In this document: positions 1 through 64,000 of the stretch, piece after piece | Layout: each line of letters opens with the position of its first letter | How positions within the stretch are numbered: position 1 is the stretch's first letter | DNA from: a virus | IMG/VR virus record: IMGVR_UViG_3300050122_000130 | Span: 31,489-95,488 of that record | Strand: one strand, 5' to 3' | Length of the DNA: 64,000 nt | The notes under the pieces: model-generated | Told to the model about the DNA's origin: nothing | Seen by the model: the letters and a program-made list of their open reading frames with translations, nothing else | The model's database searches: none | Made by a program: the position numbers and the translations under genes

Positions 1-99
1 GCCGCCGTCATCAGCGACGGTCATATGCAGGTGAAGCATGATCGGACGGCCGAGCGTGTTGTGCACGTTGACTGTCTGGCGCTTTTTCTGTTCCGACAT
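1..99 (-). CDS. 5' part of a hypothetical (probably neck/tail) protein, truncated by the window edge
   Basis: ATG at 99 immediately after the stop of the upstream GIY-YIG gene; frame (MSEQKKRQTVNVHN...) open to the edge. Confidence 0.5.
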   Translation of the reverse strand, partial: MSEQKKRQTVNVHNTLGRPIMLHLHMTVADDGG

Positions 100-100
100 C

Positions 101-685
101 TCAGTAACTCCTGCCGCGAAGAGCGGCGTTGGCTCTACGCGTCGCGGTGCGCTGAGCGATTTCCTCGGCGGTCTTTTTCGTACCAAGCTTCATCGCCGCC
201 AGTTTCTCAATGAGATGACGCGACGTCGGTTCCTTTTCTCGCGCAATGCGCCGAAGGTGTTCGATGTGGGACGCCTCTGGCTTCCATCCCTTCTTTTTTG
301 AAGAGATTAACGCGCGCGACTCGATTGTGTGGCTGCGCCCCTTAAACGTGCCTTCTCTTTTTACCGCTCTCTTGATGCCGAGCACTGAGTCCACGCACTC
401 AAGGCAAAGATTGTAGAGCTCATCGCGATCATAGCTATCAACGATACGCTGTTCGTACAGCGTTAGATTTTCGACGGAGCAGATCAGCAAAACTTCAAAC
501 CTGAACGCGGGCTCGCCATATTTATTGAAGGCGCGCTGCAGGTTCTGGTTTTTGTGCGTTCCTCTCCTCAAACACCCAAGGTGAGAAGACTTTCGATTTC
601 CGATTTTGGCCGCCTGCCCGATATAGAACTTTGCAGGATCTTCGCCGCGATCAATGACGATTCGATAGATGCCGGTTTTCTTCAT
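101..685 (-). CDS. GIY-YIG homing endonuclease with NUMOD3-like repeats
   Basis: GIYRI...FYIGQA motif, H.N..LQ.A.NKYG..F.F, basic C-terminal HT.ESR.../GTKKTAE repeats. Confidence 0.9.
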   Translation of the reverse strand: MKKTGIYRIVIDRGEDPAKFYIGQAAKIGNRKSSHLGCLRRGTHKNQNLQRAFNKYGEPAFRFEVLLICSVENLTLYEQRIVDSYDRDELYNLCLECVDSVLGIKRAVKREGTFKGRSHTIESRALISSKKKGWKPEASHIEHLRRIAREKEPTSRHLIEKLAAMKLGTKKTAEEIAQRTATRRANAALRGRSY

Positions 686-702
686 TTCGGCATTCTATAT
701 TT

Positions 703-1197
703 TCAAAACGCTCCTGCACATCCCCGCCCGCGACGGCCAAAACCGGGAGCAATACCATTCCCGAAACGTGTCGGCCCCGGCAGGTACGCAGGAAATGACC
801 GGAACGCACTTGTTGCAGACCAGAAGGCTGCTCCATACGGAGTTTGCGTAAAAAACGCACTATTCATCGTGCCTTCGTATTCCGTGGCGACGGTGACGGA
901 TCCTTCCGTCGCGCTAGAGATCCTGCCGACCAGGCCGGAGGGATCGTTGCCATCGGGCCCGCTGAAGAGCTGCGCAAGATGCGCGGTCAGCATATATAGC
1001 AGCTGCGTCTGCAACGTGGTGGTCCGGACAGGGCCTGAGCCATCGTTGCGCAGCCATACCTCGCCCGCGAGGGCGAAGTAGGCTTCGAGAGTAGCTTGCG
1101 GTGGCGCCGAGGCGAATGCCGGATAAGCAGCGATGAAATCGGCATACGTAAATGTGCCGATCGCGCCGCCCTGACAGCCGCCTCCAAACCACCCCAT
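703..1197 (-). CDS. Head-tail adaptor, DUF4054 family
   Basis: F...YPAF, LLYMLTAHLA, GRISSATEGSVTV, FTQTPYGAAFW motifs; lies downstream of the capsid gene. Confidence 0.85.
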   Translation of the reverse strand: MGWFGGGCQGGAIGTFTYADFIAAYPAFASAPPQATLEAYFALAGEVWLRNDGSGPVRTTTLQTQLLYMLTAHLAQLFSGPDGNDPSGLVGRISSATEGSVTVATEYEGTMNSAFFTQTPYGAAFWSATSAFRSFPAYLPGPTRFGNGIAPGFGRRGRGCAGAF

Positions 1198-1199
1198 GA

Positions 1200-1814
1200 T
1201 TAAACCGCCCTACGTTGTTTCGCGCGATCGGTATCAGGCTCGACGTCGCTAAGATTGTCGTTCGGAGCCTTTTCACCGCGCTCATCGCCAGCCGGATCCA
1301 TCGGCTCGAGGCCGCATTTGAGATCCTTGTTCTCGAGAGCGTAAGCTTCGACGCTGGCCTTTTCGCCATGCTCGAAGATCAGGCCGTTCTTCAACATCTC
1401 GAAACCGGGGTTTAACGACTTCCATTCTTCCCACCAGTCGCGATCGACCTCAGTCAGACCGAAATCTCCGATGATCGTGTAATTCGGAATCTTGCCGAAT
1501 GCAGTCGCGTATCCCTTGAGACGGACTTCGCCACGAGTCGGATCCGGCATGTAAGTCTTCGTGGGCTTCACGCCACCACCGAAAGTCGGCCTGTCGACGG
1601 TGACCATGCTGCCAAGTGTCAGCTTGAGGCCACGCGGCAGTTTGAGGCCGATCCAGACCGTGCTGGTGTTCTTCTTGGTCTCGGCGCCGATCGCGGGACC
1701 GGTGATTGCGATTCCGGCCTCCGCGCCTTCGGCTTCAGCGGTAGCGAGCAACGCTCGCGCCGCATCGATATTCTTCTGCGCTCTCGCAGCCTTCTGGGCT
1801 TTGGACAGTGCCAT
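1200..1814 (-). CDS. Conserved virion-associated protein following the major capsid gene
   Basis: KLPRGL, GLTEVD.DWW.EW, NGLIF, GLEPMDP motifs typical of the gene after DUF2184 capsids. Confidence 0.65.
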   Translation of the reverse strand: MALSKAQKAARAQKNIDAARALLATAEAEGAEAGIAITGPAIGAETKKNTSTVWIGLKLPRGLKLTLGSMVTVDRPTFGGGVKPTKTYMPDPTRGEVRLKGYATAFGKIPNYTIIGDFGLTEVDRDWWEEWKSLNPGFEMLKNGLIFEHGEKASVEAYALENKDLKCGLEPMDPAGDERGEKAPNDNLSDVEPDTDRAKQRRAV

Positions 1815-1953
1815 GTTATTAGGTCTCTCTGTTCAGGATTGATGGGGAAAGGTGAAAGGGAAACAAGACGTGCGCGTCACGCGTGGGACCGCAGAGGAGG
1901 AAGCCTCCGCGCCACCGTCGAAGCCGGGCGTCCCCGGCCGCGCAACTTATCGG

Positions 1954-3057
1954 TTAGATGCCGATCATGCTCGCAATGGCGAACGGCTGACGCAAAACAG
2001 CGCCCATCGAGCCGCCACTCAGCTTCTGCTTCCACGATGACAGATCGGGGATCAGACGATGAGCACGCATTTTCTCGTTGAACGCGCAGAAGCCGGTCTG
2101 CTGACCGCGAACGCTGGTGCAGATCAGCTGCATGAAGTTGCCACCGACAACGCCCTGCGGATTGCTCGAGGACTGAGCCTGGTACTGGATCGCGTCGATG
2201 ATCTTCAGGTTCGGAATCTGCTTCAACAGATCCGAAACGTTGACATCGAACGAGTTCGTCGCGGTGAGCGCGAACTTGGACGCCGGAGAAAGCGCCAGCA
2301 CGAATGGCGATTCCTGGTTGATGTTGCCGCCGGACTGCAGGATGAGTTGGATGACCAGCGCCTGGATGTCCAGATAGATCTCGTTCGGCGTCGCGGTGAT
2401 GATGCCGTTGGTGATCCACTGGTTGTTGCCGTATGCCTTCGGTCCGGGCGTCAGCGCGGCCGTGAGGTTCGGATCGTTCAGCAGCCCGTAATTCTGCAGG
2501 CCCTTCACGCCGAAGAAGTATGTCTGGTTCTGGTAACGGTTCAGAGCCCAGGCGGCCGCGGCGTTCAGTTCGCTGACCCAGTTGATCTTCGCGAGACCAA
2601 CGACATCGAGCTCGCGATCGCCGTATTGCAGGATCGTCTGATAGAGGTACGGCTGGCGCGAGGGGAAGTTCAGGTTGGTGCTGACCGAGCCGTTGTTGAC
2701 GTAATCGTCGTAGCTCGAGACTTCACCGGTGTGCTCGGCAGTCGGGAACATGACCGAGTTGAGCGTCCAATCGCCCTTCTTTACTTCGCCGAGAATATCG
2801 GCGGCGCGCAGCGGGGAGAACAGGATCTCGTAGACTGTCGGGTCGATCATGGTCGACAGCCACACCGGAATGCCGGTGTTCAACGTGGTCGTGGTCGTCG
2901 GCTGCGCGTCCATCGCGAGGCCTTGATCCATGGCGAGCTCGAAGTTGTGCTTCCAGCCGTCAGGGATGTACATGCGCGCGTTTTCAAAGATCGCGCCGCT
3001 CGACTCGTAGGTTTTGCGCTCCTGAGCGAACGCGGCGACAGCTTCGTGGCGATTCAT
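1954..3057 (-). CDS. Major capsid protein, DUF2184 family
   Basis: 367 aa; LAMDAQP N-terminus, GEVKKGDW, YFFGV.GLQNYGLLNDPNL, C-terminal QPFAIASMIGI. Confidence 0.9.
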   Translation of the reverse strand: MNRHEAVAAFAQERKTYESSGAIFENARMYIPDGWKHNFELAMDQGLAMDAQPTTTTTLNTGIPVWLSTMIDPTVYEILFSPLRAADILGEVKKGDWTLNSVMFPTAEHTGEVSSYDDYVNNGSVSTNLNFPSRQPYLYQTILQYGDRELDVVGLAKINWVSELNAAAAWALNRYQNQTYFFGVKGLQNYGLLNDPNLTAALTPGPKAYGNNQWITNGIITATPNEIYLDIQALVIQLILQSGGNINQESPFVLALSPASKFALTATNSFDVNVSDLLKQIPNLKIIDAIQYQAQSSSNPQGVVGGNFMQLICTSVRGQQTGFCAFNEKMRAHRLIPDLSSWKQKLSGGSMGAVLRQPFAIASMIGI

Positions 3058-3077
3058 CGTAAGTGCCTTTCCAAAAT

Positions 3078-3106
3078 AAAAAAGGCGCTCACGAGGAGAC
3101 GCCTTG
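3078..3106 (-). terminator. Intrinsic terminator-like hairpin between decoration and capsid genes
   Basis: On -: AAGGCGTCTC-CTCGT-GAGCGCC-TTTTTT. Confidence 0.55.
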
Positions 3107-3132
3107 GCTGAGGGAGATTGTGAAAGCGAAGT

Positions 3133-4119
3133 TTAGGAGATGTTGGTGACCTTGATCAGTTCACCGACAGCACCAGCAGATGCAGCACGCCACTTCGTTT
3201 CGATCGAGGCCTGCGCCGAAATCGCGGTCGAAGAAGCCGTTTGCGACGGGCTCACCACATAAGTGCCGGCACCTCCCGCCGATCCGGTGAGCTGCTGTGT
3301 GACCACGGTACCGGTCGTCACGCCGCTGCCAGTCAGGATCTGACCGGGCCCGAAACCGGAGACCACCGTGCCACCGACCGTGAGAACACCGTAAGTGCCA
3401 GTGATCGTGGTCGATGCAGCGTTCTGCTCCGGGATATTGACGTTGTAACGGCCGAGACCGTTCAGCGCTTCACCCGCGAGCAGCGGGGTGATCTGGCTGA
3501 CGATCTGCGTTCCGGTGGCAACGCCGGTACCGCTCAGAATCGAGCCGGGGTAGAAGTTGCCGGTCAATACGCCGCCGGCGGTGAACACGTCGCCGATGAG
3601 CGTGCTAGCCGTCGCATTGGCGGTCGCCGGCGCAATCGAAGATGCCGATCCAGAACCGCCGCTCGGCGTCGAGCCGGCAGCAGCAAACGAGGCCGAGCCA
3701 TCCGCATAGTTGGCGAATGCCTTCATGCCGACAGTGGCGGCGGCGGCACCGTTGTTGACCACCCACATGTCGACTTCGTTGTAACAAGCGATCTGGAAAC
3801 CGCTCTGCAGATATTGCACCGCGGTGCCCAGATAGGCAGTGATCATGCCGACCTGGCGTCGGGAGACGATACCCGCGGGCAAGCCAGAACCGAACGTGTT
3901 CAGCGTGGCCGGAGCATTGTCGTTGTCGATCGTGGCGTACGACGTCCAGCCGAAGCGGCCGATGACGCAGCCAGTGACGACAACACCGCTGATAACGCCA
4001 GCACCGGAGATGAGTCCGCCTTCGCCGGCGAGGACGGTAGCGCGCGGATTCGCCGAAGCAAAATCACCGGCATTGCCGGGCGCCTGGATCGAGTTAACCT
4101 GGTTGGGAAAGTCGGGCAT
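3133..4119 (-). CDS. Head decoration/cement protein with Gly/Thr-rich beta-repeat insertion
   Basis: FPNQVN..QAPG.AGDFASANPR N-terminus and GELIKVT end; two G.G..GTY.V-type repeats; lies between scaffold and capsid; ATG 4119 with GGAG RBS. Confidence 0.75.
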   Translation of the reverse strand: MPDFPNQVNSIQAPGNAGDFASANPRATVLAGEGGLISGAGVISGVVVTGCVIGRFGWTSYATIDNDNAPATLNTFGSGLPAGIVSRRQVGMITAYLGTAVQYLQSGFQIACYNEVDMWVVNNGAAAATVGMKAFANYADGSASFAAAGSTPSGGSGSASSIAPATANATASTLIGDVFTAGGVLTGNFYPGSILSGTGVATGTQIVSQITPLLAGEALNGLGRYNVNIPEQNAASTTITGTYGVLTVGGTVVSGFGPGQILTGSGVTTGTVVTQQLTGSAGGAGTYVVSPSQTASSTAISAQASIETKWRAASAGAVGELIKVTNIS

Positions 4120-4161
4120 CGAATTTTTCTCCTGTTCGATGAAAGTTGCGGGGAAGGGGAT

Positions 4162-4196
4162 CAAAAAAATCCCCCTCCCCGGAATGGGAAGAGGGC
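4162..4196 (-). terminator. Intrinsic terminator-like hairpin
   Basis: On -: CCCTCTTCCC-ATTCC-GGGGAGGGGG-ATTTTTTT. Confidence 0.6.
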
Positions 4197-4206
4197 CGAA
4201 AAGGTC

Positions 4207-4286
4207 ACAGCCTGCGGTGCGTTCTTTCCGCCTACAGAGAATCGGAGGGCCAATTCTCTTTGCTAACGACGATCAGCTAAGGCTGT
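4207..4286 (-). ncRNA. Candidate structured RNA (four-way junction, tRNA-like, non-canonical)
   Basis: Closing stem ACAGCCT/AGGCTGT enclosing three hairpins; intergenic; no TTC loop or CCA. Confidence 0.35.
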
Positions 4287-4314
4287 TACGAGCGGAGGAA
4301 GCCGCCCGGTTCGT

Positions 4315-5388
4315 TTACTGGTGGCCGATACGCTCGAGGTTCTTGGCCAGACCCGGATTGCGCTTCGCGATCTCGCCGGAGGCGGAAGTCTGCTCCGCGG
4401 AATCCATCGCGTAGGTCTGCTTTTTGCCGCCGTCCTTCGGAGGCAGAGCATCGAAGGCAAACTTGAGCATTTCGACGTTTGCCTCTTTCGGCGGCTTCTT
4501 GCCGGAAGCGATCTCGATCGCCTTGCTGAAGACCTGCGCAGCACTGTCGAAGGCCATGCCGCTGAGATTTCCGACGCGACCACGGACGTGATCCTTGGCA
4601 ACGGCGACTGCATCCATGCGGTCGCGCTCCTTCTTGATGCCGGCGTTGATGCCGGCCTGGATCTTCTCGTCCATCGCCTTGTCCTTCTCCTCGTCGTCTT
4701 CATCGTTGGCGGTTTCTTTGGGCGTCTCCGGATCGTGCTCTTCGTCTTCCTCGTTGACGTCCTTGTCCTTGGCGCCAGCGGTGAGCTTGCCGTCCTTGCT
4801 CTTCTTGGCATCTTTAGCCTTTTTGTCAGCCGCCTTCTTGGCTTCCATGCGCTTTTTCATGCGCTCGGCCTTCTCCTCGTCGGTCTCGGCCTCTTCGTCG
4901 TCGGCCATGTCCTCATCGTCCATGTCCTCGTCTTTGGCCTTGTCTTCCTTTTTGTCCTTCATATCGTCGGGGAAATCGTCGCACGCGACCTCGATCATAT
5001 CGAGCACGGCATCGAGCCCCTTCGGATCCAGCGCGCCGTCTTGCGCATACTGCGGATCGAGGTGACCCTCGACCGAAGCGTTGATCCATGCGCCAAGAAC
5101 CGGACGCTTGGCCTTGAAATTCTTCGCATTGATATTGCGAAGACCCTTGTTCAGGTCGATCTTCGCATCCATCGCAAGCTGCGGACGCAGGAATGTGGTC
5201 AGCATGCCATACGCGACAGTGCCGAGCGCCGACAGTTTAGCTTTCTTGATCATGGTCTTCTCCTTGATGTCAGGGTTAACGGAGTCGTATGCGCGCTCAG
5301 TCAGAAGTGACTCGTCGAGACCGAGCGCCACGATGGCCTCACGAGGAGTCTTGAATTTCTTGCGAAGTGCGTCACGCAATTTGCTCAT
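4315..5388 (-). CDS. Head scaffolding protein
   Basis: Highly charged D/E/K low-complexity, many A-[MFYQ]-D motifs; ATGA overlap with the protease stop; lies between protease and decoration genes. Confidence 0.75.
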
Positions 5389-7925
5389 AGGTGCAGCCCC
5401 AGGATTGCCGACTCGATCAGAGCCCACGGATCGATCGCGCCGTCGCCGACCACAACATCGCTACCCGCGCGGCCCTCAGAAACGAGCGCAACGTGATTTC
5501 CGATGATGTCGCGCATAACACCGTCGTAGGGCTTGCCCTCGTAAATGCCTGGCGTCATGTCAGCGCGGTAGCGATAGGCGCTGGACAATTCCTTTTTGCG
5601 TTTACTCTCGACCGCGTTGATGCCGCGCTCAGCCCAGATGACGAGGCTGTTTTTCAGGTGCGGATGTTCGAACGAAGCGTCGGTACCGGTCGAACCGACC
5701 ACGAGCTCAGGACGATGGTTGGCGGCGTTGACGCCGACATGCTGATCGAGCAACGGCAGATTGTTGAAGGTCGACTCCGCCTTCTTCAGCTCCGCAGGAT
5801 CTCGCAACAATTGATAGATACGGCCGGGATCGAGCCCCAGCTCCTTGTACTTCGGAATTTCCTTTCCGAGATACGGGTTCACAATCGCCTTCGAGATGTT
5901 CGAAATCTCGACGTGCATGCGGCCGTCGGCGTCGATCCTGCGCACCGTCACCGGCGCGCGATCGAACGCCAAGCCGTGGCGCTCGATCCCAGGAATGGTT
6001 GCCCGGTCGAACGCCAGCTCCTCGCCGTCGAGCTCGACGTCATGAATCTTGTCGGCGCCGTCGCCGTCCCAGCCGAACGGCACGATCTTGTCGTCTTCGT
6101 CGCGCGCCTCGATCGTGCGTGACGCGCCGATCGATCCCAGCCGCTTCATGTGGCTCAGCAGGCCCTTGAAATTGAAGTCGCCGCTGTAGCGGACGGTCAG
6201 CGTGTGCTCGGCATTGTACGGTTTCCGATCCCGCGCGAGGCCCGCGAACATGCCGTCCATCGCCTTCACACCGACTCGAGTCGCGAGATTCTTCTTCCTC
6301 GCAATGAGCCGATCGGCCAATTCCTTGTCATCGCCGACGGCTTCGCGGATCTTCGCGTCCGGGATCTTTGAGACGCGCTCGACCGACGCCGAGAGCTCAG
6401 CTTCGGTCATCGGTGCGAACAGCTTCGCGGCGTCCGGGTTCATGCCCTTGTCGCGCAGTGTGTCGAATTCCGTAACCTTGTCGCCGAACGCCGCCCCCTT
6501 GGCCCCCCCCTGAGCACGGAAGCGCAGCGAACCGCCTACATCCAGCGTGGTCGTCTTACCTTCGAGGATCCCTTGATTGTCTCCACCCGTACCAGCCGCG
6601 TCCCAATTAGAAAGCCAGGCATGGATAGCGAAGTCTTTAGCCGCTTCTTTGCGCTCAGCCGGCGTGAACTCGCTGATGTTTTTCTTTTCGAGCTTCCGCC
6701 ATTCCGTCGCAACATGCTGACCGCCTTCCACATCGCGGTAGGGCAGCGTCGCGGCGCCGGCGAGCTGGTACAGGCGCGCGGCGGCGCGCTCATTGTCCGC
6801 GTGGGCCTTAGTCGGGGCTTTCTTGATGTAAAATTTGGAACCGCTTTTATCTTCGTAGGTTCCGCCCTCGTTCGATCCCAGCTTGCCGCCCTTTTTCGAC
6901 AACTCGCCCATCTTCAAGGGTGAACTTGCGCCCTTCTCCGATGACTTTGCCTTTGAGGAGTTCCCGGAATGGGCTGATGCACTCGCAGAGGAACCGCTCC
7001 CGCTCCCGAATTTCCCGTCGTCTTTGCGCGGATGATCGCCCTCGTTCCATTCGTCGCTCGCTAAGGTTCCAAGGCTGCGCATGAACAGCGCCATATCGAA
7101 GGCCTTCGTGATGCCCAGGCCCTTGCTCACGGTCTTGAAGATGGGAGCAACCCCCGACCCGCCGCATTTATCGCACCCAGCGCCCGCGCAGGCCCCGCAA
7201 ACGCTATCCTGCGCAAGACGACGCTTCGCCAGCCGCTTCAGGCGGGCGTCAATCTTCCCGCCGACCGGGGTTCCGGTGTTGACGATCGTCGCCAGCGCCG
7301 GCTGATTATCGTCAGCGTGTTCCGGTTCCGCTTCTTCCTCGCGCGTCCACTTCGCGAAGTTCTCGCGCAGCTCCGCCCAATCCTCCGGCGCCATGTCCTG
7401 CGCCATGCCGAGATTTTCGCCAAGCACCCGGGTGACGTTCGGATGCATCGGCTCCGGCAGTTTGTCGAGCGGAAACCAGCCGAATTCCGAATGCTCCTCG
7501 TTCAGCTTCGGTTTGAACTTGTCCTCGACCGATTCAGTGAACGTGTGGAACATCATCCCGTTCGGAGTCTGCACCAGGTCGAGCAGCTTCTTCCGGCCGG
7601 TAGCGGCCGGCGCCGTCGATCCGAGCTCCTCGCGAGCTTCGCGATCGGCGCATTGCTCCGGAGATTCCCCTGCATCAGCTTTGCCGCCCGGTAGCGCCCA
7701 GTGCCCGACGTAGTTGTCCTTGCCTTCCTCGCCCGCGCGCTTGATCAGTAGCACATCGCCATCTGGTGCCACGAACACGATGCCGGCCGCGATCGGCAGC
7801 GCTGCGTCTTCTCCGGCTTCCTTGTATGCGATAGCAGCAGCCTGCTTTACAGGTCTTCCCAGCTTAGTGAGTTCAGCTATATTAGCCGATATCACTTTCT
7901 GGGATGATCCCTGCTTCAGTGGCAT
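5385..7925 (-). CDS. Multidomain prohead protease (C-terminal DUF2213) fused to Nudix hydrolase, Zn-finger and HipA/PI3K-like kinase domains
   Basis: Perfect Nudix box [22 protein letters not shown]; CGAC..CDKC; kinase-like YIKK..NE..WLSNWD..GDN..LDVGGS; DUF2213 [29 protein letters not shown]; ATG 7925 (MPLKQG). Confidence 0.85.
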
Positions 7926-8643
7926 TTTTGTTTTTCCATCTATTTGGCGGTCGCGTGCCAAGGCGCTTATGCGCTGCGCTCATCTTGGCTTTAGTTTCAT
8001 CGGAATGCTTGCGGCCAATGCTTAGCTGTCTCAGCATTTCCATATGTTCGGGAGACGAACGAAGACCGCTAGTGTTTCTTGTCGCACTCATTTTTTGGCG
8101 AGTTTCCAACGAAACCTTGCGACCTGTTTGAGTCTGCGATCTTTTCAGATTGCTCTCTGGAGTAATAATTTGATTAGCTCTTGCAACTCGGATTTTATCG
8201 CGAGTTTTTTCAGAAAGAGGTATCCCGGCTCGACTACTCAATACCAAACGGCCTGCATCCGTCATGATGTGCGGTTTCGACATTTTTTTGAGCGTTTCCG
8301 CTGAATGTCGTCTGCCTGCGCGTTTAGCTGCGACCTCTGGTGAAGACATCGGGCTGGTCTCTCCGCCCAATCCGACATTGTAGCCTTGTGATCGGTCAGT
8401 CGTCCGAAAGAACCTAATGAACTCTATTTCTAGGCTCAGTATTTCGTGCTTCTCACCAAGCGCCAGAACTTGAGGAACCAAGTTGTTAGTCCCGTAGCGC
8501 ATGATAGCCTGATGAACGGGTAGATTAGATCCTCGTCTCGCATCACTGCAATGCCTCATCCAACGATGTCTTATCGTTTTTGAGGTAATGCCAAAATATC
8601 GCTTTCCATTCGGAAATTCGATCACATAGAGTAGGTAAGCCAT
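7882..8643 (-). CDS. GIY-YIG homing endonuclease with NUMOD3 repeats
   Basis: [18 protein letters not shown]...H, GYN..GG, repeated G.K/RHS.ETK.KMS. Confidence 0.9.
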
Positions 8644-8892
8644 CTGGGCGCTCCAACGCTCATTTCGGTTAGAGGCCGTTCAGTGTGTCGAGCACTGTAC
8701 GGCCTCGTCTTCTTATACTAGCTCCTACTGACTATCGCAACGCTCTCTGCACTGCCAAAACTTGAAGTGCCTATGCCTTGAAGCAGTCCTCACAGCGGTC
8801 CGAACTGATGACCCTGGGACTGACGCTGACATACTTCTCGACGGATGGCTTCTGGCCGCAGTCCGTGCAGACAGGTTCAGCCGGTTTCTTTT

Positions 8893-9174
8893 TCACTTCG
8901 GTTTCTTTCGCCCGCGCGTATCGAGCGCGGTTCGATTATTGTTGCGGCCCTTGTTCACTGCCGGCGGACGCAGACCGAGCCGGCGCTGATAGGCGCGGAC
9001 GTGCGTGGCGCTGAAACCGCAGACACCGATCTCGGCCGCGAGTATTTCCGGATCCAGACCCTGCGGCGCGTCCCTCAAAATCTTTTCGATCTCTGGGGAG
9101 TCGTACGGGTCGCGAAACTTCATTGTCGAACTGGTGCTGATCCACCAATCATCTGAATTCCCGAAGTTCTCCAT
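8893..9174 (-). CDS. Hypothetical protein, possible HTH
   Basis: ORF coupled to the GNAT gene; LAAEIGV...HVRAYQRRLGL. Confidence 0.5.
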   Translation of the reverse strand: MENFGNSDDWWISTSSTMKFRDPYDSPEIEKILRDAPQGLDPEILAAEIGVCGFSATHVRAYQRRLGLRPPAVNKGRNNNRTALDTRGRKKPK

Positions 9175-9605
9175 CAGCCAAGACGATAGGTCAGCGTCAC
9201 AGCTTCTTCGGTACGCCCCTGCTTCTTGGCGATCGCACGCATGGCGCTGTTGCGCACATGCGTTCCTGACTGAATCGTTACTGCTTTGAGTTCAGCGGCC
9301 TTCTCGACCATTGCCGCCCACAAAGCGTTGTAGAGCCCGCGGCCGCGGAATTCCGGGAGCGTATAGCTCTGGAAGATCCACACGCGCCCGGTATCCTTGT
9401 CAAAATTCCAGGTCATCACCGCGGCGGGTATCATTTCGCGGCCGTTCTGCGCGTAGGCGATAAAGGCGTTAAGCGACGTAAAGACGTTCAGCGTCCCGTC
9501 ACCGTACCCCTTCTCGACACATTCCGCCCAGCCGCGCACCGCGAGCTCGAGCGCTGGCGTATTGTTCAGGCCCTCGACGTACACGATCTTGATCTCGTCG
9601 CTCAC
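9174..9605 (-). CDS. GNAT family N-acetyltransferase
   Basis: Motif A YTLPEFRGRGLYNAL and motif B N.AM..I.KK.G. Confidence 0.85.
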   Translation of the reverse strand: MSDEIKIVYVEGLNNTPALELAVRGWAECVEKGYGDGTLNVFTSLNAFIAYAQNGREMIPAAVMTWNFDKDTGRVWIFQSYTLPEFRGRGLYNALWAAMVEKAAELKAVTIQSGTHVRNSAMRAIAKKQGRTEEAVTLTYRLG

Positions 9606-9699
9606 TCGTCAAACTCCGATCATCTGAACGAGCGGCCACCGAATCCAGATCATCCGCCGCGTACGCCAAAAAACCAGACGTGAAGATCGTACTGCATTT

Positions 9700-9864
9700 T
9701 CAAATTCGGCCCACGAGCAGCAAGATGATCAAGATCACGACGATCAGACCGAGACCGCCGCCGACTCGATAACCACCGCCATAGAACGGACCGCCGCCCA
9801 TGCCGCTGAAGCCGCCGAGCAGCGCGATAACGAGAATAATCAGAATGATGGTGCCGATCGACAT
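9700..9864 (-). CDS. DUF3309-family small membrane protein
   Basis: MSIGTIILIILVIALLGG...YGGGY..GGGLGLIVVILIILLLVGRI; GGAGG RBS. Confidence 0.8.
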   Translation of the reverse strand: MSIGTIILIILVIALLGGFSGMGGGPFYGGGYRVGGGLGLIVVILIILLLVGRI

Positions 9865-9878
9865 GGTGGCCTCCTTCG

Positions 9879-10352
9879 TTATTGCCGCGCACCGATCGCG
9901 ATATACTCGCCGGGCCCGGCATTCTTGTTGTCGCGATCGAGCGTCACGCGAAGATCGGTCGATCCGTTCAGCATCAGGACCAGGTCCGACGACGAACTGA
10001 TGATGCCAGGGGGTACCATCGGCGAATTCTGCACGGTGGTCTTCCAGTGTGCACTCTCGAAGGCGTTCTCCAGGTTCAGCGCCAGATCGCCGCATTTGCT
10101 GTCCTCGAGACAGAAAATGGTCACTTCGCCCGGCTTGTCCTTCAATTTCGTGGTCAGGTCGTCAATTTCAGCCTGACTGAGCTCCGGCCAGATGGTTCTC
10201 GCCATCCGTTGGGCCTTTGCCGGGCTTACGGTGCCCGCTGGTGCGGTGACGACGCGGGTGACTACTGGCGCGCGGGTCACGCTCAAATAACCCACAGAGG
10301 CCGCCACAGCGACTAACGAGGCCACGATCGAGGGGATGACATGCTCTCTCAT
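9879..10352 (-). CDS. Hypothetical membrane-anchored/secreted protein
   Basis: N-terminal hydrophobic segment; ORF in the operon. Confidence 0.6.
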   Translation of the reverse strand: MREHVIPSIVASLVAVAASVGYLSVTRAPVVTRVVTAPAGTVSPAKAQRMARTIWPELSQAEIDDLTTKLKDKPGEVTIFCLEDSKCGDLALNLENAFESAHWKTTVQNSPMVPPGIISSSSDLVLMLNGSTDLRVTLDRDNKNAGPGEYIAIGARQ

Positions 10353-10572
10353 GGTATCCCCGCTGGTCGATCGATTGCAGGAGGCGGTTCAGCCGCCGGA
10401 GCCGGCGCGTAGACCGGCGCCGGGCCCTTGTCGCGCTTCATCACGACCGAGACTTTCGGCTTGTGCGGGATCGGCAGATCAGCGCCATAAGCGACCGAGA
10501 AAATCAGCGCACCCACCGACACCACTAAAGCGAACACAGATAGTGCCAGCGATATTCGATACAGCATCGTGC

Positions 10573-10926
10573 TCAATCCTGCGTTTCTTTGGCGAAGTCG
10601 CCGTGTTTGTCGACCGGCGCCGGCAGCAGCGGCATCTGTACGATATCGGAACGCTTGTGCCAACTGTCCGGGCAGAACTGAATTTTGCCGTCGGTGATGA
10701 TGTAATGGCAAAGGATATTTTGCTTTTCACCACGGCCGAGATTGGTTTGCGGGTCGATCCCACCAGTCCAGCGAACGAAGGTCTGCGCAAAGCTTGGCGA
10801 GAACGTTGGCTTCTGCACGTCGCCATTGAAGGTCCAACTATCGGGCAGGATGTGAACTTCCTCGCATGCCGGACACCAGTGAGCGTGACCGGTAATTGTT
10901 TTGCGGAGTATCGGGCTGACCTGCAT
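10573..10926 (-). CDS. DUF6527-like Cys/His protein (paralog 1)
   Basis: HWCPAC...H, WTFNGD..KPTFSPS, CHYIITDGKIQFC.D..H. Confidence 0.75.
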   Translation of the reverse strand: MQVSPILRKTITGHAHWCPACEEVHILPDSWTFNGDVQKPTFSPSFAQTFVRWTGGIDPQTNLGRGEKQNILCHYIITDGKIQFCPDSWHKRSDIVQMPLLPAPVDKHGDFAKETQD

Positions 10927-11026
10927 CAGGAATATCTCTGAGCGACGATCATCACAATCACCATGAAGATCACCATCATCGCCACGATTCCAGCGGCCTG
11001 CCATATCTCTTTACGTCCAGAACGCC

Positions 11027-11419
11027 TCACAGCCGCGCGCTCGTCATATACTTGTCGTCAGGGACATCTGGCATCTCAACCGTCTGTCCGCGCAGCGAAT
11101 GCGTGCAGTCACCGAGAAACTCTATCATCCCATTGCGAATGAAGTAGTGGCAGACCGTGCTCGCGACACCGCGCTGATATTCCTTCATGTCCGGTGTGTT
11201 CACCCGCATATTGATGCTCGGCGAGAACGTCGGCTTGTACCGGTTGTTGTTGAACGTCCACTTCGCACCAGATGAGTTTGGCTCGTCAACGTTAATCTCG
11301 TGGCCATAGCCACAGCCTGGACACCAGTGACCGTAGCCACCCTGCGGCCAATACTTGCGATCGAGCGCTACCAGCTTGCTCACGGCGTCAGCTTTCCATC
11401 GCGCAAAAATCCATGCCAC
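11027..11419 (-). CDS. DUF6527-like Cys/His protein (paralog 2)
   Basis: HWCPGC...H, WTFN....KPTFSPS, CHYFIRNGMIEFLGDCTH. Confidence 0.75.
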   Translation of the reverse strand: MAWIFARWKADAVSKLVALDRKYWPQGGYGHWCPGCGYGHEINVDEPNSSGAKWTFNNNRYKPTFSPSINMRVNTPDMKEYQRGVASTVCHYFIRNGMIEFLGDCTHSLRGQTVEMPDVPDDKYMTSARL

Positions 11420-11853
11420 TCATTGTTCGAACCCATGAAGAACGAGCCGGCGCCCGCGGCGCACGTCTTGCCGTTCTTGTCGACGGTGATTTTCTCGCCA
11501 ACAGTGCCGTGCCGTACCCAGCACCGGTGCTCGTGGTCTTCCTTCATCGTGCAGTTCGACGCGCGGCCCTCGATCGCCCACGAATGACCGTCGGCGTGCT
11601 TGCAGTAGATCGACAGGCCGTCATAGCCCACGCGCGGATATGAATTAGGCCCAGCGCCGTTTGTGCGGCGTGCGGACCAAAGCGCGCCCGTCGGCATCTC
11701 GTTCCAGCGAACCTCGCGACCGGTAGTCGTCTCACGCATGATCGGCGAGCTCACGCCATCCTTGTCGAAGCCGCTCATCTTCGGCTTGCCCTCAGCATCG
11801 AGGACGTGTTCCCACCAGGTCGTCTCGAAGACAGCGTGCGGATCGATCGTCAT
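11380..11853 (-). CDS. Divergent DUF6527-related Cys/His protein
   Basis: RASNCT...HRCW.RHG...ITV....AGSF...WHGFLRDG.L C-terminus. Confidence 0.5.
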   Translation of the reverse strand: MTIDPHAVFETTWWEHVLDAEGKPKMSGFDKDGVSSPIMRETTTGREVRWNEMPTGALWSARRTNGAGPNSYPRVGYDGLSIYCKHADGHSWAIEGRASNCTMKEDHEHRCWVRHGTVGEKITVDKNGKTCAAGAGSFFMGSNNEWHGFLRDGKLTP

Positions 11854-11881
11854 GACAAGCAATCTCCGCAATCCGACAAGC

Positions 11882-11911
11882 AAAAGGCCCCGACTGTAAA
11901 GTCGAGGCCTT
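11882..11911 (-). terminator. Intrinsic terminator
   Basis: On -: GGCCTCGACT-TTAC-AGTCGGGGCC-TTTT. Confidence 0.65.
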
Positions 11912-12026
11912 GGCCGTTATTTATTGCAAGTCCGTGTCGCCACGAGCCCGGGCGACCGCGCGAAGCTTACCTCAACATCTCCGACAAATGCTAAGGGGCG
12001 CCGGCTCGGCCGGCGGCAGTATTGGG

Positions 12027-12275
12027 CTATCGCTGGAGAAAGTAGCCGTGGCCACCTCCGAAACCGCCAAGCAGGCACGAGATGATCTCAGCTAGCAGAT
12101 AGATAATTCGGATCGATATCGACAGCATGATGATTATCAGCAAAACCTGCGTGATCCACGGAATTCCGGACATGCTCTCGAGCCAAGGTCCGATCAGCCG
12201 GCAAATCTTCAATGCCGCGATGATACACATAAACCAAACGATTAACTCGACAACGAACCAGATTGAAAAGCACAT
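12027..12275 (-). CDS. Small two-TM membrane protein
   Basis: Two hydrophobic segments; GGAGG RBS. Confidence 0.55.
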   Translation of the reverse strand: MCFSIWFVVELIVWFMCIIAALKICRLIGPWLESMSGIPWITQVLLIIIMLSISIRIIYLLAEIISCLLGGFGGGHGYFLQR

Positions 12276-12544
12276 CGCTCAGCCTCCAAGGGTTAAGCCG
12301 ACGCAACGCGCGAGAGTTTAGTTCGTTCCTCTCACACCCAACCCAGAACCCAAAAAATGAAAGCCCAAAGCGGAAGCGCGATCGCTACCGCCAGCACCCA
12401 AGGCCAGGATGCGGAATAGATTATTTTCAAGACAGGTGATCCATTTTGACCATGCTTCCACTTCAAAGCCTGACTTAAACTTTCCCCATGAGACAGCATC
12501 CTCGCCCAATTTGGGTCGACAGCGGTTTGTTTCCGCCGATTGAT

Positions 12545-13378
12545 CTACGAGAAGCCCGGCACGATCGGGATGCTCACACATCGGCAGTTAATCAACTGGC
12601 CTGGATGGATGAACTCTTTGACCGCAGGGTCATACCATCCTTTGGTGACGTCGTAGGTTTTGCCGTTGTTCTTGACATGCGTCGGGCGCGGGACCTTCCC
12701 CCCGCCTGAATGTCGCCATGTCGCGGTAGTGATGCCGTTCTCAATGAACCGCACGCGCGACATGTTCGCCGTCGCTTTATTGTTCTGATCTTTCGATATC
12801 AGCGCCGCACGCCGCTTCGTCACGCCGTACCGCTTCTCAAGTTGTTTCGAAAGTGTTCCAAGGTCCCGGCCAGCCGATACCGACCGCATCACGAGTCCTT
12901 CGACTTCCTGCAGGTGCTGGCTGGCGATCGATTTGATCAACCCAACATTCTCCGCGGTCGTCGCCTCGACCACGTCCTTCATGGCTTGCGACATCTGAAA
13001 CCGAACAGAGAAGCCGCCTTTTCGCAAGATCGAAGCGAGCTGCTGGTCCGTCCGCTTGTGCGCGGCCGTCGCGAAGTATTTCGCCAGTTGCGGTGCCGCC
13101 CAATCGAATCTCTTCAGCCAGCGCTTCTTCAGCAACTCGATCGCTTTCTTGAGCGCGTTTGCCGGCAGGATATCGTCCATCGCCATCGCTGGCGGGTTCT
13201 CGCGGTACGCAGCCTTGATCCAGTAATCGACGGATGCGTTCATTTCCTTGATGAGCCGGTCCAGCTTCTTGCGGTAGGCGACGCTGAGGCCGATGTTCGG
13301 ATGCACCGGCCGCAGCTTCTTCGGCTTCGAGGCCTTGGATGCTTGGCCAACTGAAGTCGCGCGAAATATTCCGTGCAT
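12545..13378 (-). CDS. Minor head protein, MuF / SPP1 gp7 family (short form, no toxin extension)
   Basis: LRPVHPN.G...Y, RAALISKDQNNKA, W.HS....PRPTH, PGQLINCRC. Confidence 0.9.
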   Translation of the reverse strand: MHGIFRATSVGQASKASKPKKLRPVHPNIGLSVAYRKKLDRLIKEMNASVDYWIKAAYRENPPAMAMDDILPANALKKAIELLKKRWLKRFDWAAPQLAKYFATAAHKRTDQQLASILRKGGFSVRFQMSQAMKDVVEATTAENVGLIKSIASQHLQEVEGLVMRSVSAGRDLGTLSKQLEKRYGVTKRRAALISKDQNNKATANMSRVRFIENGITTATWRHSGGGKVPRPTHVKNNGKTYDVTKGWYDPAVKEFIHPGQLINCRCVSIPIVPGFS

Positions 13379-13389
13379 CGAACTTTCCA

Positions 13390-13658
13390 ACGTAGGCCCG
13401 AACGAACGACATATCGTCGGGCACGATCGATTGCATTTTTAGCAGCTGGTCGACCATGGATTTGACGTCGGAGTAAATCTCCTCCGGCGTGGCCATGGCC
13501 CAGAACTTACCGCTGCCGTAGAGCGTCACAGCGGTCTTGCTGGGACCGATGGCCATATCCATCCCGTAGACGACATCAACCGGCGCCTTCGGCAGGGCCG
13601 GCGCGATCGCCGCGGCCGCAACGCCCGTCAGAAACGCTCTGCGGTTAAGTTCGGGCAT
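13390..13658 (-). CDS. Twin-arginine-leader protein with TerL-like and capsid-like short segments (frame stays open to 12837, overlapping MuF)
   Basis: LNRRAFLTGVAAAAIAPA leader; 3' end uncertain. Confidence 0.5.
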
Positions 13659-13947
13659 CGAGCGCGCGCCTCCCGATCGGCGGGTCACCCATCAATTGCG
13701 ACGTGACATTCTCGTGCTCGAGATAACCGTCTCTGCTAGGATCGTATTGCGCGGCAGCGCGGTAATCCGGCTTGTCGACAGCGTACTCTTTCAGCCGATT
13801 GTCGACTGAACCTGCCATGCGCTTGCGGTAACCGCGCATATATTCCTTCATGTATCGATTGTACGATTCTCGATCGGCCCATTTCGACGGCGTGGCACCT
13901 TTCGGTCTACCGCGTGGACGTCCAGTTGGATTGCTCCAATAGCTCAT
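13645..13947 (-). CDS. Hypothetical AT-hook DNA-binding protein
   Basis: GRPRGRPKG motif, basic helix. Confidence 0.55.
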   Translation of the reverse strand: MSYWSNPTGRPRGRPKGATPSKWADRESYNRYMKEYMRGYRKRMAGSVDNRLKEYAVDKPDYRAAAQYDPSRDGYLEHENVTSQLMGDPPIGRRALDART

Positions 13948-14213
13948 CAGTGCACGCGCCCGCGGCGCTGATGCTCCCACCAGATGAAGCGGTGATAGCC
14001 CCACCAAAACGGATTGGCGAATGAGTGGCGGACCACGAGCGCACGATTGTCGAGCGGTATGGTGTGTTTGTCATCAACGCAGCCCATACGGCTGTTGCAC
14101 GATGGATAGATGCAGTCGTCCCACGGACAGGCGGTCATCATGCAGCCCCATAAGGCCGCACCAGCGGCCGAGCGACGCGCGTGTTGCGCTGCTCAGCCCG
14201 ATCTAGCGCAGAA

Positions 14214-14489
14214 TCACTCTTTGCGAAAGGAGGTTCCCGACGTATCGCCGGAGCCCTCCCCGTTTTTTGAGTTCGAACGCTCCAGATCCTTCACTTCCTC
14301 GAGCATCGCGTCGAAGTCGGCCTCGCCGCTATCGAGCGAACCTTCGTGCGCCTCGAAGGCCTGGTTCATCCGAGAGTCGAAGCCCGGCATACGGTCGATC
14401 AGCGCCTGCGCGCGCTCGTCCATCTTCCGCTTGCGCTCGGCCACCATCTGCGCTGCGAGACGCGCCTTGCTGATCGGTGCGTCCGCCAT
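14214..14489 (-). CDS. Hypothetical coiled-coil protein
   Basis: ATG 14489 with GAGG RBS, helical composition. Confidence 0.55.
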   Translation of the reverse strand: MADAPISKARLAAQMVAERKRKMDERAQALIDRMPGFDSRMNQAFEAHEGSLDSGEADFDAMLEEVKDLERSNSKNGEGSGDTSGTSFRKE

Positions 14490-14490
14490 A

Positions 14491-14925
14491 TCAGCCTCGT
14501 CCCGCTTCGCCGCTCGATCGATTGTCCGACTCAGATGTAGGTTCAGCAACTGCGACAGCAGCAGCGTTCGCTGCATCGGGCGCGTCCCTCTTGAAGCCGG
14601 CCTCTGCGAAGATCCTCATCATGGCCTCGGCGCCGAGCGGGTCGCCGATCTTGACCGCTCCGCGAATCAGCGCCGATGACGAATACATGCCGGCGACCAC
14701 GCCCATGATCTGCTCCGCGCAATAGTTGCGGTGCTTCTGCTTGTCCTGGACGACGTCGATGCCGGGAAACAAATCGATCACGGTATTGAGCTGGTCGCGC
14801 GCGCGCGCCGCGAGGAAGCGCCCATACCGCAGGCTCACGTCCATCAGCCACGTCTGGTCATCACCGGTGGTGATTTCCTTTTTGATCTCGTCCAGGCGCC
14901 GCTGGTAGGCTTCATGGTTGAACAT
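14491..14925 (-). CDS. Hypothetical protein
   Basis: 144-aa ORF, TGATG-coupled to the upstream ORF. Confidence 0.6.
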   Translation of the reverse strand: MFNHEAYQRRLDEIKKEITTGDDQTWLMDVSLRYGRFLAARARDQLNTVIDLFPGIDVVQDKQKHRNYCAEQIMGVVAGMYSSSALIRGAVKIGDPLGAEAMMRIFAEAGFKRDAPDAANAAAVAVAEPTSESDNRSSGEAGRG

Positions 14926-15089
14926 CAGTCGTCGTCTTCCATCTCGACTTCGTTGCCATTGTCGTCGACCACCTTCACCTTGAACGGTGGGTCGTCTTTC
15001 TGCACTACAACGACTTCGCCGTCCGGTCCAGCACCGATCGGACCCTGCTCGAGCGTCGAGGTATCAATCTTCTTCGGCTCTTTGGACAT
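14925..15089 (-). CDS. 54-aa acidic protein immediately downstream of the portal-ART gene (not in ORF track)
   Basis: ATG 15089, 1 nt after the portal stop; MSKEPKKIDTSTLEQGPIGAGPDGEVVVVQKDDPPFKVKVVDDNGNEVEMEDDD; TGATG overlap with next gene. Confidence 0.6.
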   Translation of the reverse strand: MSKEPKKIDTSTLEQGPIGAGPDGEVVVVQKDDPPFKVKVVDDNGNEVEMEDDD

Positions 15090-15090
15090 T

Positions 15091-18000
15091 TCAGACTTCC
15101 TCGAGCTCGATGTGAGTGCCCTTGACGGACTTCACATGAAAGCGGCTGCCCGACTTGAACAGCACCTCAGCCTCACCTGGATGAGACGATAGCTTCTCGA
15201 TGTCGCGTCCGTTCTTGCCGTGCACCGTGTAGCTATAATCGCCGGACCACGTTCCCTGGTTCTTGCTAGTTGAGGTGAAGCCACGTTCTTCGATGATGTG
15301 CCCGGGAATATAGGCCTTGAACTGCTCCGGCGTCAGCGACGCTTTGCGGTACGTGGTTTGCGTATACTTCGGCAGCTTCTCAAGCCCGGAATTCAGCGAC
15401 TTCATGAACTTGTATTGCGCGACAGTCATCGTGCCACGGCGCAACTCGGAATTCACCTTGCCGTAATGCGAACCACTGTACGCGATGATCGGAACAGCGT
15501 CCGCGCCACTGATGTGCTTGGACAAGCCTGCCGATTTGACCTTCTTTTCCGCTTGCGCGACGTAGGCCTTGGCAGCATCACCGCCACCAAACAGCGCTTC
15601 CATCGCTTCGTAGTGCGTCTTCAGCTCAGGATCGGCCGCAAACTTCTCGTCGAGCTCCTTCTGCGCTTTAGCCTCTTTTTCGGCCTTCTCGGCAGCGGCT
15701 TTCTTCGCGTTCTCTTCGACCTTCTTCGCCGCGGCCTCAGCCGCAGCTGATTCAGTCTGCTTGACCTTGGCGAGCGTGGCTTTGTAGTCGGCGACCTTCT
15801 GGTTCAGCTGCGCGTCGCTCAGGCCTTCCTTGCCGGCGTACTTCGCATTGAACTCCTTGATCGCAGTGACAGCTTCCGGCTCGGAGCTCGAGATCGGTAG
15901 CGTCGTTCCTTTCTTGGCTTTCTTCAGCTCCTCCGGCGTGGCCTGCGGAACAGTGGGCTTGTCCTGCAACAGGCCCATCTTCTTCATCTGATCCTTCATC
16001 GCAGGCTTCATGTTTTCCGAGAGCTGCTCGGCAAAAGCCGGATTGTACTTGAGCAGGTTTGCAGCGGTATCGGTGTCGTTCTTCTGCAGCGCCTCAGCCA
16101 CCGCGCCCAGGAATTTCGGATAGGTGCCGCCTTCACCCGACATGAACTCAGCCAGCGCGTTCAGCTTCGCTGGCTCAGGCGTCTTTTCTGTAACCGCTGG
16201 ACCTTCCCACGATTTAGCAATTGCAGCTTTTTTCTCCGGAGTCAGAGCAGCAGCTTCCTTCGCTGCCTTCTTCTCGGCATCCGTCATCGGATGGCCCTTA
16301 TACATCAGCTTGCCGTTTTCGGTGTACTTCTCCAGCTTCATGCCGAGCGACTTGGCTTGCGCCGGCATCGAAACTGAGGGCCAGCCCATGGTCTCCATGA
16401 TCTCTTTTGCGGTTGTGCCCTTCTCGAGGAGATGGCCGATGATCTCCTTTTTCGAGTTGAACTTCGCACCAACGAAGCCCTTGGCTACATCTGCAAGAGC
16501 CTTAGCCGCGCTTGACTTGCCGCTCGCCGGCGTACCGCCGCCCCCTGTGGTCGAGAACTTGCCGTCCTGATCGCGCTTGACCTTGCTCTCGTCGAACTGG
16601 CCATCGTCGAACGCCCAGACATCGGCCGCGATCTCGGAGGGCTCGATCGCTTCGTCAGCAGCGCCGTCGACTTCCTTGTTGTCGCGCGATCCACTACCGC
16701 CTTCGCCGCCACCGCCGGCTCCGCCGCCCTGAACCATGCCCTGGTCGGCTGGCGGCTCCGGTAGATCGTCTGGCTCGAGTCCATTGTACGGCGAGTCATC
16801 GTCAGCGATGACGATCTCACGAACTTCTTCTTGGCCGATAACGCCCATGTCGACGTAAATCTGATGGGTCTCGGCCTCGGTCTTCTTGACCTCAGATTCG
16901 CCCTTCTCGTCCAGGCTCCAGAGCGGTTCGAACTCGAAGCCGATCGAGGGATCGACTTCACCGAACAGATTGAGCTGAATAAAATCAATAATGCGCTTCA
17001 GCTTGTCGCGGAACAGGTTCTCCTGCATCGCGTGCACAAGATCGTAGAACACCCGAAGCTCCCCCTCGCTCGAGGCGTTCAGGCCCGAAGGCGTGATGCC
17101 GAGCAGCACGATGAGCGGGATACCCGACACCGATGACATCTGCTCCTGGCTTTGCGCCTGCAGGTGGTCGAGCGTCCCGAGGGGGGTTGAGATGTTGAAG
17201 AACTCTTCGGTCTCCTTGTCCAGCACCATGGCGCCGGCATTGCTGCGCGCCTTGTTGAACAGATCGATGCGGTCAAGCACCTCCTCGCCGCCGCCCTGCA
17301 GCAGCGATTGAGCGTTCGTGTAGACGCCCGAAACAGAGAAGCTTTCGATCAGGTTGGTCACGGCCTGTCGGGTGCGCAGCCAGTTGTCGACATATGGCTT
17401 GGCCATCTGCGACATCGACAGGCCGCCGAATGCATACGACGGCTTGAGAATGTCCGGCACCGGCCGGCCGACGAACGTCAACAGGCGCGAGACGTGCACC
17501 TGCTTCGCCATCGCGAACCAGACTTGCGGATTGTACCAATCATCCGCCAGCGGGTCATTCGCGTTGTAATTGACGGGGTAGCACCAGATCGGCTCGATAT
17601 GTTTGATGTTCTTCAGCGAGCCCTTTTTGAATTGAGCCTTGCTGGTCTCATCGCTTCCATTGCCTAGGTCGCTCTTGAGCTCGTCCGGATCGTCACTGTC
17701 GCCGGTGTCAATGTAGAGGTGGCTCCGCCCCATCCAGCCATCGAACTCTGCGACGGTCTTGAACTTGCCCCGCAGGTCGAGGCGCTTCATGTCCTCCTCG
17801 ATCGCCTTCAGCTTCTTCTGCAAAGCCTCGTTGCGTTTGCGTTGTGCGATCTCCTCCGGAGTGGGCTCGTCGTCTTCCTCGTCGTCATCGGCCACGGCGC
17901 CGCCGGCAGGGGCACCATCCGCATCATCGTCCTCTTCGTCCTCGAGCGGCGCATCGGGCGCTTTGTCGGCGCCAAGGCCTTCATCCGCCTCGTCGGCGTC

Positions 18001-18597
18001 CTCGTCGCTGGCATCGCTCTCAGGTTCGGCTTCACCGGCAATCGTGAGCCGGATCCACTTCCTGGTCATCTCGGTCGCAAGGCGTTCCGAGATCCGGCGA
18101 TACTCCGGCCGCTGGGTCAGCTGCGACAGATACGCGTACCCAAGAAAGCCGATGCCCTCCGAGAAGGCCTCGCCGATCGGGTTCGCGAAATTCCACGCGT
18201 TTGTGTACGACTCGTTGGCCCAGGTCGCGATCGCGCCGTCCAGCGCCATTTCCGGCTCGGCGCCCTGGGGTAGAACGCCCGGAGGTGGCTTGAATGCCTG
18301 GAACGGGTTGTAGAGCGCCGCTCCTTGGCTCTGCGAGGCCCCTGAACGCGTTTTACGTGCGGCCCGCGCCATAACTTCGGAACTTATCTTCATCGGCGCA
18401 CGGGGCTCGACAACGGCCGCATGGTGCTTCTCAAGATCGACAGCTGTGCGCGGTGGCACTTTGTCCGCCGCGGGCGCCGGCTTGGCTGTGGGAGCCGGCG
18501 TCGCCGCGACAGCAGGGGTGTGTCGCATCACACCGAGAACGGCCTCCTTGATGGTTTCTGAAGTCGGCCGCTGCCGCTTATACCGGGTCACCGTCAC
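15091..18597 (-). CDS. Portal protein (DUF1073 family) with long C-terminal extension ending in an ADP-ribosyltransferase domain
   Basis: Portal: FLGYAYLSQLTQRPEY, HVSRLL, YVDNWLRTR, GIPL..LLGITPSGLNASSEGE...FYD; ART: AYSG..Y..VN..LR, TYRK, GFTSTS, EAEVLF..G.RF.V. Confidence 0.9.
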   Translation of the reverse strand: MTVTRYKRQRPTSETIKEAVLGVMRHTPAVAATPAPTAKPAPAADKVPPRTAVDLEKHHAAVVEPRAPMKISSEVMARAARKTRSGASQSQGAALYNPFQAFKPPPGVLPQGAEPEMALDGAIATWANESYTNAWNFANPIGEAFSEGIGFLGYAYLSQLTQRPEYRRISERLATEMTRKWIRLTIAGEAEPESDASDEDADEADEGLGADKAPDAPLEDEEDDDADGAPAGGAVADDDEEDDEPTPEEIAQRKRNEALQKKLKAIEEDMKRLDLRGKFKTVAEFDGWMGRSHLYIDTGDSDDPDELKSDLGNGSDETSKAQFKKGSLKNIKHIEPIWCYPVNYNANDPLADDWYNPQVWFAMAKQVHVSRLLTFVGRPVPDILKPSYAFGGLSMSQMAKPYVDNWLRTRQAVTNLIESFSVSGVYTNAQSLLQGGGEEVLDRIDLFNKARSNAGAMVLDKETEEFFNISTPLGTLDHLQAQSQEQMSSVSGIPLIVLLGITPSGLNASSEGELRVFYDLVHAMQENLFRDKLKRIIDFIQLNLFGEVDPSIGFEFEPLWSLDEKGESEVKKTEAETHQIYVDMGVIGQEEVREIVIADDDSPYNGLEPDDLPEPPADQGMVQGGGAGGGGEGGSGSRDNKEVDGAADEAIEPSEIAADVWAFDDGQFDESKVKRDQDGKFSTTGGGGTPASGKSSAAKALADVAKGFVGAKFNSKKEIIGHLLEKGTTAKEIMETMGWPSVSMPAQAKSLGMKLEKYTENGKLMYKGHPMTDAEKKAAKEAAALTPEKKAAIAKSWEGPAVTEKTPEPAKLNALAEFMSGEGGTYPKFLGAVAEALQKNDTDTAANLLKYNPAFAEQLSENMKPAMKDQMKKMGLLQDKPTVPQATPEELKKAKKGTTLPISSSEPEAVTAIKEFNAKYAGKEGLSDAQLNQKVADYKATLAKVKQTESAAAEAAAKKVEENAKKAAAEKAEKEAKAQKELDEKFAADPELKTHYEAMEALFGGGDAAKAYVAQAEKKVKSAGLSKHISGADAVPIIAYSGSHYGKVNSELRRGTMTVAQYKFMKSLNSGLEKLPKYTQTTYRKASLTPEQFKAYIPGHIIEERGFTSTSKNQGTWSGDYSYTVHGKNGRDIEKLSSHPGEAEVLFKSGSRFHVKSVKGTHIELEEV

Positions 18598-20693
18598 CGG
18601 CGCATGCCCGCGGCTTTGGCGATAACCGCCTTGCTGATCTTCATCGGCAGCCTCGCGTGCGTTCGGTGCATGACCGCCAGCGCAAGCGCCATGACGCAGT
18701 CGTCGTTGAAGCCTTCGGGCGCGCTGTTATGCGTGGCAAACCCGGATGCGATGAATGTCTTTGTCGTTGTCCCGAGAGCTACCACTTCGCGGTCGCCAAG
18801 GTATTCAACCGACTCAATGGCTACTTTCTCATCGGTCCATAGCGCGCCAATTCGATTTGGATCAAACTTGGCTAGAAGTCGCTTCGGTCTAATGAGACCT
18901 AGAAATCGCAACACTTCTGCTTGACCGCCCTTCAGACTTAATCCGATTACGTCACGATTGGTGCCGCCACTCCCGCTTTCCGACCAATTAAATTGAAGCT
19001 TTGTCAGACAGGATCGCACCTCCTGCAGCATAGCGTTATCCCGCTGCGCCATTGAGACTCTGAACGTCGATCCATCTCGACCAATGCGATCCTGCTGCGA
19101 AAGAGAGCCTTCGCCATCGAAGGCACCGGCTAGATAACCAGCCTCATAAGAATTGAGAGATTGTCCCCACTCCTTCGCTACCCTGATTAGCTTATGCGGA
19201 ACGTGGCGTGGTGACTTGCTCGAGGATATACCTCGGAGTTGGGAAGTGGTCCGCCACTGCATCGGGCCATTGCTGCTTGCAGTCAGCCAGAGATGTTCCG
19301 ACGACGAAATAAATTCATGACCGTCTTCGAGCGTAATGCGGTGACATGGTCGCATAATTCTATCGGCATCGGTGACGGTCGAAGATCGCCACTTACGGAC
19401 CTTCTGTCTGCCGACCGGGTTCTCATCGAATGCGGTAAGACGATCACCGGGACGGAGCGAACCTACGGGCACATAACGAAGGTCGTCGGTAAGAACTGGG
19501 GTTTCTGCATCCATGCAGTACCTTACACCAGTTCTGGTGTACTCGTACTCGAAGATCTCGAGCTCGCGTTGGATGTTGCCCGCATGATCGTGCGGCAACG
19601 CGCCGTCCGGCGCAGCGGGGAATGCCACATCGCCAGATTGAATGGCGAGTGCGAGACCTTCCATCAAAAGCTGCTTTGACTTCGAACTGAAAATGAACTC
19701 TTCGACCTTCGAACCTGGTGTCTTCTGCAAGCGCTCCACGATTGGATCGCCGACACCGGTCGCGTCCGCCAGCGTCGGCGTATAACCAATCGACGCTTTT
19801 AGGATCGGGATCTGCTGCTCCCAACTCCCCTGCATGCGGATGAACTTCGTAAGCCGGCCATGCTCATCGAGACCGCAATCGACCGTCCAGTCCTGTTTCT
19901 TCGCAAAGTCGAGACCGTGCACCACCGATGCGCCGACTTGAATGCCGGGCAGATTGGCGCATGCCGCAATCGACTTGAGGCCAAAAGGATTGCCCTGATC
20001 GTCTGATGGCTCAGCGAGATAGAGCTCCTTGAAGACGGCGTCCGGCAGAACTTTCTTTGCGTCCGCGACTTCGTCTGCCTCGAGAACGTGCGCGGCGATC
20101 GCATCGATGGCTGTGATCTTGTGGTAGCCGAAGTTAGGCTCCTCACCCTTCTCAGCCTTGCGTGCGAGCTGATAGAACCAATTTCGCCGGCCTTTGACGT
20201 TGCCTATAATCCGGATCGGACCGCGGGTCGCGGTCAGTGTCGACCGAACGGCAAACCAAGCGTTCTCTTTCGTGCGGCTCGCCTCGTCCATCACCGCGGC
20301 ATAGACGTCCTCGCCGTAGAGCGAGTCCGGCTTGTCCGCCGATTTGAACCAGAGCACCGCGCCGTTGATCAGCGTGATGGTCTTGAGCGTTTGGTTCTCG
20401 GTGCGCAGCTCTTGCGGGATGGCGCGCAAGCATCGCCTGAAAGCGATATCGGCCTGTCCTGAGACCGGAGCTACCCACCAGTAATTCCAGCCCTCCTGAC
20501 CGTGGAACGCTTGCTCGCTGAACCAAACGATACAGCCCGATGTCTTGCCGGCCTTCGTCGAGGCCTCGATAAACGAATAGCGGCGATCGTCAAAGATCGC
20601 ATCGAGCTGTTTCGGATAGAGATACGGTCGCTCGTAATCGAGAAGAAATTCCTCGATATTGGCGACGGCGCCGACGGACGTAGCCTTGGCCAC
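18594..20693 (-). CDS. terL: Terminase large subunit containing an intein
   Basis: Walker A ASTKAGKT, Walker B VMDEA, nuclease GLDFAK..DWT, DATGVGD, DDCVMALALA. Confidence 0.92.
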   Translation of the reverse strand: MAKATSVGAVANIEEFLLDYERPYLYPKQLDAIFDDRRYSFIEASTKAGKTSGCIVWFSEQAFHGQEGWNYWWVAPVSGQADIAFRRCLRAIPQELRTENQTLKTITLINGAVLWFKSADKPDSLYGEDVYAAVMDEASRTKENAWFAVRSTLTATRGPIRIIGNVKGRRNWFYQLARKAEKGEEPNFGYHKITAIDAIAAHVLEADEVADAKKVLPDAVFKELYLAEPSDDQGNPFGLKSIAACANLPGIQVGASVVHGLDFAKKQDWTVDCGLDEHGRLTKFIRMQGSWEQQIPILKASIGYTPTLADATGVGDPIVERLQKTPGSKVEEFIFSSKSKQLLMEGLALAIQSGDVAFPAAPDGALPHDHAGNIQRELEIFEYEYTRTGVRYCMDAETPVLTDDLRYVPVGSLRPGDRLTAFDENPVGRQKVRKWRSSTVTDADRIMRPCHRITLEDGHEFISSSEHLWLTASSNGPMQWRTTSQLRGISSSKSPRHVPHKLIRVAKEWGQSLNSYEAGYLAGAFDGEGSLSQQDRIGRDGSTFRVSMAQRDNAMLQEVRSCLTKLQFNWSESGSGGTNRDVIGLSLKGGQAEVLRFLGLIRPKRLLAKFDPNRIGALWTDEKVAIESVEYLGDREVVALGTTTKTFIASGFATHNSAPEGFNDDCVMALALAVMHRTHARLPMKISKAVIAKAAGMRR
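18726..19517 (-). mobile_element. 264-aa intein with LAGLIDADG homing endonuclease
   Basis: N-terminal C (CMDAETPV), block B SSEHLW, YLAGAFDGEG, C-terminal THN followed by +1 Ser. Confidence 0.92.
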
Positions 20694-20697
20694 GCGA

Positions 20698-21195
20698 TTA
20701 GTTCTTCGCGGTTGTCGTCACCGACGAATTCGGTTTGACCGTGATGTGTCGCGGGGCCGGCCGGCCCTGGCCGTCGAAGATCGATATCGTGAACTTCCTC
20801 TTCAAGGGCCCGCGCGCCTCCGGCGCCGGCGCAGCCACATGGACAGGAGCAAACTTCGGGCTCTGGAAGTCCGCCAGCTCCGTCGCTGCCTTCAGCGCAA
20901 GCTTGGCGTACTTCTCAAACATCGGTTCGTCTTTGCTCGCAGCCCAGCGCTGCAGATCGTCCGGGCTGATAGGACCACCAGGTGTCGCCGGCGTCGGCTG
21001 GAACGCCCCAGCGATCCCCCCGAACATGTTCATGAACTCCTCGAGCACTTCCCGGCCCAGCTTCTGGCCCGGCCGACCCGCCTGCTCCGCGAGGATGCGC
21101 TCAGCGAGTGCGGCCTTCTCGATCGTGGCCCGATTGGGCTGCCCCTTCTTGCGACCACCGCCGCGGCGCTCGCCTGGCTTCGCTCCTCTTGGCAT
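20698..21195 (-). CDS. terS: Terminase small subunit (putative)
   Basis: MPRGAKPGERRGGGRKKGQPN N-terminus, A..LA.FQSPK motif; directly upstream of terL. Confidence 0.7.
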   Translation of the reverse strand: MPRGAKPGERRGGGRKKGQPNRATIEKAALAERILAEQAGRPGQKLGREVLEEFMNMFGGIAGAFQPTPATPGGPISPDDLQRWAASKDEPMFEKYAKLALKAATELADFQSPKFAPVHVAAPAPEARGPLKRKFTISIFDGQGRPAPRHITVKPNSSVTTTAKN

Positions 21196-21955
21196 GAGAC
21201 CGTCCAAAATTTGTAGGGATTGTAAACAAGAGCGGCTACGGCTGGTTTCGACGGAACCGGGACGAAGCCTACGCAGGATCCCAATCGGGCGCGACGTATG
21301 CGCTTTTGGGGAACTGCTGGAGCTGGTGGGCAACCTTATCTTGGCTCAGGCGAATGGAGCAGCCGAGCCACAGGCATTTGATGGGGTCCTGGCAGGTCAT
21401 GAAGCAGGCCTGTGGGAAGGCCGGGTGTCCAAGCAGATCGGTGGCGGGGCCTTGGGTGGCACTGGCAGGTGCGGGCGCATGGGCGCTCACCGTAGGGCCG
21501 ACTGGCATAGGTTTAAACGATATGGTGGGGTTCCCCCGCCAAGGGGCTCCGCCCCTTTACTGAGTGTTAAGCTTTCTCTGGCAGTTTGTGCACGGTCACG
21601 CAATCCCGCGCGACGATGATCGAATTAAGCATGGTGCACAAAATGGCCCAAAATATTAAGCGTCTTGCCTGCCTATGCGGCGCGGTCCGATTGGCCTGCG
21701 GGTGCTGCCATGGCACCTGTATGTGTCCGGCTCATAGCCCGGACCGCCGCTTCACTTGCCGCCCTAGCCACGGTCTCGCTGTCGCCGGTCCCCATCAGGA
21801 TCCCGTCAACATACCAGAGCCACCCGCCCGTCACCCCGCCACGGCCGGCGGCTTCCCGCACGTATAGCTGGTTCGGCCCGGCCGCCATATAGGCGCCGCG
21901 CGCCACGCCATGCGTACGGTCCCAAACAGGCATTCCGCTGGCCTCAAAATAGTTG

Positions 21956-21993
21956 TTGCACGGTGCAGTAAGTTACTATACCGTGAGTTTAGT
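21956..21993 (+). promoter_or_regulatory. Sigma70-like promoter with overlapping palindromic operator
   Basis: TTGCAC-N17-TACCGT; operator ACTATAC-CGTGA-GTTTAGT (21975-21993). Confidence 0.6.
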
Positions 21994-22030
21994 GGCGCTC
22001 AGGCCACTGGAATAGCCCGGAGGGCTCAAA

Positions 22031-22228
22031 ATGAAACTCACCCAATCCCACCTCTTCAAAGCCGGGGCACGCCTTTGGCGGACTGGCTACTGCACTCCAG
22101 CCGAAGTCCGCGCGTGGGGAGCTACCCTTACCGCAGCTCAGCTCGCTAATGTCATGGCCGGTTACACGGCCGAAAAGAAACTGTCCAGCCGCGGCTCGCG
22201 CGCTGGTCGTCCCCTTGGAAAGGCTTGA
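22031..22228 (+). CDS. Hypothetical protein
   Basis: First ORF after the promoter, GGAG RBS. Confidence 0.55.
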   Translation: MKLTQSHLFKAGARLWRTGYCTPAEVRAWGATLTAAQLANVMAGYTAEKKLSSRGSRAGRPLGKA

Positions 22229-22232
22229 TCCT

Positions 22233-22682
22233 ATGAACAACCGCTTCACCGAACTTCTAGCCATATTCGAGAGCGATGCTTCGAACCGCTCGCTCGAGAT
22301 CAGCGGCAAGCGCCGCGACACTGTGATCGAGGCGCTGCGCGTCGCAGCGGCTTCTATCCTCGCCCCAATCGAGAATGCCAGCGATATCGAAAAGAAGATC
22401 GCAGGCAAACTCATCACCGACGTTCTGGCTGCCGGCTATTCCGTCTCGGTCTGGAATGGCGGCGACGATGCCGAGATCAAACTGTCCTCCGACGCTGAGA
22501 CGATCTTTAAGGCGATGGCTGCTTCGGATCAGGACGAGCTCGTCATCTTCAAGAACAACCGCCGGTGCGGTTGGATCAGGCTTGTGTATGGCAATGACGT
22601 CGACATCATTAGCGATTACACCACCAACCTAGAAACTGTCTTGGCCGGCGCTAACGCGCTTGCCAACGAACTCGATAGCTAA
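22233..22682 (+). CDS. Hypothetical phage protein
   Basis: GWIRLVYGND.D.ISDY-type C-terminal motif. Confidence 0.6.
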   Translation: MNNRFTELLAIFESDASNRSLEISGKRRDTVIEALRVAAASILAPIENASDIEKKIAGKLITDVLAAGYSVSVWNGGDDAEIKLSSDAETIFKAMAASDQDELVIFKNNRRCGWIRLVYGNDVDIISDYTTNLETVLAGANALANELDS

Positions 22683-22983
22683 AATCCCGCAACCGACAAT
22701 TGGAGGAAGCCAAATGTCCCTACTGAATTTTGCCTTACTGATTTCACCGCTCGCTGCGATTGGCGCGCTCGCCATGCTGTTCGTCGTCATCGCGGTGCAC
22801 TGACATGACGAAGATCGACATTCGCTACGCCGACAAGAATTTCCTCGAAGCAATGGCGCTGTCACTTGCTCGCGATATCGATCGCGGCGAAACTGACAAG
22901 CGTCCTCTTCTCGAGCAGGTACTTGCTCAAATTCCAAACGCGGCCGATTACGTCATCGACCATAGACAATCGGGATATCGCCG

Positions 22984-23406
22984 ATGACGGCTCAGATCAC
23001 AGCTCCCGACCGAGCCTTGAAGTTCATGCTTGCCGGTAAAGCCACTTTCACCGTGCGCAGCGAGAAAACCGGCGAACACCTGACCTATCAGGTGCGCGAG
23101 TGGAAAAAATCCAGATACGGCACGATGCATTTCGTGAGCGTGCGGACCGGTAACGACTACGCGAAGATCGGTCTGCTACGCCATGGCTGCGATTTCAGCA
23201 GCGGTCGCAAGGCCGATCTTCCTTTCGACGACGCTCGAGTCCGTGCCTTTCGCTATGTGCTTGGCCATCTACTGCAGAAGAATCTACCGCCAAAGGCCGC
23301 GATCTGGCACGAAGGCGCGTGCGGCCGGTGCGGCAAACCTCTTACGGATCCAACCAGCATCGCTGCTGGCTTGGGGCCTGAATGCCGAAAGAAGATGGAG
23401 CCATGA
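22984..23406 (+). CDS. DUF6011-like Zn-ribbon protein
   Basis: AG.ATFT..S.KTG...TY, HEGACGRCGKPLTDP.SI..G.GPEC. Confidence 0.75.
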   Translation: MTAQITAPDRALKFMLAGKATFTVRSEKTGEHLTYQVREWKKSRYGTMHFVSVRTGNDYAKIGLLRHGCDFSSGRKADLPFDDARVRAFRYVLGHLLQKNLPPKAAIWHEGACGRCGKPLTDPTSIAAGLGPECRKKMEP

Positions 23407-23957
23407 AATTGCAGACACCCTGCCCAACGTGCGCCGGCATGAAAGATCAGCGCTCGGTCCAATGCCGAGAGTGCCGTGATCGACCTGAAGCCGTATCTCG
23501 TACCTGCACTAAATGCAAAAAGGCAAAGCCTCTCGATCAATTCAGGATCAGGACGCGCAAGACCCCGCGCCCTCGTTCAGTTTGCATGAAATGCGAGGCC
23601 GCATACACCCGCTCGCTTCGACAGTCACTGCCCATTGAGGAGAGACGACGCCGAAAAGTCCTCGCCAGCGCAAAGGAAAAACTCTCTCCAAAATACCGCG
23701 CTCGGCTACTCAGAACTTCCATCAAACTGCTCGGGCTCGACTCCGAAAAAGACTTAATCTTGGCTGCGCTAGAAAAACAAAAAGTCTGCGCAATCTGCCA
23801 CAATGCGCCGCGCGGAAGACTTCGCATCGATCACAACCACAGCACCGGAAAATATCGGGGTCTGCTGTGCGATAACTGCAACATCGGTCTCGGACACTTC
23901 AAGGATTCGCCAGAGCTATTGCGCAAGGCAATCCGCTATCTAAAGGAACGCACCTGA
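23403..23957 (+). CDS. Endonuclease VII-family homing endonuclease
   Basis: CAIC...IDHNH.TG..RGLLC..CN..LG.FKD. Confidence 0.85.
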   Translation: MKLQTPCPTCAGMKDQRSVQCRECRDRPEAVSRTCTKCKKAKPLDQFRIRTRKTPRPRSVCMKCEAAYTRSLRQSLPIEERRRRKVLASAKEKLSPKYRARLLRTSIKLLGLDSEKDLILAALEKQKVCAICHNAPRGRLRIDHNHSTGKYRGLLCDNCNIGLGHFKDSPELLRKAIRYLKERT

Positions 23958-24196
23958 TGCCTAAGCCCCTCACGAAACCGCCGCTCTATCGTCTCACACT
24001 CACGATGGACGCAGTCAAAGCCGCGGTATGCGGCCCTAACAAAAAACTATTTAAGCCGTCTCGAAGCGCGCTCAGACTCGACGGCCGTATCGACGTCGGC
24101 ATCAGCTTCGGTCTACTGGACCAACTCCAGACCGCAGCACTCCCGAAAGAAAATCTTTCGGATACCGTGCTCCGTATCATGGCGCCGAAGTCGTGA
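23957..24196 (+). CDS. Hypothetical protein
   Basis: TGATG-coupled ORF. Confidence 0.5.
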   Translation: MPKPLTKPPLYRLTLTMDAVKAAVCGPNKKLFKPSRSALRLDGRIDVGISFGLLDQLQTAALPKENLSDTVLRIMAPKS

Positions 24197-24358
24197 ATGA
24201 TCTCGCTGACGTATCCCGCAATCTGGCTCAGGCGATGGCAGAACATCGCCGGGCGCTTGCTGACGAAAACAAGAACGCATCGAAATTCACCAGGAACGCG
24301 ATCAAGATCTTCCTCTGGGATCATCGCGACGACATTGTCGAGGCATTGTCTATCGCCA

Positions 24359-25624
24359 CTAAGCGGCAACCTTGGATCGCTCTTTCTCAATCTGATCGAA
24401 CGTCTTCTTCGAACCCTGTAGCGTTGCCTTCTGACCTGAAAATTTCATCCAGCGACGAACGCACAGATCCACATACGGAGGATTGAGCTCGCACGCGAGA
24501 CAAACGCGGCCGGTAGTCTCGGCCGCGATAATCATCGTACCACTGCCGCAGTACGGTTCGAACACGGCATCACCGCCGTCCGAGTAAAGCCGCAGGATCC
24601 TGTTCAGCAGCTCGACGGGCTTCGCCCATGGCACCGGCCGATCCCAATGGCCGGTCGAGAACAGTTTGCTGTAATCCTCCTGCTCGAGGCCGCGCCGCGG
24701 CGCCAGATTGCCGATCAACACCACGTAATCCAGATCAGGCATCAGGTGTCCGTTGTGCGCCGGCGCCGGATATTTCCGATGCAGCACCGCAACGTCCCAA
24801 TTCAGCTTTTTCTCACGCGCCAGGTCCAGGTAATCGGCGAGCAGCCGCTTCGAGGTGAAGATCACGTTGGTCTCGCGCAGCGGCACTAGCTCGGAGACTT
24901 TGAAGTCGCCCAAACTGGCTTCAGCGATCTTTTGTCCACGGCGAATATGCGTTGTCTTCCCATGAAGACCGCCACCCTGCGTTTCTAGGCTATACGGCGG
25001 ATCGGTCGCCATCAGCTTAGGAACATCATCCCCGAGCAGCTTCTTTACCACCTTCGCGTCTGTCGCGTCGCCGCAGATCAGCCGATGCTTGCCCATCACC
25101 CAGACATCGCCAGGCTTCGAGATCGCCGGTGCCAGGTCAGGCAGATCGTCCGGCGTGCCATTGCCGGCGCTGCCGCCGACGAACGTCGCCAGGCGCACGT
25201 TGCTGAACCCGGTCAGATGCAGCGGATAATCCAACTTCGCGAGCGTCGTGAGGCCCACGCGCAGTAGCTTATTGTCAAACCCTGTCATCGCTGGCAGCGA
25301 GTTGTCGCTGATAACCACGGCCCATTTCTGCGCCGGCGAGAGGCCCTTGCGCATGATCGTCGGGACTTGGGTCAGGTCCGCCTTGCGCGCAGCGAGGTGC
25401 CGACCGTGGCCCTTCAGGATCGTGTTGTTCTCGTCGACCAGGATGGGCTGATCGAAACCGAATTCCTTGATGTTCGCCGCAATCGCCGCGACCTGCTCCG
25501 GAGTGTGGATCTTCGGATTGTTCGGGAACGCGACGAGATCTTCGACTTTGCGCAGGACAATTTCGTCCGCGGTGAATTTCAGAACGGCATCGACCGTCCT
25601 GCGCTTTGTCGAAGGCTTCGCCAT
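24359..25624 (-). CDS. ParB-like N-terminal domain fused to a DNA amino-methyltransferase (N6A/N4C, beta class)
   Basis: NPKIH..EQ...I..FGF..PILVD...GHGR; TDPPY, KPVEL, EPYCGSGT. Confidence 0.88.
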   Translation of the reverse strand: MAKPSTKRRTVDAVLKFTADEIVLRKVEDLVAFPNNPKIHTPEQVAAIAANIKEFGFDQPILVDENNTILKGHGRHLAARKADLTQVPTIMRKGLSPAQKWAVVISDNSLPAMTGFDNKLLRVGLTTLAKLDYPLHLTGFSNVRLATFVGGSAGNGTPDDLPDLAPAISKPGDVWVMGKHRLICGDATDAKVVKKLLGDDVPKLMATDPPYSLETQGGGLHGKTTHIRRGQKIAEASLGDFKVSELVPLRETNVIFTSKRLLADYLDLAREKKLNWDVAVLHRKYPAPAHNGHLMPDLDYVVLIGNLAPRRGLEQEDYSKLFSTGHWDRPVPWAKPVELLNRILRLYSDGGDAVFEPYCGSGTMIIAAETTGRVCLACELNPPYVDLCVRRWMKFSGQKATLQGSKKTFDQIEKERSKVAA

Positions 25625-25878
25625 TACGCGGTGGGAGCGGCCGGAGTCGTGTTGGCGGGAATCGCGGGCGCCAAAGCGGCGGCCGACGACTGAAGATCCT
25701 GCACCGCCTGGATCAGAGCGGCCTTGTCTTCCGGCGTATCGCCGGCGTTCGCGATCTGCGTCTGGAGCGCGGTGATCTGCGCGGACAGACCGGACAGCGC
25801 CGCAGCGGCCGCTGCCTCGATGCTCTTCTGAGCGGTGACTTGCGCAACGAGCGCTTGGGCTTCTGCTGTAAGGGCCAT
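25624..25878 (-). CDS. Small Ala-rich coiled-coil protein
   Basis: ATG 25878 with AGGAG RBS. Confidence 0.6.
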   Translation of the reverse strand: MALTAEAQALVAQVTAQKSIEAAAAAALSGLSAQITALQTQIANAGDTPEDKAALIQAVQDLQSSAAALAPAIPANTTPAAPTA

Positions 25879-26082
25879 GAGTAATCTCCTTGTTTCGTTC
25901 TGGTTGCTGATGATCAGCGAGCGGAGACTCGTGGGCCATTTGATGTTGAACATCCGCACGCCCTCACTAATGCTTGGAACAGTGACGCCGTTCCCTGCGG
26001 TCCAGAAACGTTGACGGTAATCCGTGTTGCAATTTTTGTAAAAGTGCCGGAACCGCTGTCTTCGAAACCGAACGGTAAACTC

Positions 26083-26478
26083 TCAGCGGCTTGCGGCCGC
26101 AACCTGCCTTGAACCATCGCGGCGCTTGGTCAGCAAGCCGCGTTTCTCAGCCCAGAGTTTGATACGGTGTCGCATCTTGCGCCAGGCCGTCGTATCAATC
26201 GAGCTGTCCTGGTCGATCAGACTGCCATGTCGATCGAACAGATGATTGTGCCAGGCTTCCGAATTCGCGGCCGCCACGTCCTTTAGCATTTCACCGTCGA
26301 GCTCCACGAGCTCGAGGCGGTCCTCGATCCTGCTTGCCCTCATTGAGAGCGTTTTCGAATCGGCGAAGCCGCCCTGCTTCTGCATATGCTCGATCTGCCA
26401 GACCGCGTTCTTGAGACCAGCCTCCAGGGTAACTATCCGCTGCTCCTGGGAGAGCTGGGGCTTCTTGTCGTCCGCCAT
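26083..26478 (-). CDS. Hypothetical protein
   Basis: 131-aa ORF after the leader region. Confidence 0.6.
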   Translation of the reverse strand: MADDKKPQLSQEQRIVTLEAGLKNAVWQIEHMQKQGGFADSKTLSMRASRIEDRLELVELDGEMLKDVAAANSEAWHNHLFDRHGSLIDQDSSIDTTAWRKMRHRIKLWAEKRGLLTKRRDGSRQVAAASR

Positions 26479-26492
26479 GTGATGCCTTCAGA

Positions 26493-26528
26493 AACAACGA
26501 AACCCGGCACCTGGGGGAGGGTGCCGGG
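26493..26528 (-). terminator. Leader terminator-like hairpin
   Basis: On -: CCCGGCACC-CTCCCCCA-GGTGCCGGG-TTTCGTTGTTT, about 85 nt downstream of TTGACA (26618-26613). Confidence 0.55.
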
Positions 26529-26648
26529 CTTGCGCCGGGATGGGAAACTTGCTGGTCGACCCAATACCCCTTTCGGGGCTCGCACGCGGATGAGTGTCGC
26601 AAACTGTAGCGGTGTCAATCCCCATTTCCGCCACTATTGACCAAAATC

Positions 26649-26740
26649 GGATACAAAAACCGGGTACATAGGGGTACGAAGTGGGTACGCGGACTATCAA
26701 AAAATGATGCAAATATAATATGTTAACATTTTTCGTATCC
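26649..26740. repeat. GG(G/A)TAC repeat array, copy A
   Basis: Direct copies at 26649, 26662, 26672, 26683; inverted TTTCGTATCC at 26731-26740. Confidence 0.7.
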
Positions 26741-26853
26741 TGTTCGTGCGACTTTTTTGAAAAAATGGCCGAACTTTTACCAATCCCATGCCTGTAGAAG
26801 GCCAATTGCCGGGCCTACGAGCGCCACCGGCGCGTCTATTCCGAATCGGCCTA

Positions 26854-27258
26854 TCAGACGCCAGCCTCGAAGACAGGCACGCCCGCGGCCCGCGCTTGCG
26901 CCACCATGTTCGCGGTTCCGTCGTGGCCTGGGAATGCAACGACGCGGTCCGGCCTGCCCTCGGTCAGCATCCGCTTGTTCCGGATCGGACCGCCTCCACG
27001 GCCCTTTCGCCAGTCCGCCTTGAAGACCTGGACGGAGATGCCCTTACGCACCGCCCAGGCGCCGGCGAGACTGTCGGCGCCTTTGGCGCCTCCGTGGATC
27101 AGCACCGAGATCGGTTCCTTGGCGTGCAGGCAGTCCAGCGTCTCGTTGACAAAGAACGCCTCTCTGCTCGACCGTTCAAGCCAATAGCGCGTTTGATCGA
27201 GGGGATAGCCATCTGGCATCACGCCGTATCCGCGGCCGCCGCACACGAGCAAACGCAT
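26854..27258 (-). CDS. DUF2493 / YspA-like SLOG family protein
   Basis: LVCGGR, IHGGAKGADSLA..WA, ADW....GPIRN..ML, VAFPG..GT..M. Confidence 0.85.
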   Translation of the reverse strand: MRLLVCGGRGYGVMPDGYPLDQTRYWLERSSREAFFVNETLDCLHAKEPISVLIHGGAKGADSLAGAWAVRKGISVQVFKADWRKGRGGGPIRNKRMLTEGRPDRVVAFPGHDGTANMVAQARAAGVPVFEAGV

Positions 27259-27701
27259 CAGAAGGGAATCTCGTCGTCGACCGAAGTCCCTCCGCCGGCA
27301 TCGGAAGTTTTGGCGGTACCGTAATCGTCTTCGCTCGGCGCTCCGCGACCACCTCCGGAGGACGTCAGGTTCAGCAGCTTCGATCCGAACCCGCTCAGCA
27401 CCACGTCCGTCGAGTAATGCGTGGCCCCGTCTTTTTCGTATTTCCGGGTTTTCTGCTTTCCCTCGACGTAGACCTTCATGCCCTTCTTGAGATACTTCTC
27501 GGCGTACTCGACCGATTGCTTGTCGAAGATCACCACCCGATGCCAGTCGGTCTGCTCCTTGCGCTCTCCGGTCGTCTTATCGCGCCAGCTCTCGCTGGTC
27601 GCCACCGATAGCCGAACCACCTTGCGATCGCCGGTACCGTTGATATCCGGATCCTGACCGAGATTTCCGATCAGTACCACCAAGTTGACTGAGCCAGCCA
27701 T
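27258..27701 (-). CDS. ssb: Single-stranded DNA-binding protein
   Basis: VN.V.LIGNLG.DP, ATSESWRDK.TGE..E.T.WHRVV, DDEIPF tail. Confidence 0.95.
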   Translation of the reverse strand: MAGSVNLVVLIGNLGQDPDINGTGDRKVVRLSVATSESWRDKTTGERKEQTDWHRVVIFDKQSVEYAEKYLKKGMKVYVEGKQKTRKYEKDGATHYSTDVVLSGFGSKLLNLTSSGGGRGAPSEDDYGTAKTSDAGGGTSVDDEIPF

Positions 27702-27702
27702 T

Positions 27703-28107
27703 TCACCCTCCGCGCACATGAAGCCGGATCACTTCGATCGCGGCGTGATCATTGCCGGTCAACCCCCATAGCACGAGGGCCAGCAGGAAAGGATCGATAC
27801 GATACATCGACCAGAAGTTCTTTTCCGATCCCATGCTGTGCTGCTGGTCGTGGTGCACTCGACAACCAGGAAGCGTCCACCGATCGTCAGACTTTCGCTG
27901 GCCGCCGGTTTCCTCTTTGCCATGCAATAGGCTGCTGGTGCGGATATGCATCGGATCTTCAGCGGTCTTGAGAATGCCCTTCGTCGCACAACATATGCAC
28001 GGCAATCCCTTGATGAAGTCCAGGTGCGATCGCTTCTGCACGCGAGGCGTGCGCTCAGGCTTCAGCCTCGATCCCCATCCGCCTTCTGGAATGATACGAG
28101 ATGCCAT
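27703..28107 (-). CDS. DUF968-like Zn/HNH-type protein
   Basis: HLDFI..LPC..C, DP.H, K.DD.WTLP.C..HH..QH. Confidence 0.7.
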   Translation of the reverse strand: MASRIIPEGGWGSRLKPERTPRVQKRSHLDFIKGLPCICCATKGILKTAEDPMHIRTSSLLHGKEETGGQRKSDDRWTLPGCRVHHDQQHSMGSEKNFWSMYRIDPFLLALVLWGLTGNDHAAIEVIRLHVRGG

Positions 28108-28538
28108 TAGCTAAAATCGACTCCATCCCAACTTTGATCTTTCACGATGAGGTCAATAGCTTTGACAACTCCGTCGTAATTGAAGTTTTTGCAGATGGAC
28201 TGCAACTCCTTCAATCGATTGACCATCCGCGCATTGCGCTCCATCGATTGCTGAAGTTGCTTGGCGTACGACGCCATCGATCTACCGGTTGCGGTATCCT
28301 TCGGCGCCCACGCATGAATGTCTTTCACCGCGAAGGTGCGCATATCGTCTTTCGCGACGTCGTAAGCATCGAGAAGCCACTGCTCCTCCGGATGCCATTC
28401 CGTTGAACCAAATCTAAAAGCACCTTGGGTCAAAGGAACAATCTCTCGGATAGAGCGCACGCCAGCATGATTCGTGTAATCGATCCGAACGTTACCGGGC
28501 TTGAATGGTAGATCGCTCAATGCCGTATCTCCTTGCAT
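28107..28538 (-). CDS. Stand-alone WYL-domain protein
   Basis: IDYTN..G..S.R.I.P....FG.TEWHPE.QWLL.AYD..K...RTF. Confidence 0.75.
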   Translation of the reverse strand: MQGDTALSDLPFKPGNVRIDYTNHAGVRSIREIVPLTQGAFRFGSTEWHPEEQWLLDAYDVAKDDMRTFAVKDIHAWAPKDTATGRSMASYAKQLQQSMERNARMVNRLKELQSICKNFNYDGVVKAIDLIVKDQSWDGVDFS

Positions 28539-28777
28539 GGCAACGTGATCGTGCGCGGGTCATCGGCGCGGCCGGCGACGGTGATTAGTGCAGTGAAATT
28601 GCATTTTCTGCAGCGGACGGAATAGGTGCCGCACCGAGGCGCCGGATAACTCAGGTTGAAGCAACAAGACTTGGCGCCGGGCGGAGCACAATTGGCGTCA
28701 ATGCCGTTCGGATATTTCGGATTCGCTGGCTGCGTCGCAGTGCGACCGCTATCGTTGAACTTGATATCAATCGTCAT
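28517..28777 (-). CDS. Small Cys-rich hypothetical protein
   Basis: PRCG...C..C pattern. Confidence 0.55.
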   Translation of the reverse strand: MTIDIKFNDSGRTATQPANPKYPNGIDANCAPPGAKSCCFNLSYPAPRCGTYSVRCRKCNFTALITVAGRADDPRTITLPCKEIRH

Positions 28778-29251
28778 TCCGGCTTCTCCCGCGGCATATA
28801 ATAAAACGGTGGCATCTCGTCTCCCGGCTTCAAGGGATGTATACCGGCGACGCGCTCAGCCCACAGCATGCCCTCAACTCGATCCAGACAGGCACCATAT
28901 CGTTCCCAATTTCCAGTAGCCGCATTCAATGCTGACGGGTAAGCGGCATATCCGAAATCTTCGATGCGTGCGATATGTCGACCATCGTCGGTGACATACT
29001 CGTCGCATTCTTGATAGTTTGGATTTGGCACCCAGCCAGCCACTATTCGATTCCTGTTTTTATAAAACAATCGTCACAAACGATGCCTGTGTCGTCAGCA
29101 GGCACATCCGGATTTCGCGCGAAATGCTCAGCCATCGCCACGTCGTCTGGCCTGCCTTTGGTAAAGACGCCAAGACAGATCCAGCATCGATACTCGTTCG
29201 TCGGTGCCAGCCGACTATTTTCAGCAACAAGCCACTCGTCCGATACAACGA

Positions 29252-30097
29252 TCATGTGGGTGCTTTCCCATCTTTGATGAGACCCTCGACAATGAGCTGC
29301 ACGGCTTCCTTGCGATCGCGATAGAATGTCTGCCGCTGCACGCCGATGTCGGCGCATTTCTTGGTGATCTTCGCGCCCCACGCGCGCCACATGGCGCCGA
29401 GATTCAGGAAACCAGCCAGATCCGGATCATGGTCGTTTAGATAATCCATTGCCCAACCGAGCGCGTCTTCGGCCCGCCGGACTTCCTCTGTGCTCGGCAC
29501 ACCCTTGAAGCGGTGCGCGATCGCGTTGCGGAGAGACTTGTTGCCGGCCTGGTGCACCAAGTCGGAAACCTCGCGGACAATCTCCGGCATGGCATTGCCG
29601 AATTCCCGCGGTCGGACGCCGGATATACTAGATCGAAACAGGGTGCGGTAGGCTTCCTCCATCCGCGCTTCTACGAGCTCCGGCGTCCACTTCTCGCCGC
29701 GCACCGCTTCGGTCGCCGTGCGCTCCTGCTCTCGTTCGGCCCGCCGGCGAAGCAACACACCTTCGTCGATCGGAACGACGGCGCCAGCGAATGATTCGTG
29801 CTGATCTGCTTCGAGGCGCAAAGCCTGCATTTTTTCGTCGACATCGCCGAGGTGTGCCTTCATGTCTTCCGGCAGTGGTGCCATTACATCGTCATGGTCG
29901 ATATCGGCTTTGTCTCCTGTGTTCGTTATCGGCCAGTCCCGGCCTTCCACCAATCTGAACTTGATCCGTTTTTTGTGCTTGCTGAGGGTCTTCATTTCCG
30001 TCTGAAGTTCCAGACGACGACGCTTTCGATCTTCTAGGATTTCCTTCGTGTGATCGATCGGCTTTGTAGCCATGCTGCTCAACCCTTGCATTTCCAT
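29252..30097 (-). CDS. DUF6362-like / Q-like late transcription regulator
   Basis: WTPELVEARMEEA..TL, P...E..R.E.AL.W, C-terminal HTH. Confidence 0.6.
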   Translation of the reverse strand: MEMQGLSSMATKPIDHTKEILEDRKRRRLELQTEMKTLSKHKKRIKFRLVEGRDWPITNTGDKADIDHDDVMAPLPEDMKAHLGDVDEKMQALRLEADQHESFAGAVVPIDEGVLLRRRAEREQERTATEAVRGEKWTPELVEARMEEAYRTLFRSSISGVRPREFGNAMPEIVREVSDLVHQAGNKSLRNAIAHRFKGVPSTEEVRRAEDALGWAMDYLNDHDPDLAGFLNLGAMWRAWGAKITKKCADIGVQRQTFYRDRKEAVQLIVEGLIKDGKAPT

Positions 30098-30103
30098 TGC
30101 CTC

Positions 30104-32593
30104 CTAGAACAAACCTTCGAGGGGATTAGTTTCACCTGGAGCAGCCAGTGGCGACTGCTCCTTTTTCTTTTTCGGAATCGGCGGCCACTGCAGTCCCTTA
30201 CCATAGACTCGACGGCCTGTCGGCCAGACGAAGTGAATCATACGCGGTTTTTCTGTATCACCGGGCTCCGGAGTAAAATTCGGATCAATCATTTCGGCAA
30301 TGCCGATCACATTGTACTTCAGTAGGTCTTCACGGAAGCGGCGCGTGCGCGCCTTGATGCGGTTTTTGTATTTGCCGATGTCCTCGTCTTGCTCGCGCGG
30401 GTCTGTCTTTTGGTACTCCATGCCGAGCTGCGCCCAATTGATGACTGTCGCGACACTAGCCGGGAGACCTAGCGCCGTCGGCGGCGGACGACCGTTCATA
30501 TCGAGTGCTTTGAGCAGTGCCCGGAATACATCGACATTGTTGCCTCGAAGGAAGAACCCTTCCTGACGTTCTTTCGGTCCATCGCTTTCGACATCAGCAG
30601 GCACACTGCTTGCTGGCTCGACGGAAACCATCTGCGTGATGTCGTCTCCATCGTCGTCGATTCCAATTTTCACAGGCTCAAGAACAAATTCCCAAGTCAG
30701 GCGATCATCACCTTCGCGCTGTTTCATGATCTTACCACGGCGAATAACCCTGCCGTTGTCATCGCGTTTTTCTATACCTTTTTTCACATCGGTGTAGACG
30801 CGCTCGATCAGCACAGCAGTCTCAATGTTGTTAAAGAATTGCTCATTGCCGCGGTGCCTGCCTTCGGCGTTCGTATGCCCTATAACGATGAGCGGCGCAC
30901 CAGTCTTTTCTTTGATGATATCGTAGTTGGACATGATCTTGTTCATGTCGTCTGATTTTATTTCGCTCGATCCACGCGTCGCAGAGTTGTGCGTATCAAC
31001 CACAATTCCAGCCAGCGGAAACCTGAACAATTTAGCAATCTCGACGATCTCGGTCGCCAGTGCGACAACATTGTCTTCAGAAGCGAACAGATTAGGCGGT
31101 CGCGTTAGCCACGCGAAAGAGTGCAGGTCATCAATCTTTAAGTCGTGGTGCTTGAGATAAGCACGGAGACGATTCTCGAAACCTGTCGCGCCTTCATATG
31201 TCAAATAGATATAGCCGCCAGGAATAACCTTGCGACCGGCAAACGGCATGCCGCGCATAATGTGCATAATCATATCGAGACATTCGAACGTTTTTCCCGA
31301 TCGACTCGGCCCCATCAGCAGCGCGTTATCGTTCATGGGCAGAATGCCCTTAATGCGCCATGGATAGGCGCTGACCGCTTTTCCAAGGTCAGCAGATGTC
31401 TTGGCACCGAACCTCGACTGATACGGCTCAGGCACCCACGGCTTCAGGTTATCGACGTGTTCGAGCAGTTGATCTTTCGTGCCTCCGCCAGTGTCGCGCC
31501 AGTCCTTGACATCGCCCTTGACCGGGCATTTGTCCCACACATCACGGAAGTTCAGCGACTGCACGAGCTCGACGCCCACAGCCTGGAGCATCGGCGCGAT
31601 CTTCGCCACGCGCTCGGCGCCGGCGCGATCATTGTCCTGGAGCAGCACGACATGCCGCGCGCCGCGGAAGAATTCCGCGCACGCCGTAGTGAAGTGCTTC
31701 GCACCACCCGAATTGGTTACAGCGAGGAGTCCCCACTCCGCCAGCACGTCGACCTTTGCTTCGCCTTCCGGAATGAAGATCGTGCGCTGGTCATCCTTCG
31801 GCTCAGCGAGCTCGTCGATCACGGCATTCGCATTGTAGAGCCAGTGCTCCACGTTGCCGAGCTCGGCAAAATTTCGAACCGTGATGTTCTTCCAACTTAG
31901 CCGCTCTTCAGTGGCGCGCAGCCAAGCGGTACCGGTCGCGGTTTTTATGAAATCAAGCGGCTGATCTGTTTCTCGATCGACAACGTCAAGACCGAGGATC
32001 CACGCACCATCGCCGGCGGGCCGGCGGTGCAGGAATGTCTTCCACGTTTTTTTATCTTTAGTCTGACGCCATGAACCGTCGGGCAACCGTTCCTGCATCC
32101 GCACAGTTTGATAGAGCAGCGTGTTCTCGGAATCGAAGTAATCCCAGACGTGAATCACTTCCCGTTTGGCTCGTGCAACTTCTCCCACACGAGAGTCAGA
32201 CCTATTTTCTCCATGAGGCGACGGGCCCGGATCTCCGCCTTGGTTATCTCGAGGGTCGGATGCCGCTTCATGTCTAACTCCATTATGCGCAGGAGTAGAC
32301 CGTCCAGGTCTCTGCTCGAGGGTGATGCCCGCGCGGCGGGATAATTCTTCAACGGCGCCGACAAAAGTTAGCCCTCCATAGATTTGCATGAAGTCAAAAA
32401 TATCGTGCGGCTTTCCGTCTCCGCCACTCCCGAACTCACACCAGAATTTTTTATTGTCGTTAACCGTGAATGATTCATTCTTGTCGACGACGTACTCAGA
32501 ACCTTTTTTGATAAGCTTGAAGTGCGATCCCACGACTTCGCTGACCTTCACACGATCCCGAATCTCGTTGAGCTGTCGTTCTTCGAATGCCAT
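30104..32593 (-). CDS. DNA primase-helicase (CHC2-like N-domain, TOPRIM, AAA_25/RepA-type helicase)
   Basis: EGEAKVD, DND.AG TOPRIM motifs; GPSRSGKT Walker A, VVDT, K.REG. Confidence 0.85.
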   Translation of the reverse strand: MAFEERQLNEIRDRVKVSEVVGSHFKLIKKGSEYVVDKNESFTVNDNKKFWCEFGSGGDGKPHDIFDFMQIYGGLTFVGAVEELSRRAGITLEQRPGRSTPAHNGVRHEAASDPRDNQGGDPGPSPHGENRSDSRVGEVARAKREVIHVWDYFDSENTLLYQTVRMQERLPDGSWRQTKDKKTWKTFLHRRPAGDGAWILGLDVVDRETDQPLDFIKTATGTAWLRATEERLSWKNITVRNFAELGNVEHWLYNANAVIDELAEPKDDQRTIFIPEGEAKVDVLAEWGLLAVTNSGGAKHFTTACAEFFRGARHVVLLQDNDRAGAERVAKIAPMLQAVGVELVQSLNFRDVWDKCPVKGDVKDWRDTGGGTKDQLLEHVDNLKPWVPEPYQSRFGAKTSADLGKAVSAYPWRIKGILPMNDNALLMGPSRSGKTFECLDMIMHIMRGMPFAGRKVIPGGYIYLTYEGATGFENRLRAYLKHHDLKIDDLHSFAWLTRPPNLFASEDNVVALATEIVEIAKLFRFPLAGIVVDTHNSATRGSSEIKSDDMNKIMSNYDIIKEKTGAPLIVIGHTNAEGRHRGNEQFFNNIETAVLIERVYTDVKKGIEKRDDNGRVIRRGKIMKQREGDDRLTWEFVLEPVKIGIDDDGDDITQMVSVEPASSVPADVESDGPKERQEGFFLRGNNVDVFRALLKALDMNGRPPPTALGLPASVATVINWAQLGMEYQKTDPREQDEDIGKYKNRIKARTRRFREDLLKYNVIGIAEMIDPNFTPEPGDTEKPRMIHFVWPTGRRVYGKGLQWPPIPKKKKEQSPLAAPGETNPLEGLF

Positions 32594-32600
32594 TTTCTTT

Positions 32601-33137
32601 TTAGACCAGTCCTGTGAACTTTGGCCCACCATGGTGGCGATGATCGAATAAATACCAAGCGGTGTTATCGACTCCGACGTCCGTCGTCCCCGGTATCCAC
32701 CGCACTCGGCCGGCGCTGACAATATGCTTGCATCGGTCGAGATATTGTTCAGCCTGCCTTGTGTGCATGTAGTCAGCATCCAGCAAGACCCAGAGCGGAA
32801 GCAGAGACGACAGGCGGTCGATCAGATCGTGAAGGATTTCACGAGTCCAAGGTAGGTTAGTGACAAACATCTCAGCCCGTGAACCGCGGCGCCAGCGCTT
32901 GTCCAATGTCAGCGCGTCGCGCCTCTCGATCCACTTTCGGCCAGGCTTTATATCGCAAGCATAGACGCACTCGTGACCGTGCCATTTCATAGACTCGATC
33001 AGATCACCGTTACCTGCACACGGCTCGGCATATAGCAGCCCGCTAGGCAAATGACGCTGAAGAATACGGACCGGGCTCGGATCCCAGGTCATGTATTTGT
33101 CCTTGGGTATCCGCTCGAAGTTCGACCTCTTGCTCAC
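32601..33137 (-). CDS. Small SAM-dependent DNA methyltransferase-like protein
   Basis: EPCAGNGDL motif I, VTNLPW motif IV-like, GRVRWI. Confidence 0.7.
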   Translation of the reverse strand: MSKRSNFERIPKDKYMTWDPSPVRILQRHLPSGLLYAEPCAGNGDLIESMKWHGHECVYACDIKPGRKWIERRDALTLDKRWRRGSRAEMFVTNLPWTREILHDLIDRLSSLLPLWVLLDADYMHTRQAEQYLDRCKHIVSAGRVRWIPGTTDVGVDNTAWYLFDHRHHGGPKFTGLV

Positions 33138-34303
33138 TGGCCGACTTCCTTCATGATGAAGCCGAAGCCCTTGAAGAACTCGATCGACAATCCCAGCGTC
33201 TCGATCTTCGGGTTCATGATCGAGGCTAGATCGCGGATCGTCGCTTCAGCGTCCGATCGAATGCCGACAGCGGCTCCCAAAAATTTGGCGTCCAAGTGCC
33301 CCTTACCCATCGCGGCACGTAGCCGCTGCGCGATCAAGAATTCGCGGGTATGGAGCACCACAGATTTGTCGCCGTGTTGGAACGAGCTACCGTTACCGCG
33401 CGCCGGCGGACCAAGCTTCGCCCCGGGCGTCACCACATGACGGGGACCTTCGGTCGGCCGGACCGCCGGCGGCGCGCGCGATGGCTCGACTGGCAAAACC
33501 TTGCGGCTCGCGTCGATCTTTTCCTGCGGCGTCAGCGGCAGCAGATAGTTCAGACCGTCCTTGCGCAGCTTCCCGCGCTTGGCGAACTCGATCAGGTTCG
33601 ACTTCCACGCGTCCGGACAGGCGCCCCACCAGCGATTCCGCACGAACATCAGGATGGCCGGCGCCGACGACGGTTCCTTCAGTTCCTTGAGTGCAGCAAC
33701 CGCCATTTCAAGATTAGTCGGGCAATTGGCCGGGCGATCGTCATTGGCGCGGCCGCCAATGGACGGCTGTTCCGGGGATTTGCGGGCCTCGCTGGTGCGT
33801 TTTTCCGGCTCTGGGGTACTTTCCCTGCGGATAACCCCGCTTTCGTCTACGCGGCCTTTGTAGCCGTGATTGTCGGTAACGAGGGTTCCAGGTTCCAGTA
33901 GCGGCCGCCACCGCGGACAAGCTGGATTGTGACCCAAGCCTTCCTTTCGATCCACGCATGTGCACGGCGGGTCAGGTTCCGGCTCGGCAGGAACCTTGGG
34001 CTGCTCCGTTTTTACCTCTTGGATATCGCTGGCGATCGCCGTCTTCGGTTTTTGGGATGGCGAACCACTCCGCCGGAGTTCTTCCGTGGCTCGAATAAAA
34101 TCGGCGCGAGCTGCATCATAGCCGCGCTGGTACTCTGCCTGCGAAGCGACAGCATGATTTGATTTGCCAGCCTGAAAGCCAGAATCAAAACCGCGCTTAA
34201 ACTCAGCATTGAGCAGCTTTATAAATCCATTCCAATCGATCGACTCACAGATTTTTTCCATTGTTGCGTCGTCTTCAAGGTCTTTTTCTTTTTCAGTGCT
34301 CAC
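33134..34303 (-). CDS. Hypothetical multidomain protein
   Basis: Long ORF in the operon, Pro-rich linkers. Confidence 0.6.
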   Translation of the reverse strand: MSTEKEKDLEDDATMEKICESIDWNGFIKLLNAEFKRGFDSGFQAGKSNHAVASQAEYQRGYDAARADFIRATEELRRSGSPSQKPKTAIASDIQEVKTEQPKVPAEPEPDPPCTCVDRKEGLGHNPACPRWRPLLEPGTLVTDNHGYKGRVDESGVIRRESTPEPEKRTSEARKSPEQPSIGGRANDDRPANCPTNLEMAVAALKELKEPSSAPAILMFVRNRWWGACPDAWKSNLIEFAKRGKLRKDGLNYLLPLTPQEKIDASRKVLPVEPSRAPPAVRPTEGPRHVVTPGAKLGPPARGNGSSFQHGDKSVVLHTREFLIAQRLRAAMGKGHLDAKFLGAAVGIRSDAEATIRDLASIMNPKIETLGLSIEFFKGFGFIMKEVGQ

Positions 34304-34588
34304 GATCGCTTGCCCTTCTTGTCGTCCGCCGCATTGCGCTGCATCTCGGCCCGCTCGAGTCCTTCGACCAGCGCGCGGATATCTCTCATAACCTGGAGTT
34401 CGCGGCGCCAGCCGGCCAACATCAACTTTTCCCCGCAATCCTTACTCAAGCAACTGATGACTTCGTTGGTCTCCGGATCCCGCGCGCCGCACGTCGGCTC
34501 GCGACACTCCATCGATGCGCGCACGGCCAGGGACGCCAGACGATCGAGCACATAATCAAATATTCGATCCCGCGGTCGTTCGACCTTC

Positions 34589-35149
34589 TCAGTCTGGGAT
34601 GTCAAGGTTTTCCCCCTCACGGCGCCACATGCGCGCGCCGTAAACCGCAATCAAATAGGCCTCCGCGCGGTGCTGGTGATACTTAAATTTGAGAAACGGC
34701 GCGCACGATGGATATCGCTGAAGCACGAGCTGGCGCGCGGCGTCGTCGGTACCGCTGCCCTTTTTCTTTCCTCTTAGATTGAAGCCGGCTTTCCATGTTG
34801 CCGGCGGCACCGTGCGCAGCGGTATCTCGAGGCACGCCACCACGGCGCGCAGCGCGAAGTACGAACCGGCGAACCGGAACATTGAAGTTGCTCCCCATGG
34901 ATCCGTTTCCAACTCTCCGGTCTCCGGATTTTTCTTTTTGGGCACGAACGCGTTAACCTGTTCGATGAAGCACACGTTCGGCTTCACCGACCAGATCAGA
35001 TCGCGGACACCGACATAGTCGATTTCCCGCTTATTGCCTTCTCCGACGGCAGGAATGTCAAACATCCATTCGACATTCGGTACCGGCTCGTCCGGGCAAT
35101 AAAGCGCACCAGCACCCGTGATGCCCGGATCCAAACCAAGGATTCGCAC
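34589..35149 (-). CDS. RuvC-like Holliday junction resolvase
   Basis: ILGLDPG..GA, FIEQV, V.P..WK, RAEA.LIA. Confidence 0.8.
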   Translation of the reverse strand: MRILGLDPGITGAGALYCPDEPVPNVEWMFDIPAVGEGNKREIDYVGVRDLIWSVKPNVCFIEQVNAFVPKKKNPETGELETDPWGATSMFRFAGSYFALRAVVACLEIPLRTVPPATWKAGFNLRGKKKGSGTDDAARQLVLQRYPSCAPFLKFKYHQHRAEAYLIAVYGARMWRREGENLDIPD

Positions 35150-35153
35150 GGGA

Positions 35154-36851
35154 CTAATCCCAGCGATCGATTTTGTACGACGTCCAGGCTTTGCCGGCGA
35201 ACACTCGCAACACGACTTGCGCATGCTGCTTGTGGATCGGCCAACCGCACGCCGACGCGCTCTCGCGACCGCTCAATTCAGCGGACTTCGAGTAAGCCTC
35301 GATCGTCGATCGAACCGCGTGAAGATCCGATTTCAGATGCTCCGGAAACAGTGCATTCCCTTGGCCACGACGCGTATCCGCGCAGCCGTCCAAGATGATA
35401 AATGCGCTCATTCCGAGTTCTGGCATCGGCCGCGGGCCCCACATGCAAGGCGCCCCGACGATCGCGTTTGCTTTCACCCAGGATCCGGCATGCAGTTTCC
35501 ATTGATCCGGTGAAGATCCACCGTGATAGGTGTACCACCCAACCGGATTACGATAATGATCGCTGTCCCATTTTATAATCGGCGGAGCATCCAGATTCAC
35601 AGCCGTCGTCAAAGCACAATAGGGACCATAACCATGCGGAATCTGCACGTCGATCAACTCGGCTGAGATCAAGATGGTTCGCACGAACTTGTCCCAAGTC
35701 ATGGTGATCGGCGGCAGATCTACTGATGGCACTGACCCGCCGTAAGTACGGCCTTCCTTGGTCTTGATGTGTCCGAACACGCCGCCGACGTCAGCCTTTA
35801 CCGCACGGCGATACTCACCCCACGTCCAGAGCGCGTCCTCAAGCGGCAGATCATCCAGCCGGGCGAACCGACGCTCCAGCGACGGAGCGATTCCGAGTTT
35901 CTCTACGAGCTGCTCGGCCGCGCGCACATTGCCAACCGACGGCGCAGCCTGCGGCCGCTGGTACTGCAGCGGATGAAGCTTGTCGGCATGCTTGCGCTTG
36001 ATATCGGCGAACGGCACGCCGGCAACGATATCGTCTAGCAGCGGCCCGATCACTGAGGACTTGATGTGGCAAAAACCTTCCGGCGCCAGCGCCACCGCAC
36101 GCCACAGAATATTATCCCGAACCTGCCGCTTGCCGGGACCCTTCGGCCAATCGTGCAACGCGCGCAGCCACCTCACCGGTCCGATAAACTTATCGCTGCG
36201 ATCAAGCGTGCCGGACTCGAGCACGCGCAAGGCCTCGTCCAGTACCGCCGGAGAATATTCGCCCATCGCAAATAGAACAGTCTGAGCGTTTTGCGTGACA
36301 GCCGCAACGGCTTGGTTAGGCTCGAGCGCGCGATCGCGATGGAGAAACTCCGGCGCTGGCACGACAGAGATGTGATTCCAGAACTCGCCATAGCCTTTTC
36401 CGTCGCTTACCGGCGTTCCCCATGTCGTTGCCTTCGTGAGAAAAACACCTGTCACCCTCGCCTTATTGACGATGTTGTGCAGTTCGATAAAGGCGGCTTT
36501 GTAGAAGTCCGGCACACCGTTCGCGCGCCACATCACCGGCCAAGTCTGACCGTCGGCAGAAATACAAACCAGACCTCCGTACCTCTGGATAAAGCGCCGA
36601 CAGCAGTTGCAGTTATGCACCTGACGAGCAGCTTTTCCCGGGATCATCTCCAGATATTTTTCCCACAGACCCGTAGCATCCGTGGTGAACAGCCGCGTTT
36701 GACCGCGCACTGCAGTTTCGAAGGAACGCCGCACGCCGAGCAGCAACTCCGAATAGTCAAGATCGTGGTTATGCACCGGCTGGGCACGAGCCGTTGCTTT
36801 CGCAGCCCGTGAAGTGGTCGCAGTTTTAGAACGTCGCGGATGATTTATCAT
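35154..36851 (-). CDS. Conserved hypothetical phage protein (565 aa)
   Basis: HNCNCCRRFI.RYGGLV, PLQYQRP.A.P, SL.RRFA motifs. Confidence 0.7.
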   Translation of the reverse strand: MINHPRRSKTATTSRAAKATARAQPVHNHDLDYSELLLGVRRSFETAVRGQTRLFTTDATGLWEKYLEMIPGKAARQVHNCNCCRRFIQRYGGLVCISADGQTWPVMWRANGVPDFYKAAFIELHNIVNKARVTGVFLTKATTWGTPVSDGKGYGEFWNHISVVPAPEFLHRDRALEPNQAVAAVTQNAQTVLFAMGEYSPAVLDEALRVLESGTLDRSDKFIGPVRWLRALHDWPKGPGKRQVRDNILWRAVALAPEGFCHIKSSVIGPLLDDIVAGVPFADIKRKHADKLHPLQYQRPQAAPSVGNVRAAEQLVEKLGIAPSLERRFARLDDLPLEDALWTWGEYRRAVKADVGGVFGHIKTKEGRTYGGSVPSVDLPPITMTWDKFVRTILISAELIDVQIPHGYGPYCALTTAVNLDAPPIIKWDSDHYRNPVGWYTYHGGSSPDQWKLHAGSWVKANAIVGAPCMWGPRPMPELGMSAFIILDGCADTRRGQGNALFPEHLKSDLHAVRSTIEAYSKSAELSGRESASACGWPIHKQHAQVVLRVFAGKAWTSYKIDRWD

Positions 36852-36914
36852 GGTCTTTCTCTCCGAGCCCCGAAATGGAAACGCTGAGGCGCACGTTTAT
36901 TTAACGGGAAAAAT

Positions 36915-37469
36915 CTAATGCGGCTTGCCGCGGCCGACTTGGTCAATTGGATCTTCGCCGTCGCCCTTCTTTAGACCAGCACCGGCTTTTGCCGCAAGAT
37001 CGGCGACTGGATTACTGGTCGCACTCGCGCCTGGTTGGCGCAGATGCGATGGTCGCGGATCTTCTTCACCGTCCTCATCGACTTCACGAGCCACACCGTT
37101 GACGTCCTTGTTGCCACCGATCTCGCCTTCGCCAAACAGGCGTCCCTGAAGATTGGCGAGCTCGTCCAGCTTGTAGAATTTCCGATACTTGTCGAAGTTC
37201 GCCAGCCACACCGCAAGCTTCTCGGCGTTCTTAGCGTCCCCGTCGCCGAACTTGTCGTAGAGCGTCTTCACGACCTTGAACGATGGGATGTGCAGGAACT
37301 TTTTCTTGGCGATATCGGAGGCGTCCTTTAACTCCTCTTTGGCCCCATCGATCGTTTCGGCCACATCGTTAAATGCGCCATTGAAAGTCTTGATCGTGGA
37401 ATCCGCGGGAACGCGGATTTCCTTACCGGTCGGCTCCTGGCCAGATTCGGTGACGGCTTTCTTCGGCAT
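36915..37469 (-). CDS. Hypothetical protein, weakly GapR/DsbA-like DNA-binding
   Basis: Helical ELKD....AK, FD.Y....L...Q..LF pattern; first gene of the leftward operon. Confidence 0.45.
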   Translation of the reverse strand: MPKKAVTESGQEPTGKEIRVPADSTIKTFNGAFNDVAETIDGAKEELKDASDIAKKKFLHIPSFKVVKTLYDKFGDGDAKNAEKLAVWLANFDKYRKFYKLDELANLQGRLFGEGEIGGNKDVNGVAREVDEDGEEDPRPSHLRQPGASATSNPVADLAAKAGAGLKKGDGEDPIDQVGRGKPH

Positions 37470-37834
37470 CGATCAGCTCCCAAATGGTTGCCCGGCCCCC
37501 GAGGACAAGCGATTGATTCGGGGAGCCGGGCGTTTGCATGTCGCGGGATAGGGACCGCGTCAGCAACTGGAATTTTTCAGGGAGCCCCATCGATAGAATC
37601 AACCGCTGGCATGGTTGTGGTCCGAGTCGGTGACCAAGGTCAATAGATGGCAACCATGTGGCAGTGAGCCGGCAGAACGATGAGGAAGCGCGCCCTCGCG
37701 CGCGGATTCACCAGTCTTAGAGACCTGTAGAAAGAAACAAGCGCCCTCTATCGAGGGCTTTCTATCAGCGTACTCGTAGCCCGCGCGCGAAAGCTGTGTG
37801 GTCGATTCCTGAATTGCCCGTCAAGTCCTATGGA

Positions 37835-37936
37835 GGGTACGCAGAGGGTACGAAAAAGTGGGTACGCCGGCTGATACAGGGTACGTGCACCCAAAAAAGA
37901 TGTTGCGATCTCAATGGTTTAAATTTTCGTACCCAC
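37835..37936. repeat. GGGTAC repeat array, copy B
   Basis: Direct copies at 37835, 37846, 37860, 37879; inverted TTCGTACCCAC at 37926-37936. Confidence 0.7.
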
Positions 37937-38013
37937 TTTCGTCGACCGGGCCGATAAATATTTTTTATCCACAGGGCCGCGCCGGCTGTGAACAACCTAT
38001 CTGAAAATGAGGG

Positions 38014-38047
38014 CTTGAATTTACTAAACTGTTGGTATAGTGATTTG
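38014..38047 (+). promoter_or_regulatory. Rightward early promoter with operator
   Basis: CTTGAAT...GGTATAGT; operator ACTAAAC-TGTTG-GTATAGT (38023-38041). Confidence 0.6.
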
Positions 38048-38090
38048 TCCGCCGGCGAATCGTCCGGTTGCCGCAGAGGAAGATGCAGCA

Positions 38091-38255
38091 ATGAATAAAA
38101 CCAACGACCTTGGTGCTGGTTGGTATGCCACCTTCAATGCGGATGGTGAGCTAAGCGTCCACACTCACGACTTCAGAACCGAGATACGGTTGCCATTAAA
38201 ATCGGTTGAGAAACTGCGCGAGATATTCCGGTCTTCAACTCCGGTAACCCAGTGA
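38091..38255 (+). CDS. Hypothetical protein
   Basis: First ORF after the promoter, GAGG RBS. Confidence 0.5.
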   Translation: MNKTNDLGAGWYATFNADGELSVHTHDFRTEIRLPLKSVEKLREIFRSSTPVTQ

Positions 38256-39435
38256 ATATGCACGTCCCCACGCTACAGCAGAGCCTGCCCGACTTGGTGG
38301 CTGAGTACGACCGGAAGAGCGCGGCGCTGACCGAATCTTTCCGGTCGTTTAAAGGCGCCATCCTGGACCTGAAGATGTCCGCCACGATCGCCGGCACCCA
38401 CGGGAATGAAAACCTCGACGTCCGTTCGGAAAGTACATTCTGGACCCGCGGGGCAATATCCTGCGCGGTCTCGCCGAGGTGTTCTGCGGCCTCGATCAGG
38501 CCTACAAGAGCCACGACAAGGTCAAGATCGGCGTTGCCGGCTTGCCGAAGCGCGTCGTGATGCGGGGCTTCGGCAGCTTCAGCAGTCACGGCAAAGAGCA
38601 GCTTCAAACGATCCTGAACGCGCTGGCAGCCTATCAGGGGCGGCCGCTCGTCACCTATGAGGAATTGAATGTCCTCATGGACGACGAGAACGCGCTGCTC
38701 GAAACCAAGGTGATCGAGAGGCCTCAGCGGTACGGCAAGCCCGACCTGATTCCCGTGCACGCCCGCGGCATCCGATTACGTCGTTTCCAAAATGGGAACG
38801 GTCACCTGTTCTTCGAAAAGGATACCTTGACCGACATCAACAAGGCGCTGGCCGAGTTTTACGGCAGTGTGCTGCCGGATACCACGGAGGAGAAGCCGAC
38901 CAAGAAACAGGCCTCGACCGCGGTGTCGAAGGATCTGCAGTATTACGCGACGCCGGCGAAGGTCGTCGACCATGTTGTCGGCGAGCTCTACCAGATCAAG
39001 GGCAAAAAGGTTCTGGAGCCGAACTGCGGTTGCGGGCGATTTATGGACGCTTTGCGCAAGGCCGGTGCCAAACCCTACGGCATCGAGGTTGACGCGCTGC
39101 GCGCCGCCCAGACCCGCGCCAAGGGCCATACGGTCCTGACCGCGAACTTCCTCGAGACGGTGCCGACCGGCGACTTCGACGCGGTGGTGATGAACCCGCC
39201 GTTCTACGGCCAGCATTACGCGAAGCACGTTCTGCACGCCTTCAAGTTCTTGAAGCCGGGCGGCAAGCTGACGGCAATTCTGCCAGCGACCGCACGGTAC
39301 GACCACGGTCTTCTCGACGACCTTGGTGTCCGCTCCTCATATGACCGGCGATGGGAGGATCTGCCGGTCGGTTCGTTCAGCGAGAGCGGGACGAATATCA
39401 ACACCACCATCCTCACAATCTTCAAGGCTGAGTAA
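38252..39435 (+). pseudogene. DUF4942-like + DNA adenine methyltransferase, frameshifted near 38422
   Basis: MTase motifs EPNCGCGRF, VMNPPFY in 38479..39435; that frame extends up to FGKYILDPRGNILRGLAEVF with a stop at 38407-38409; N-terminus lies in another frame. Confidence 0.6.
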
Positions 39436-39918
39436 ATGTCAAAAACCAGATTTCAGCGCTTCATTGAGAAGGTCGCAATTGACCCGGCTACGAGGTGCTG
39501 GATCTGGATTGGACACGTCAACAAAGTTTCGGGCTATGGTCAGTTCTGGGACGGTGAAAAAGTTGTGGGCGCACACGTCTACTCTTTTGAGCATCACAAA
39601 GGGGCGTTGCCAGAGGGGATGGAGCCGGATCATAATTGCAAAACTAGAAAGTGTGTCTGTCCAGATCATTTAGACCCGGTCACGCGGCGTGAAAATCTGT
39701 TGCTTGGAGACACTATCGCAGCACGTAATGCCGGAAAAACACGCTGCGACCAGGGCCACGAATTTACCGAACAAAATACCTATGTCAGGGCCAACGGTTC
39801 TCGCGGATGTCGAGTTTGCCGTTCTGCCTCGAATAGGGAATGGGCCAACAACAATCGCGACCGCCGGCGAGAGTTGGATCGTGAAGCGTATCGGCGCAAA
39901 ACAGCTAGAGGAAGATAG
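39436..39918 (+). CDS. HNH homing endonuclease
   Basis: CWIW.G, GYG, AH..S, DH.C..R.C..P.HL..VT..EN, C..GH. Confidence 0.9.
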   Translation: MSKTRFQRFIEKVAIDPATRCWIWIGHVNKVSGYGQFWDGEKVVGAHVYSFEHHKGALPEGMEPDHNCKTRKCVCPDHLDPVTRRENLLLGDTIAARNAGKTRCDQGHEFTEQNTYVRANGSRGCRVCRSASNREWANNNRDRRRELDREAYRRKTARGR

Positions 39919-39920
39919 CA

Positions 39921-40295
39921 ATGCCAAAATCTGCAAAACCGAGAAGCGCTGGAAAGCAGGACGTTGAGATCGGGCGCCGCATTCGCTTGCGCCGCGTTGA
40001 ATTGGGGATGTCGCAAGCCGAGCTCGGTGACAAACTCGGCGTCAGCTTCCAACAAATCCAGAAGCGGGAAAAAGGCGTCAACCGGACCAGCGGCGCCCAA
40101 CTCCAACAAACAGCGACCGCGCTCGATGTGCCGGTCACGTTCTTCTACGACGGCGACGGCAAGACCCGCGAAGTCGAGAGCCTGCTGTTCATCGACAGCG
40201 GCTTCAGTCTGCGGCTGCTGCGCGCCTATTCGGCGATCAAGGATCAGTCCGTGCAGCGGCATTTTGTGTCGCTCATGGAATCCATGGCCGGCTAA
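39921..40295 (+). CDS. XRE-family HTH transcriptional regulator
   Basis: IG.RIR.RR...GMSQ.ELG..LGVSFQQIQK.EKG.NR. Confidence 0.9.
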   Translation: MPKSAKPRSAGKQDVEIGRRIRLRRVELGMSQAELGDKLGVSFQQIQKREKGVNRTSGAQLQQTATALDVPVTFFYDGDGKTREVESLLFIDSGFSLRLLRAYSAIKDQSVQRHFVSLMESMAG

Positions 40296-40501
40296 CCACG
40301 GAGAATCGCGATGTCGGACAAGAAAGCTTCGGACCGCGGTGTGGTCGACTCGATCGCCCGGCTTCGCGAGATCCGCTACATGACGAAGGGACCGGGCGCC
40401 GCGCGCGCCCGTGCTCCCAAGAAGCCGACGATCGACAAGCTTCGCAGCGATGTTGCGAAGGTAGAAAAGAAAACCAAGAAGGCAAAGCAGGGGAAGCGAC
40501 G

Positions 40502-40939
40502 ATGATACTTTGGCAATTTCTGGCGCTCCTCGCCGTCCACTGGATTGCAGATTTCGTGCTGCAGACACACTGGCAGGCGTCGAACAAGAGCAAAGACAAC
40601 GCAGCACTTGCGGTTCACGTCATCAATTACACTGCGACCATCGGCATCGCTGTCCCCGGGATCTTTTTCCGGGTGGACTTGAGCGCGGCCATATTTGTTG
40701 CGGTCAACGGTGTGCTGCACTTCATCACTGACTGGTGCACGAGCCGCGTCTCGTCGCGGCTGTTCATGGGGCAGTTTCAGGTTCTCACCGTGTCCGGGCC
40801 AGGCATGGGTATATCTCCCGGCCCGCACCTGATTTCAAAGGACAACTTCAATCCTCACAACTTCTTCGTAGTCATCGGGCTGGACCAACTCATCCACCAG
40901 GCCACGCTGACCGTAACGATGTGGGCTTTCCTCACATGA
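40502..40939 (+). CDS. DUF3307-family membrane protein
   Basis: HWIADFVLQ, H..TD, IGLDQ.IH. Confidence 0.8.
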   Translation: MILWQFLALLAVHWIADFVLQTHWQASNKSKDNAALAVHVINYTATIGIAVPGIFFRVDLSAAIFVAVNGVLHFITDWCTSRVSSRLFMGQFQVLTVSGPGMGISPGPHLISKDNFNPHNFFVVIGLDQLIHQATLTVTMWAFLT

Positions 40940-41152
40940 AACCGGCTGTTGCACACGCCATCGCTTCCCTCGCGATCGGGCTGATCGCTCTCGTTGTCAT
41001 TGGATTTTTGCCGTGAGCATCGACGAGCGAAACTTATTGCTGCTACTCGCGAAGATGATCCTGCAGACCGTCTCAAACAGCATCGACGAAACTGAATTAC
41101 GCGAAGCCATCCGAAAAATCGAACAATCTGAAGATCGAGAACGAGACAAGAT

Positions 41153-41386
41153 ATGGAAAAAATGATGAAGCGCACGCCAGAACAAATTCTCGATATCTCC
41201 GAGAAGGTCTACCGCCAGCGCCTCGAAGACGATTGTCGCGGCAACACCGAGCGCATGCTGCAAAAGGATCGCGAAAAAGACCCGGACGACAACGGCAAGA
41301 AGCTACGCAACCGCGCGAAATCTTATAACCGGTTGACGCGCGTCTACCTGCAGGTGCTCGGATTGGATGAGGATGACGGCGCGTGA
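41153..41386 (+). CDS. Hypothetical protein
   Basis: ORF in the operon. Confidence 0.5.
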   Translation: MEKMMKRTPEQILDISEKVYRQRLEDDCRGNTERMLQKDREKDPDDNGKKLRNRAKSYNRLTRVYLQVLGLDEDDGA

Positions 41387-41559
41387 GATCTGGACAAAGT
41401 CCCAGGATCAGTATTAGGCTGCGAATTATTCGAGGCGATCAACTCGATAGAAAACGCGGCACCTATACCGAACTTCTTCGCGTCCGGTGTCGTGGCAACA
41501 TGACCCCTGATTCCGCGTTTCCGGGCTTGATCGGCCGGGCGCGAAGGAGACTTTCTGCT

Positions 41560-42228
41560 ATGGCTCCGCGTTCGAATACGCCAGTTTACATCTGCGGAAT
41601 CTACACGATCACAAATACCGTCAGTGGCCGTATCTACGTCGGTTCGGCAGCAAAAATTCACAAACGCTGGTTAGCTCACCGCAACCATCTGAAGCACGGC
41701 ACACATCATTCAAAATCGCTCCAACGATCGTGGATAAAGCATGGTCCGGATGCCTTCGTTTTTGAGGTAGTCGAGGTCGTTTCAAATTCACTTGATCTGA
41801 TTGTGCGAGAGCAGCACTGGCTGGACAAGTTGGGCTCTGCACATCCGAAGCGCGGCTTTAACATCCGACCGAACGCAGCAAACCAGTTGGGTACAAAGCG
41901 CTCCGCAGAAAGCAGGAAGCGCATGAGCGAATCTGCCAGACGTCGAGATCCTGAGACGCATAAAAATCGGAGAAAATCTGAAACTCCCCCTTGGAACAAG
42001 GGAATGAAAATGTCGCCAGAGTTTTGCCAACTAATAGGCGATATCCAGCGCGGACAGAAACGAAAACCTCGATCTCCAGAAACTCGCGCAAGAATAGGAG
42101 ACGCTAATCGAGGCAATAAATCCCATCTCAAGGGGAAGCCACGTGATCCAGAAATTATTCGAAAAACAGTTCAAACGAAAAGGATGAAACGACGTGTCAG
42201 GACAGGACAAGGCGAACTTGAACTATAG
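41560..42228 (+). CDS. GIY-YIG homing endonuclease with NUMOD3 repeats
   Basis: GIY.ITN...G..YVGS, H.S..LQ.SW.K.G; ATG 41560 with AGGAG RBS. Confidence 0.9.
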   Translation: MAPRSNTPVYICGIYTITNTVSGRIYVGSAAKIHKRWLAHRNHLKHGTHHSKSLQRSWIKHGPDAFVFEVVEVVSNSLDLIVREQHWLDKLGSAHPKRGFNIRPNAANQLGTKRSAESRKRMSESARRRDPETHKNRRKSETPPWNKGMKMSPEFCQLIGDIQRGQKRKPRSPETRARIGDANRGNKSHLKGKPRDPEIIRKTVQTKRMKRRVRTGQGELEL

Positions 42229-43465
42229 GCTGGTGGAACTGAGATGTTCCAACTTCAAAGCCTTAAAGGCCGTCGCGATCCGGACGGACCAAACAGTGGT
42301 TCAGGTCGCGGGACGCAACGCCCAAGGCAAGAGCAGCCTGCTTGATGCCATCGCCGCTGCGATCGGCGGCAAGGATGCCTTTCCGAAAGAGCCGATCCGG
42401 AAGGGCCAAGACCGGGCCGAGATTTTTCTCGACTTCGGCGGACTGAAGCTGACCCGTAAAATCTGGACCAAGGAAGGCGGTGGCGTCAACCACAGCGTCG
42501 TCCTCGAATACGCCGATGGAAAGCGCCCTAAGTCTCCGCAGGACGTTCTGGACACACTGCGCGGCTCACCGATCGCGGACGATCCGATTGCCTTCTCTCG
42601 GCTGAAGCCGAAAGAACGATACGATCTGCTCAAGCAACTGGTGCCGGACTTCGACTTCGAGGACCAGGCCATGCGTCGGCAGGAGATGTTCGAAGATCGC
42701 ACGATCGTCGGGCGCGACCGCGACCGGGTCCGGGGAGCGGTCGACTCGATCGTAGTTCCTCCGGACGCGCCGCCGGCGCCGGTCGATGTCACCGAACTGG
42801 CTGGCCAGCTGCGCGCCGCCGGCGACCACAACGCCACGGTGGACAAGCGGGCAGAGGGGCGGGCCCAGGCTGCTGAGCAGATCGAGACCTTGCGGGACGA
42901 GGCGGATCGACTGATGGCCCAGGGCAGAGCCAAGAACGCCGAGGCTCTGGCGCTGGAACTGAAACTGAAGGGCGCCGAGGAACTTCCGGCCAAAATCGAC
43001 ACCGTGGCGATCGAGGCAGCCATCGCCAACGCTGAGACGGCCAATGCCGGGGCTAGGAAGCGCGCTGAGCGACTTTCCAAGGAAGCCGAGGCCAAGGCCC
43101 TCGAAACCAAGTATGACGGCCTGACGGCCGCCATAAAGGCGCTGGACGAGGCCAAGACCACGGCGATCGAGCAGGCCAAGCTGCCGGTTCCGGAACTTTC
43201 GTTTGGAATCGACGACATTCTTCTCGATAACCTGCCATTCGACCAGGCATCGACCGCGCGCAAGATCCGGGTCTCCACGGCTCTCCTGATGGCGCTGAAG
43301 CCGGAACTGCGAGTGCTGCTGGTGCGGGAAGGCTCCCTGCTGGACGACGAGGCGCGGGCCGCGCTCGAGGCGGACGCCCAGGCGCACGATTTCGTGGTGC
43401 TCATGGAGACCGTCGGCGCCGGCGACGGATCTGGTATCGTGATCGAAGATGGGCAGGTGGTGTGA
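42194..43465 (+). CDS. SMC/AAA_23-like coiled-coil ATPase
   Basis: NFK, GRNAQGKSS Walker A, coiled coil, ASTA signature, EGSLLD. Confidence 0.85.
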   Translation: MSGQDKANLNYRLVELRCSNFKALKAVAIRTDQTVVQVAGRNAQGKSSLLDAIAAAIGGKDAFPKEPIRKGQDRAEIFLDFGGLKLTRKIWTKEGGGVNHSVVLEYADGKRPKSPQDVLDTLRGSPIADDPIAFSRLKPKERYDLLKQLVPDFDFEDQAMRRQEMFEDRTIVGRDRDRVRGAVDSIVVPPDAPPAPVDVTELAGQLRAAGDHNATVDKRAEGRAQAAEQIETLRDEADRLMAQGRAKNAEALALELKLKGAEELPAKIDTVAIEAAIANAETANAGARKRAERLSKEAEAKALETKYDGLTAAIKALDEAKTTAIEQAKLPVPELSFGIDDILLDNLPFDQASTARKIRVSTALLMALKPELRVLLVREGSLLDDEARAALEADAQAHDFVVLMETVGAGDGSGIVIEDGQVV

Positions 43466-43920
43466 TGCGAAAAAGCTTCAGCAAGGTCGGACAGACCTCG
43501 CTCGGCACGGGCGTACTGACTTGGACGCCATACGAGCGGCAATCGGACCGGTACGGCTCGGTCTATCTCATCAAGGAAGGCGGCCATTCGCTCGCAGACG
43601 GCCCATGGCCATCGCTGATCGACGAGGCTACCGCGCTCGCCTTTGACGGGCTCAACGGCGAACTAATTGCCGTTGTAAAAATTGCGAGGGAAAGCACTCA
43701 CATCGGTGATCTGTTCCACGGCGTTTCTCCGCGAAAACCGGAAGTCGGTCAGATCATCGTGCTCGGCAAAGGAATGCTTTTCCGCGCGCCGGCGCCACAG
43801 GGCGGGATTGGAGTCGGGTTGTATCCTGCCGATCGGCGCGCGACACAGTGGCTCGATATGCGCGCGCTCTATGACGCGCACGAACAGACCGTCGATCTTA
43901 GCTTCGTGCCAGGAGGTTAG
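43462..43920 (+). CDS. Hypothetical protein
   Basis: ER.SDRYG, RES.HIGD motifs; coupled ORF. Confidence 0.6.
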   Translation: MMRKSFSKVGQTSLGTGVLTWTPYERQSDRYGSVYLIKEGGHSLADGPWPSLIDEATALAFDGLNGELIAVVKIARESTHIGDLFHGVSPRKPEVGQIIVLGKGMLFRAPAPQGGIGVGLYPADRRATQWLDMRALYDAHEQTVDLSFVPGG

Positions 43921-44309
43921 TGATGTCCGTCTGGAAACCGATCGAGAGCGTTCCGAGGGGAAAGCTTGTTCTTGTCCGCAAGCGTCAGCCGGGTTTGACT
44001 CATACGATTTCTGGGGGCGAGCCGTCATCTGACGGCTGGTATTACAACACTGCACATTGGCACACAGCTTCGAATGAAAATATTCATCGATGGGCCGACG
44101 AGTGGACTGAAATTCCGGGCGACGAAGATCTGAAGCAACGCATCAAGAATGCCGTCGAGGTGATCGGCGCCTTCGGCGGCCATGATGGCGCGCATCACAA
44201 GCAATGGGTGCTGGACCAGGTTGTCCGCGCTCTTCTGTCGGAGGCCGAGTACGAGACGTGGACCAACCGGATCGACGGCGGAGAATGGGACAAAGGAATC
44301 GCTCCGTGA
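43920..44309 (+). CDS. Hypothetical phage protein
   Basis: DGAHHKQWVLDQ...WD.GIAP motif. Confidence 0.6.
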   Translation: MMSVWKPIESVPRGKLVLVRKRQPGLTHTISGGEPSSDGWYYNTAHWHTASNENIHRWADEWTEIPGDEDLKQRIKNAVEVIGAFGGHDGAHHKQWVLDQVVRALLSEAEYETWTNRIDGGEWDKGIAP

Positions 44310-44505
44310 CACTTACGGCTGACGAAGCCGCGATCATCAAGGAAGCGATCGACCATCTTCGGCGGCTGGCTATCGTCGAGATACATACGCCAGGAATTCA
44401 GGCCGTTGTGGTGTGCGGACATCGCTGTAAGGTTTGCTCGAGCAAGTGGCATGTGACCGAAACCGAGAGGCACGAGGTATCGTGCATATTGAAAGGAAGC
44501 GAACT

Positions 44506-44754
44506 GTGAACGCGACAAAAGACAATCCCTTTATCCTGCTCGATTCGGACGAGCCGCATCTCGCCAAGCTTGATCCGAAGTTCGTCGAGCCGCTGCGCTT
44601 GGCGCATGCGGGGAATGGTTACTATTGGATATCCGGTCAACTCAGCGTGCCGCTCGGCACGGTCAAGAGCCGTATCAACCGCGCGCGGGAGCGCATCATC
44701 AAAATGCGCGAAGCGGAAGCCATTATGAGACCAGCATGGAAAGAGAAAGCGTGA
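44506..44754 (+). CDS. Stand-alone sigma70/ECF region-4-like HTH protein
   Basis: L..L......L.L...G..Y..I...L.VPLGTVKSRINRAR..I. Confidence 0.75.
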   Translation: MNATKDNPFILLDSDEPHLAKLDPKFVEPLRLAHAGNGYYWISGQLSVPLGTVKSRINRARERIIKMREAEAIMRPAWKEKA

Positions 44755-45111
44755 TGGAGTTTGAAGCACTGGAATACATTGAAAAAGCTGTCGATGCAGC
44801 GTGCGATACTGGAGCTCAGACAGCTAGCGCTGTTGCCTTGGTGTCGATCGCGATCTCGCTCAAGCGGATTGCCGATCAGGTTGCAGGCGTGCCTTACAAC
44901 TACGCACCAGGCGCTGACAATGTCGGCCATAGAATGGGATTGGTCGACGGCATCATGCACGCGATCGAGCAGGGCTTGCTCGCTGCCAGTCAGAGAGGTT
45001 GACGGTGGACAAAGCGACGCCTCGACGCAGCTGCCGCGCTCGAACAAAACGGCATGGTGCACTTATTTGACGCTGTCGAAGAATGATTTTAGGATTGACG
45101 GAGCTAATCTG

Positions 45112-45591
45112 ATGCGATCTGCACCAATCTATCTTATTGAAAAAAACGTTGATGTCTTTCGCGCGCTAATTCGAGCGTTGGAACGTGTTGGTGGTCCTGC
45201 ACCAAAAAATCTTAATTTGCCGGCAGACGTTTCAAACGTAATCACCTGGAGTCAGCTTGGAATAGAATACAGAAGGATGGAGCCGATCGAACAAGGCGAA
45301 AGCATTTCCATCTATCGTAATAGAATGAAAGCGCGTCTTCGACGAGCATTCGATATGCTGGTAATGCACGATATTGTTCGTGTGGCTGAAATGCCGGACT
45401 ACATGTCTTCGATATATGACAAGCCGATAGGGCATGACGCTGAGATCGAGAAACCCAGGATGATTTATTTCATCTGGCCTACAGGTCGCCCTGTCTACGG
45501 ACGTGGGCTTTTATGGCCGAACACGCCCACTACACGTTTACGATTGTCAGAATTGAAAAGTGTTGGTGATGCATATCCTGTGCGCAACTAA
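45112..45591 (+). CDS. Free-standing paralog of the primase-helicase C-terminal domain
   Basis: NVDVFRAL, W.QLG.EY, NR.KAR.RR, EKPRMI.F.WPTGR.VYG.GL.WP shared with the C-terminus of 30104..32593. Confidence 0.8.
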   Translation: MRSAPIYLIEKNVDVFRALIRALERVGGPAPKNLNLPADVSNVITWSQLGIEYRRMEPIEQGESISIYRNRMKARLRRAFDMLVMHDIVRVAEMPDYMSSIYDKPIGHDAEIEKPRMIYFIWPTGRPVYGRGLLWPNTPTTRLRLSELKSVGDAYPVRN

Positions 45592-46267
45592 ACCGCGGAC
45601 TGGACGCAACGCAGAGACTCAGGTCTATGCGGCGGCTTCTCAGGAGGTTGCTATGTCCCGACCGGACGCTGACGAGATCGCGATCGCACTCGCCGACGCG
45701 CTGCCAAGAAACGCCGAGAGGCGAACCGAGATCGTGGCCGTCGGCATGCTGGCGACCGCGCTGATCTCCGGCACTCGCCAGGAAGAACGATCTGAACTGA
45801 TCGAGGACTTTTGCGCGATCCTGCGCAAGAGCGTAGCAGCGGAGATGAACTGATGGCCGATCAACACGGAGAAATTCGCAGAGCGCACCTTGCGTCTCAA
45901 ATTTGCGGCGTTGTTGCAGTGGCATCGGCGGTCGCACTGGTGATCTTGCTTGCCCTGTATGTCGACCCGCGTGGCTGTAAGTCCTCAGAGCAAGTTATGA
46001 TCGCTAACTCGATCTTGTTGGCGGGATGTCCGCGATGAGCACGCTGACCGACGCGCAAAAATTGGACATGGCGAACAAAGCTGCCGCGGTGATGTTCACC
46101 AGCGTCTCCGGCGTTCCGAACGAGATCCAGCTTGAGGCTTCGATCATCCTCCTGCGGACGCTGTTCGTATCGCATGTTCGGCCGACGCATCGCCTCAGCC
46201 TATTCGGCTCCGTTGTGCAGCGGCTACGCAAGGAATTAAAAGAAAATCTTCAAACCGGAGTAAAGCC

Positions 46268-46501
46268 GTGAGCAAAGCCAACCTGGAAAATATGGATCGC
46301 GCAATCGGCGCGCTGGTGCGCGCGCGGCGCTACAAGGTCGAGATGGGCCAACCTGAGCTCGCCAAGGCTCTCGATGTCACTCCGATGATGATCCAGAAAT
46401 ACGAGACCGGCGCCAGTTCGCTCAAGGCTAAAACTCTGGTCGCTATCGCGCGCGCATTGAAGTGCAGCACCATGGATTTATTTCCGAAGGGATGCAGGTG
46501 A
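46268..46501 (+). CDS. XRE-family HTH regulator
   Basis: IG..VR.RR...MGQ.ELA.AL.VT...IQKYE.G. Confidence 0.85.
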   Translation: MSKANLENMDRAIGALVRARRYKVEMGQPELAKALDVTPMMIQKYETGASSLKAKTLVAIARALKCSTMDLFPKGCR

Positions 46502-47652
46502 TGTTTTGCCGCTGCGACAATCCCGAACCTTGCATGGATGGTTCGTGCGCCATCTGTCGAATGCCGCTACGTGAACTTCCTGAGCAGCTGCTTCACACTC
46601 GGCCGCTGCCGCCGATCACGCCAGGCTTTCGCGACAATATCCCGCCTGACCCGTCGCCGTGGCGCGTCTGTCCATCGTGTGGTCAGGAAAACACAGAGCA
46701 CAAGCCAAGGTGTCCTCGAGCTAATTGGAATGTTCGCAAGGATACGCCAGCGGCGACGGAATATGATCGAGGAGATGCGGCGTGAGCAAATATGAGCGAT
46801 ACGATAAGGCGTTTGTGGACATGATAAAGAAGGCCGATAAAGATCCGCCAGAGCGCTACGTCCGCACCCTAGATGAGCTGATCGAGTTCTTATTGGAAGA
46901 AGATGGGGTAGCGTCCCCACTTCCTAATGGGACACAGCATGACGCCAGCTAATTTAATCCTTTTCGGCCTCGCTATCGTTGCAATCGGCTTACTTTTTCT
47001 CGGAGCGGGTCTCATCTGGCAATACCGAGTGAACTCGCGCCGCAGCCCAGAACATTCGAATGGAGATCGCGACCATGGTTGACGCCGTAGAGGCTAGGAT
47101 TATGTTCAAGAGCGCTTTTATCAACCACTACAAGAACGAGCGGGAGCGTTCGGAATCCTGCATTGGTGATATCATCGATATCTTGCAAACGCGGGACACC
47201 TCATCCGATGACCAAACGGTTGAAATTCTAGAACGGATCATTCGGCACTATAGCCGATCCTGACCGATGGAAGAGAGACTATGAAAATTTGGTGGTATAA
47301 TAACGTCCGGCGCCATTTCGACAATTGGCTTGCTTGGCGATTACTCGGCAGGGAATGGCTGTCCGAGGGACGGCAACGAGAGATGTTTCCACGCGCAGCT
47401 AAGCTGACGCCGGAAGCTATCGAATGGGCGCGCAAGGTGACAGAGCGGCGTTCCTGAGCAGAAAGCCCTGATGCCCCGCGACCTAAAGACACTTCTCGCT
47501 GACAACGAAACGCCGGAGACGATCCAGTCCGCGCTAGATGCGCTTGACGAACTGGTGCCGACGTCGCCGGCGTGGGCTTTGAAGATTCTGCAGAACCGCG
47601 AGGAACTGCTACAGGAATTGAACACGATTAATTGTCAAGGGACTTTGTTCTG

Positions 47653-48009
47653 ATGCCGCGCATGATTTCGTTCTCAATGACGACGCCGCAATTCATTGCA
47701 GGCACCAAAGACGTCACGCGTCGTATGGGGTGGCTGATGCTGAAGCCCGGCGATGAGTTAGTGGCGGTCGAAAAAGCCATGGGACTTGGCAAAGGTGGTA
47801 AGGTAAATCGCTTGGGACTGATCCGCGTTCTCGATACTCGCCGGGAAAAACTTTCTCATATAGAGAACTATCCGAAGTACGGAATCTACGAAGTTGCGCG
47901 CGAGGGGTTTCCGGATATGACCGCTGCGGAGTTTATCCACTTCTTTTGCGAGGGGCACGACTGTAGGCCGAGCAGTACCATCACTAGAATCGAATTTAGG
48001 AAACTTTGA
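47653..48009 (+). CDS. ASCH/PUA-like domain protein
   Basis: F.......GTK.VTRR, LKPGD, E..REGF, RIEF. Confidence 0.75.
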   Translation: MPRMISFSMTTPQFIAGTKDVTRRMGWLMLKPGDELVAVEKAMGLGKGGKVNRLGLIRVLDTRREKLSHIENYPKYGIYEVAREGFPDMTAAEFIHFFCEGHDCRPSSTITRIEFRKL

Positions 48010-48431
48010 TGACGCTCAAACCTTCGACCGGATTCGACTGGCATCACGTGGCGTGGGGCCATCCTGATTCGCCGCGGTCGTGTCGATTCTCCTACTGCTG
48101 ATGCTCACTGCCGGCGACGGCCGTGTCGCTCAGTTCTGCAATGGCTGTATGATAAAATGGTGGAGATTGCGATGACACTAGATCAGATTGAGGAAATGCG
48201 GCGCGGTGAAGAGCCATCGTTAAGTTTACAGCAAGCGGCCAGAAATACCGGTCTCGGATTTACCCAATGTCCGGACTGCAAAGGCAACGGATACACGAAA
48301 GCAACCTCGTTGCTTTCACCGAAGGCTTTGCATGTTCTGGCAATCCACTGCCCGAAAGAGCCTGTGCCAATCCAGTACGACAAATGTTGCCGATGCGACG
48401 GCACCGGCGGATTTATAATCGAGGGAATGCT

Positions 48432-48812
48432 ATGAATATTAACCGCCGCTTTTTCGTTGCTGGACTCGGCGCTGCGATCGTCGCTGCCAGCCTTCCTATC
48501 GCGAGCCTATCAGAAAGCTTTTTGCCAACTCCGGTATTCGTGCTGCCTAAAAATCCCAACGGGTGGTTTCTAACCGCGCAGCACTTGATGGACTGCATGA
48601 AAGCAATCGGAGAGCAGCTGGTGCCTTACGAAAAAATTGCACTATCTGACGGTGACAAACGCACAATTGCGGAGGCAATTGACGCGACGCTGTGGGAAAT
48701 CAAACCGGCCGGTTTGCGGATACTGATAGAAGCTCCGATGCAAGCGCTGATCAGCGGAGAATTCCAGTTGATAGAATCAGCACTTGGAACGGTTACGATA
48801 AAAGGATCTTGA
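48432..48812 (+). CDS. Hypothetical protein with twin-arginine-like leader
   Basis: MNINRRFFVAGLGAAIVAA. Confidence 0.55.
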   Translation: MNINRRFFVAGLGAAIVAASLPIASLSESFLPTPVFVLPKNPNGWFLTAQHLMDCMKAIGEQLVPYEKIALSDGDKRTIAEAIDATLWEIKPAGLRILIEAPMQALISGEFQLIESALGTVTIKGS

Positions 48813-48835
48813 ATAAACTAAACCGATAGTATACC
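48808..48835 (+). promoter_or_regulatory. Promoter/operator copy
   Basis: CTTGAATAA-ACTAAAC-CGATA-GTATACC, same layout as 38014-38041. Confidence 0.55.
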
Positions 48836-48853
48836 TAACGGCCACAAACCGGC

Positions 48854-49546
48854 ATGGAGGAAGACTTGCTGGATTTCCTTGAGCGATATGATCATTGCAT
48901 TATCCCTGAGCCCAATACCGGATGTCACATCTGGTTCGGCGCGCAGATCACTGCCGGCTACGGCCATGGCAACCGTGACGGAGAACATTTTTACGCACAT
49001 CGAGCCGCATTCGAATGCGAGCACGGCATCGGCTCCCTCAACGGGCTTATCTGCCGCCATTCATGCGACTTTCCGCCTTGCTGTAATACTTCTCATCTTC
49101 TCGCCGGAAGTGTTGTCGATAATTACGAAGATGCTCGGCGACGAGGACTTTTAAGGATTGCAAGAGGAGAAGGTTCTGCTAGAGCAATTTTGTTAGAATC
49201 TGACGTTCTTACGATCAGGTCCATGGCTCTCGACAGGATGACAATCGAAGAAATTACTGGGCTATATCCGGTCAAGCGTGGCGCGATCATTGCAATCCTT
49301 TCCGGTAAATCCTGGACCCATCTTGGGCCGCCTGTCGATTACGTCCGTGTGAAAGGCGATCCGCCGCACGATAAAGGCGAGGACTCTCCACGGGCCATTC
49401 TTACAGAACAACAAGTTCTGGATATCAGAGCGAGACTGGCTGCCGGCGCGCGCGGGATCGACCTAGCTGATAAGTTTGACGTACATCCTGCCACCATTTC
49501 TGCAATCAAACATCGCCGATTATGGGCGCACTTAACGGAGAAATGA
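48854..49546 (+). CDS. HNH homing endonuclease with C-terminal HTH repeats
   Basis: GC..W.G, AHR, RHSCD.P.C.N..HL..G...N; two GE....A.LTE..V..IR repeats. Confidence 0.88.
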   Translation: MEEDLLDFLERYDHCIIPEPNTGCHIWFGAQITAGYGHGNRDGEHFYAHRAAFECEHGIGSLNGLICRHSCDFPPCCNTSHLLAGSVVDNYEDARRRGLLRIARGEGSARAILLESDVLTIRSMALDRMTIEEITGLYPVKRGAIIAILSGKSWTHLGPPVDYVRVKGDPPHDKGEDSPRAILTEQQVLDIRARLAAGARGIDLADKFDVHPATISAIKHRRLWAHLTEK

Positions 49547-49549
49547 GCC

Positions 49550-50581
49550 ATGTCAACGACAACCAAATCAACAATCGATGCTGTTCCAAATGACGGTATC
49601 TATATTGGTCTTTCGAATTCCATTTATCATGCCTCCAGCGCTCTCGGCTCCAGCAACATCCGAGACCTGCTCAAGGGCGCCAATCTGTTCTGGCACAAGT
49701 CGGCCATGAATCCGAAGCGGCCGAAGAACAAGCTGACGCCGTCGAAGATCGTCGGCAACGCTACTCACCGGTTGTTGCTCGATGGTCCCGAACTGTTCAA
49801 GGCAGAGTATGTGCGCGGTCCCTATGGGCCCGATGATGAAGATCTGTCACCGGGCGATAAGTCAGCGCTGACAAAAAAGGCAAAAGCAGAACTGACGGAA
49901 GGTCAGGAATTGCTCAGCCAGGAGGATTACGATTTCGTCGTCGGTTGCAAGCAGGTGCTGGACGCCGATCCTGATCTGCAGGGTTGTCTGGACAATGGCT
50001 TATCTGAAGTCTCGATCTTCTGGACGCGCAAGGACGGCGTGCGCTGCAAGGCGCGGCACGACAAGCTGAAGATCAAGGGCATCGGCGATATCAAAACGAT
50101 CGCCAATGAAAAGGAGCGGCCGATCGATCAAGCATGCCTGCTCGATATCTCGACGTACCGCTATGACATTCCGGCCGAGCACTACATGGAAGGGCGCCGG
50201 CAGATGGGCCCACTGCTGTCCGCAGGCAAGGTCTTCCTTGGCGATGGGCTGGATCAGATCCCGACCAAGCAGGAAGACCGCGGGGCAAACGACGAGGCCG
50301 TGATCGCCTTTCTCGAGCAATGCGTGGCCGTGAAGGCCTTCGCCTTCCAACTGGTGTTCATCCCGAAGAAAGGCGCTCCGGACGCTTGGTCGACAGTGCT
50401 ATCGCCCGGCAATCCGATTCTTGAGAACGCGCGCGCCGACATCGAGATCGCGATCGCGGTCTACACGTCGGCCAAGGAAAAGTACGGCACGAAGCGCTGG
50501 CTTCCAGGTCACGCGGTCGAGGAGCTCGACATCGGCATGCTGCCGTTTGGGTTCGGTCGCACGTCGGCGGGCCGACGCTGA
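49550..50581 (+). CDS. RecE/exonuclease VIII-like PD-(D/E)XK nuclease (DUF3799-like)
   Basis: YHA...LGSS, G.A.H.LLL, EVSIFW, CKARHD...IGDIKT. Confidence 0.8.
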   Translation: MSTTTKSTIDAVPNDGIYIGLSNSIYHASSALGSSNIRDLLKGANLFWHKSAMNPKRPKNKLTPSKIVGNATHRLLLDGPELFKAEYVRGPYGPDDEDLSPGDKSALTKKAKAELTEGQELLSQEDYDFVVGCKQVLDADPDLQGCLDNGLSEVSIFWTRKDGVRCKARHDKLKIKGIGDIKTIANEKERPIDQACLLDISTYRYDIPAEHYMEGRRQMGPLLSAGKVFLGDGLDQIPTKQEDRGANDEAVIAFLEQCVAVKAFAFQLVFIPKKGAPDAWSTVLSPGNPILENARADIEIAIAVYTSAKEKYGTKRWLPGHAVEELDIGMLPFGFGRTSAGRR

Positions 50582-51108
50582 TGAAGCTTGCGTCTCTACG
50601 CAGGAAATTGATCTGGCGAGTCGAACGCGACCCGGACCACCCGCACCTGATCCGGCTATTCGATATCTTCGGCCGGCAGATTATGTGCTTCGACGCGCAG
50701 CGTCACGGCGGGACGTACGGCGGCGACGGCAATCATTGGGAAGACGGCGACCAAGTGTGGAGCAAGCCATGACCGGTCCCCAAGGCCCACTGCTCAAGAA
50801 CGACGGGCCGGCGTGCCGCTGCTGCGGCTGCACCGAGAACAACGCCTGTATTTCACATGGTATGGGCCCAACTCATTATCGCTCCAAAGTCATTGTCCCG
50901 CGGACCTATGCTTGTTCCTGGGTGAAGGTCGAGGGCGCTACGCCGCCCCTGTGCTCGGCCTGCAGCGGTACCGAGGCGGATATGGCTGAGGCAATCGCCC
51001 GCGGGTGCCGGATGTTGACCCTGCATTCCACGTCCGGAATTGGCATGGCGGTAAAGATCGGGAAGGCTGCTTTGGCCCGGCGTAGGCGCCGACAGGCCGA
51101 AAATAGGA

Positions 51109-51147
51109 CTTGATTGCCGGACCAAATCACTATACCAAGGGTTTAGT
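51109..51147 (+). promoter_or_regulatory. Promoter/operator copy
   Basis: CTTGATT...ACTATAC-CAAGG-GTTTAGT; 51123-51138 is the exact reverse complement of 38032-38047. Confidence 0.6.
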
Positions 51148-51170
51148 TAAACAGCCAGCGGAGGAAGACG

Positions 51171-51635
51171 ATGGCTTGGATATGTTTGAATGACGCGTTT
51201 CTCTCATTTGTGAGTAAGGACTGCAAACCGTCTGAGCTCCTGGTTCGGGCCCGGCGCCCCGGCGATATCGAGCGGATTTTCCCCAAGGCCAAGGTCACCG
51301 AGTACGACAAGTCAGATTATCAGTTTCGTGCGACTGTGACCCGCGACGCCGTCAAGGAAGCGCTCGCCGGCGAGGTCGACCGCATCGTCTACAACAACTT
51401 CAAGAACAGCGTGCGCGATCACGACCTGCACAGCGCCTACAATCAGGTGTGGGGCGTTATGGCGAAGCTGCAGCCCAAGGCACCCTATAGCGGCTACAAT
51501 CGCACCAAGGGCGCGCTGAAAGGCTTTGACGACCTGTTCTTCGACGACTTCGGAGCTCAGGCTCTCCCGGCGCCGAAGAAGAAACAGGACGCTCAAGTCA
51601 AGAAGAACCTGCGCAAGCTGACGAGGGGGCAGTGA
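51171..51635 (+). CDS. Conserved hypothetical phage protein
   Basis: W.....F.S.V, LLVRAR, DY.FRA, I.Y.NFK; GGAGG RBS. Confidence 0.65.
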   Translation: MAWICLNDAFLSFVSKDCKPSELLVRARRPGDIERIFPKAKVTEYDKSDYQFRATVTRDAVKEALAGEVDRIVYNNFKNSVRDHDLHSAYNQVWGVMAKLQPKAPYSGYNRTKGALKGFDDLFFDDFGAQALPAPKKKQDAQVKKNLRKLTRGQ

Positions 51636-52214
51636 TGGACAACATTCTCGGATATTACGTTTTTGATCCGTCACGCGGCTGGTTGCAGGATGACGAAAAA
51701 ACTTGGTCTTTCGATTTCCATGGAGCGGCCGCACTCACCAGCGCCGAACTAGCAAATGGAGTTGGTGAACGCGAGACGCCACATGCTGATACTTTCTACG
51801 TGTTGGCTTGTCTCGGGAGCATGAGCTAATCCGATGGATCACGTCTGGCACCCAAGTCCGGTCAGCACGAAATACATCTTGTTGCAGGGGTTCACGTCCG
51901 CCATGGTGCGGACGGAGCCCCTGCCGGGCGGTTTGTATCTTTGGCAGTTTCGCAAGGTCGTCGGCTACACTGCGACGATCGAGGAGGCTAAGGAATTCGT
52001 CGAGGCTGGCGCTGAGTTTTTCGAGACGTTCCGGAGGAATCCGTATGCCGGATGATATGCGTTTCGAGATTGCAAGAATCGTCGGCAACGTGCTGATGGA
52101 CCGCTTCGCCGTCCCTATCGTGATATCTCAAACGACCAGCGGATGCGCTCTCGTTACAGTTACCATCGGCGACAACACTTTCAATCTAACCATCACCCGC
52201 GCAAGGAAGAAATC

Positions 52215-53759
52215 ATGAGCAACGACCTTCATCCCAATCATCCAGACTATATTCGGCACGATCAACAGACCGGAGAAGTCGACGAGGAGGTGCTGGTCGA
52301 GGTTATGGATCCGATCAGCATCGGCGCCGTGGCAACGCTTCAGCGCGTCGAGATCGACCAGCAGGTAACGACAGCGAAGGCCTATCCTCGCAACGTCACC
52401 ATGATCAAGAAAGAACTGACCGCACTCGTCACGATGGACGAGGACACCGCGGACGATTGCATTTATGCGCTGCCACGAGGCCAGAAGCACATCAAGGGGC
52501 CGAGCGCGCGCTTCGCTGACGCTCTGATCTCGTTCTGGGGCAATGCTCGATCCGGCGCCTTCATCACACAGGTGAACCGCGAGGAGAAGTTCGTCGAGGC
52601 CATTGGCTCGTTCCAGGACGTCGAGCGTAACGTCATCCGTCAGCGCCGTGTGCGCCGGCCGATCGCCGGCCGGGATGGTCGCGTCTACAACAATGACATG
52701 ATCAACATGACCGGCAACGCCGCGTGCGTCATCGCTGAACGCAACGCGATTCTGAACGGCATTCCTAAGTCGCTCTGGAGCGGCGCCTATGAGCAGGCCT
52801 TCGCGCTGGTCGCCGGCACGACAAAGACGCTCGGAGAGAAGCTGGAGCGCGCCGAGAAGGCATTCGCCCTGATGGGTATCAACATGGACCAGGTCCTCGA
52901 AAAGCTGGGTCACAAGGATATCAGCAAGGTGGTTCCGGACGATATCGTCACCATGCGCGGCATGCTGACCGCACTGAAGACCGGCGAGGAGACCGTTGAA
53001 ACGATCTTCGGTCGCGGCGCCGGCCACCAGCATGAGACGGTATCAAATCCGCTCAAAGACGACCCAAAACCTGCCAATGTGGAATCGGGGGGTAAAACCG
53101 CTGCAGCACAAGCCCAACAGGCCCAACAGACCCCCAAAAATGGGGTTGTGGAATCGCGGGGTAAAAAGGACGACCCGATCAGCTCCGGTCCGGTGCGCAG
53201 CACCGCCGCTGCAATCGCTCAGGCAGCGACCGTCATCGACAAGGACGGTATCGTGGTCAAGAGCCTGCACGGCGAGCTCGACACGCCGATCGTCGACCAG
53301 CGGCTCCCCGCCGGCAAGCAGGCCTTCGACAATATCGATGCGTGGGTTGCCGCGACCGAAGGCCTGCCGGAACCCGAGTTCCGTGATGAACCTGCCGAAA
53401 GGTCCGAAACGGCCTCATCTCAGGACGAAAATATTAAACAGGCTGATAAAGCCTCAACTGGCGCCGCTGGCGCGGCTTCTGGCGCCAAGGGCACAGAGAC
53501 ACCGGCCAAGGAAACAAACGCACAGGCGGCCGCTACAAAGCCGGCTACAGGCGACCAAAAGCCTTACGACGATGCCGAGAGCTACATGACCTTCGTCCGG
53601 GACGGCCTCGATAAGGCCAGGGTCAAAGGTACCGTGACGGAACTTTGGGGAAGCACCCGGGCCGACCGGAACAACCTGCTCTCTCCCGAGCAGATCGACG
53701 CTCTGACCACGGACAAGGAAAATGCGCTGAAGCGCATCAAGGCGGCGGAGGCGAAATAG
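52215..53759 (+). CDS. Putative ssDNA-annealing/recombination protein with long disordered C-terminus
   Basis: EID.Q..TAK.YPR, Y.LPRG...I.GPS.R.A...WGN; same operon as the RecE-like gene. Confidence 0.55.
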   Translation: MSNDLHPNHPDYIRHDQQTGEVDEEVLVEVMDPISIGAVATLQRVEIDQQVTTAKAYPRNVTMIKKELTALVTMDEDTADDCIYALPRGQKHIKGPSARFADALISFWGNARSGAFITQVNREEKFVEAIGSFQDVERNVIRQRRVRRPIAGRDGRVYNNDMINMTGNAACVIAERNAILNGIPKSLWSGAYEQAFALVAGTTKTLGEKLERAEKAFALMGINMDQVLEKLGHKDISKVVPDDIVTMRGMLTALKTGEETVETIFGRGAGHQHETVSNPLKDDPKPANVESGGKTAAAQAQQAQQTPKNGVVESRGKKDDPISSGPVRSTAAAIAQAATVIDKDGIVVKSLHGELDTPIVDQRLPAGKQAFDNIDAWVAATEGLPEPEFRDEPAERSETASSQDENIKQADKASTGAAGAASGAKGTETPAKETNAQAAATKPATGDQKPYDDAESYMTFVRDGLDKARVKGTVTELWGSTRADRNNLLSPEQIDALTTDKENALKRIKAAEAK

Positions 53760-54364
53760 GCCATGGATTACATCCTCAATCTCATTGCCCCCAAAGAAGT
53801 CACCCACGAGGATCTCGGCAAGCTTGGCGGCGATCCTCATTTCCGCCCGCCGGCGCCGGACCGGGCGCAGCAGATCCTGCAGGGTCAGAGGCTGACGGCG
53901 AAGCACAGCGCGCTTTATCGATGGTGGTATTGGGAATGATTTCGCACTGCGACCCAGAGAGCTCAACCGAACGCCAAGAGCGCATCCAGGCGCGCGGTGG
54001 CGAGTATCGCGCGGGGCTGATGTCCGAAGAGCTCTTTCGAGCGTATCTGTTTTCGATGCGCGTTCGCGGTGAAGACATTGAGCACGAGCTCGGCGCCTAT
54101 GCGCCGCCACAGCGCGCGCAGTCTTTCGAAGAACGTCGACTCGAAGCGAGTCACCAATGGCTGAAGGAATATATCGGTGCCACCGTTCGTCGATGACGTG
54201 AAGACTTGTTTCCGGAATCACAACCGGTTTGTCGAAGTGCTCGGCAAGATCGCGCGTGGTCGCGAGGATAACGGTCGACCACTTGCGGCGGAGACCGCGC
54301 GCCAACTCGCGCGCGATGTCATGGTCGAGTGCGAAGTACATTGGCCACAAAAAGGAAGCGCCAA

Positions 54365-55636
54365 GTGAGCGACGAAGTAAAAAACTGGTCCCCGCAGCAG
54401 CACGAAGCCCTCGTGGCCGTACGCAAGTGGATCGACGGGGAAAACCAGCCGCAGATCTTCCGCCTGTTCGGTTATGCCGGCACAGGGAAGACCACGCTAG
54501 CGATCGAGATCGCCGAAATGGTTAGCGGGACCGTGCTGTTCGGTTCGTTCACCGGGAAGGCTGCGCTTGTCATGCGCAAGAAAGGCTGTTTCGGCGCGCA
54601 GACGCTGCACTCGATGATCTACAAGCCGCGCCGCAAATATCGAACTCCGGAAGAAGAGGCCAAGGCGAAAGAAGCCGCGGCTTTGGGGCGAGCACCTGAA
54701 GAGATTCCGATGTGGGAATTGAACCCTGACAGCGCACTCAGGGGGGCTGAACTTCTTATCATCGACGAATGCTCTATGGTGGACGAGAAGCTCGGCTCAG
54801 ACGTCCTGTCTTTCAAAAAGCCAGTGCTGGTGCTCGGCGACCCTGCACAGCTTCCGCCTGTCGGCGGTGCCGGTTTCTTTACCGAAGCCAAGCCAGACGT
54901 GATGTTGACCGAGATCCATCGGCAGGCCGCCGATAATCCGATCGTCCGGATTGCGACCGCAGTCCGCCTTGGCGAAATGCTGAAGGCTGGAATTCACCGT
55001 GGCACACAGCCAGGACACGGCGTCGCAATCATGCCGCGCGCGTCGCTGAAGCTTTCCAGCGAGCTCGCCGCGGATCAGATCCTATGCGGCAAGAACGACA
55101 GCCGCGTCACGATCAACCGCAGGATCCGCGAAGAGCTACGCGCGCAGGGCAAGTTGCCGAGCGAATCCAATGTCGATATCGCGCACCTTCCTGTCATCGG
55201 CGATCGTGTGATCTGTCTCAAGAACAAGCGCGATCGTGCGCTGCTCAACGGAGGCATGTGGACGGTCAGCGAGATCCGCGATCGCGCTTTCGACGCCAGG
55301 AAAAAAGGCCGTCCGGACGTGAGCTATCTCGAGGTGAAGTCGGCCGATTATAACGATGCCGCCACCTATGTGAATGTGCCGCACGCTTACTGGTTCTGGA
55401 ACGGAAAGATTGCTGACCTGAATCTTCCGGAGAAGATGTCGCGCAGCGGCTACGATGAATTCGATTATGCGTATGCGATCACCTGCCACAAATCGCAGGG
55501 CTCGCAATGGGACAAGGTTGTCGTCATGGACGAAAGCCAGGTCTTCAACCGCGGCGAGGAGTCAGAGGATATTCCGCGGCGCTGGCTTTATACGGCTATC
55601 ACGCGCGCGGCTGAATCACTCATCATTGCGGTCTGA
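54365..55636 (+). CDS. RecD/Dda-like SF1B DNA helicase
   Basis: GYAGTGKT, IIDECSMV, GDPAQLPPV, HRQ, YAITCHKSQGS, LYTAITRA. Confidence 0.92.
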   Translation: MSDEVKNWSPQQHEALVAVRKWIDGENQPQIFRLFGYAGTGKTTLAIEIAEMVSGTVLFGSFTGKAALVMRKKGCFGAQTLHSMIYKPRRKYRTPEEEAKAKEAAALGRAPEEIPMWELNPDSALRGAELLIIDECSMVDEKLGSDVLSFKKPVLVLGDPAQLPPVGGAGFFTEAKPDVMLTEIHRQAADNPIVRIATAVRLGEMLKAGIHRGTQPGHGVAIMPRASLKLSSELAADQILCGKNDSRVTINRRIREELRAQGKLPSESNVDIAHLPVIGDRVICLKNKRDRALLNGGMWTVSEIRDRAFDARKKGRPDVSYLEVKSADYNDAATYVNVPHAYWFWNGKIADLNLPEKMSRSGYDEFDYAYAITCHKSQGSQWDKVVVMDESQVFNRGEESEDIPRRWLYTAITRAAESLIIAV

Positions 55637-56028
55637 GAAATGACACCATTCTTGGATCTGTTTTTTAGAATAATTGCGCTGAGTATTCTTTTTGAGCGCG
55701 TCGATACCGTGGCTGCAGTCGCTATCTGCTATCTTTTATTCGATGTCTACACCCGAAGAAACGAACTGTGATCCAAGATGCACTTCAGACAAAGCCACAA
55801 GAAATACTTCGCAGGCCGCGTGCTAGACGGTCCGCACGAGGGTGACTGGATCGAAGAGGACGAGCCATTTTTCGAAGCCTATTGGCAACGACAGTTGTGC
55901 CCGGTGCCGATAGCTCTGTCTCTCGATATTCCGAACGCCGGTTTCGAAATAGATCGCGCCTATTACAGGTGGCTGCACGGATATCGCGCGTGGGCCTGGG
56001 TGCAGCCGCCGCTACAGAGGAAGTTCTG

Positions 56029-56823
56029 ATGGCTGAGGAAACCAATATTTCGTGGGCTGACTCGACTTTTAACGCGGCGATTGGCTGCATGAAAGTATCC
56101 GCTGGCTGCGACAATTGTTACGCCGAAACGCTGATGGACACGCGCTATCATCGCGCGCAATGGGGACAGCGCAAGACAGATACCACCGCGCCCAGCGTCG
56201 GCACCCGCGTGCGCACGTCGGCCGCCTACTGGCGGCAGCCGCTCACCTGGAATAAGCACCACGCCGCATTTCAAGCAAAGCACGGTCACCGCCAGCGCGT
56301 GTTCTGCGCATCGCTATCTGACGTATTTGACAATCAATGGGACGTGCAATGGCGGTATGATCTTTGGAAACTGATCTGGGAAACGCCTCACCTCGATTGG
56401 CTTCTCCTGACAAAGCGTCCAGAGAATATCGAAGGCATGCTTCCCGATAGATGGACCGATAATGTCGGCCGTCCATCATGGCCAAATGTTTGGCTTGGGA
56501 TCACTGCTGAAGATCAAAAAAACTACAACAAGCGATGGAATATTCTGCAGCGGATTCCCGCTGTAGTTCGCTTCGTAAGTTACGAGCCTGCGATCGGTCC
56601 TCTCGACGAATTAGGGTGGGGCGTACATCCTGACTGGCTGATTTGCGGCGGAGAAAGCGGGGTCGATTACAGACCTATGAATATAGCTTGGGCTGACCAG
56701 ATAAAACTTGTCTGCACGACTTATAGCGTCCCGTTCTTCATGAAGCAGGTATCAGGGGTCAAGCCGCGCGAGGATCAGATTCCGCCGCGCCTGATGCTTC
56801 GACAATTTCCGAGGGCTGCATGA
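56029..56823 (+). CDS. DUF5131 (phage Gp37/Gp68) radical-SAM-like protein
   Basis: I.W.D.TFN...GC.KVS.GCDNCYA, VFC.S.SD.F, LLTKRP, W.I.GGESG, FFMKQ. Confidence 0.9.
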   Translation: MAEETNISWADSTFNAAIGCMKVSAGCDNCYAETLMDTRYHRAQWGQRKTDTTAPSVGTRVRTSAAYWRQPLTWNKHHAAFQAKHGHRQRVFCASLSDVFDNQWDVQWRYDLWKLIWETPHLDWLLLTKRPENIEGMLPDRWTDNVGRPSWPNVWLGITAEDQKNYNKRWNILQRIPAVVRFVSYEPAIGPLDELGWGVHPDWLICGGESGVDYRPMNIAWADQIKLVCTTYSVPFFMKQVSGVKPREDQIPPRLMLRQFPRAA

Positions 56824-57551
56824 CCTATCGCGTGATCGACGTCGAGACTACGGGCCTGCCTTCCGACAACAGGGACGGCGAGCCCACCGGCATGATGGAG
56901 ATCGCCTGGAGCGATTTGACGATCGAGGGCGTCATCAAGCCTCCGGTCTCGATGCTGGTCGATTCCGGAATTCCGGTGTCGATCGGTGCCAGAGCAGTGC
57001 ACCATATCAGCGACGAGATGGTCGCCGGCGAAGTCAACCCTAGCGAAGCTTGCGGTCTCGCTGCTCAAGGCGAACATATCTTCGTCTGCGCCCACAATGT
57101 CGACCATGAAAAAAATTACGTTGGGCCCGGCGTCGCACCCGGCACCGACATCGAGCGCAAGTGGCTGTGCAGCTATAAAGCCGCGTTGCGTCTTTGGCCG
57201 GAAGCGCCTGGACACAAGCTTCAAGAGCTTCGCTACTTCCTGAAGATCGACGACGCCGAGGACTTTGATCCGAAGCTTGCTATGCCGCCGCACCGAGCCG
57301 GCGCCGACTCCTACGTCTGCGCGCATGTGCTTCGAAAGGTACTTGCTGAAGCTAAGGCTCAAAATATAGATCATGATCGATTGATTAAATGGTCCACCGG
57401 GCCAGCGCTACTCTATATTTGTTTTTTGAAAAAGTACAAAGGGACGCCGTGGAAAGATGTCGATAAAGGATATCTTGATTGGATTGTGAACAAGAGCGAC
57501 ATCAGCGATCGCGACATCCGCGCGACCGCAAAATATTACCTCACCCGCTGA
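56820..57551 (+). CDS. DEDDh 3'-5' exonuclease (ExoX-like)
   Basis: IDVETTG, AHN, HRA..D, KYKG..W...YL.W. Confidence 0.88.
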   Translation: MTYRVIDVETTGLPSDNRDGEPTGMMEIAWSDLTIEGVIKPPVSMLVDSGIPVSIGARAVHHISDEMVAGEVNPSEACGLAAQGEHIFVCAHNVDHEKNYVGPGVAPGTDIERKWLCSYKAALRLWPEAPGHKLQELRYFLKIDDAEDFDPKLAMPPHRAGADSYVCAHVLRKVLAEAKAQNIDHDRLIKWSTGPALLYICFLKKYKGTPWKDVDKGYLDWIVNKSDISDRDIRATAKYYLTR

Positions 57552-57562
57552 AAGGAAACGCT

Positions 57563-59314
57563 GTGCTGAAAAAAGCTAAGATGACTACTGTCGAAATGGT
57601 GCCGATCTATCAATTGTTTTTTGCTGCCGATGCGCCGAAAGAACTCGGCCTTCAGGTCCGCAAGGGCAGCGACGAGGAAGGCCTGCCGACGCTGGAGGCG
57701 TCGATCCGCGCGCACGGCGTTATCGTGCCTCTGGTCGTCAAGAAGCACAAAGGGAAGTCCTACGTGACCGCCGGCAACCGCCGTCTCAAGCTGCTGCGCA
57801 AGATCCACGGCGATCTCGATGTCGAGGTGCCTGTTGTTGATTCGGATGCGTACCCTGGTGACCCGCGGGAGATCGCGATGGCGACGAACGTCGCACTGCC
57901 GCCGCACCCGATCGACCGATACGAGATCATCGCCGCGCTTGTCGGGGAAGGAATGTCTCCGGAGGACGCCAAGATCAGGTTCGGGCTAAGCGATCGCCAG
58001 TACAATCAGATCATGAAGCTTGGCACTCTGGCGCCTTCGCTACGCGACAAATGGCGCGATGGCGAGATCGACGGCGCCGTCGCACAGGCATTGACGATGT
58101 CGGATAATCCGGCTGAGCAAGAGAAGGTCTACGCAACGGCCAAGAAGGGCGCGTATGAGGGGCGCGTTGACGCCCGCAACATCAAAAGCCGCCTGGTCCC
58201 TGACAGTCAACGCGAGCTCGGTAAGCTCGTCGAATTCATCGGCGTCGATGAAATCGAAAAGGCTGGTCTGATTAAACAGAGGGATTGGTTCGCGGCTAGC
58301 CACGTTGTCACCGACCCGAAGGCTGTCAAGAAAATGGTGGTCGAAAGGCTATCCGCAATCGCAGCCGAACTCATGAATAAACAGGGCTGGTCCTGGGCCG
58401 TCGGTATCGACGAGATCGATCGCGCTGCGATCTACAGCTACGGCCATGCGCAGCCTGATAAAAAGGGTAACTACAGCGACGAACAAAAGAAGAAGTCAGG
58501 CTGTATCCTCGACATCGGATACGACGGCAAACTCAAGATCGATTACGGTCGCGTCAAACCAAGCGAACGCAAAAAGGTCGAGGGCGCCGACCGTCGCGCC
58601 GCTGCGCCCAAGAAAAAGGCCAAGGCGAAGGATGGCGATGTTGTCCTGACAAACGCTCTCGCACAGCGCCTGTCCGAGCAGCTGCAGCGCGCCGGCGCCG
58701 AGGCCCTGAAGGCGGACCACGCTGTTGCAACATCTGCCGTGATCGCCGCTATCTCGAGCGGTGGCCATATCCTGGATATCCACGTCGGTGGACCCGGTCG
58801 CGAGCGCAAGGCATCAGCCTTCGCGGACGTATTCATTGGCGCACTGAAGGCCACGCCAGAGGCGCGGGAAGCCATGCTGGCGCAGATCGCAGCTCAGGCG
58901 CTATCGATCGTGGTATTCAATGGTGCTGGCAAGATGCCACTCGAGGACGAGGCTCTGCAGGACATGTTCGAAGCCATGAACGGGACTCGAGTCACGGACG
59001 CGATCATGCGGGAGTTTGACGCGAAGGACTATTTCTCGTCCGTCGGCATGGGTGCAATCGTCGACGCCGTGCGGTGTTCAATGGGCGGCGATCACCACAC
59101 CAAGGTCGGTAAGATGAAGAAGCCGGACGCGGCGAAGTTTGCGGCCGCCAACGTGCCAAAGACCGGCTATCTACCGAAGCAGCTTCGAACGGAATGGTAC
59201 ACGGGCCCGGTCGAATTAACGACCGAATCAGAGTTGACAAAGCTTGCCAAAAAGGGAGCGGTAAAGAAGACCGCAAAAAAGAAAACTGCGAAGAAAAAGA
59301 AAGCCAAACGTTAA
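57563..59314 (+). CDS. ParB/Spo0J-family protein
   Basis: LEASI...GVI.PL.V, AGNRR, HP.D.YE, downstream HTH. Confidence 0.8.
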   Translation: MLKKAKMTTVEMVPIYQLFFAADAPKELGLQVRKGSDEEGLPTLEASIRAHGVIVPLVVKKHKGKSYVTAGNRRLKLLRKIHGDLDVEVPVVDSDAYPGDPREIAMATNVALPPHPIDRYEIIAALVGEGMSPEDAKIRFGLSDRQYNQIMKLGTLAPSLRDKWRDGEIDGAVAQALTMSDNPAEQEKVYATAKKGAYEGRVDARNIKSRLVPDSQRELGKLVEFIGVDEIEKAGLIKQRDWFAASHVVTDPKAVKKMVVERLSAIAAELMNKQGWSWAVGIDEIDRAAIYSYGHAQPDKKGNYSDEQKKKSGCILDIGYDGKLKIDYGRVKPSERKKVEGADRRAAAPKKKAKAKDGDVVLTNALAQRLSEQLQRAGAEALKADHAVATSAVIAAISSGGHILDIHVGGPGRERKASAFADVFIGALKATPEAREAMLAQIAAQALSIVVFNGAGKMPLEDEALQDMFEAMNGTRVTDAIMREFDAKDYFSSVGMGAIVDAVRCSMGGDHHTKVGKMKKPDAAKFAAANVPKTGYLPKQLRTEWYTGPVELTTESELTKLAKKGAVKKTAKKKTAKKKKAKR

Positions 59315-59469
59315 TGGACACTGATGAAATTGGTCTTATCGCTTTGGTTATTGCCTGCCTGATCGTTTTTATTGTCGTAAAAGTCTAGCAACGCAGACAA
59401 CGCAGGTGACATTCTCGGGGCGGCGTGATATCGCCGCCCTTCACATCCTGACAGGAGGAAGACTGTCAA

Positions 59470-60114
59470 ATGGCCGACCAGCAGAAGTATCCTTTGGCGT
59501 GGCCCACCGGGCAACCACGCACCCAATACCGCAAGGACGCACAGTTCTATAAACGCGGTGCAGCTGACGCCGGCGGATGGAAACCTGCCAAAAATCTCAC
59601 GATCGCGCAGTCAATGGAACGACTTCGTTACGAGGTTGATCGCATGGGCGTCAATTTCGAGGACGATTGCCTCGTCTCATCGAATTTGAAACTCAATATG
59701 AGTGGCCTGCCTCGAAGCGATCAAGGTGAACCGGCTGATCCTGGCGTTGCTGTTTATTGGCAGAGCAAGAGCGGTCCTCGCGTGATGGCGATCGATATCT
59801 ACAATCGAGTTGCCGACAATATTGCGGCCGTTTCAAAGACGCTGGAATACATGCGCGGCATCGAGCGTCATGGAGGTTCGCACATCCAAGAGCGAGCCTT
59901 TACCGGGTTCGATGCTCTGCCGCCCCCTGACGGTTGTTGGAAGATCCTCGCGATCGATAAGACGATCGTCCTGTCGAAAGCAGAGCAATTTCGCAAAGCA
60001 TACGTCATGGATTCCTTCCGCATCGCCGCGCGCGACGGTCACGGCAACGGCGCCGATATGGATCGGCTCGTGAAGGCGCGCGACGAAGCGCTGAAGCAGA
60101 TCGGAGTTGCGTGA
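59470..60114 (+). CDS. Phage J-domain-like protein (HPD absent)
   Basis: YPLAWP.G.PRT, DPGVAVYW, A.D.Y..V..N, RG.ERHG, GF.ALP. Confidence 0.7.
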   Translation: MADQQKYPLAWPTGQPRTQYRKDAQFYKRGAADAGGWKPAKNLTIAQSMERLRYEVDRMGVNFEDDCLVSSNLKLNMSGLPRSDQGEPADPGVAVYWQSKSGPRVMAIDIYNRVADNIAAVSKTLEYMRGIERHGGSHIQERAFTGFDALPPPDGCWKILAIDKTIVLSKAEQFRKAYVMDSFRIAARDGHGNGADMDRLVKARDEALKQIGVA

Positions 60115-60443
60115 TGATGGACCTTCTTACGCTCCCGATCGGCTCGATCATCATATTCGCAGCAATCCCGCCAGCTCCACCGGCGCCGGACGGATGGCTG
60201 GACATCACCGACAGCTTCGAATGCATTCAACAGATAGAAGAATTTCGTGAGCACTTTCCGACGGCCGGAGAATTTGTTTCGCACGATCCTCTGTTCTGCA
60301 TCAAGAAGATCGAACCGACAGGAGTATCTTGAAACGGTCGCGCAAGGGCTTCCTCCCGAACGCGGCCGGGGAGGCCGGGTCGAGTAATCATACTTCTCCC
60401 CGGCCTCCTACCAGCCTAGTTACCCTGTTAAAAGGAAATCACC

Positions 60444-60869
60444 ATGGAAAATATGATTTGGGCGCTGATCATTGTAACCGGCGCCGCCAATGTAAATGTC
60501 TCGACAGGATATCCGAACAAGGCCATCTGCGAAGATGCGATCAGCATCGTCAAAACAGGAATGACTGTTATCGAAAAGAAATCATCGGATGAAGCCGACA
60601 AGGTGCGCGAGGCTAGGCTCGATCAAGAATTTCTCGCCGCCAATCCCCCGAGACCAACCATAAAACAGGACGAGGGAAAGTGCGGAAAGGTCAACAAGAG
60701 TGGAGTCACTTACTTCTCCGGACAATACAGCTGCACGATAGACGAGGACACGAACACGACGTCATTCAACAGAAATCCTTGGGTCACCACGACCAGTATA
60801 GGGATCGTAGATCCAGACAGAGCTATAAAGTATGCAAAGTGCGTATTGGTGGACTCGAGTAAAAAATAA
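60444..60869 (+). CDS. Hypothetical secreted/Cys-containing protein
   Basis: Hydrophobic N-terminus, AAGGA RBS. Confidence 0.55.
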   Translation: MENMIWALIIVTGAANVNVSTGYPNKAICEDAISIVKTGMTVIEKKSSDEADKVREARLDQEFLAANPPRPTIKQDEGKCGKVNKSGVTYFSGQYSCTIDEDTNTTSFNRNPWVTTTSIGIVDPDRAIKYAKCVLVDSSKK

Positions 60870-61655
60870 CAAAGGATTCATCCGATGACCATGCAACTCG
60901 AATCCAGTGCACAAGCCTTTGTCATTCACTGCGACGAATGCCCGGAGGCATTCGATACGGAGCACGTCGCGTGGGGACCGGCTTTAGAGGCAGCCAAGGA
61001 AAAGGGATGGCGCGCGTACATGGGACCCGACAAGAAGTTTGCTCATAGCTGCCCGTCATGCACGGAAGATTTTAAGAGGACGCAACGTCGATGATTGACT
61101 CAGTCCGCCCCTCTTATCCTGGAAGCGCCAGTGCGGAATCTTTGATTGCGCGTGCCGAAAAGTATCTCAACACCGGCTCCGGCGAATACGCCAGCGAGAT
61201 CATGCGCGACATGGCGGAGTTTATCCGTCGCCTCCCCAGTCCTGCCCAAACAGAAAAAGTGCCGATCAAGGAAAGTGATTTAGCCCGTTTTTTCCTTGGG
61301 ATCGTCGTGAGCGAGCGAAAGGGGATTGGCGACGTTTTCGATTCAGCCAAGGATTTTCTCGCGAAATACGAGGTTACAGTCAGGGGTTCACAGGTCTCAT
61401 CGACAGGCGGAGGGGCTGCGGCATGAGCATCCTATTATTGCAAATCGAAAAGTGGGTTCTTGAGGTCAAAACACATGGCGACGGATTCCATATCGCCATG
61501 ATCGAGGACGACAAGCCCGCGACCAGCCACTACGTGAGACTGGACGCTGAGCAGTCCGAAAGTCTGCGCGAGTTTTTGAACGAAGCTTCCAATTGTGAGG
61601 CCGATCATCCGGCAAATGAATACGTTAGCGAAAATGGCCAATTCGGAGTTGGAGC

Positions 61656-62096
61656 ATGACGCTCCCGCTCGAAAATCCACGAAATCTGCTCGGCATCGGC
61701 ACGCTCGACGGGCTCGAAAAGTTCATCGCTGGATGCGGCCTTGATGCTGGTATCCGGCGATACGTCGCCATCCTTCGGTCGCAGGGCGTAGAAACGTGCC
61801 AATCCTGTGAGGGCGGCCCTGGCCATTGCTATCCGGTCCCCACAGTCGAATTTCTCGGTGACCAAGGCGAAGGATACAGGGCCGTCTCGATCGCCATCAC
61901 GTTCGGCCTTCCGGTCTACGACCTCAAGCGCCTTTGGCACGTTCAGAGCGGTGAACTGACCGGACCAATCTGGTCAATGACATTCCGGGAAAAGAGCGAT
62001 CCTACATTTGCATCGAACGAAACGGTTGAACGTCACGATCGTGTCGAATCACCGTCCTCGGTCCCCGCCACACAATCATCAGCTAAGGCGGATTGA
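61656..62096 (+). CDS. Hypothetical protein (LD.GI...V..L...G.ET..SC.G motif)
   Basis: Motif reminiscent of TYW3-like folds. Confidence 0.5.
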   Translation: MTLPLENPRNLLGIGTLDGLEKFIAGCGLDAGIRRYVAILRSQGVETCQSCEGGPGHCYPVPTVEFLGDQGEGYRAVSIAITFGLPVYDLKRLWHVQSGELTGPIWSMTFREKSDPTFASNETVERHDRVESPSSVPATQSSAKAD

Positions 62097-62671
62097 CGCA
62101 TGGCTTACGAAAACGACCATTATCGCAAGCTCCGGCATCGCATCTCAAACTTAGAGATGGTCAAGGAATACACGGACCTCGCCCGCTTATTCCGCTCTAT
62201 GAAGTATGGCGACAAGGTTGTCTTCACAACCTTCACCAAAATCCACGACGACGAACTCCGCGCCTCGCTCAGTAAGTCAATGAAAGACGAGGTAATCGAG
62301 TTTGCCGCTCAAAAGTGCGAAGACCTCGCCGTCAAGTTTCTGGATTCTGACGCCGGCCCAGATCTGGAGTTCGATCTTCGGAAGGCGTGCCACGAATGAC
62401 ATGCCGCACCTCGCGAGTCCCACCCCATGATGGACGGACACCATGAGCATTTTTCGGCCGCGTGAAGCTGTATCCCAATGTGAAGGATTAGCCGCCCAGT
62501 GCGAACGGATTTCGCTGTCTTGGAAATCAGGCATCATTGCTGATTTATACGACGAGCAGCGGCGCATTTATCTTTATCGTCGCAAAGCACTGATTGCCAA
62601 ATATGGGATCAGGTGTTGCGCACTTTCGCGCCCAAATCTCTGTACCCCCTCCAGCGCTCCTGGAGGCAACG

Positions 62672-63301
62672 ATGCTGGTTGAGCGAATTTGCGCCCATTG
62701 TGGAATAGCTTTCCAGACGAAACACTGGAAACCGCAGCGCTTTTGCACCAAAAGCTGCGGCGCGCATGTCAGCAAAAACAAGCGTCATGGCCTATCCGAC
62801 ACCAACGAGCATCGGGCTTGGACGCGGATTCGGCGCCGCTGCAACAGCCCGAGCTACCACAATTTTCCCAGATACGGCGGACGCGGCATAAAGGTCTGCG
62901 CTCGATGGGACCTATTTGAGAACTTCCTTGCCGACATGGGGCCGCGTCCTCCTGGCTTGACGCTGGAGCGCATCGATAACGATGGCGATTATGAGCCGTC
63001 CAATTGCAGATGGGCCACCCAGGCGGAGCAGAACAAGAACAAATCCAATGTCCACACCGATGACGAAGATCGGAAAATTAGTGAGGCGCTTGCGGAAGGT
63101 CTAAACTTTACGCAGGTGGCCGCGCGATTGGGTACGTCTATTGGATCTGTCAGCAGCCGAGCATATCGGATTGGCCTGAAATCTGGCCAGCCGGTGCAGA
63201 AAATAACCGACCGGCCCGGCCCTCCGCTTTATCGCGACGACGAGACAGAGTGCCGCACCTCAGAGCATCCTTCGCAGAACTCCCCAACAGAGGCAAGTTG
63301 A
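62672..63301 (+). CDS. HNH-type homing endonuclease with C-terminal HTH
   Basis: YGGRGI.VC.RW..F..F.ADMG, TLERIDNDG.Y.P.NCRWAT..EQ..N. Confidence 0.88.
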   Translation: MLVERICAHCGIAFQTKHWKPQRFCTKSCGAHVSKNKRHGLSDTNEHRAWTRIRRRCNSPSYHNFPRYGGRGIKVCARWDLFENFLADMGPRPPGLTLERIDNDGDYEPSNCRWATQAEQNKNKSNVHTDDEDRKISEALAEGLNFTQVAARLGTSIGSVSSRAYRIGLKSGQPVQKITDRPGPPLYRDDETECRTSEHPSQNSPTEAS

Positions 63302-63304
63302 CGC

Positions 63305-63973
63305 ATGGCTACGATCACCACGAAATATTCTATCGGCGATAAAGTTTTCTACCCCTCGACGACCACGGAGCGCAAACAGCATCCGTGCCCAGACTGCAAG
63401 GGAAGTCGGAAGTGGGAGGCGAAGTCCCCGGCCGGCGGCGAGTACACCTTTGCCTGCCCGCGTTGTGCCGCAAGCTATAACAGCGACCGGGATATGACAC
63501 TGGACTATTCGGCGTCAGTTCCGGTCGTCAGGTCGTTGACGATTGGCAGCGTCCAATTCAACACGGCGCCTAGTTCATACGATCACGGCGCCCGCTACAT
63601 GTGCCAGGAAACCGGCGTTGGTTCCGGCAACGTATACAATGAGAAAGACCTGTTTCTCACTGAGGAAGAGGCGCTTGGCGCCGCAAAGATTAAGGCCGAT
63701 CTTTCCAACGTCACGACTGAGTGGATTGTTCAGCTTTACAACAAAAGTTTGAAAGTCTCCGATTACCAACTCGAATCTGCGCTCTTGCGGAAGGCTAAGG
63801 ACGAGCAGTCCCGCGCCAGTTCGATGCTGTGGAATTTGGGCGAGCTCTTTGAGACAATCCAGGAAGCGGACGACAAGGATGCTATCCTTGAAGCCGTCGA
63901 AGAGTACAAAAAATACGACTGGAGTCGTGACAAAGAGAAGGTCCAGCAGTCCCCGCAGGACACCGCGTCATGA
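63305..63973 (+). CDS. Hypothetical Zn-ribbon protein
   Basis: TKYSIGD.V, CPDC.G...CPRC. Confidence 0.6.
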   Translation: MATITTKYSIGDKVFYPSTTTERKQHPCPDCKGSRKWEAKSPAGGEYTFACPRCAASYNSDRDMTLDYSASVPVVRSLTIGSVQFNTAPSSYDHGARYMCQETGVGSGNVYNEKDLFLTEEEALGAAKIKADLSNVTTEWIVQLYNKSLKVSDYQLESALLRKAKDEQSRASSMLWNLGELFETIQEADDKDAILEAVEEYKKYDWSRDKEKVQQSPQDTAS

Positions 63974-64000
63974 AAATCACAAGAAAGCGCCGCTACGAAG

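Follow-up and report, generated by a model that had tools for sequence, protein, structure and literature searches.

Enzyme cassettes joined to the portal and capsid protease of an uncultured tailed phage, with conserved A-x-D sites and a shared leader at their boundaries

The loading of enzymes into phage heads by fusion to head proteins, together with the hypothesis that they are injected, has been described before (Iyer et al., 2017, PMC5512222; Iyer et al., 2022, PMC9503650). These papers describe effectors on portal and MuF proteins, among them portal-ADP-ribosyltransferase (ART) and Nudix-peptidase fusions; the enzymes (ARTs, Nudix hydrolases, kinases and others) are carried either by the portal or by an assemblin-like serine peptidase that processes the capsid and lies at the C-terminus. 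Zincin-like peptidases are favoured there as processing enzymes, and the text searched names no junction tag, linker motif or cut-site consensus. In the MuF toxins of temperate phages, a head-module protein likewise bears a toxin or enzyme domain at its C-terminus that varies and can be an ART, and motif, linker and cleavage are all unmentioned in that paper (Jamet et al., 2017, PMC5576092). In T4, the arginine ART Alt and IPI-III are loaded into the procapsid as separate proteins targeted by a short removable N-terminal peptide, trimmed by the prohead protease gp21 at a hydrophobic-x-acidic site with Glu at P1, and ejected with the DNA. Many inner-body proteins of phiKZ-like phages are cut by the gp21-like gp175 at a short small-x-acidic motif, S/A/G-x-E, and their fragments ejected; these come from separate genes in a phage lineage different from the one studied here. 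To our knowledge they have no shared tag. In the herpesvirus UL26-type assemblin-scaffold and the Pa193 gp24/PB1-like fusions, a protease with a His/Ser/His centre is joined to a C-terminal scaffold and frees itself at short consensus sites.

Here a window of 64,000 nucleotides was analysed from the complete 95 kb genome of an uncultured tailed phage. The large terminase gene lies directly ahead of the portal-cargo gene, and the order in the head module is protease, scaffold, decoration protein and capsid protein. An earlier note on this DNA had claimed that the portal and protease genes bear large enzyme cargo, and all features it named are present where it placed them (Table 1). The cargo repertoire in relatives matches that of the polyvalent proteins of Iyer et al. 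In contrast to the MuF toxins, the carriers are a portal and a protease, and a Pfam domain search found no MuF domain in either. The present analysis sets out the processing logic, A-x-D plus a His-Pro-Arg (HPR) tag, and the exchange of cassettes between portal and protease. These cutting rules make enzyme loading of heads testable.

Table 1. Features of the head genes, with positions in the window.
Feature	Position	Strand	Evidence or remark
Portal-cargo gene P0001, 1168 aa	15091..18597	(-)	PF06381 252.8 bits (residues 155-579); ADPrib_exo_Tox 37.8 bits (residues 1024-1159)
Portal N-terminal segment, residues 1-120, predicted propeptide, last motif MALD120	18238..18597	(-)	AxD conserved in relatives
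Portal core, residues 121-~650	16648..18237	(-)	Pfam and PHROG portal matches
Junction, residues 645-690: GAAD, IAAD and WAFD sites, leader, Gly-rich linker	16528..16665	(-)	sequence motifs
Cargo part 1, residues 691-989: weak DUF3489-like winged-helix signal, then Lys/Ala/Glu-rich helical region	15631..16527	(-)	sub-threshold Pfam, E 0.063
Cargo part 2, residues 990-1168: arginine-type ART	15094..15630	(-)	Pfam; alignment to Tre1 6drh
Cargo-protease gene P0004, 846 aa from probable ATG 7925	5385..7925	(-)	
N-terminal 40-residue module MPLKQGSS...AIAYKEAG	7806..7925	(-)	phrog_2423, E 2e-13
Nudix hydrolase, residues 56-189, ending at MAQD189	7395..7796	(-)	PF00293 77.3 bits (residues 56-175); PDB Nudix matches
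Acidic linker and zinc knuckle, residues 190-289, bounds LAQD252 / KAFD289	7095..7394	(-)	read from sequence
LASD303 site and leader	6966..7073	(-)	disordered in AF2 model; homology to relatives' portal cassette starts here
Protein-kinase-like domain, residues 346-569, ending at KAMD569	6255..6926	(-)	AF2 and fold comparison
'DGDG' region, residues 578-652, between LARD578 and LAFD652	6006..6230	(-)	found ahead of DUF2213 in some relatives
DUF2213 capsid-maturation protease, residues 668-858 (fold from 674)	5388..5960	(-)	PF09979 160.4 bits (residues 674-840)
Scaffolding protein	4315..5388	(-)	matches C-terminal half of protease-scaffold family phrog_2229
Major capsid protein P0125	1954..3057	(-)	543 phage records match, annotated major capsid or head protein
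Predicted capsid propeptide, residues 1-50, ending LAMD-QG-LAMD50	2908-3057	(-)	alignment to PB1-like capsid cut

The portal ORF is matched by the solved portals Pa193 gp19 and E217 gp19 (E 3e-32), and its residues 323-650 align to residues 205-533 of Pa193 gp19. About 520 extra residues form the C-terminal cargo and, as had been proposed, end in an R-S-E ART. The catalytic motifs are intact (TYR1084, F-S1109-T-S, E1142-A-E1144), and the best solved ART relative is Tre1, a T6SS ART of Serratia proteamaculans (PDB 6drh/6dre; E 6e-14 for 6drh), to which the R, STS and ExE motifs align. A PAAR/T6SS spike delivers Tre1, which has an immunity protein, whereas the ART described here would, if delivered at all, come from a phage head. 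The winged-helix call in the first part of the cargo is weak.

The protease ORF is open from a TTG at 7961 (5385-7961, minus strand), and the 846-aa form is present in the sequence collection. The Nudix, zinc-finger, kinase-like and small 'DGDG' segments that had been placed N-terminal to DUF2213 were all located in it, the last without a family. The Nudix box is intact (G-x5-E-x7-R-E-x2-E-E-x-G) and is followed by a consensus 'LGxAxDM' kept among relatives, and the zinc knuckle consists of two CxxCxGxG motifs at residues 255-270. The core of the kinase-like domain (residues 346-566) was modelled by AF2 at a pLDDT above 90 and is most similar in fold to CtkA (3akk; Z 14.7, rmsd 3.5, 202 residues; VIA), followed by LepB (Z 11.1) and HipA (Z 11.0; both VIA); its motifs, which include invariant residues, comprise a Gly loop GSNEGG, YIK380, NE, H-x-W-L-S-N-W-D454, DN and DVGG477. 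The 'DGDG' region has low AF2 confidence; some relatives also have it, immediately N-terminal to DUF2213. In Pfam no matches were obtained for the N-terminal 40-residue module, the zinc-knuckle segment or the 'DGDG' region, and no family was recognised for the latter.

The fold of the DUF2213 domain (AF2 pLDDT 89) resembles T4 gp21 (5jbl; Z 10.7, rmsd 2.8, 129 residues) and herpesvirus proteases (Z 7-8.8), and H741, S793 and H823 are invariant. Modelled fold, invariant residues and the gene order given above support its assignment as an assemblin/gp21-type capsid protease. Unlike most relatives, the protease here has no fused scaffold. The 370-aa ORF next after it (4315-5427) was identified as the scaffold, whose start codon (ATG, 5388) shares bases with the stop codon of the protease gene in an ATGA. 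In difference to the UL26-type and Pa193 gp24/PB1-like proteins, the scaffold is a separate, ATGA-coupled gene and the enzymes are N-terminal, while the protease fold, catalytic centre and linkage to procapsid proteins are the same. The scaffold bears eight hydrophobic-AxD sites, kept at consensus level in the fused relatives.

A-x-D motifs had been proposed to mark the cargo boundaries. The sites were verified; they fall within linkers, and relatives share them. In the protease they are MAQD186-189, LAQD249-252, KAFD286-289, LASD300-303, KAMD566-569, LARD575-578, LAFD649-652 and LAFD664-667; 8/8 lie outside folded segments (P ~3e-5), LAFD667 within the disordered N-flank of the DUF2213 domain. 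The portal carries MALD117-120, GAAD645, IAAD656 and WAFD661. Both LAMD sites expected in the capsid propeptide were found as well (LAMD41 and LAMD47, the second ending at D50), although the gene falls outside the span to which they had been assigned. In the four head proteins [LMFIVWY]A.D occurs 24 times where shuffles predict 5.9 (Poisson P 1.6e-8, about 4-fold), whereas it is depleted in the 55 other ORFs (12 observed, 22 expected); the rates differ with a Fisher P of 3e-11.

A single experimentally defined cut, in the capsid protein of a distant relative, backs this motif: in the PB1-like phage KPP12, Edman sequencing placed the mature capsid N-terminus SNFTAP... directly after SAMD64 (PMC3474789). 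PB1-like phages also use a DUF2213 protease-scaffold (9b40_G), D50 of the capsid LAMD50 aligns with D64 of the PB1-like SAMD64, and 10/12 homologues have a hydrophobic-AxD at this position. The portal N-terminal A-x-D is found at the aligned position in 106/112 portal relatives, and PB1-like portals carry VAMD72. Residues 1-93 of the Pa193 portal are missing from LC-MS and from density, and the E217 and Pa193 portals are visible only from residue 94-97 to 528, of 765. A-x-D is thus very probably the cut site of the DUF2213 protease, judged from the KPP12 N-terminus, alignment and conservation, and cleavage at it is well supported, if indirectly. Cutting need not occur at every A-x-D, since the predicted sites differ in their P1' residue (S, A, E, D, M, G, R, V); FAAD989, which is part of a conserved block of helix-like character, may have a structural role instead.

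At the portal junction the A-x-D sites are followed by the proposed leader, which reads F-D-E-S-K-V-K-R-D-Q-D-G-K-F, a degenerate form in which V-K-R replaces H-P-R. One common leader had been claimed to start both the kinase and the ART cargo; the similarity is not significant for the single pair (BLASTP E 15), but as a family the tag is unmistakable. Its consensus is [FW]xExxHPRx3G[KQ]F-GSGG, it is present in at least 3,970 protein clusters with up to 18 copies per protein (median spacing 281 residues), and it is always N-terminal to the Pfam cargo domain. A literature search found no paper describing it. In 12 relatives, E-[VI]-A-x-D-V-[FW]..A-[FM]-D-x-x-x-F-[DQ]-E-S-K-[HV]-[KP]-R is kept as a block, after the portal core or after a kinase cassette. 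Six relatives carry the kinase cassette (60-67% identical) on the portal, between core and ART cassette, with LASD plus tag at one end and AMD/LARD at the other. This comparison supports cargo that can be swapped between portal and protease, as the earlier note had anticipated, with breakpoints at A-x-D plus leader.

We propose that the procapsid portal and protease double as enzyme carriers, and that A-x-D cutting frees tagged cargo which is ejected into the host, a reading that we consider moderately probable. The portal carries a winged-helix-like part and a Tre1-like arginine ART on its inward-facing C-terminus, and the DUF2213 protease carries Nudix, zinc knuckle, CtkA-like kinase and the small 'DGDG' domain on its N-terminus. 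The cargo would be encapsidated because it is covalently joined to proteins required inside the procapsid, in contrast to the separately targeted T4 proteins. During maturation the gp21/assemblin-type serine peptidase would cut after the Asp of hydrophobic-Ala-x-Asp (P1 is Glu in T4), remove the capsid and portal propeptides, dismantle the scaffold and cut the linkers between cargo modules, as homology and conservation suggest. Both large enzyme cassettes would then start with the conserved tag, which lies after the predicted cut and would remain on the cargo, whereas the T4 targeting peptide is removed; it would most likely serve retention in or exit from the capsid and not protease recognition. 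The freed enzymes would exit together with the DNA and be active ahead of phage gene expression, the ART modifying host proteins on arginine, the kinase phosphorylating host or defence proteins and the Nudix enzyme destroying ADP-ribose, NAD-derived or other nucleotide signals. From the original interpretation the domain calls, the A-x-D cut site (indirectly) and the swappable cargo are retained.

Alternatively, the cargo is fused and encapsidated but undelivered, being tethered or trapped in the head or active only late in the producing cell. The portal stays in the capsid after infection, late expression in the producing cell is certain from gene position, and in the E217 and Pa193 maps the C-terminal extension of the portal gives no density, as would be expected if it were either removed or disordered. 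Possible roles would be nucleotide clean-up, the modification of phage or host proteins while heads are assembled, or a part in handling DNA at the portal via the winged-helix segment. We regard this as unlikely, given that the enzymes are of host-directed effector types (the Tre1-like ART and CtkA-like kinase; zeta toxin, PBECR RNase and topoisomerase IB in relatives), that cut sites conserved at every junction argue that release matters, and that T4 Alt is a precedent for ejection.

Quite improbable is the reading in which A-x-D and tag are recombination or linker junctions of shuffling cassettes, like the pre-toxin motifs of polymorphic toxins, and the polyproteins work uncut. It would explain why the tag marks the breakpoints of cassettes that have moved from one gene to another, why unrelated portal and protease families have the tag in common, and why tag and flanks are disordered linkers. 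However, A-x-D is also found at the capsid maturation site, where cleavage was shown in a relative, it is kept in regions without cassette exchange, namely the portal N-terminus and all along the scaffold, and it is depleted in non-head ORFs. That the cargo consists of polymorphic toxins freed at lysis against competing bacteria, as proposed for the temperate-phage MuF toxins, is very improbable: in its favour are the closest match of the ART, the T6SS antibacterial effector Tre1, and the zeta toxins and RNases carried by relatives, but MuF domains are absent from both proteins, a secretion or entry domain was not detected in either, and the cargo would lie inside closed capsids, from which a free toxin has no evident route into competitor cells.

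Across the wider family of tags, only some 1/4 to 1/2 of the copies have an A-x-D ahead of them, even at loci with a DUF2213 gene. Because four portal families and at least two protease families are associated with it, the tag is a general mark of cargo and is not specific to DUF2213. Besides the effectors named above, cargo in tag-bearing relatives includes LPD3, LPD13, PBECR1, InPase, ART-PolyVal and ddrB-ParB, and in other phages tag plus cargo can form a stand-alone gene, located between those for the portal and DUF2213.

The window covers the right-hand 64 kb of one contig of 95,488 bp, whose ends share about 126 bp and which therefore represents a complete phage genome. All genes of the head cargo system are found on the minus strand, and their order is listed in the table. 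The stop codon of the protease gene and the start codon of the scaffold gene overlap as ATGA at 5385-5388, and in many relatives the two are one chain. In relatives the portal and protease genes are adjacent or nearly so, whereas here they are split by the accessory block, which also contains several ORFs without an assigned family. In the 699-aa large terminase a match to LAGLIDADG_3 (residues 516-570) reached 21.5 bits against a Pfam cut-off of 22.5; an intein or fused homing endonuclease may account for this segment, which lies in the nuclease half.

Features of the head cargo region and of the accessory block within it
Feature	Position (nt)	Strand	Remark
Large terminase	18594-20693	-	adjoins portal gene
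Portal-cargo gene	15091-18597	-	follows terminase
Accessory block (about 7 kb)	7962-15090	-	between portal-cargo and cargo-protease genes
DUF6527 tandem paralogues (two)	10573-11004 and 11027-11419	-	in accessory block
GNAT acetyltransferase	9174-9605	-	in accessory block
GIY-YIG/NUMOD3 homing endonuclease	7882-8643	-	in accessory block
Cargo-protease gene	5385-7925	-	ATG at 7925; 846 aa
Scaffold	4315-5388	-	separate gene; ATG overlaps protease stop
Decoration-like protein	3133-4164	-	
Major capsid protein	1954-3057	-	

The portal-cargo protein (P0001, 1168 aa) matches Phage_portal_3 (PF06381, DUF1073) over residues 155-579 with 252.8 bits (curated cut-off 33.8), and the solved portals of the Pseudomonas phages Pa193 (gp19) and E217 (gp19) match it with E-values of 3e-32 to 5e-32. 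As the alignment to these solved portals stops at residue 650, about 520 residues are extra, in agreement with the earlier note, which had seen about 500 extra C-terminal aa ending in an ADP-ribosyltransferase (ART). The ART comprises the last 180 residues and was recognized by PF03496 (ADPrib_exo_Tox; 37.8 bits, cut-off 23.4) and PF01129. Among solved structures the T6SS effector Tre1 is closest to it (E 6e-14), and the R, STS and ExE motifs (TYR1084, STS1109-1111 and EAE1142-1144) are all present and align to those of Tre1. Between portal core and ART follow the leader, a short Glu/HPR motif with a Gly-rich linker that is called tag hereafter, a weak DUF3489-like signal (sub-threshold in the Pfam search, E 0.063) and a helical Lys/Ala-rich stretch. 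In MuF polymorphic toxins the MuF domain is placed N-terminal to the toxin, whereas a profile search for PF04233 and PF06152 at E 0.01 detected no MuF domain in P0001 or in protein P0002.

Near the start of the profile-matched region, at about residues 190-250 (17848-18030, minus strand), the portal has a strongly acidic low-complexity insertion of D/E runs with A/G/P, which has no counterpart in the alignment of PB1-like portals. A portal-ART relative of 1,422 aa (P0127) also contains a Hint-type domain (PF13403, precomputed Pfam), which suggests an intein or self-splicing element inside the portal-cargo gene of that relative.

The second cargo carrier, the cargo-protease P0004, consists of an N-terminal module of 40 residues (phrog_2423), a Nudix domain, an acidic linker, a zinc knuckle (CxxCxGxG twice), the tag, a kinase-like domain of 220 residues, a 'DGDG' region of 75 residues and DUF2213. 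All N-terminal parts that had been named before, i.e., Nudix domain, zinc finger, kinase-like domain and DGDG region, are indeed present ahead of the protease, and the chain unites at least two unrelated effector domains with a virion domain in the head module, the combination that defines polyvalent proteins. The Nudix domain (PF00293) scored 77.3 bits (cut-off 21.1), and the Nudix box G-x5-E-x7-R-E-x2-E-E-x-G, as read from the sequence, is intact at residues 93-115. Pfam and PDB sequence searches gave no match for residues 326-570 of the kinase-like part, even at E 10, and nothing for the DGDG region, the zinc-knuckle linker or the N-terminal module. In an AlphaFold2 model of residues 297-660 the pLDDT exceeds 90 at residues 346-566, and the tag and the DGDG region are of low confidence. 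Model comparison placed the domain closest to H. pylori CtkA (Z 14.7, rmsd 3.5, 202 residues), with LepB, HipA and Rio kinases clearly below (Z 10-11). According to the model, residues 346-566 adopt a protein-kinase-like fold of the CtkA type. Across 24 relatives there is no variation at G362-G367, K380, N452/D454, D461-N462 and D474, which correspond to the Gly loop, the beta3 Lys and the Asp/Asn of catalysis and metal binding. One tag-bearing relative matched PI3_PI4_kinase.

For the C-terminal domain of P0004, DUF2213 was detected at residues 674-840 with 160.4 bits (curated cut-off 22), and PHROG families of head maturation proteases match with an E-value of 5e-91. The model of residues 655-858 (pLDDT 89), folded from residue 674 on, superimposes on the T4 prohead protease gp21 (5jbl; Z 10.7, rmsd 2.8, 129 of 165 residues) and on the herpesvirus assemblins of VZV, PRV, HCMV and HSV (Z 7-8.8), and the best Foldseek match is the EBV protease (E 2.7e-4). 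The predicted catalytic residues, H741, S793 and H823, do not vary among 41 sequences. By profile and model the DUF2213 domain is a capsid protease of the gp21/assemblin type, with putative proteolytic activity. In most relatives, as in Pa193 gp24, DUF2213 is fused to the scaffold, whereas in the window phage the scaffold has its own gene.

The presumed cut site of this protease is a hydrophobic residue followed by A-x-D. All A-x-D sites listed in the earlier note exist, and the motif is commoner in the head proteins than by chance. Compared with within-protein shuffles, [LMFIVWY]-A-x-D was observed 24 times in capsid, scaffold, protease and portal where 5.9 were expected (P 1.6e-8), and 12 times in 55 other ORFs where 22 were expected (P 0.015), a roughly ten-fold higher rate in the head proteins (Fisher P 3e-11). 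The shuffles rule out a composition artefact as the source of the motif. The depletion in the 55 non-head ORFs may stem from selection against unintended cuts, or from chance. None of the eight sites in the protease chain lies within a folded segment, with such segments accounting for 72% of the chain (P about 3e-5).

The sites are also conserved among relatives. The N-terminal portal site MALD120 is kept as A-x-D in 106 of 112 relatives despite variable flanks. At consensus level A-x-D is found after the Nudix domain, after the kinase, before DUF2213 ('AFDR') and repeatedly along the scaffold, and a block E-[VI]-A-x-D-V-[FW]...A-[FM]-D stands ahead of the ART cassette in 12 relatives. FAAD989, located before the ART, was rejected as a cut site, as it belongs to the conserved block KFAADPELKxHYEAM with Pro at P1'.

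An experimental anchor for the cut site is provided by the PB1-like Pseudomonas phages, which have the same portal type, a DUF2213 protease-scaffold and the same capsid protein as the window phage. Their capsid protein reads G-S-A-M-D64-S65-N-F-T-A-P, and for the PB1-like phage KPP12 the N-terminus of the major structural protein was determined by Edman sequencing (PMC3474789). Comparison of both sequences places the start of the mature chain directly after A-M-D, and the map of the E217 capsid protein begins at residue 66 (PMC10329688). In the window capsid protein LAMD50|AQP aligns to the KPP12 cut position, and hydrophobic-A-x-D is present at this site in 10 of 12 capsid homologues from related contigs. 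PB1-like portals carry VAMD72; for E217 and Pa193 the portal models start at residue 94-97 and stop at 528, out of 765 residues, and residues 1-93 of the Pa193 portal are absent from LC-MS. In Bcep43, YAMD34 occurs in the capsid protein, FAFD9 before DUF2213 and GAQD directly before a portal-borne Nudix domain. Cleavage after A-x-D is probably the specificity of this protease lineage, a reading that extends by sequence from the sole proven cut, in a distant relative. The portal of the PB1-like Pseudomonas phage PHW2 (contig L114, 1746-4043) has a C-terminal extension of 237 residues without a tag, and the C-terminal extension of PB1-like portals is not visible in the E217 or Pa193 maps.

That cargo can be swapped at A-x-D plus leader, as had been proposed, is seen in six related portals of about 1,490-1,540 residues, which consist of portal core, kinase cassette and winged-helix/ART cassette. 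The kinase cassette shares 60-67% identity with residues 287-581 of the window protease, and the final cassette shares 47-54% with residues 640-1168 of the window portal. Some phages thus have on their portal the cassette that the window phage has on its protease. The kinase cassette is bounded by LASD and the tag at one end and by AMD/LARD at the other. Both cargo architectures are common in metagenomes: proteins of the type Nudix-[variable]-DUF2213 gave 421 matches, with ART, ParB or zeta toxin among the variable parts, and portal-cargo proteins gave 852; about half of the 120 listed among these have an ART.

The tag that heads these cassettes had been described as one leader shared by the two window cargoes. 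As a pair the two copies are not significant (BLASTP of portal against protease, E 15), and the claim therefore rests on the family, where it stands: among 123 protease relatives 40 non-redundant copies fit (A/G/L)-x-D-(1-2 residues)-[FW]-x-E-[SG]-[DK]-H-P-R-x(2-4)-G-[KQ]-F-G-S-G-G, with Glu and Arg invariant. A tblastn search of the phage collection with the 36-residue leader, a short query of low complexity, gave no match, and a search for related loci with the whole protease gave four. A degenerate DNA pattern for the tag matched more than 109 viral contigs, and in-frame extension of the matches yielded 112 ORFs of at least 108 residues each. A profile built from 102 tag copies and run against 1.84 billion representatives found at least 3,970 clusters with E-values of 1e-3 or below. 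Proteins of 7,334, 5,313 and 2,155 aa (among P0242, P0260 and P0241) gave 18, 16 and 9 matches to the profile, where 18 is the maximum per protein and the median spacing is 281 residues (best 150 matches). A viral ORF of 1,354 aa (L034:955-5016, plus strand) has six tags with W-[VI]-[AIV]-D before each.

Pfam domains start only beyond the tag and its Gly-rich linker. The carriers comprise four portal families, MuF, DUF2213 and a Mu-type protease, and the cargo comprises ADP-ribosyltransferases, topoisomerase IB, Nudix, zeta toxin, InPase, PBECR1, LPD3, LPD13 and ddrB-ParB, which equals the repertoire published as 'polyvalent'. Domains of T4SS or T6SS did not appear among carriers and cargo of the tag-bearing proteins. 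Since the tag is seen with several protease families, it is unlikely, on this sequence distribution, to be a recognition element of DUF2213. An A-x-D precedes the tag in 7 of 29 cases with DUF2213 in the locus and in 9 of 42 and 9 of 57 without it, counts that come from short loci and a crude rule for picking the Asp. Being downstream of the predicted cut, the tag would remain on the cargo, where it may serve retention, unfolding, exit or something else.

The mechanism put forward in the earlier note, in which fused enzymes are packaged, cut free and ejected into the host, likely holds as far as the cutting step; free cargo in virions, its ejection and its host targets are putative but plausible. 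The fusion architecture and the injection hypothesis are already published: Iyer 2017 (PMC5512222) reports polyvalent proteins, fusions of effectors to portal and MuF proteins, and a peptidase of the assemblin-like type that is 'always at the C termini' of such proteins, and Iyer 2022 (PMC9503650) considers portal-ART fusions possible and proposes packaging and injection. Linker, junction or HPR motif are not mentioned in the accessible parts of Iyer 2017 and Jamet 2017 (MuF toxins; PMC5576092). As far as these sources, Iyer 2022 and the wider open literature are accessible, they contain no tag, junction motif or A-x-D site, and no open-access paper with typical tag strings was found. The window locus adds a well-supported processing grammar, one experimental anchor for this grammar and a clean case of a cassette transferred between two head genes.

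We tentatively propose, as a possibility that we hold to be somewhat less than even, that the 20-25 residues of [FW]-x-E-x-x-H-P-R-x3-G-[KRQ]-[FW]-G-S-G-G are a universal header of head cargo, whatever the family of portal and protease, each placed after a cut site of the phage's own prohead protease, that the tagged enzymes are cut free in the capsid, and that the retained tag controls how the cargo is kept, unfolded or passed out through the tail. If true, injected phage effectors could be listed in any metagenome by means of the tag, which could also be used for loading foreign proteins into phage heads, and with A-x-D a specificity would be defined for DUF2213 proteases for the first time. 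To our knowledge, T4 and a few others are the sole phages for which it is understood in detail how enzymes that disarm the host are loaded, released and injected in the first seconds of infection. For a very large and almost unstudied class the locus offers a checkable grammar of carrier protein, A-x-D cut site, tag and enzyme. If this grammar holds, the mature ends of every cargo become predictable and the specificity is set for the DUF2213 family, whose users include the therapeutic Pbunavirus phages.

In the whole genome of the window phage only two tags were found, and the same scan found none in any gene of the accessory block. Many phages also encode the tag in stand-alone genes (110-380 residues; tag at a distance of 15-50 residues from the start), which often lie between those of the portal and DUF2213. 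In T4-type head cargo the prohead protease removes a short N-terminal targeting peptide. In the stand-alone genes of other phages 15-40 residues stand ahead of the tag, often with an Asp. Several stand-alone cargo genes, from the small ORFs of L010, L031, L035, L049, L066, L073, L102 and L104 whose tag is N-terminal, show a second mini-motif of alternating His and hydrophobic residues directly ahead of the tag, e.g., LHIYFHTYD, IHIHLHRHATQD and IHIHVHTRD.

Follow-up and report, generated by a model that had tools for sequence, protein, structure and literature searches.

Two short peptides, located in two otherwise unrelated head-module genes of a viral genome segment, are copies of a widespread module of approximately 20-30 residues that combines a structured core, [FW]xExxHPRxxDGKF, with a flexible Gly/Ser tether. 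The segment, hereafter the window, is the whole stretch of 64,000 nucleotides that we analyzed (IMG/VR virus record IMGVR_UViG_3300050122_000130, positions 31,489 to 95,488). We propose that the module marks the N-terminal boundary of enzyme modules that tailed phages would carry in the capsid, and that such cargo would be carried in two forms, either fused behind a portal, MuF, or prohead protease domain or encoded as a stand-alone gene of the head module. The best explanation of the peptide is that it serves as a cargo tag for loading, retention, or exit, and on balance we lean toward this reading. The leader itself is undescribed in the searchable literature and in curated models; the fusion architectures in which it occurs are already known (Iyer 2017).

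The head module lies on the minus strand of the window, where the terminase, portal, protease, scaffold, and minor and major head genes occupy positions 1954-20693 (Table 1). The two leader copies are found in the portal-cargo fusion P0002 and in the polyprotein P0001. Among solved structures, the portal, the capsid, and the protease-scaffold of the window are most closely related to their counterparts in Pseudomonas phages E217 and Pa193 (PDB), and Pfam confirmed no MuF gene in the window. In P0001, a Cys-rich ribbon separates the Nudix domain from the leader, and no domain was assigned over residues ~340 to 660. The ATG of the scaffold-like gene overlaps the stop codon of P0001 (ATGA).

Table 1. 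Head-module genes of the window and features of the two leader-bearing proteins (positions are those of the window)
Feature	Position	Strand	Evidence
Large terminase	18594-20693	-	
P0002, portal-cargo fusion, 1168 aa	15091..18597	-	Translation, Pfam, PHROG
P0002 Phage_portal_3 domain, aa 155-579	16861..18135	-	PF06381, E 5e-75; PDB matches to E217 and Pa193 portals
P0002 A662-F-D664, predicted cut site, three residues ahead of leader Phe	16606..16614	-	Sequence
P0002 leader core FDESKVKRDQDGKF, aa 668-681 (F668 to F681), VK replacing HP	16555..16596	-	37.1 bits
P0002 Gly/Ser/Thr tether behind leader	16498..16554	-	
P0002 C-terminal ADP-ribosyltransferase (ART), aa 972-1159, R-S-E type	15121..15684	-	PF03496, PF01129; PDB ART matches
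Small genes including a homing endonuclease	Between P0002 and P0001	-	
P0001 polyprotein, 858 aa: Nudix, Zn-ribbon, leader, kinase-like module, small domain, DUF2213 prohead protease	5385..7961	-	
P0001 Nudix hydrolase domain, aa 56-175	7437..7796	-	Pfam PF00293, E 1.4e-21
P0001 A301-S-D303, predicted protease cut site, one residue ahead of leader Trp	7053..7061	-	Inferred
P0001 leader core, aa 305-318 (W305 to F318)	7008..7049	-	45.0 bits to motif profile
P0001 Gly/Ser/Ala-rich tether, aa 319-349	6915..7007	-	
P0001 cargo module, ~225 aa, tentatively kinase-like (a lead)	6240..6914	-	64% identity to segment of portal P0009
P0001 DUF2213 prohead protease domain, aa 674-840, two LAFD sites ahead	5442..5942	-	PF09979, E 5e-47; phrog_2229 head maturation protease
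Scaffold-like protein, 370 aa, 16 A-x-D sites	4315..5427	-	
Minor head protein	3133-4164	-	
Major capsid protein; LAMD x2 (aa 41-44, 47-50) just N-terminal of conserved mature segment	1954..3057	-	

The leader follows the pattern [FW]xExx[H][PK]Rxx[DN]G[KQ]F and is succeeded by a Gly/Ser tether. Both window copies contain the elements that we used to define the core, namely an aromatic residue at -5, Glu at -3, [H][PK]R, a spacer of two to eight residues, and G[KQE]F. A motif profile composed of 131 independent viral instances and the two window copies matched the window at these two places only, with 45.0 bits in P0001 and 37.1 bits in P0002, and all other six-frame ORFs scored below 3 bits. 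A six-frame regex scan of the window likewise found R..DGKF within real ORFs at the same two places only. The DNA of the two leader stretches is identical at 44/90 positions, and their likeness therefore reflects conservation at the protein level; a DNA-level repeat was rejected on the same ground. P0001 and P0002 have no Pfam domain in common, in agreement with the original prediction that one element stands on two unrelated cargoes, and its coordinates for both peptides agreed with the translations to within a few bases. In both proteins, a carrier or another module lies upstream of the leader, and downstream of it a Gly/Ser-rich tether leads to a cargo domain. The predicted succession of A-x-D site, Gly/Ser linker, and enzyme domain was thus present at both copies, except that in the portal the enzyme domain does not directly follow the linker, as ~290 non-enzymatic Lys/Ala-rich residues lie between the leader and the ART domain.

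The motif is widespread outside the window. In IMG/VR, a degenerate DNA pattern for HPRxxDGKF matched at least 142 sites in at least 116 loci. The flanks were left unspecified in this pattern, yet among the matches listed, position -5 was F or W in 127/132 distinct sites and position -3 was Glu in 112/132, and a Gly/Ser run followed the motif; one IMG/VR ORF contained six copies. When the same DNA pattern was applied to prokaryotic genomes, the matches listed included ~60 that bore the flanks and ~35 that arose by chance. The true matches were derived from Actinomycetota, Pseudomonadota, Bacillota, Bacteroidota, Planctomycetota, Verrucomicrobiota, Acidobacteriota, and Chloroflexota, and further from Elusimicrobiota, Nitrospirota, Spirochaetota, CPR lineages, and a methanogen-related archaeon. 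A full profile search of 1.84 billion cluster representatives identified 2,913 protein clusters at E<=1e-3, a lower bound because a single motif copy scores near the threshold; 245 of these reached E<=1e-10, and as many as 17 copies occurred in one protein. Cultured carriers were found by tblastn with a 40-aa query, a search so insensitive that its match counts say little about true frequency; they were Orimi01/Orisa (Pseudomonas), PhiXhv-5 (Xanthomonas) and PhiXhv-7, a Helicobacter prophage, Gordonia and Streptomyces phages, and halovirus HHTV-1, together with one plasmid. In HHTV-1, a cultured archaeal virus, the copy resides in a 1100-aa protein encoded between the terminase and a Mu-F-like gene. 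No Pfam, NCBIfam, or PHROG model covered P0001 aa 300-330 or P0002 aa 660-700, and no curated model matched the N-termini of eight other carriers. None of the PDB chains contained the motif, the profile search giving just a spurious partial match to Cyclin-Y, and our literature searches found no description of the leader peptide.

We then analyzed the position of the motif relative to protein domains. Motif-bearing viral ORFs were split at their motifs, and the resulting 210 pieces (78 first-upstream and 132 downstream) were scanned against Pfam. The first-upstream pieces included 26 Phage_portal_3, 4 lambda portal, 3 Mu portal, and 4 MuF domains, the rest being effectors such as Nudix and 2H. 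Downstream pieces contained ADP-ribosyltransferases, topoisomerase IB, Nudix, Zeta toxin, PBECR1, GNAT, and DUF2213, in addition to LPD1/3/13, InPase, RadC, and helicases, and none of the 132 contained a portal domain. The same polarity was observed in 65 multi-copy proteins from the exhaustive search, in which Mu-like and XkdF proteases were found in addition. Across these 65 proteins and the 210 segments, head proteins were present and no relaxase, coupling protein, or ArdC was detected. Among 120 extended portals picked by portal homology alone, the motif was C-terminal to the portal domain in 87/92 of those of at least 800 aa and was often repeated at later junctions, and the same motif regex gave 0 matches in 48,000 control residues of portal domain. 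The variants in this set were HPRxxDGKF, HPRxxNG[QE]F, a long-loop form (HPRGQPGNAGQF), and [VIH]KRDxDGKF. The leader of the window portal is of the last type, which many homologous portals also have at the corresponding junction; this junction matches the second one of the 1500-aa relatives.

The motif was also found in proteins that have no carrier. In ~63 stand-alone ORFs (up to 450 aa, one motif near the start), the ATG lay 1-5 codons ahead of [FW] in 28/63, most often three codons ahead (M-x-x-F/W). Within 5 kb of 21 stand-alone loci, we found genes for portals, MuF, minor capsid 2, DUF2213/XkdF/S49 proteases, terminases, and capsid proteins. The tag can therefore occupy a true N-terminus without a carrier and still belong to a head module. 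The association with head-module cargo anticipated by the original prediction, whose absence elsewhere would have spoken against it, holds in other phages: the motif profile and the tally of downstream domains linked the motif to portals, MuF, effectors, and head-module genes. Tandem actinobacterial gene arrays carry the tag as well, and Pfam revealed no recognizable phage context for these arrays; for one archaeal locus, no context was obtained with Pfam.

Comparison with a homologous portal indicated that the leader moves together with its cargo. Residues 301-581 of P0001 share 64% identity with residues 646-939 of portal P0009 (1511 aa), and the homology begins exactly at the A-x-D site and leader and spans the tether and the kinase-like module. 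From this alignment, cargo that is fused to the portal in relatives is joined to the protease gene in this phage, with the leader moving along. Neighbors of the kinase-like module in the atlas were viral proteins of ~220 aa and fusions with MuF, Nudix, and ART. One neighbor cluster in the atlas was partly PI3_PI4_kinase, which we note as a lead. AlphaFold run on a 30-residue alignment gave a mean pLDDT of 77, rising to ~88 over the core, and modeled the leader as a short turn in which the Arg is bridged to the final Phe; the model suggests a compact hairpin carried by a flexible tether. Two activities of the peptide itself were considered and were unsupported, namely DNA binding by the core and self-cleavage at Asp-Gly; common variants have Asn or Gly in place of this Asp.

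The A-x-D site ahead of the leader was examined as a candidate target of the head protease. In the portal_3 set, A-x-D ends 1-4 residues ahead of [FW] in 92/103 motifs (89%), compared with a background of 0.8% per residue. The window sites read LASD-E-W in P0001 and WAFD-DGQ-F in P0002, where the full junction is WAFD-DGQFDESKVKRDQDGKF-STTGGGG. P0001 has A-x-D sites behind the Nudix domain, ahead of the leader, and behind the kinase-like module, and two more ahead of the protease. In the window capsid, LAMD occurs twice just ahead of the region that matches, in the alignment, the first ordered part of the E217 capsid. According to the E217 paper, the first 65 capsid residues cannot be seen and may have been cleaved off; in the alignment, the AMD of the E217 capsid ends at residue 64, and the first ordered residue lies 2 aa after AMD. 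Capsid homologs in motif-bearing loci retain [LFY]A[MN]D or GFD at this site. In loci L031/L116 and L228, the capsid site ends in Asn (VIN, VSN) and the residue preceding the leader is also Asn (AQN-EW, LSN-ADW), a covariation that we count as one event because the loci are likely of one lineage. Together with the pairing in the portal_3 set and the 16 sites of the scaffold-like protein, the A-x-D ahead of the mature capsid segment supports the cleavage assumed in the original prediction and makes the DUF2213 protease a credible candidate for cutting there; literature searches returned no experimental cleavage data or specificity for DUF2213. In a mixed viral set, A-x-D was near the motif in only 26%, so the cleavage part is lineage-specific, and the lower figure fits the use of other proteases with other specificities.

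Cleavage, packaging, and any binding by the leader are steps that we infer. In the explanation that we favor, the portal and the protease polyprotein would carry cargo into the procapsid, and the DUF2213 protease would cut after hydrophobic-A-x-D, 1-4 residues ahead of the leader. The cut would release two modules, the kinase-like one and the one bearing the ART, with a leader at the new N-terminus of each, and the exposed leader would act as a docking or hand-off peptide for a conserved partner that keeps, positions, or exports the cargo with the DNA. The reading of the peptide as a leader borne by cargo after a predicted cleavage is well supported by the sequence comparisons. Because the leader occurs at real and predicted N-termini, once per module, its function would be exercised on each freed module. 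A pure loading role would be redundant for fused cargo, since fusions would enter the procapsid without a tag. The motif is constant across four portal and at least five protease families, and there is thus no obvious phage partner that is equally conserved. A bolder version makes the leader a portable signal of universal use, recognized by a conserved head or ejection feature of tailed viruses in bacteria and archaea and alone sufficient for loading or export; this is possible, though we regard it as doubtful.

Several other explanations were weighed against the cargo tag. The peptide could be a processing signal only, such as an exosite for docking the maturation protease or its scaffold-like part, with no role once the module is freed. 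Such a signal would account for the adjacency of A-x-D to most portal_3-set motifs, for the covariation of the P1 residue with the capsid propeptide site, and for protease domains being carriers or neighbors of the motif; an assemblin-like fold is, moreover, established as common to most prohead proteases (Iyer 2017). A specificity determinant should covary with the enzyme, however, and the core is unchanged while both the cut site and the protease family vary (DUF2213, S78, S78_2, Mu gpI, S49), which argues that the core does not determine protease specificity. In addition, the 28 stand-alone proteins that begin 1-5 residues ahead of [FW] have nothing to remove, and a plasmid copy of the motif has no protease in view, so that a role confined to processing seems to us quite unlikely. 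The leader might equally be an inert boundary, a linker inherited with shuffled cassettes at a recombination junction. In favor of this, a cargo cassette bordered by the leader has passed between the genes for portal and protease, and conserved junction motifs are established in polymorphic toxin systems. Recombination homology, on the other hand, acts on DNA and not on seven near-invariant residues, and the limited DNA identity of the window copies, the conservation of these residues across phyla of very different GC content, the fixed place at true N-termini, and the confident local fold in the AlphaFold model all make an inert boundary highly improbable. As for chance resemblance, the compared stretch spans just 14 residues and the portal copy lacks His-Pro; the gap in bit scores between the two copies and all other ORFs, the recurrence of the same variants at the same junctions in dozens of homologs, and the breadth of the profile search refute it, leaving it a vanishingly small probability.

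A role after entry deserves separate consideration, in which the leader would guide each enzyme, once injected or transferred, to a conserved target in the cell or to the DNA that enters with it, or would serve as a translocation handle, with no tie to the capsid as such. In favor of such a role, each effector module has its own leader copy, including internal modules of polyproteins. A clear copy of the motif (MLAWNEADHPRGADGRF) is also present on an Amycolatopsis plasmid with conjugation-type genes, at the N-terminus of a small membrane protein and ahead of its membrane helix; the plasmid carries a relaxase and coupling-protein-like genes, and no head genes are visible on it. With a bona fide copy on an actinomycete plasmid, a purely capsid-bound role is not a safe conclusion; this copy is the main caution for the capsid reading, and the actinobacterial tandem arrays are the second. 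Against a role after entry, hosts span more than 15 bacterial phyla, CPR, and archaea, so that a cellular target would have to be nearly universal, and the core is roughly charge-neutral with acidic flanks, unlike a DNA binder. Conjugation-type partners were, furthermore, missing from the 65 multi-copy proteins and 210 viral segments that contained head proteins. We consider this role unlikely, and the cargo tag remains our preferred explanation.

Phages inject enzymes that disarm host defenses and take over the cell. Outside a few model phages, a general means of recognizing the proteins that travel in the capsid is lacking. A tag that heads such modules in at least 2,900 protein clusters would allow candidate injected effectors, many of them of unknown fold, to be catalogued by sequence, and would supply defined rules on cleavage sites and module boundaries with which head polyproteins could be read. 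It is also a concrete candidate for a loading or delivery signal in laboratory phages. Its constancy while portals, proteases, and hosts change points to the question of a conserved reader. If the universal-signal reading were true, a scan for the leader would list the injected-effector repertoire of any phage.

Among known systems, the nearest functional analog may be the capsid targeting sequence of phage T4, a short N-terminal peptide on internal proteins and Alt that lies upstream of the prohead-protease cut and is removed, the cargo being injected. In both cases, a short N-terminal peptide associated with a protease site would be shared by unrelated capsid-internal proteins. The T4 sequence is upstream of the cut and discarded, whereas the leader described here is downstream of the predicted cut and would stay on the cargo; the T4 sequence is also unrelated and lineage-restricted, whereas the leader spans bacterial and archaeal viruses. 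A comparable arrangement is provided by the cargo-loading peptides of encapsulins, which are usually C-terminal and for which shell binding has been demonstrated. By analogy, these peptides resemble the leader in being short and terminal, in having a flexible tether, and in serving diverse enzymes in the interior of an HK97-fold shell, although the consensus differs.

The architecture of the two window proteins is that of the polyvalent proteins described by Iyer, Burroughs, Anand, de Souza, and Aravind 2017 (PMC5512222), which join a head protein to ART/Nudix/2H/PBECR/Zeta/GNAT/LPD domains, are encoded among head-module genes, and are predicted to be packaged and injected; the assemblin-like peptidase is C-terminal when present. 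P0001 and P0002 fit this class, each combining a head domain and an effector in one polypeptide (portal and ART; Nudix, kinase-like module, and DUF2213), with the peptidase C-terminal in P0001 (DUF2213 at aa 674-840 of 858) and both genes located among packaging and head genes. A search of the text of Iyer 2017 (PMC5512222) found no linker, glycine-rich spacer, or HPR/GKF motif; that description thus includes neither a leader at the head of the individual modules nor its association with a protease site. Likewise, Jamet et al. 2017 (PMC5576092) mention no junction motif or cleavage in MuF toxins. The junctions of polymorphic and MuF toxins are similar in that a conserved short sequence parts a constant carrier from variable C-terminal enzyme modules that are swapped among carriers. 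In contrast to the junctions of polymorphic toxins, the leader recurs from one module to the next within a protein and is also found at the start of stand-alone proteins.

When we examined where the leader occurs outside the window, copies were found on a plasmid and in an archaeal virus. The 42-kb Amycolatopsis sp. FU40 plasmid NZ_CP091379.1, which carries KilB and ParA as well as genes for a TraM-recognition (coupling-protein-like) protein and a relaxase-domain protein, encodes a 189-aa protein with MLAWNEADHPRGADGRF at its N-terminus, followed by a membrane helix. In the halovirus HHTV-1, a cultured tailed virus of archaea, the unannotated gene 13, located within the head module, contains the leader variant WNPALHPRGPDGKF.

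At six loci (L139, L199, L170, L150, L203, and L219) in Isoptericola, Oerskovia, and Cellulosimicrobium genomes, as many as four tagged genes lie next to each other in a tandem array. Each array gene starts with M-S-T-F-T-E-x-x-HPR-x-GDGKF-ATKAV, and the bodies behind this shared start are mutually unrelated. No phage or conjugation domains were recognisable within 8 kb around these arrays. At another locus, L045, two paralogous stand-alone genes open with a 14-residue peptide that ends in A-M-D or T-M-D and is directly followed by the leader; some stand-alone cargo may carry a short removable propeptide.

Within the portal-ADP-ribosyltransferase fusion (P0002), an A-x-D site (MALD) lies at aa 115-118, approximately 35 residues ahead of the Pfam portal domain. 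Given that the first 93 residues of the Pa193 portal were reported to be absent from both the map and mass spectrometry, the P0002 N-terminus may also be trimmed. The portal homologue P0041 (85% identical, 1422 aa) is longer by approximately 250 aa ahead of the leader, and its precomputed Pfam annotation includes Hint_2 (PF13403), which suggests that an intein is inserted in the portal of this close relative.

In the head module of the window, a GIY-YIG-type homing endonuclease gene is located immediately 5′ of the protease polyprotein gene, overlapping its annotated start. The small GNAT acetyltransferase encoded between the portal and protease genes lacks the leader, so that not all enzymes of the module are tagged.

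Coordinates of the features described in the text
Feature	Sequence	Position	Strand	Remark
Tagged 189-aa protein	NZ_CP091379.1 (locus L239)	8992-9561		
Gene 13, 1100 aa	HHTV-1 (locus L240)	5611-8913		leader variant at ~residue 130
MALD site of P0002	window	18243-18254		
GIY-YIG-type endonuclease gene	window	7882-8643	minus	
GNAT acetyltransferase gene	window	9174-9605	minus	
ATGA overlap	window	5385-5388		

The protease polyprotein gene and the scaffold-like gene overlap in an ATGA, which combines the stop codon of the former with the probable start ATG of the latter, and the two genes are predicted to be a translationally coupled pair. Protease and scaffold are encoded by two separate genes in the window, whereas Pa193 gp24 and phrog_2229 combine both parts in a single protein.

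Follow-up and report, generated by a model that had tools for sequence, protein, structure and literature searches.

The enzymes that a phage packages in its head are its first move against the host. In phage T4, the ADP-ribosyltransferase (ART) Alt is directed to the head and undergoes processing by the gp21 protease, and to our knowledge it is essentially the only head-packaged ART that has been studied. Delivery by fusion to the portal has been predicted from genomics, and we know of no test of it for portal fusions. Head-packaged phage ARTs as such are already known, namely T4 Alt, the MuF-ART toxins and the portal fusions noted in passages of Iyer et al. 2017 and 2022. Alt is an R-S-E enzyme that is carried in the head, injected with the DNA, and modifies host arginines such as R265 of RNAP alpha (PMC5512222, PMC8120803). 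Parts of Iyer et al. 2017 and 2022 describe portals fused to effectors (PBECR, 2H/Acb1, Nudix) that are predicted to be packaged and injected, and a section of PMC9503650 predicts head packaging for ARTs fused to MuF or to the portal. Outside phages, Tre1 is an arginine-modifying R-S-E enzyme, and the ExE motif is the mark of ARTs that modify arginine (PMC8120803). The gp19 portals of phages E217 and Pa193 are dodecamers with a C-terminal barrel pointing into the head; their last approximately 237 C-terminal and first approximately 93 N-terminal residues are invisible in the maps (PMC10329688, PMC11456595).

The window analyzed here is a stretch of 64,000 nucleotides from IMG/VR record IMGVR_UViG_3300050122_000130. 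Its source is an uncultured phage, and the 95-kb record is approximately 90% complete.

A portal gene with a C-terminal cargo

The gene under study is a single unbroken open reading frame encoding 1168 amino acids (P0001). Its GTG start overlaps the stop codon of the TerL gene by 4 nt and lies at the same position in relatives; TerL, identified by profile searches, is directly upstream at 18594-20693. The features of the gene and of its 3' neighbor are:

15091..18597, minus strand: portal-cargo gene (P0001), from the translation; N-terminus common to relatives
16861..18135, minus strand: portal core, Pfam Phage_portal_3 (PF06381 / TIGR01555), aa 155-579, E 5.3e-75
16678..16740, minus strand: Gly-rich stretch close to where the portal core ends, aa 620-640, read from the translation
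16606..16617, minus strand: W-A-F-D, aa 661-664, candidate site of head-protease cleavage immediately ahead of the cargo, from conserved position and enrichment
16555..16596, minus strand: cargo tag FDESKVKRDQDGKF, aa 668-681, with a Gly/Ser-rich spacer behind it, from an alignment of 26 sequences
16288..16452, minus strand: DUF3489-like winged helix, aa 716-770, best-conserved segment of the cargo, from AlphaFold2, fold matches and a transitive link to PF11994
15634..16287, minus strand: Ala/Lys/Glu-rich helical region, from composition and AlphaFold2; no Pfam family
15094..15600, minus strand: R-S-E ART domain, aa approximately 1000-1168, from Pfam, alignment with Tre1, Foldseek and conservation
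15346-15348, minus strand: R1084 of the YR motif (Y1083-R1084), from the translation
15265-15273, minus strand: STS motif, S1109-T-S (aa 1109-1111), from the translation
15166-15174, minus strand: EAE motif, E1142-A-E1144 (aa 1142-1144), from the translation
14925..15089, minus strand: strongly acidic ORF of 54 amino acids, 1 nt past the portal-ART stop, from conserved position

The first-pass annotation had read the C-terminal part as a winged helix, a helical stalk and an R-S-E ART, and had considered that the extension might have arisen from misassembly. All three parts are supported, the winged-helix fold with weak scores. GC content is uniform along the gene, and portal and ART lie on one protein in approximately 45 independent metagenomic relatives, on contigs of up to 78 kb. 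Because the fusion is conserved across dozens of independent contigs, with the same architecture and with even GC content in the gene itself, misassembly or a chimera is ruled out as its origin; portal, winged helix and ART cargo belong to one protein.

The portal core, which also matches phrog_146 (E 2e-94), can be assigned to PF06381 from its profile match, from the position of its gene next to TerL and from its dodecameric homologs. The nearest solved portals are those of E217 gp19 (9b41/8fvh; E 1e-32; 12 chains per entry), and similarity to solved portals extends to approximately aa 648. By analogy with these portals and with Pa193 gp19, the earlier suggestion of about twelve copies fits, with the cargo end of the portal oriented toward the capsid interior. 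The cargo of approximately 505 amino acids lies C-terminal to the portal core, and how many copies a virion contains would vary with whether, and at what stage, it is cut off.

The helical region between winged helix and ART is, as proposed, rich in lysine and alanine: residues 760-960 contain 18% Ala, 15% Lys and 10% Glu, and the AlphaFold2 model places helices there with a pLDDT of 82-92. It starts with two short helices and continues through a disordered Pro/Ala/Lys linker (aa approximately 795-813) and a helical bundle (aa approximately 813-920) to one helix of 61 residues (aa 928-988). A Pfam profile search assigned no family to this region. The mutual arrangement of the domains in the model is unreliable (pTM 0.42). 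We considered a P22-like portal barrel as an identity for the helical region and did not adopt it; the Gly-rich linker, the tag and the winged helix separate the long helix from the portal core.

Winged helix and ADP-ribosyltransferase

The ART domain matches ADPrib_exo_Tox (PF03496; E 4e-11, 43.0 bits against a cut-off of 23.4, domain alone) and Pfam ART (PF01129; 30.5 bits against a cut-off of 22.3). The YR, STS and EAE motifs are present in the translation where the first reading had put them, and all three align with the catalytic motifs of Tre1 (6drh_B) in a sequence match of E 3.5e-13. The domain is predicted by AlphaFold2 with a pLDDT of about 90, and in Foldseek its model matches 6drh_B at E 2e-11 (target TM 0.81, rmsd 2.7 Å over 184 columns). 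After Tre1, the nearest solved relatives are XopAI, ExoS/ExoT, HopU1, Vis, C3 and VIP2. The domain is an R-S-E enzyme with ExE, as first read; it resembles Tre1, ExoS and C3 rather than T4 Alt.

Across the 26 aligned sequences, the catalytic R, the first S of S-T-S and the second, catalytic Glu of ExE never vary, and the first Glu is present in all but one (P0027). Conservation of this kind, which persists where the ART domains are 31-40% identical, makes it extremely improbable that the domain is an inactive remnant with a purely structural role on the portal, as bulk or plug. The active site is apparently intact, and the domain is predicted to be an enzyme. We infer that its substrate is one or more arginines of a host protein.

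The winged helix had been placed at about 16450-16290 from the peptide KKEIIGHLLEKGTTAKEIMETMGW (aa 716-739, window positions 16381-16452), in close agreement with the predicted domain listed above. AlphaFold2 predicts an H-H-H-beta-beta topology (pLDDT 80-89), and the alignment of relatives has many invariant columns here. In two independent structure searches the top matches are all winged helix-turn-helix (wHTH) proteins, with weak scores in the range of common arrangements (Foldseek E 8e-3 or worse; VIA Z ≤5.7). ESM Atlas gave no usable match for the wHTH.

The description of this domain as DUF3489-like requires an intermediate. The direct match to PF11994 is below the cut-off (14.9 bits against 29.5; E 0.029) and covers profile positions 5-37 only, and just 3 of 26 relatives match the profile at E ≤ 1. 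However, the wHTH of the window shares 49% identity (E 2e-15) with the C-terminal part of a protein, L009:7602-8183, that passes the PF11994 cut-off with 31.2 bits and adjoins a canonical DUF3489 gene scoring 89.8 bits. The wHTH-ART ORF of L007 reaches 26.8 bits. On this transitive link the domain may be called DUF3489-like, as first proposed, without formal membership in the family. DUF3489 is a domain of unknown function with one incidental mention in the literature searched, and its pairing with an ART provides a first functional handle on it.

How close is this pairing? Winged helix and ART occur together in 36 of 47 relatives, and 42 of the 62 wHTH-bearing proteins of at least 320 amino acids, including proteins with no detectable portal, have an ART of this type. 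Several portals bear the wHTH and no ART (P0065, P0068, P0072, P0086, P0098); at the C-terminus of some wHTH portals stands an unrelated domain that matches no Pfam family. The winged helix accompanies the ART in most relatives and is the probable targeting part, which would bring the enzyme to a conserved DNA or protein partner. That it tethers the enzyme to the ejected genome, as the first-pass annotation suggested, is pure conjecture.

The tight coupling to a wHTH that finds its best fold matches among DNA-binding regulators also invites the idea that the enzyme is guided to nucleic acid and modifies DNA or RNA itself (compare DarT, Scabin/pierisin or the rRNA-modifying Rhs ART), be it host DNA or the phage's own DNA end. 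DNA-modifying R-S-E ARTs do exist, but those described in PMC8120803 have QxE, whereas the family of the window conserves ExE. All of the closest structures belong to enzymes that modify proteins, basic residues are few in the predicted recognition helix, and many winged helices bind proteins. We consider a nucleic acid substrate very unlikely.

Cargo junction, carriers and a proposed route into the host

From its N-terminus, the cargo module consists of an A-x-D site, a tag of 14 residues, a Gly/Ser spacer, the DUF3489-like wHTH, a helical spacer and the Tre1/ExoS/C3-type ART. At the W-A-F-D position, A-x-D is present in nearly all aligned relatives. In the head proteins the motif occurs 10 times against 2.2 expected, a number reached in none of 2000 shuffles, and it lies at domain borders, just ahead of the cores of capsid and portal, of the protease domain and of the cargo. 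Its position and enrichment make cleavage by the head protease at A-x-D plausible; the literature searched gave no cleavage specificity for this protease family. The tag follows the pattern “FDESK.KRD.DGKF”, in which E, R and G-K-F do not vary among 26 sequences.

The same tag stands ahead of each module in the relatives. Relatives of approximately 1500 amino acids have a second tag followed by a kinase module. In the phage of the window this kinase module rides on the protease, where a second copy of the tag (near window position 7019) precedes a Nudix and kinase cargo; the protease ORF spans 5385-7961, with the protease domain in the C-terminal approximately 200 amino acids. Domains added in relatives are kinase, Nudix and Acb1, and some relatives combine portal, Acb1, Nudix and ART. 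The protein studied here, with portal, winged helix and ART, joins several unrelated domains on one polypeptide encoded among head genes. In relatives the tagged module is found on other large carriers and apparently also as a separate gene, the apparently stand-alone copies starting approximately 30 amino acids before site and tag. These stand-alone copies could be gene-calling fragments. The cargo module is self-contained. ART, Nudix, Acb1 and kinase on head proteins would form a modular kit for counter-defense or takeover, swapped among portal, protease and free genes.

We propose, as a reading that we hold to be rather likely, that the cargo is a packaged ART which is freed by the protease, ejected with the DNA and modifies one or more host arginines. 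Twelve copies would enter the procapsid as part of the portal ring. The head-maturation protease would cut at W-A-F-D and leave a free protein of approximately 505 amino acids inside the head; an uncut cargo would remain tethered to the portal, unable to reach the host. At infection the freed cargo would exit through the portal and tail channel along with the DNA. The delivered enzyme would then spend host NAD+ to mono-ADP-ribosylate arginine(s) of at least one host protein, in the service of takeover or counter-defense. A folded cargo of approximately 55 kDa must unfold for passage through the channel, as is known for other ejected proteins. The portal fusion sets the place of the enzyme (the capsid interior, on the DNA axis) and likely its dose (12 copies), and so makes delivery and stoichiometry directly testable.

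Could the cargo instead stay on the portal and act in the producing cell or the procapsid, either modifying proteins late in infection or shielding the packaging machinery from defenses that sense portal or terminase? The fusion is covalent and the cleavage at A-x-D putative, the portals of E217 and Pa193 retain long C-terminal tails that are merely invisible in maps, and a passage of Iyer et al. 2022 raises the same alternative for ARTs linked to packaging genes (PMC9503650). Enzymes sealed in a capsid, however, would have little access to NAD+ or substrates. The apparent occurrence of the tagged module as a separate gene and on other carriers speaks against permanent attachment, as does the conserved site at module borders, which is also found ahead of the capsid core and of the protease domain. 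We regard an unreleased cargo as quite unlikely.

It is tempting to extend the reading of a released and injected enzyme further, although the extension is tentative and, in our judgment, has considerably less than an even chance of being right. The portal would supply a fixed dose of twelve wHTH-guided ARTs; a previously undescribed two-part junction of A-x-D and HPR/KR...GKF tag would release them and would mark every cargo module on portals, proteases and free-standing genes in many phages; and the invariant wHTH would bind either the end of the phage genome that leads the way or a conserved nucleoid or transcription protein of the host. If true, an enzyme acting right where the DNA enters would represent a new targeting principle for injected phage effectors. 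If A-x-D and tag are a general signal for packaging and release, injected proteins could be predicted across uncultured phages.

Genome context and comparison with known systems

The strongly acidic ORF after the portal-ART gene is kept at the same place in five relatives (L002-L006), and a second sequence type of small ORF follows the divergent ARTs of L007 and L008. It is possible that the product is an inhibitor or immunity partner of the ART. No Pfam or PHROG family was found for the ORFs of 54, 120 and 144 amino acids downstream. MuF is encoded separately, by a gene of 281 amino acids at 12545-13390 (phrog_324, E 4e-77), and the portal-cargo protein has no match to MuF profiles; phrog_595 unites MuF with an ART of the window's type.

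The small ORF bears on an unlikely explanation, in which the cargo is a weapon resembling the polymorphic toxins: a growth-arresting ART of the Tre1 kind (acting on FtsZ and other proteins) that kills or arrests cells or excludes competing phages, with the acidic ORF as immunity protein or inhibitor. Its closest solved relative is indeed an antibacterial T6SS toxin, Tre1, which was crystallized with its immunity protein (PMC8120803). Downstream of the gene there is always a small, strongly acidic ORF, and its two sequence types track the two ART subtypes, but the small ORFs diverge like everything else and the co-variation is not specific. The MuF-type ART carrier of Xanthomonas phage Mallos also precedes a small acidic ORF, which has no detectable homology to that of the window, and the unrelated C-terminal domains of some wHTH portals recall a pattern known from polymorphic toxins. 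MuF toxins, however, have been reported almost only from temperate phages (PMC5576092), whereas the phage of the window has its own replication genes and no tyrosine integrase in its record, in a search that covered PF00589 and the approximately 90% of the genome in the 95 kb. A profile search of the same record found no ARH or Macro immunity domain, and arrest of the host would have to be compatible with growth of the phage.

No nearby cultured relative was found: window positions 12-24 kb had no megablast match among 50,697 phage records, and no prophage relatives were found in species-representative genomes with the two peptide patterns used. In a tblastn search of the same phage records (E 1e-5), the cargo matched three, all inside genes for a ‘minor head protein’ and not in portals.

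Among described systems, Tre1 of Serratia proteamaculans (PDB 6DRH/6DRE) is closest in the enzyme domain, as the best match both in sequence and in fold (30% identity). Its carrier is a PAAR/T6SS protein and its immunity partner, Tri1, is of the ARH type, whereas here a phage portal is the carrier, and ARH and Macro genes are absent from the 95-kb record. The enzyme of the window may well have a target other than that of Tre1. For the portal core, E217 and Pa193 gp19 (PDB 8FVH, 9B41) are nearest; their C-terminal tails showed no similarity to the cargo of the window, and no enzyme is assigned to those tails.

The MuF-ART toxins (Jamet et al. 2017; EFV toxin) and the Mallos ‘minor head protein’ (1194 amino acids) share with the window an ART at the extreme C-terminus of a head-assembly protein adjoining the portal gene, followed by a small ORF (PMC5576092). 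In the window, by contrast, it is the portal that carries the ART, MuF has a short gene of its own, and no integrase was found to set beside the temperate-phage link of the MuF toxins. The effectors fused to portal or MuF in the relevant parts of Iyer et al. are matched by relatives of the window that bear portal, Acb1, Nudix and ART. Passages of the 2017 paper place the ARTs of polyvalent proteins in the H-Y-D clade and keep the R-S-E enzymes Alt and VIP2 apart from genuine polyvalent proteins, whereas the ART here is R-S-E. A near-constant wHTH partner, a tag and an A-x-D site do not appear in the searched passages of Iyer et al. 2017 and 2022. In function, T4 Alt may by analogy serve as the model for this cargo. 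No T4 record was among the tblastn matches, and Alt is a separate protein, whereas the ART of the window is fused to the portal.

A portal gene ending in an ADP-ribosyltransferase

The first-pass annotation had read a winged helix, a helical stalk and an R-S-E ADP-ribosyltransferase (ART) as cargo at the C-terminus of a portal protein, and this observation is confirmed, with the domain assignments supported. The gene is a single open frame of 1168 codons, whose product matches Phage_portal_3 at residues 155–579 (Pfam, E = 5.3e-75) and both ADPrib_exo_Tox and NAD:arginine ART at its extreme C-terminus. By the PHROG portal families, the portal core reaches approximately residue 660. The start call is right, since relatives share the N-terminal residues of the protein. 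The sequence comes from an IMG/VR virus contig 95,488 bp long, with an estimated completeness of about 90%. Its head module runs in the order large terminase (TerL), portal-cargo gene, a few small ORFs, MuF, GIY-YIG, protease polyprotein, and then scaffold, minor head protein and major capsid protein.

Features of the head module (window coordinates)
18594-20693, minus strand: large terminase, 699 amino acids
15091-18597, minus strand: portal-cargo gene; its GTG start shares 4 nt with the terminase stop
18238-18597, minus strand: portal N-terminal extension, approximately 120 amino acids
14925-15089, minus strand: acidic ORF, 54 amino acids, net charge about -9, starting 1 nt past the portal-ART stop
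12545-13390: MuF gene, separate and short
7882-8643, minus strand: GIY-YIG homing endonuclease inserted in the head module (phrog_314, E = 2e-32)
5385-7961, minus strand: protease polyprotein, with Nudix and kinase-like modules preceding the protease

GIY-YIG-like genes also lie after MuF in three related viral contigs (L003, L005, L006), and a LAGLIDADG_3 match at residues 516–570 of the large terminase falls just below the cut-off (E = 2.9e-4). The terminase matches an ATPase N-terminally and, weakly, a nuclease, both matches ending near residue 362; its C-terminal part may be an addition derived from a homing endonuclease or an intein. The portal N-terminal extension is Ala/Pro-rich with a conserved M-A-L-D at its end, and may be a removed propeptide.

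Components of the cargo

Scanned alone, the last 229 amino acids reach 43 bits against a PF03496 cut-off of 23.4, and 30.5 bits for PF01129. Among solved structures, the closest in sequence is the T6SS toxin Tre1 (6drh_B, E = 3.5e-13), with which the Y-R, S-T-S and E-A-E motifs picked out at first reading match residue for residue; the next are ExoS, a Listeria ART effector (8za7), XopAI, ExoT, Vis and SpvB-type chains. In an AlphaFold2 model of residues 650–1168, built with 25 relatives, the ART domain has a pLDDT of about 90. Tre1 is also its top Foldseek match (E = 2e-11, target TM 0.81, rmsd 2.7 Å, 30% identity), followed by XopAI, ExoS/T, HopU1, Vis, C3 and VIP2. The catalytic Arg, the first Ser and the second Glu of ExE, the signature of arginine-modifying ARTs (PMC8120803), are kept in all 26 aligned sequences, while the first Glu is absent from one (the relative P0027); the catalytic residues persist even at 31–40% ART identity. 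Such conservation across the alignment indicates that the ART is very probably active.

The peptide quoted for the winged helix lies at residues 716–739. Residues 716–770 are predicted to fold as H-H-H-beta-beta (pLDDT 80–89) in the long AlphaFold2 model and in a 95-residue model alike. The top Foldseek and VIA-align matches of this segment are all winged-helix proteins (MarR/ZitR, YodB, HlyU, AspA, NolR, DriD, SmtB), with weak scores (E at least 8e-3, Z at most 5.7). The claimed kinship with DUF3489 stands as a likeness and not as formal membership, the direct Pfam match being 14.9 bits, below threshold. A 193 amino acid protein on a 50.8-kb viral contig (L009) shares 49% identity with the segment (E = 2e-15), exceeds the PF11994 cut-off at 31.2 bits and adjoins a canonical 94 amino acid DUF3489 gene (89.8 bits); the two lie at L009:7602-8480. 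Because this intermediate bridges the segment and PF11994, the name "DUF3489-like winged helix" (wHTH) is justified at the level of sequence. The cargo-type winged helix is at the end of the intermediate (WPSVSMPAQAK).

The wHTH is the best-conserved part of the cargo, with approximately 20 invariant columns. Searched for with phmmer across all 1.84 billion representatives, the segment is present in 222 proteins; among the 62 of at least 320 amino acids, 42 carry this ART type and 23 a detectable portal. wHTH and ART occur together in 36 of the first 47 relatives. In the representative library, the wHTH is C-terminal in about 90 short proteins (65–320 amino acids). A few portals keep it ahead of a terminal region without a Pfam match, and several long portal-less proteins combine Nudix, wHTH and ART.

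The least conserved part (31–69% identity) is the helical region, for which a Pfam profile search gives no family match. Its description as Lys/Ala-rich and helical is borne out by composition (18% Ala, 15% Lys and 10% Glu over residues 760–960) and by the AlphaFold2 model, which predicts two short helices, a disordered Pro/Ala/Lys linker, a bundle (residues approximately 813–920) and a 61-residue helix (928–988). We read this region as a spacer or adaptor.

The junction and its position in the head

Right after the portal core come V-W-A-F-D, D-G-Q, the tag FDESKVKRDQDGKF and a Gly/Ser-rich stretch. The E, R and G-K-F of the tag are invariant, and A-x-D is found upstream of it in nearly all relatives. 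Apparently stand-alone cargo genes begin approximately 30 amino acids upstream of this site and tag. In the protease polyprotein, a second tag copy with a Gly/Ser stretch (window approximately 6990-7040, minus strand) stands ahead of the kinase-like module; in relatives of about 1500 amino acids, the portal carries this kinase module instead, flanked by a first tag and by a second one that opens the wHTH-ART module. Modules therefore shuffle between head proteins, tag included. Among the relatives, the P0047 portal has anti-CBASS Acb1 and Nudix ahead of the ART and the P0012 portal only Nudix; inteins lie within the portal of P0003 (Hint_2) and within the portal-less carrier P0118.

The head proteins (window 1954-18597, minus strand) contain 10 instances of the pattern [hydrophobic]-A-[LMFIV]-D, against 2.2 ± 1.5 in shuffles; none of 2000 shuffles reaches 10.

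Sites of the pattern
Capsid, residues 41–50: two sites
Portal: residues 117–120 and 661–664
Protease polyprotein: residues 649 and 664
Scaffold-like ORF: three sites
MuF: residue 69

The sites sit at borders, just ahead of the capsid core, protease domain, portal core and cargo. Position and enrichment make the pattern a candidate site of the head maturation protease.

The nearest solved portals are gp19 of E217 and Pa193 (E = 1e-32, 12 chains per entry). Both are dodecamers whose C-terminal helical barrel points into the head; residues 529–765 are invisible and the first approximately 93 are missing from the maps (PMC10329688, PMC11456595). In Pa193, the first 93 residues are also missing by mass spectrometry (PMC11456595). 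By alignment, the barrel of the portal-cargo protein ends at approximately residue 646, just ahead of the A-x-D site, which places the start of the cargo in the capsid interior, along the DNA axis. The dodecameric relatives agree with the earlier estimate of about 12 cargo copies, a number that follows if each portal subunit carries cargo.

Predicted role and known systems

In the best-supported inference, a predicted mechanism that we consider moderately probable, the cargo would be loaded into the head together with the portal, cut free from it and ejected, and the ART would then ADP-ribosylate arginine on a host protein. The enzyme would be a phage effector aimed at bacteria. Neither ARH nor Macro, which could confer immunity, is found in the 95,488-bp record, nor is a tyrosine integrase, and the phage has its own primase-helicase, Dda-like helicase, exonuclease and ParB-methyltransferase. 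For these reasons, takeover or counter-defence in lytic infection is favoured over a lysogen's weapon, although the matter is not settled.

A small, strongly acidic ORF always lies downstream of the portal-ART gene, and two unrelated sequence types track two ART subtypes: the 54 amino acid ORF is conserved in L002–L006, and in L007 and L008, where the ART is divergent, a different one comes after it.

Acidic ORFs in relatives
L002:9536-9736
L003:9675-9884
L005:5342-5596
L007:1678-1962
L008:9334-9540

The MuF-type ART carrier of phage Mallos is followed by a 92 amino acid acidic ORF with no detectable homology. The 54 amino acid ORF is a candidate ART inhibitor.

Among ARTs that are packaged and injected, T4 Alt is the model case (PMC5512222, PMC8120803). 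Of the MuF toxins described by Jamet et al., who proposed delivery with the DNA, 14% are ARTs (PMC5576092). Passages of Iyer et al. 2017 describe PBECR and 2H domains fused to portal and MuF (PMC5512222), and Iyer et al. 2022 predict head packaging for ARTs fused to MuF or portal, with protection of the packaging machinery as an alternative role (PMC9503650). The literature passages searched contain no combination of PF06381 portal, tag, DUF3489-like wHTH, spacer and Tre1-like R-S-E ART, no near-constant wHTH/ART pairing and no site-plus-tag junction; 50,697 phage records include no cultured phage with a portal bearing this cargo. Although this kind of system is already known, from comparative genomics only, the architecture carries some undescribed details. 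Closest among cultured phages are Xanthomonas phage Mallos and Pseudomonas phage ZQG1, whose "minor head proteins" are carriers of MuF type; here the carrier is the portal.
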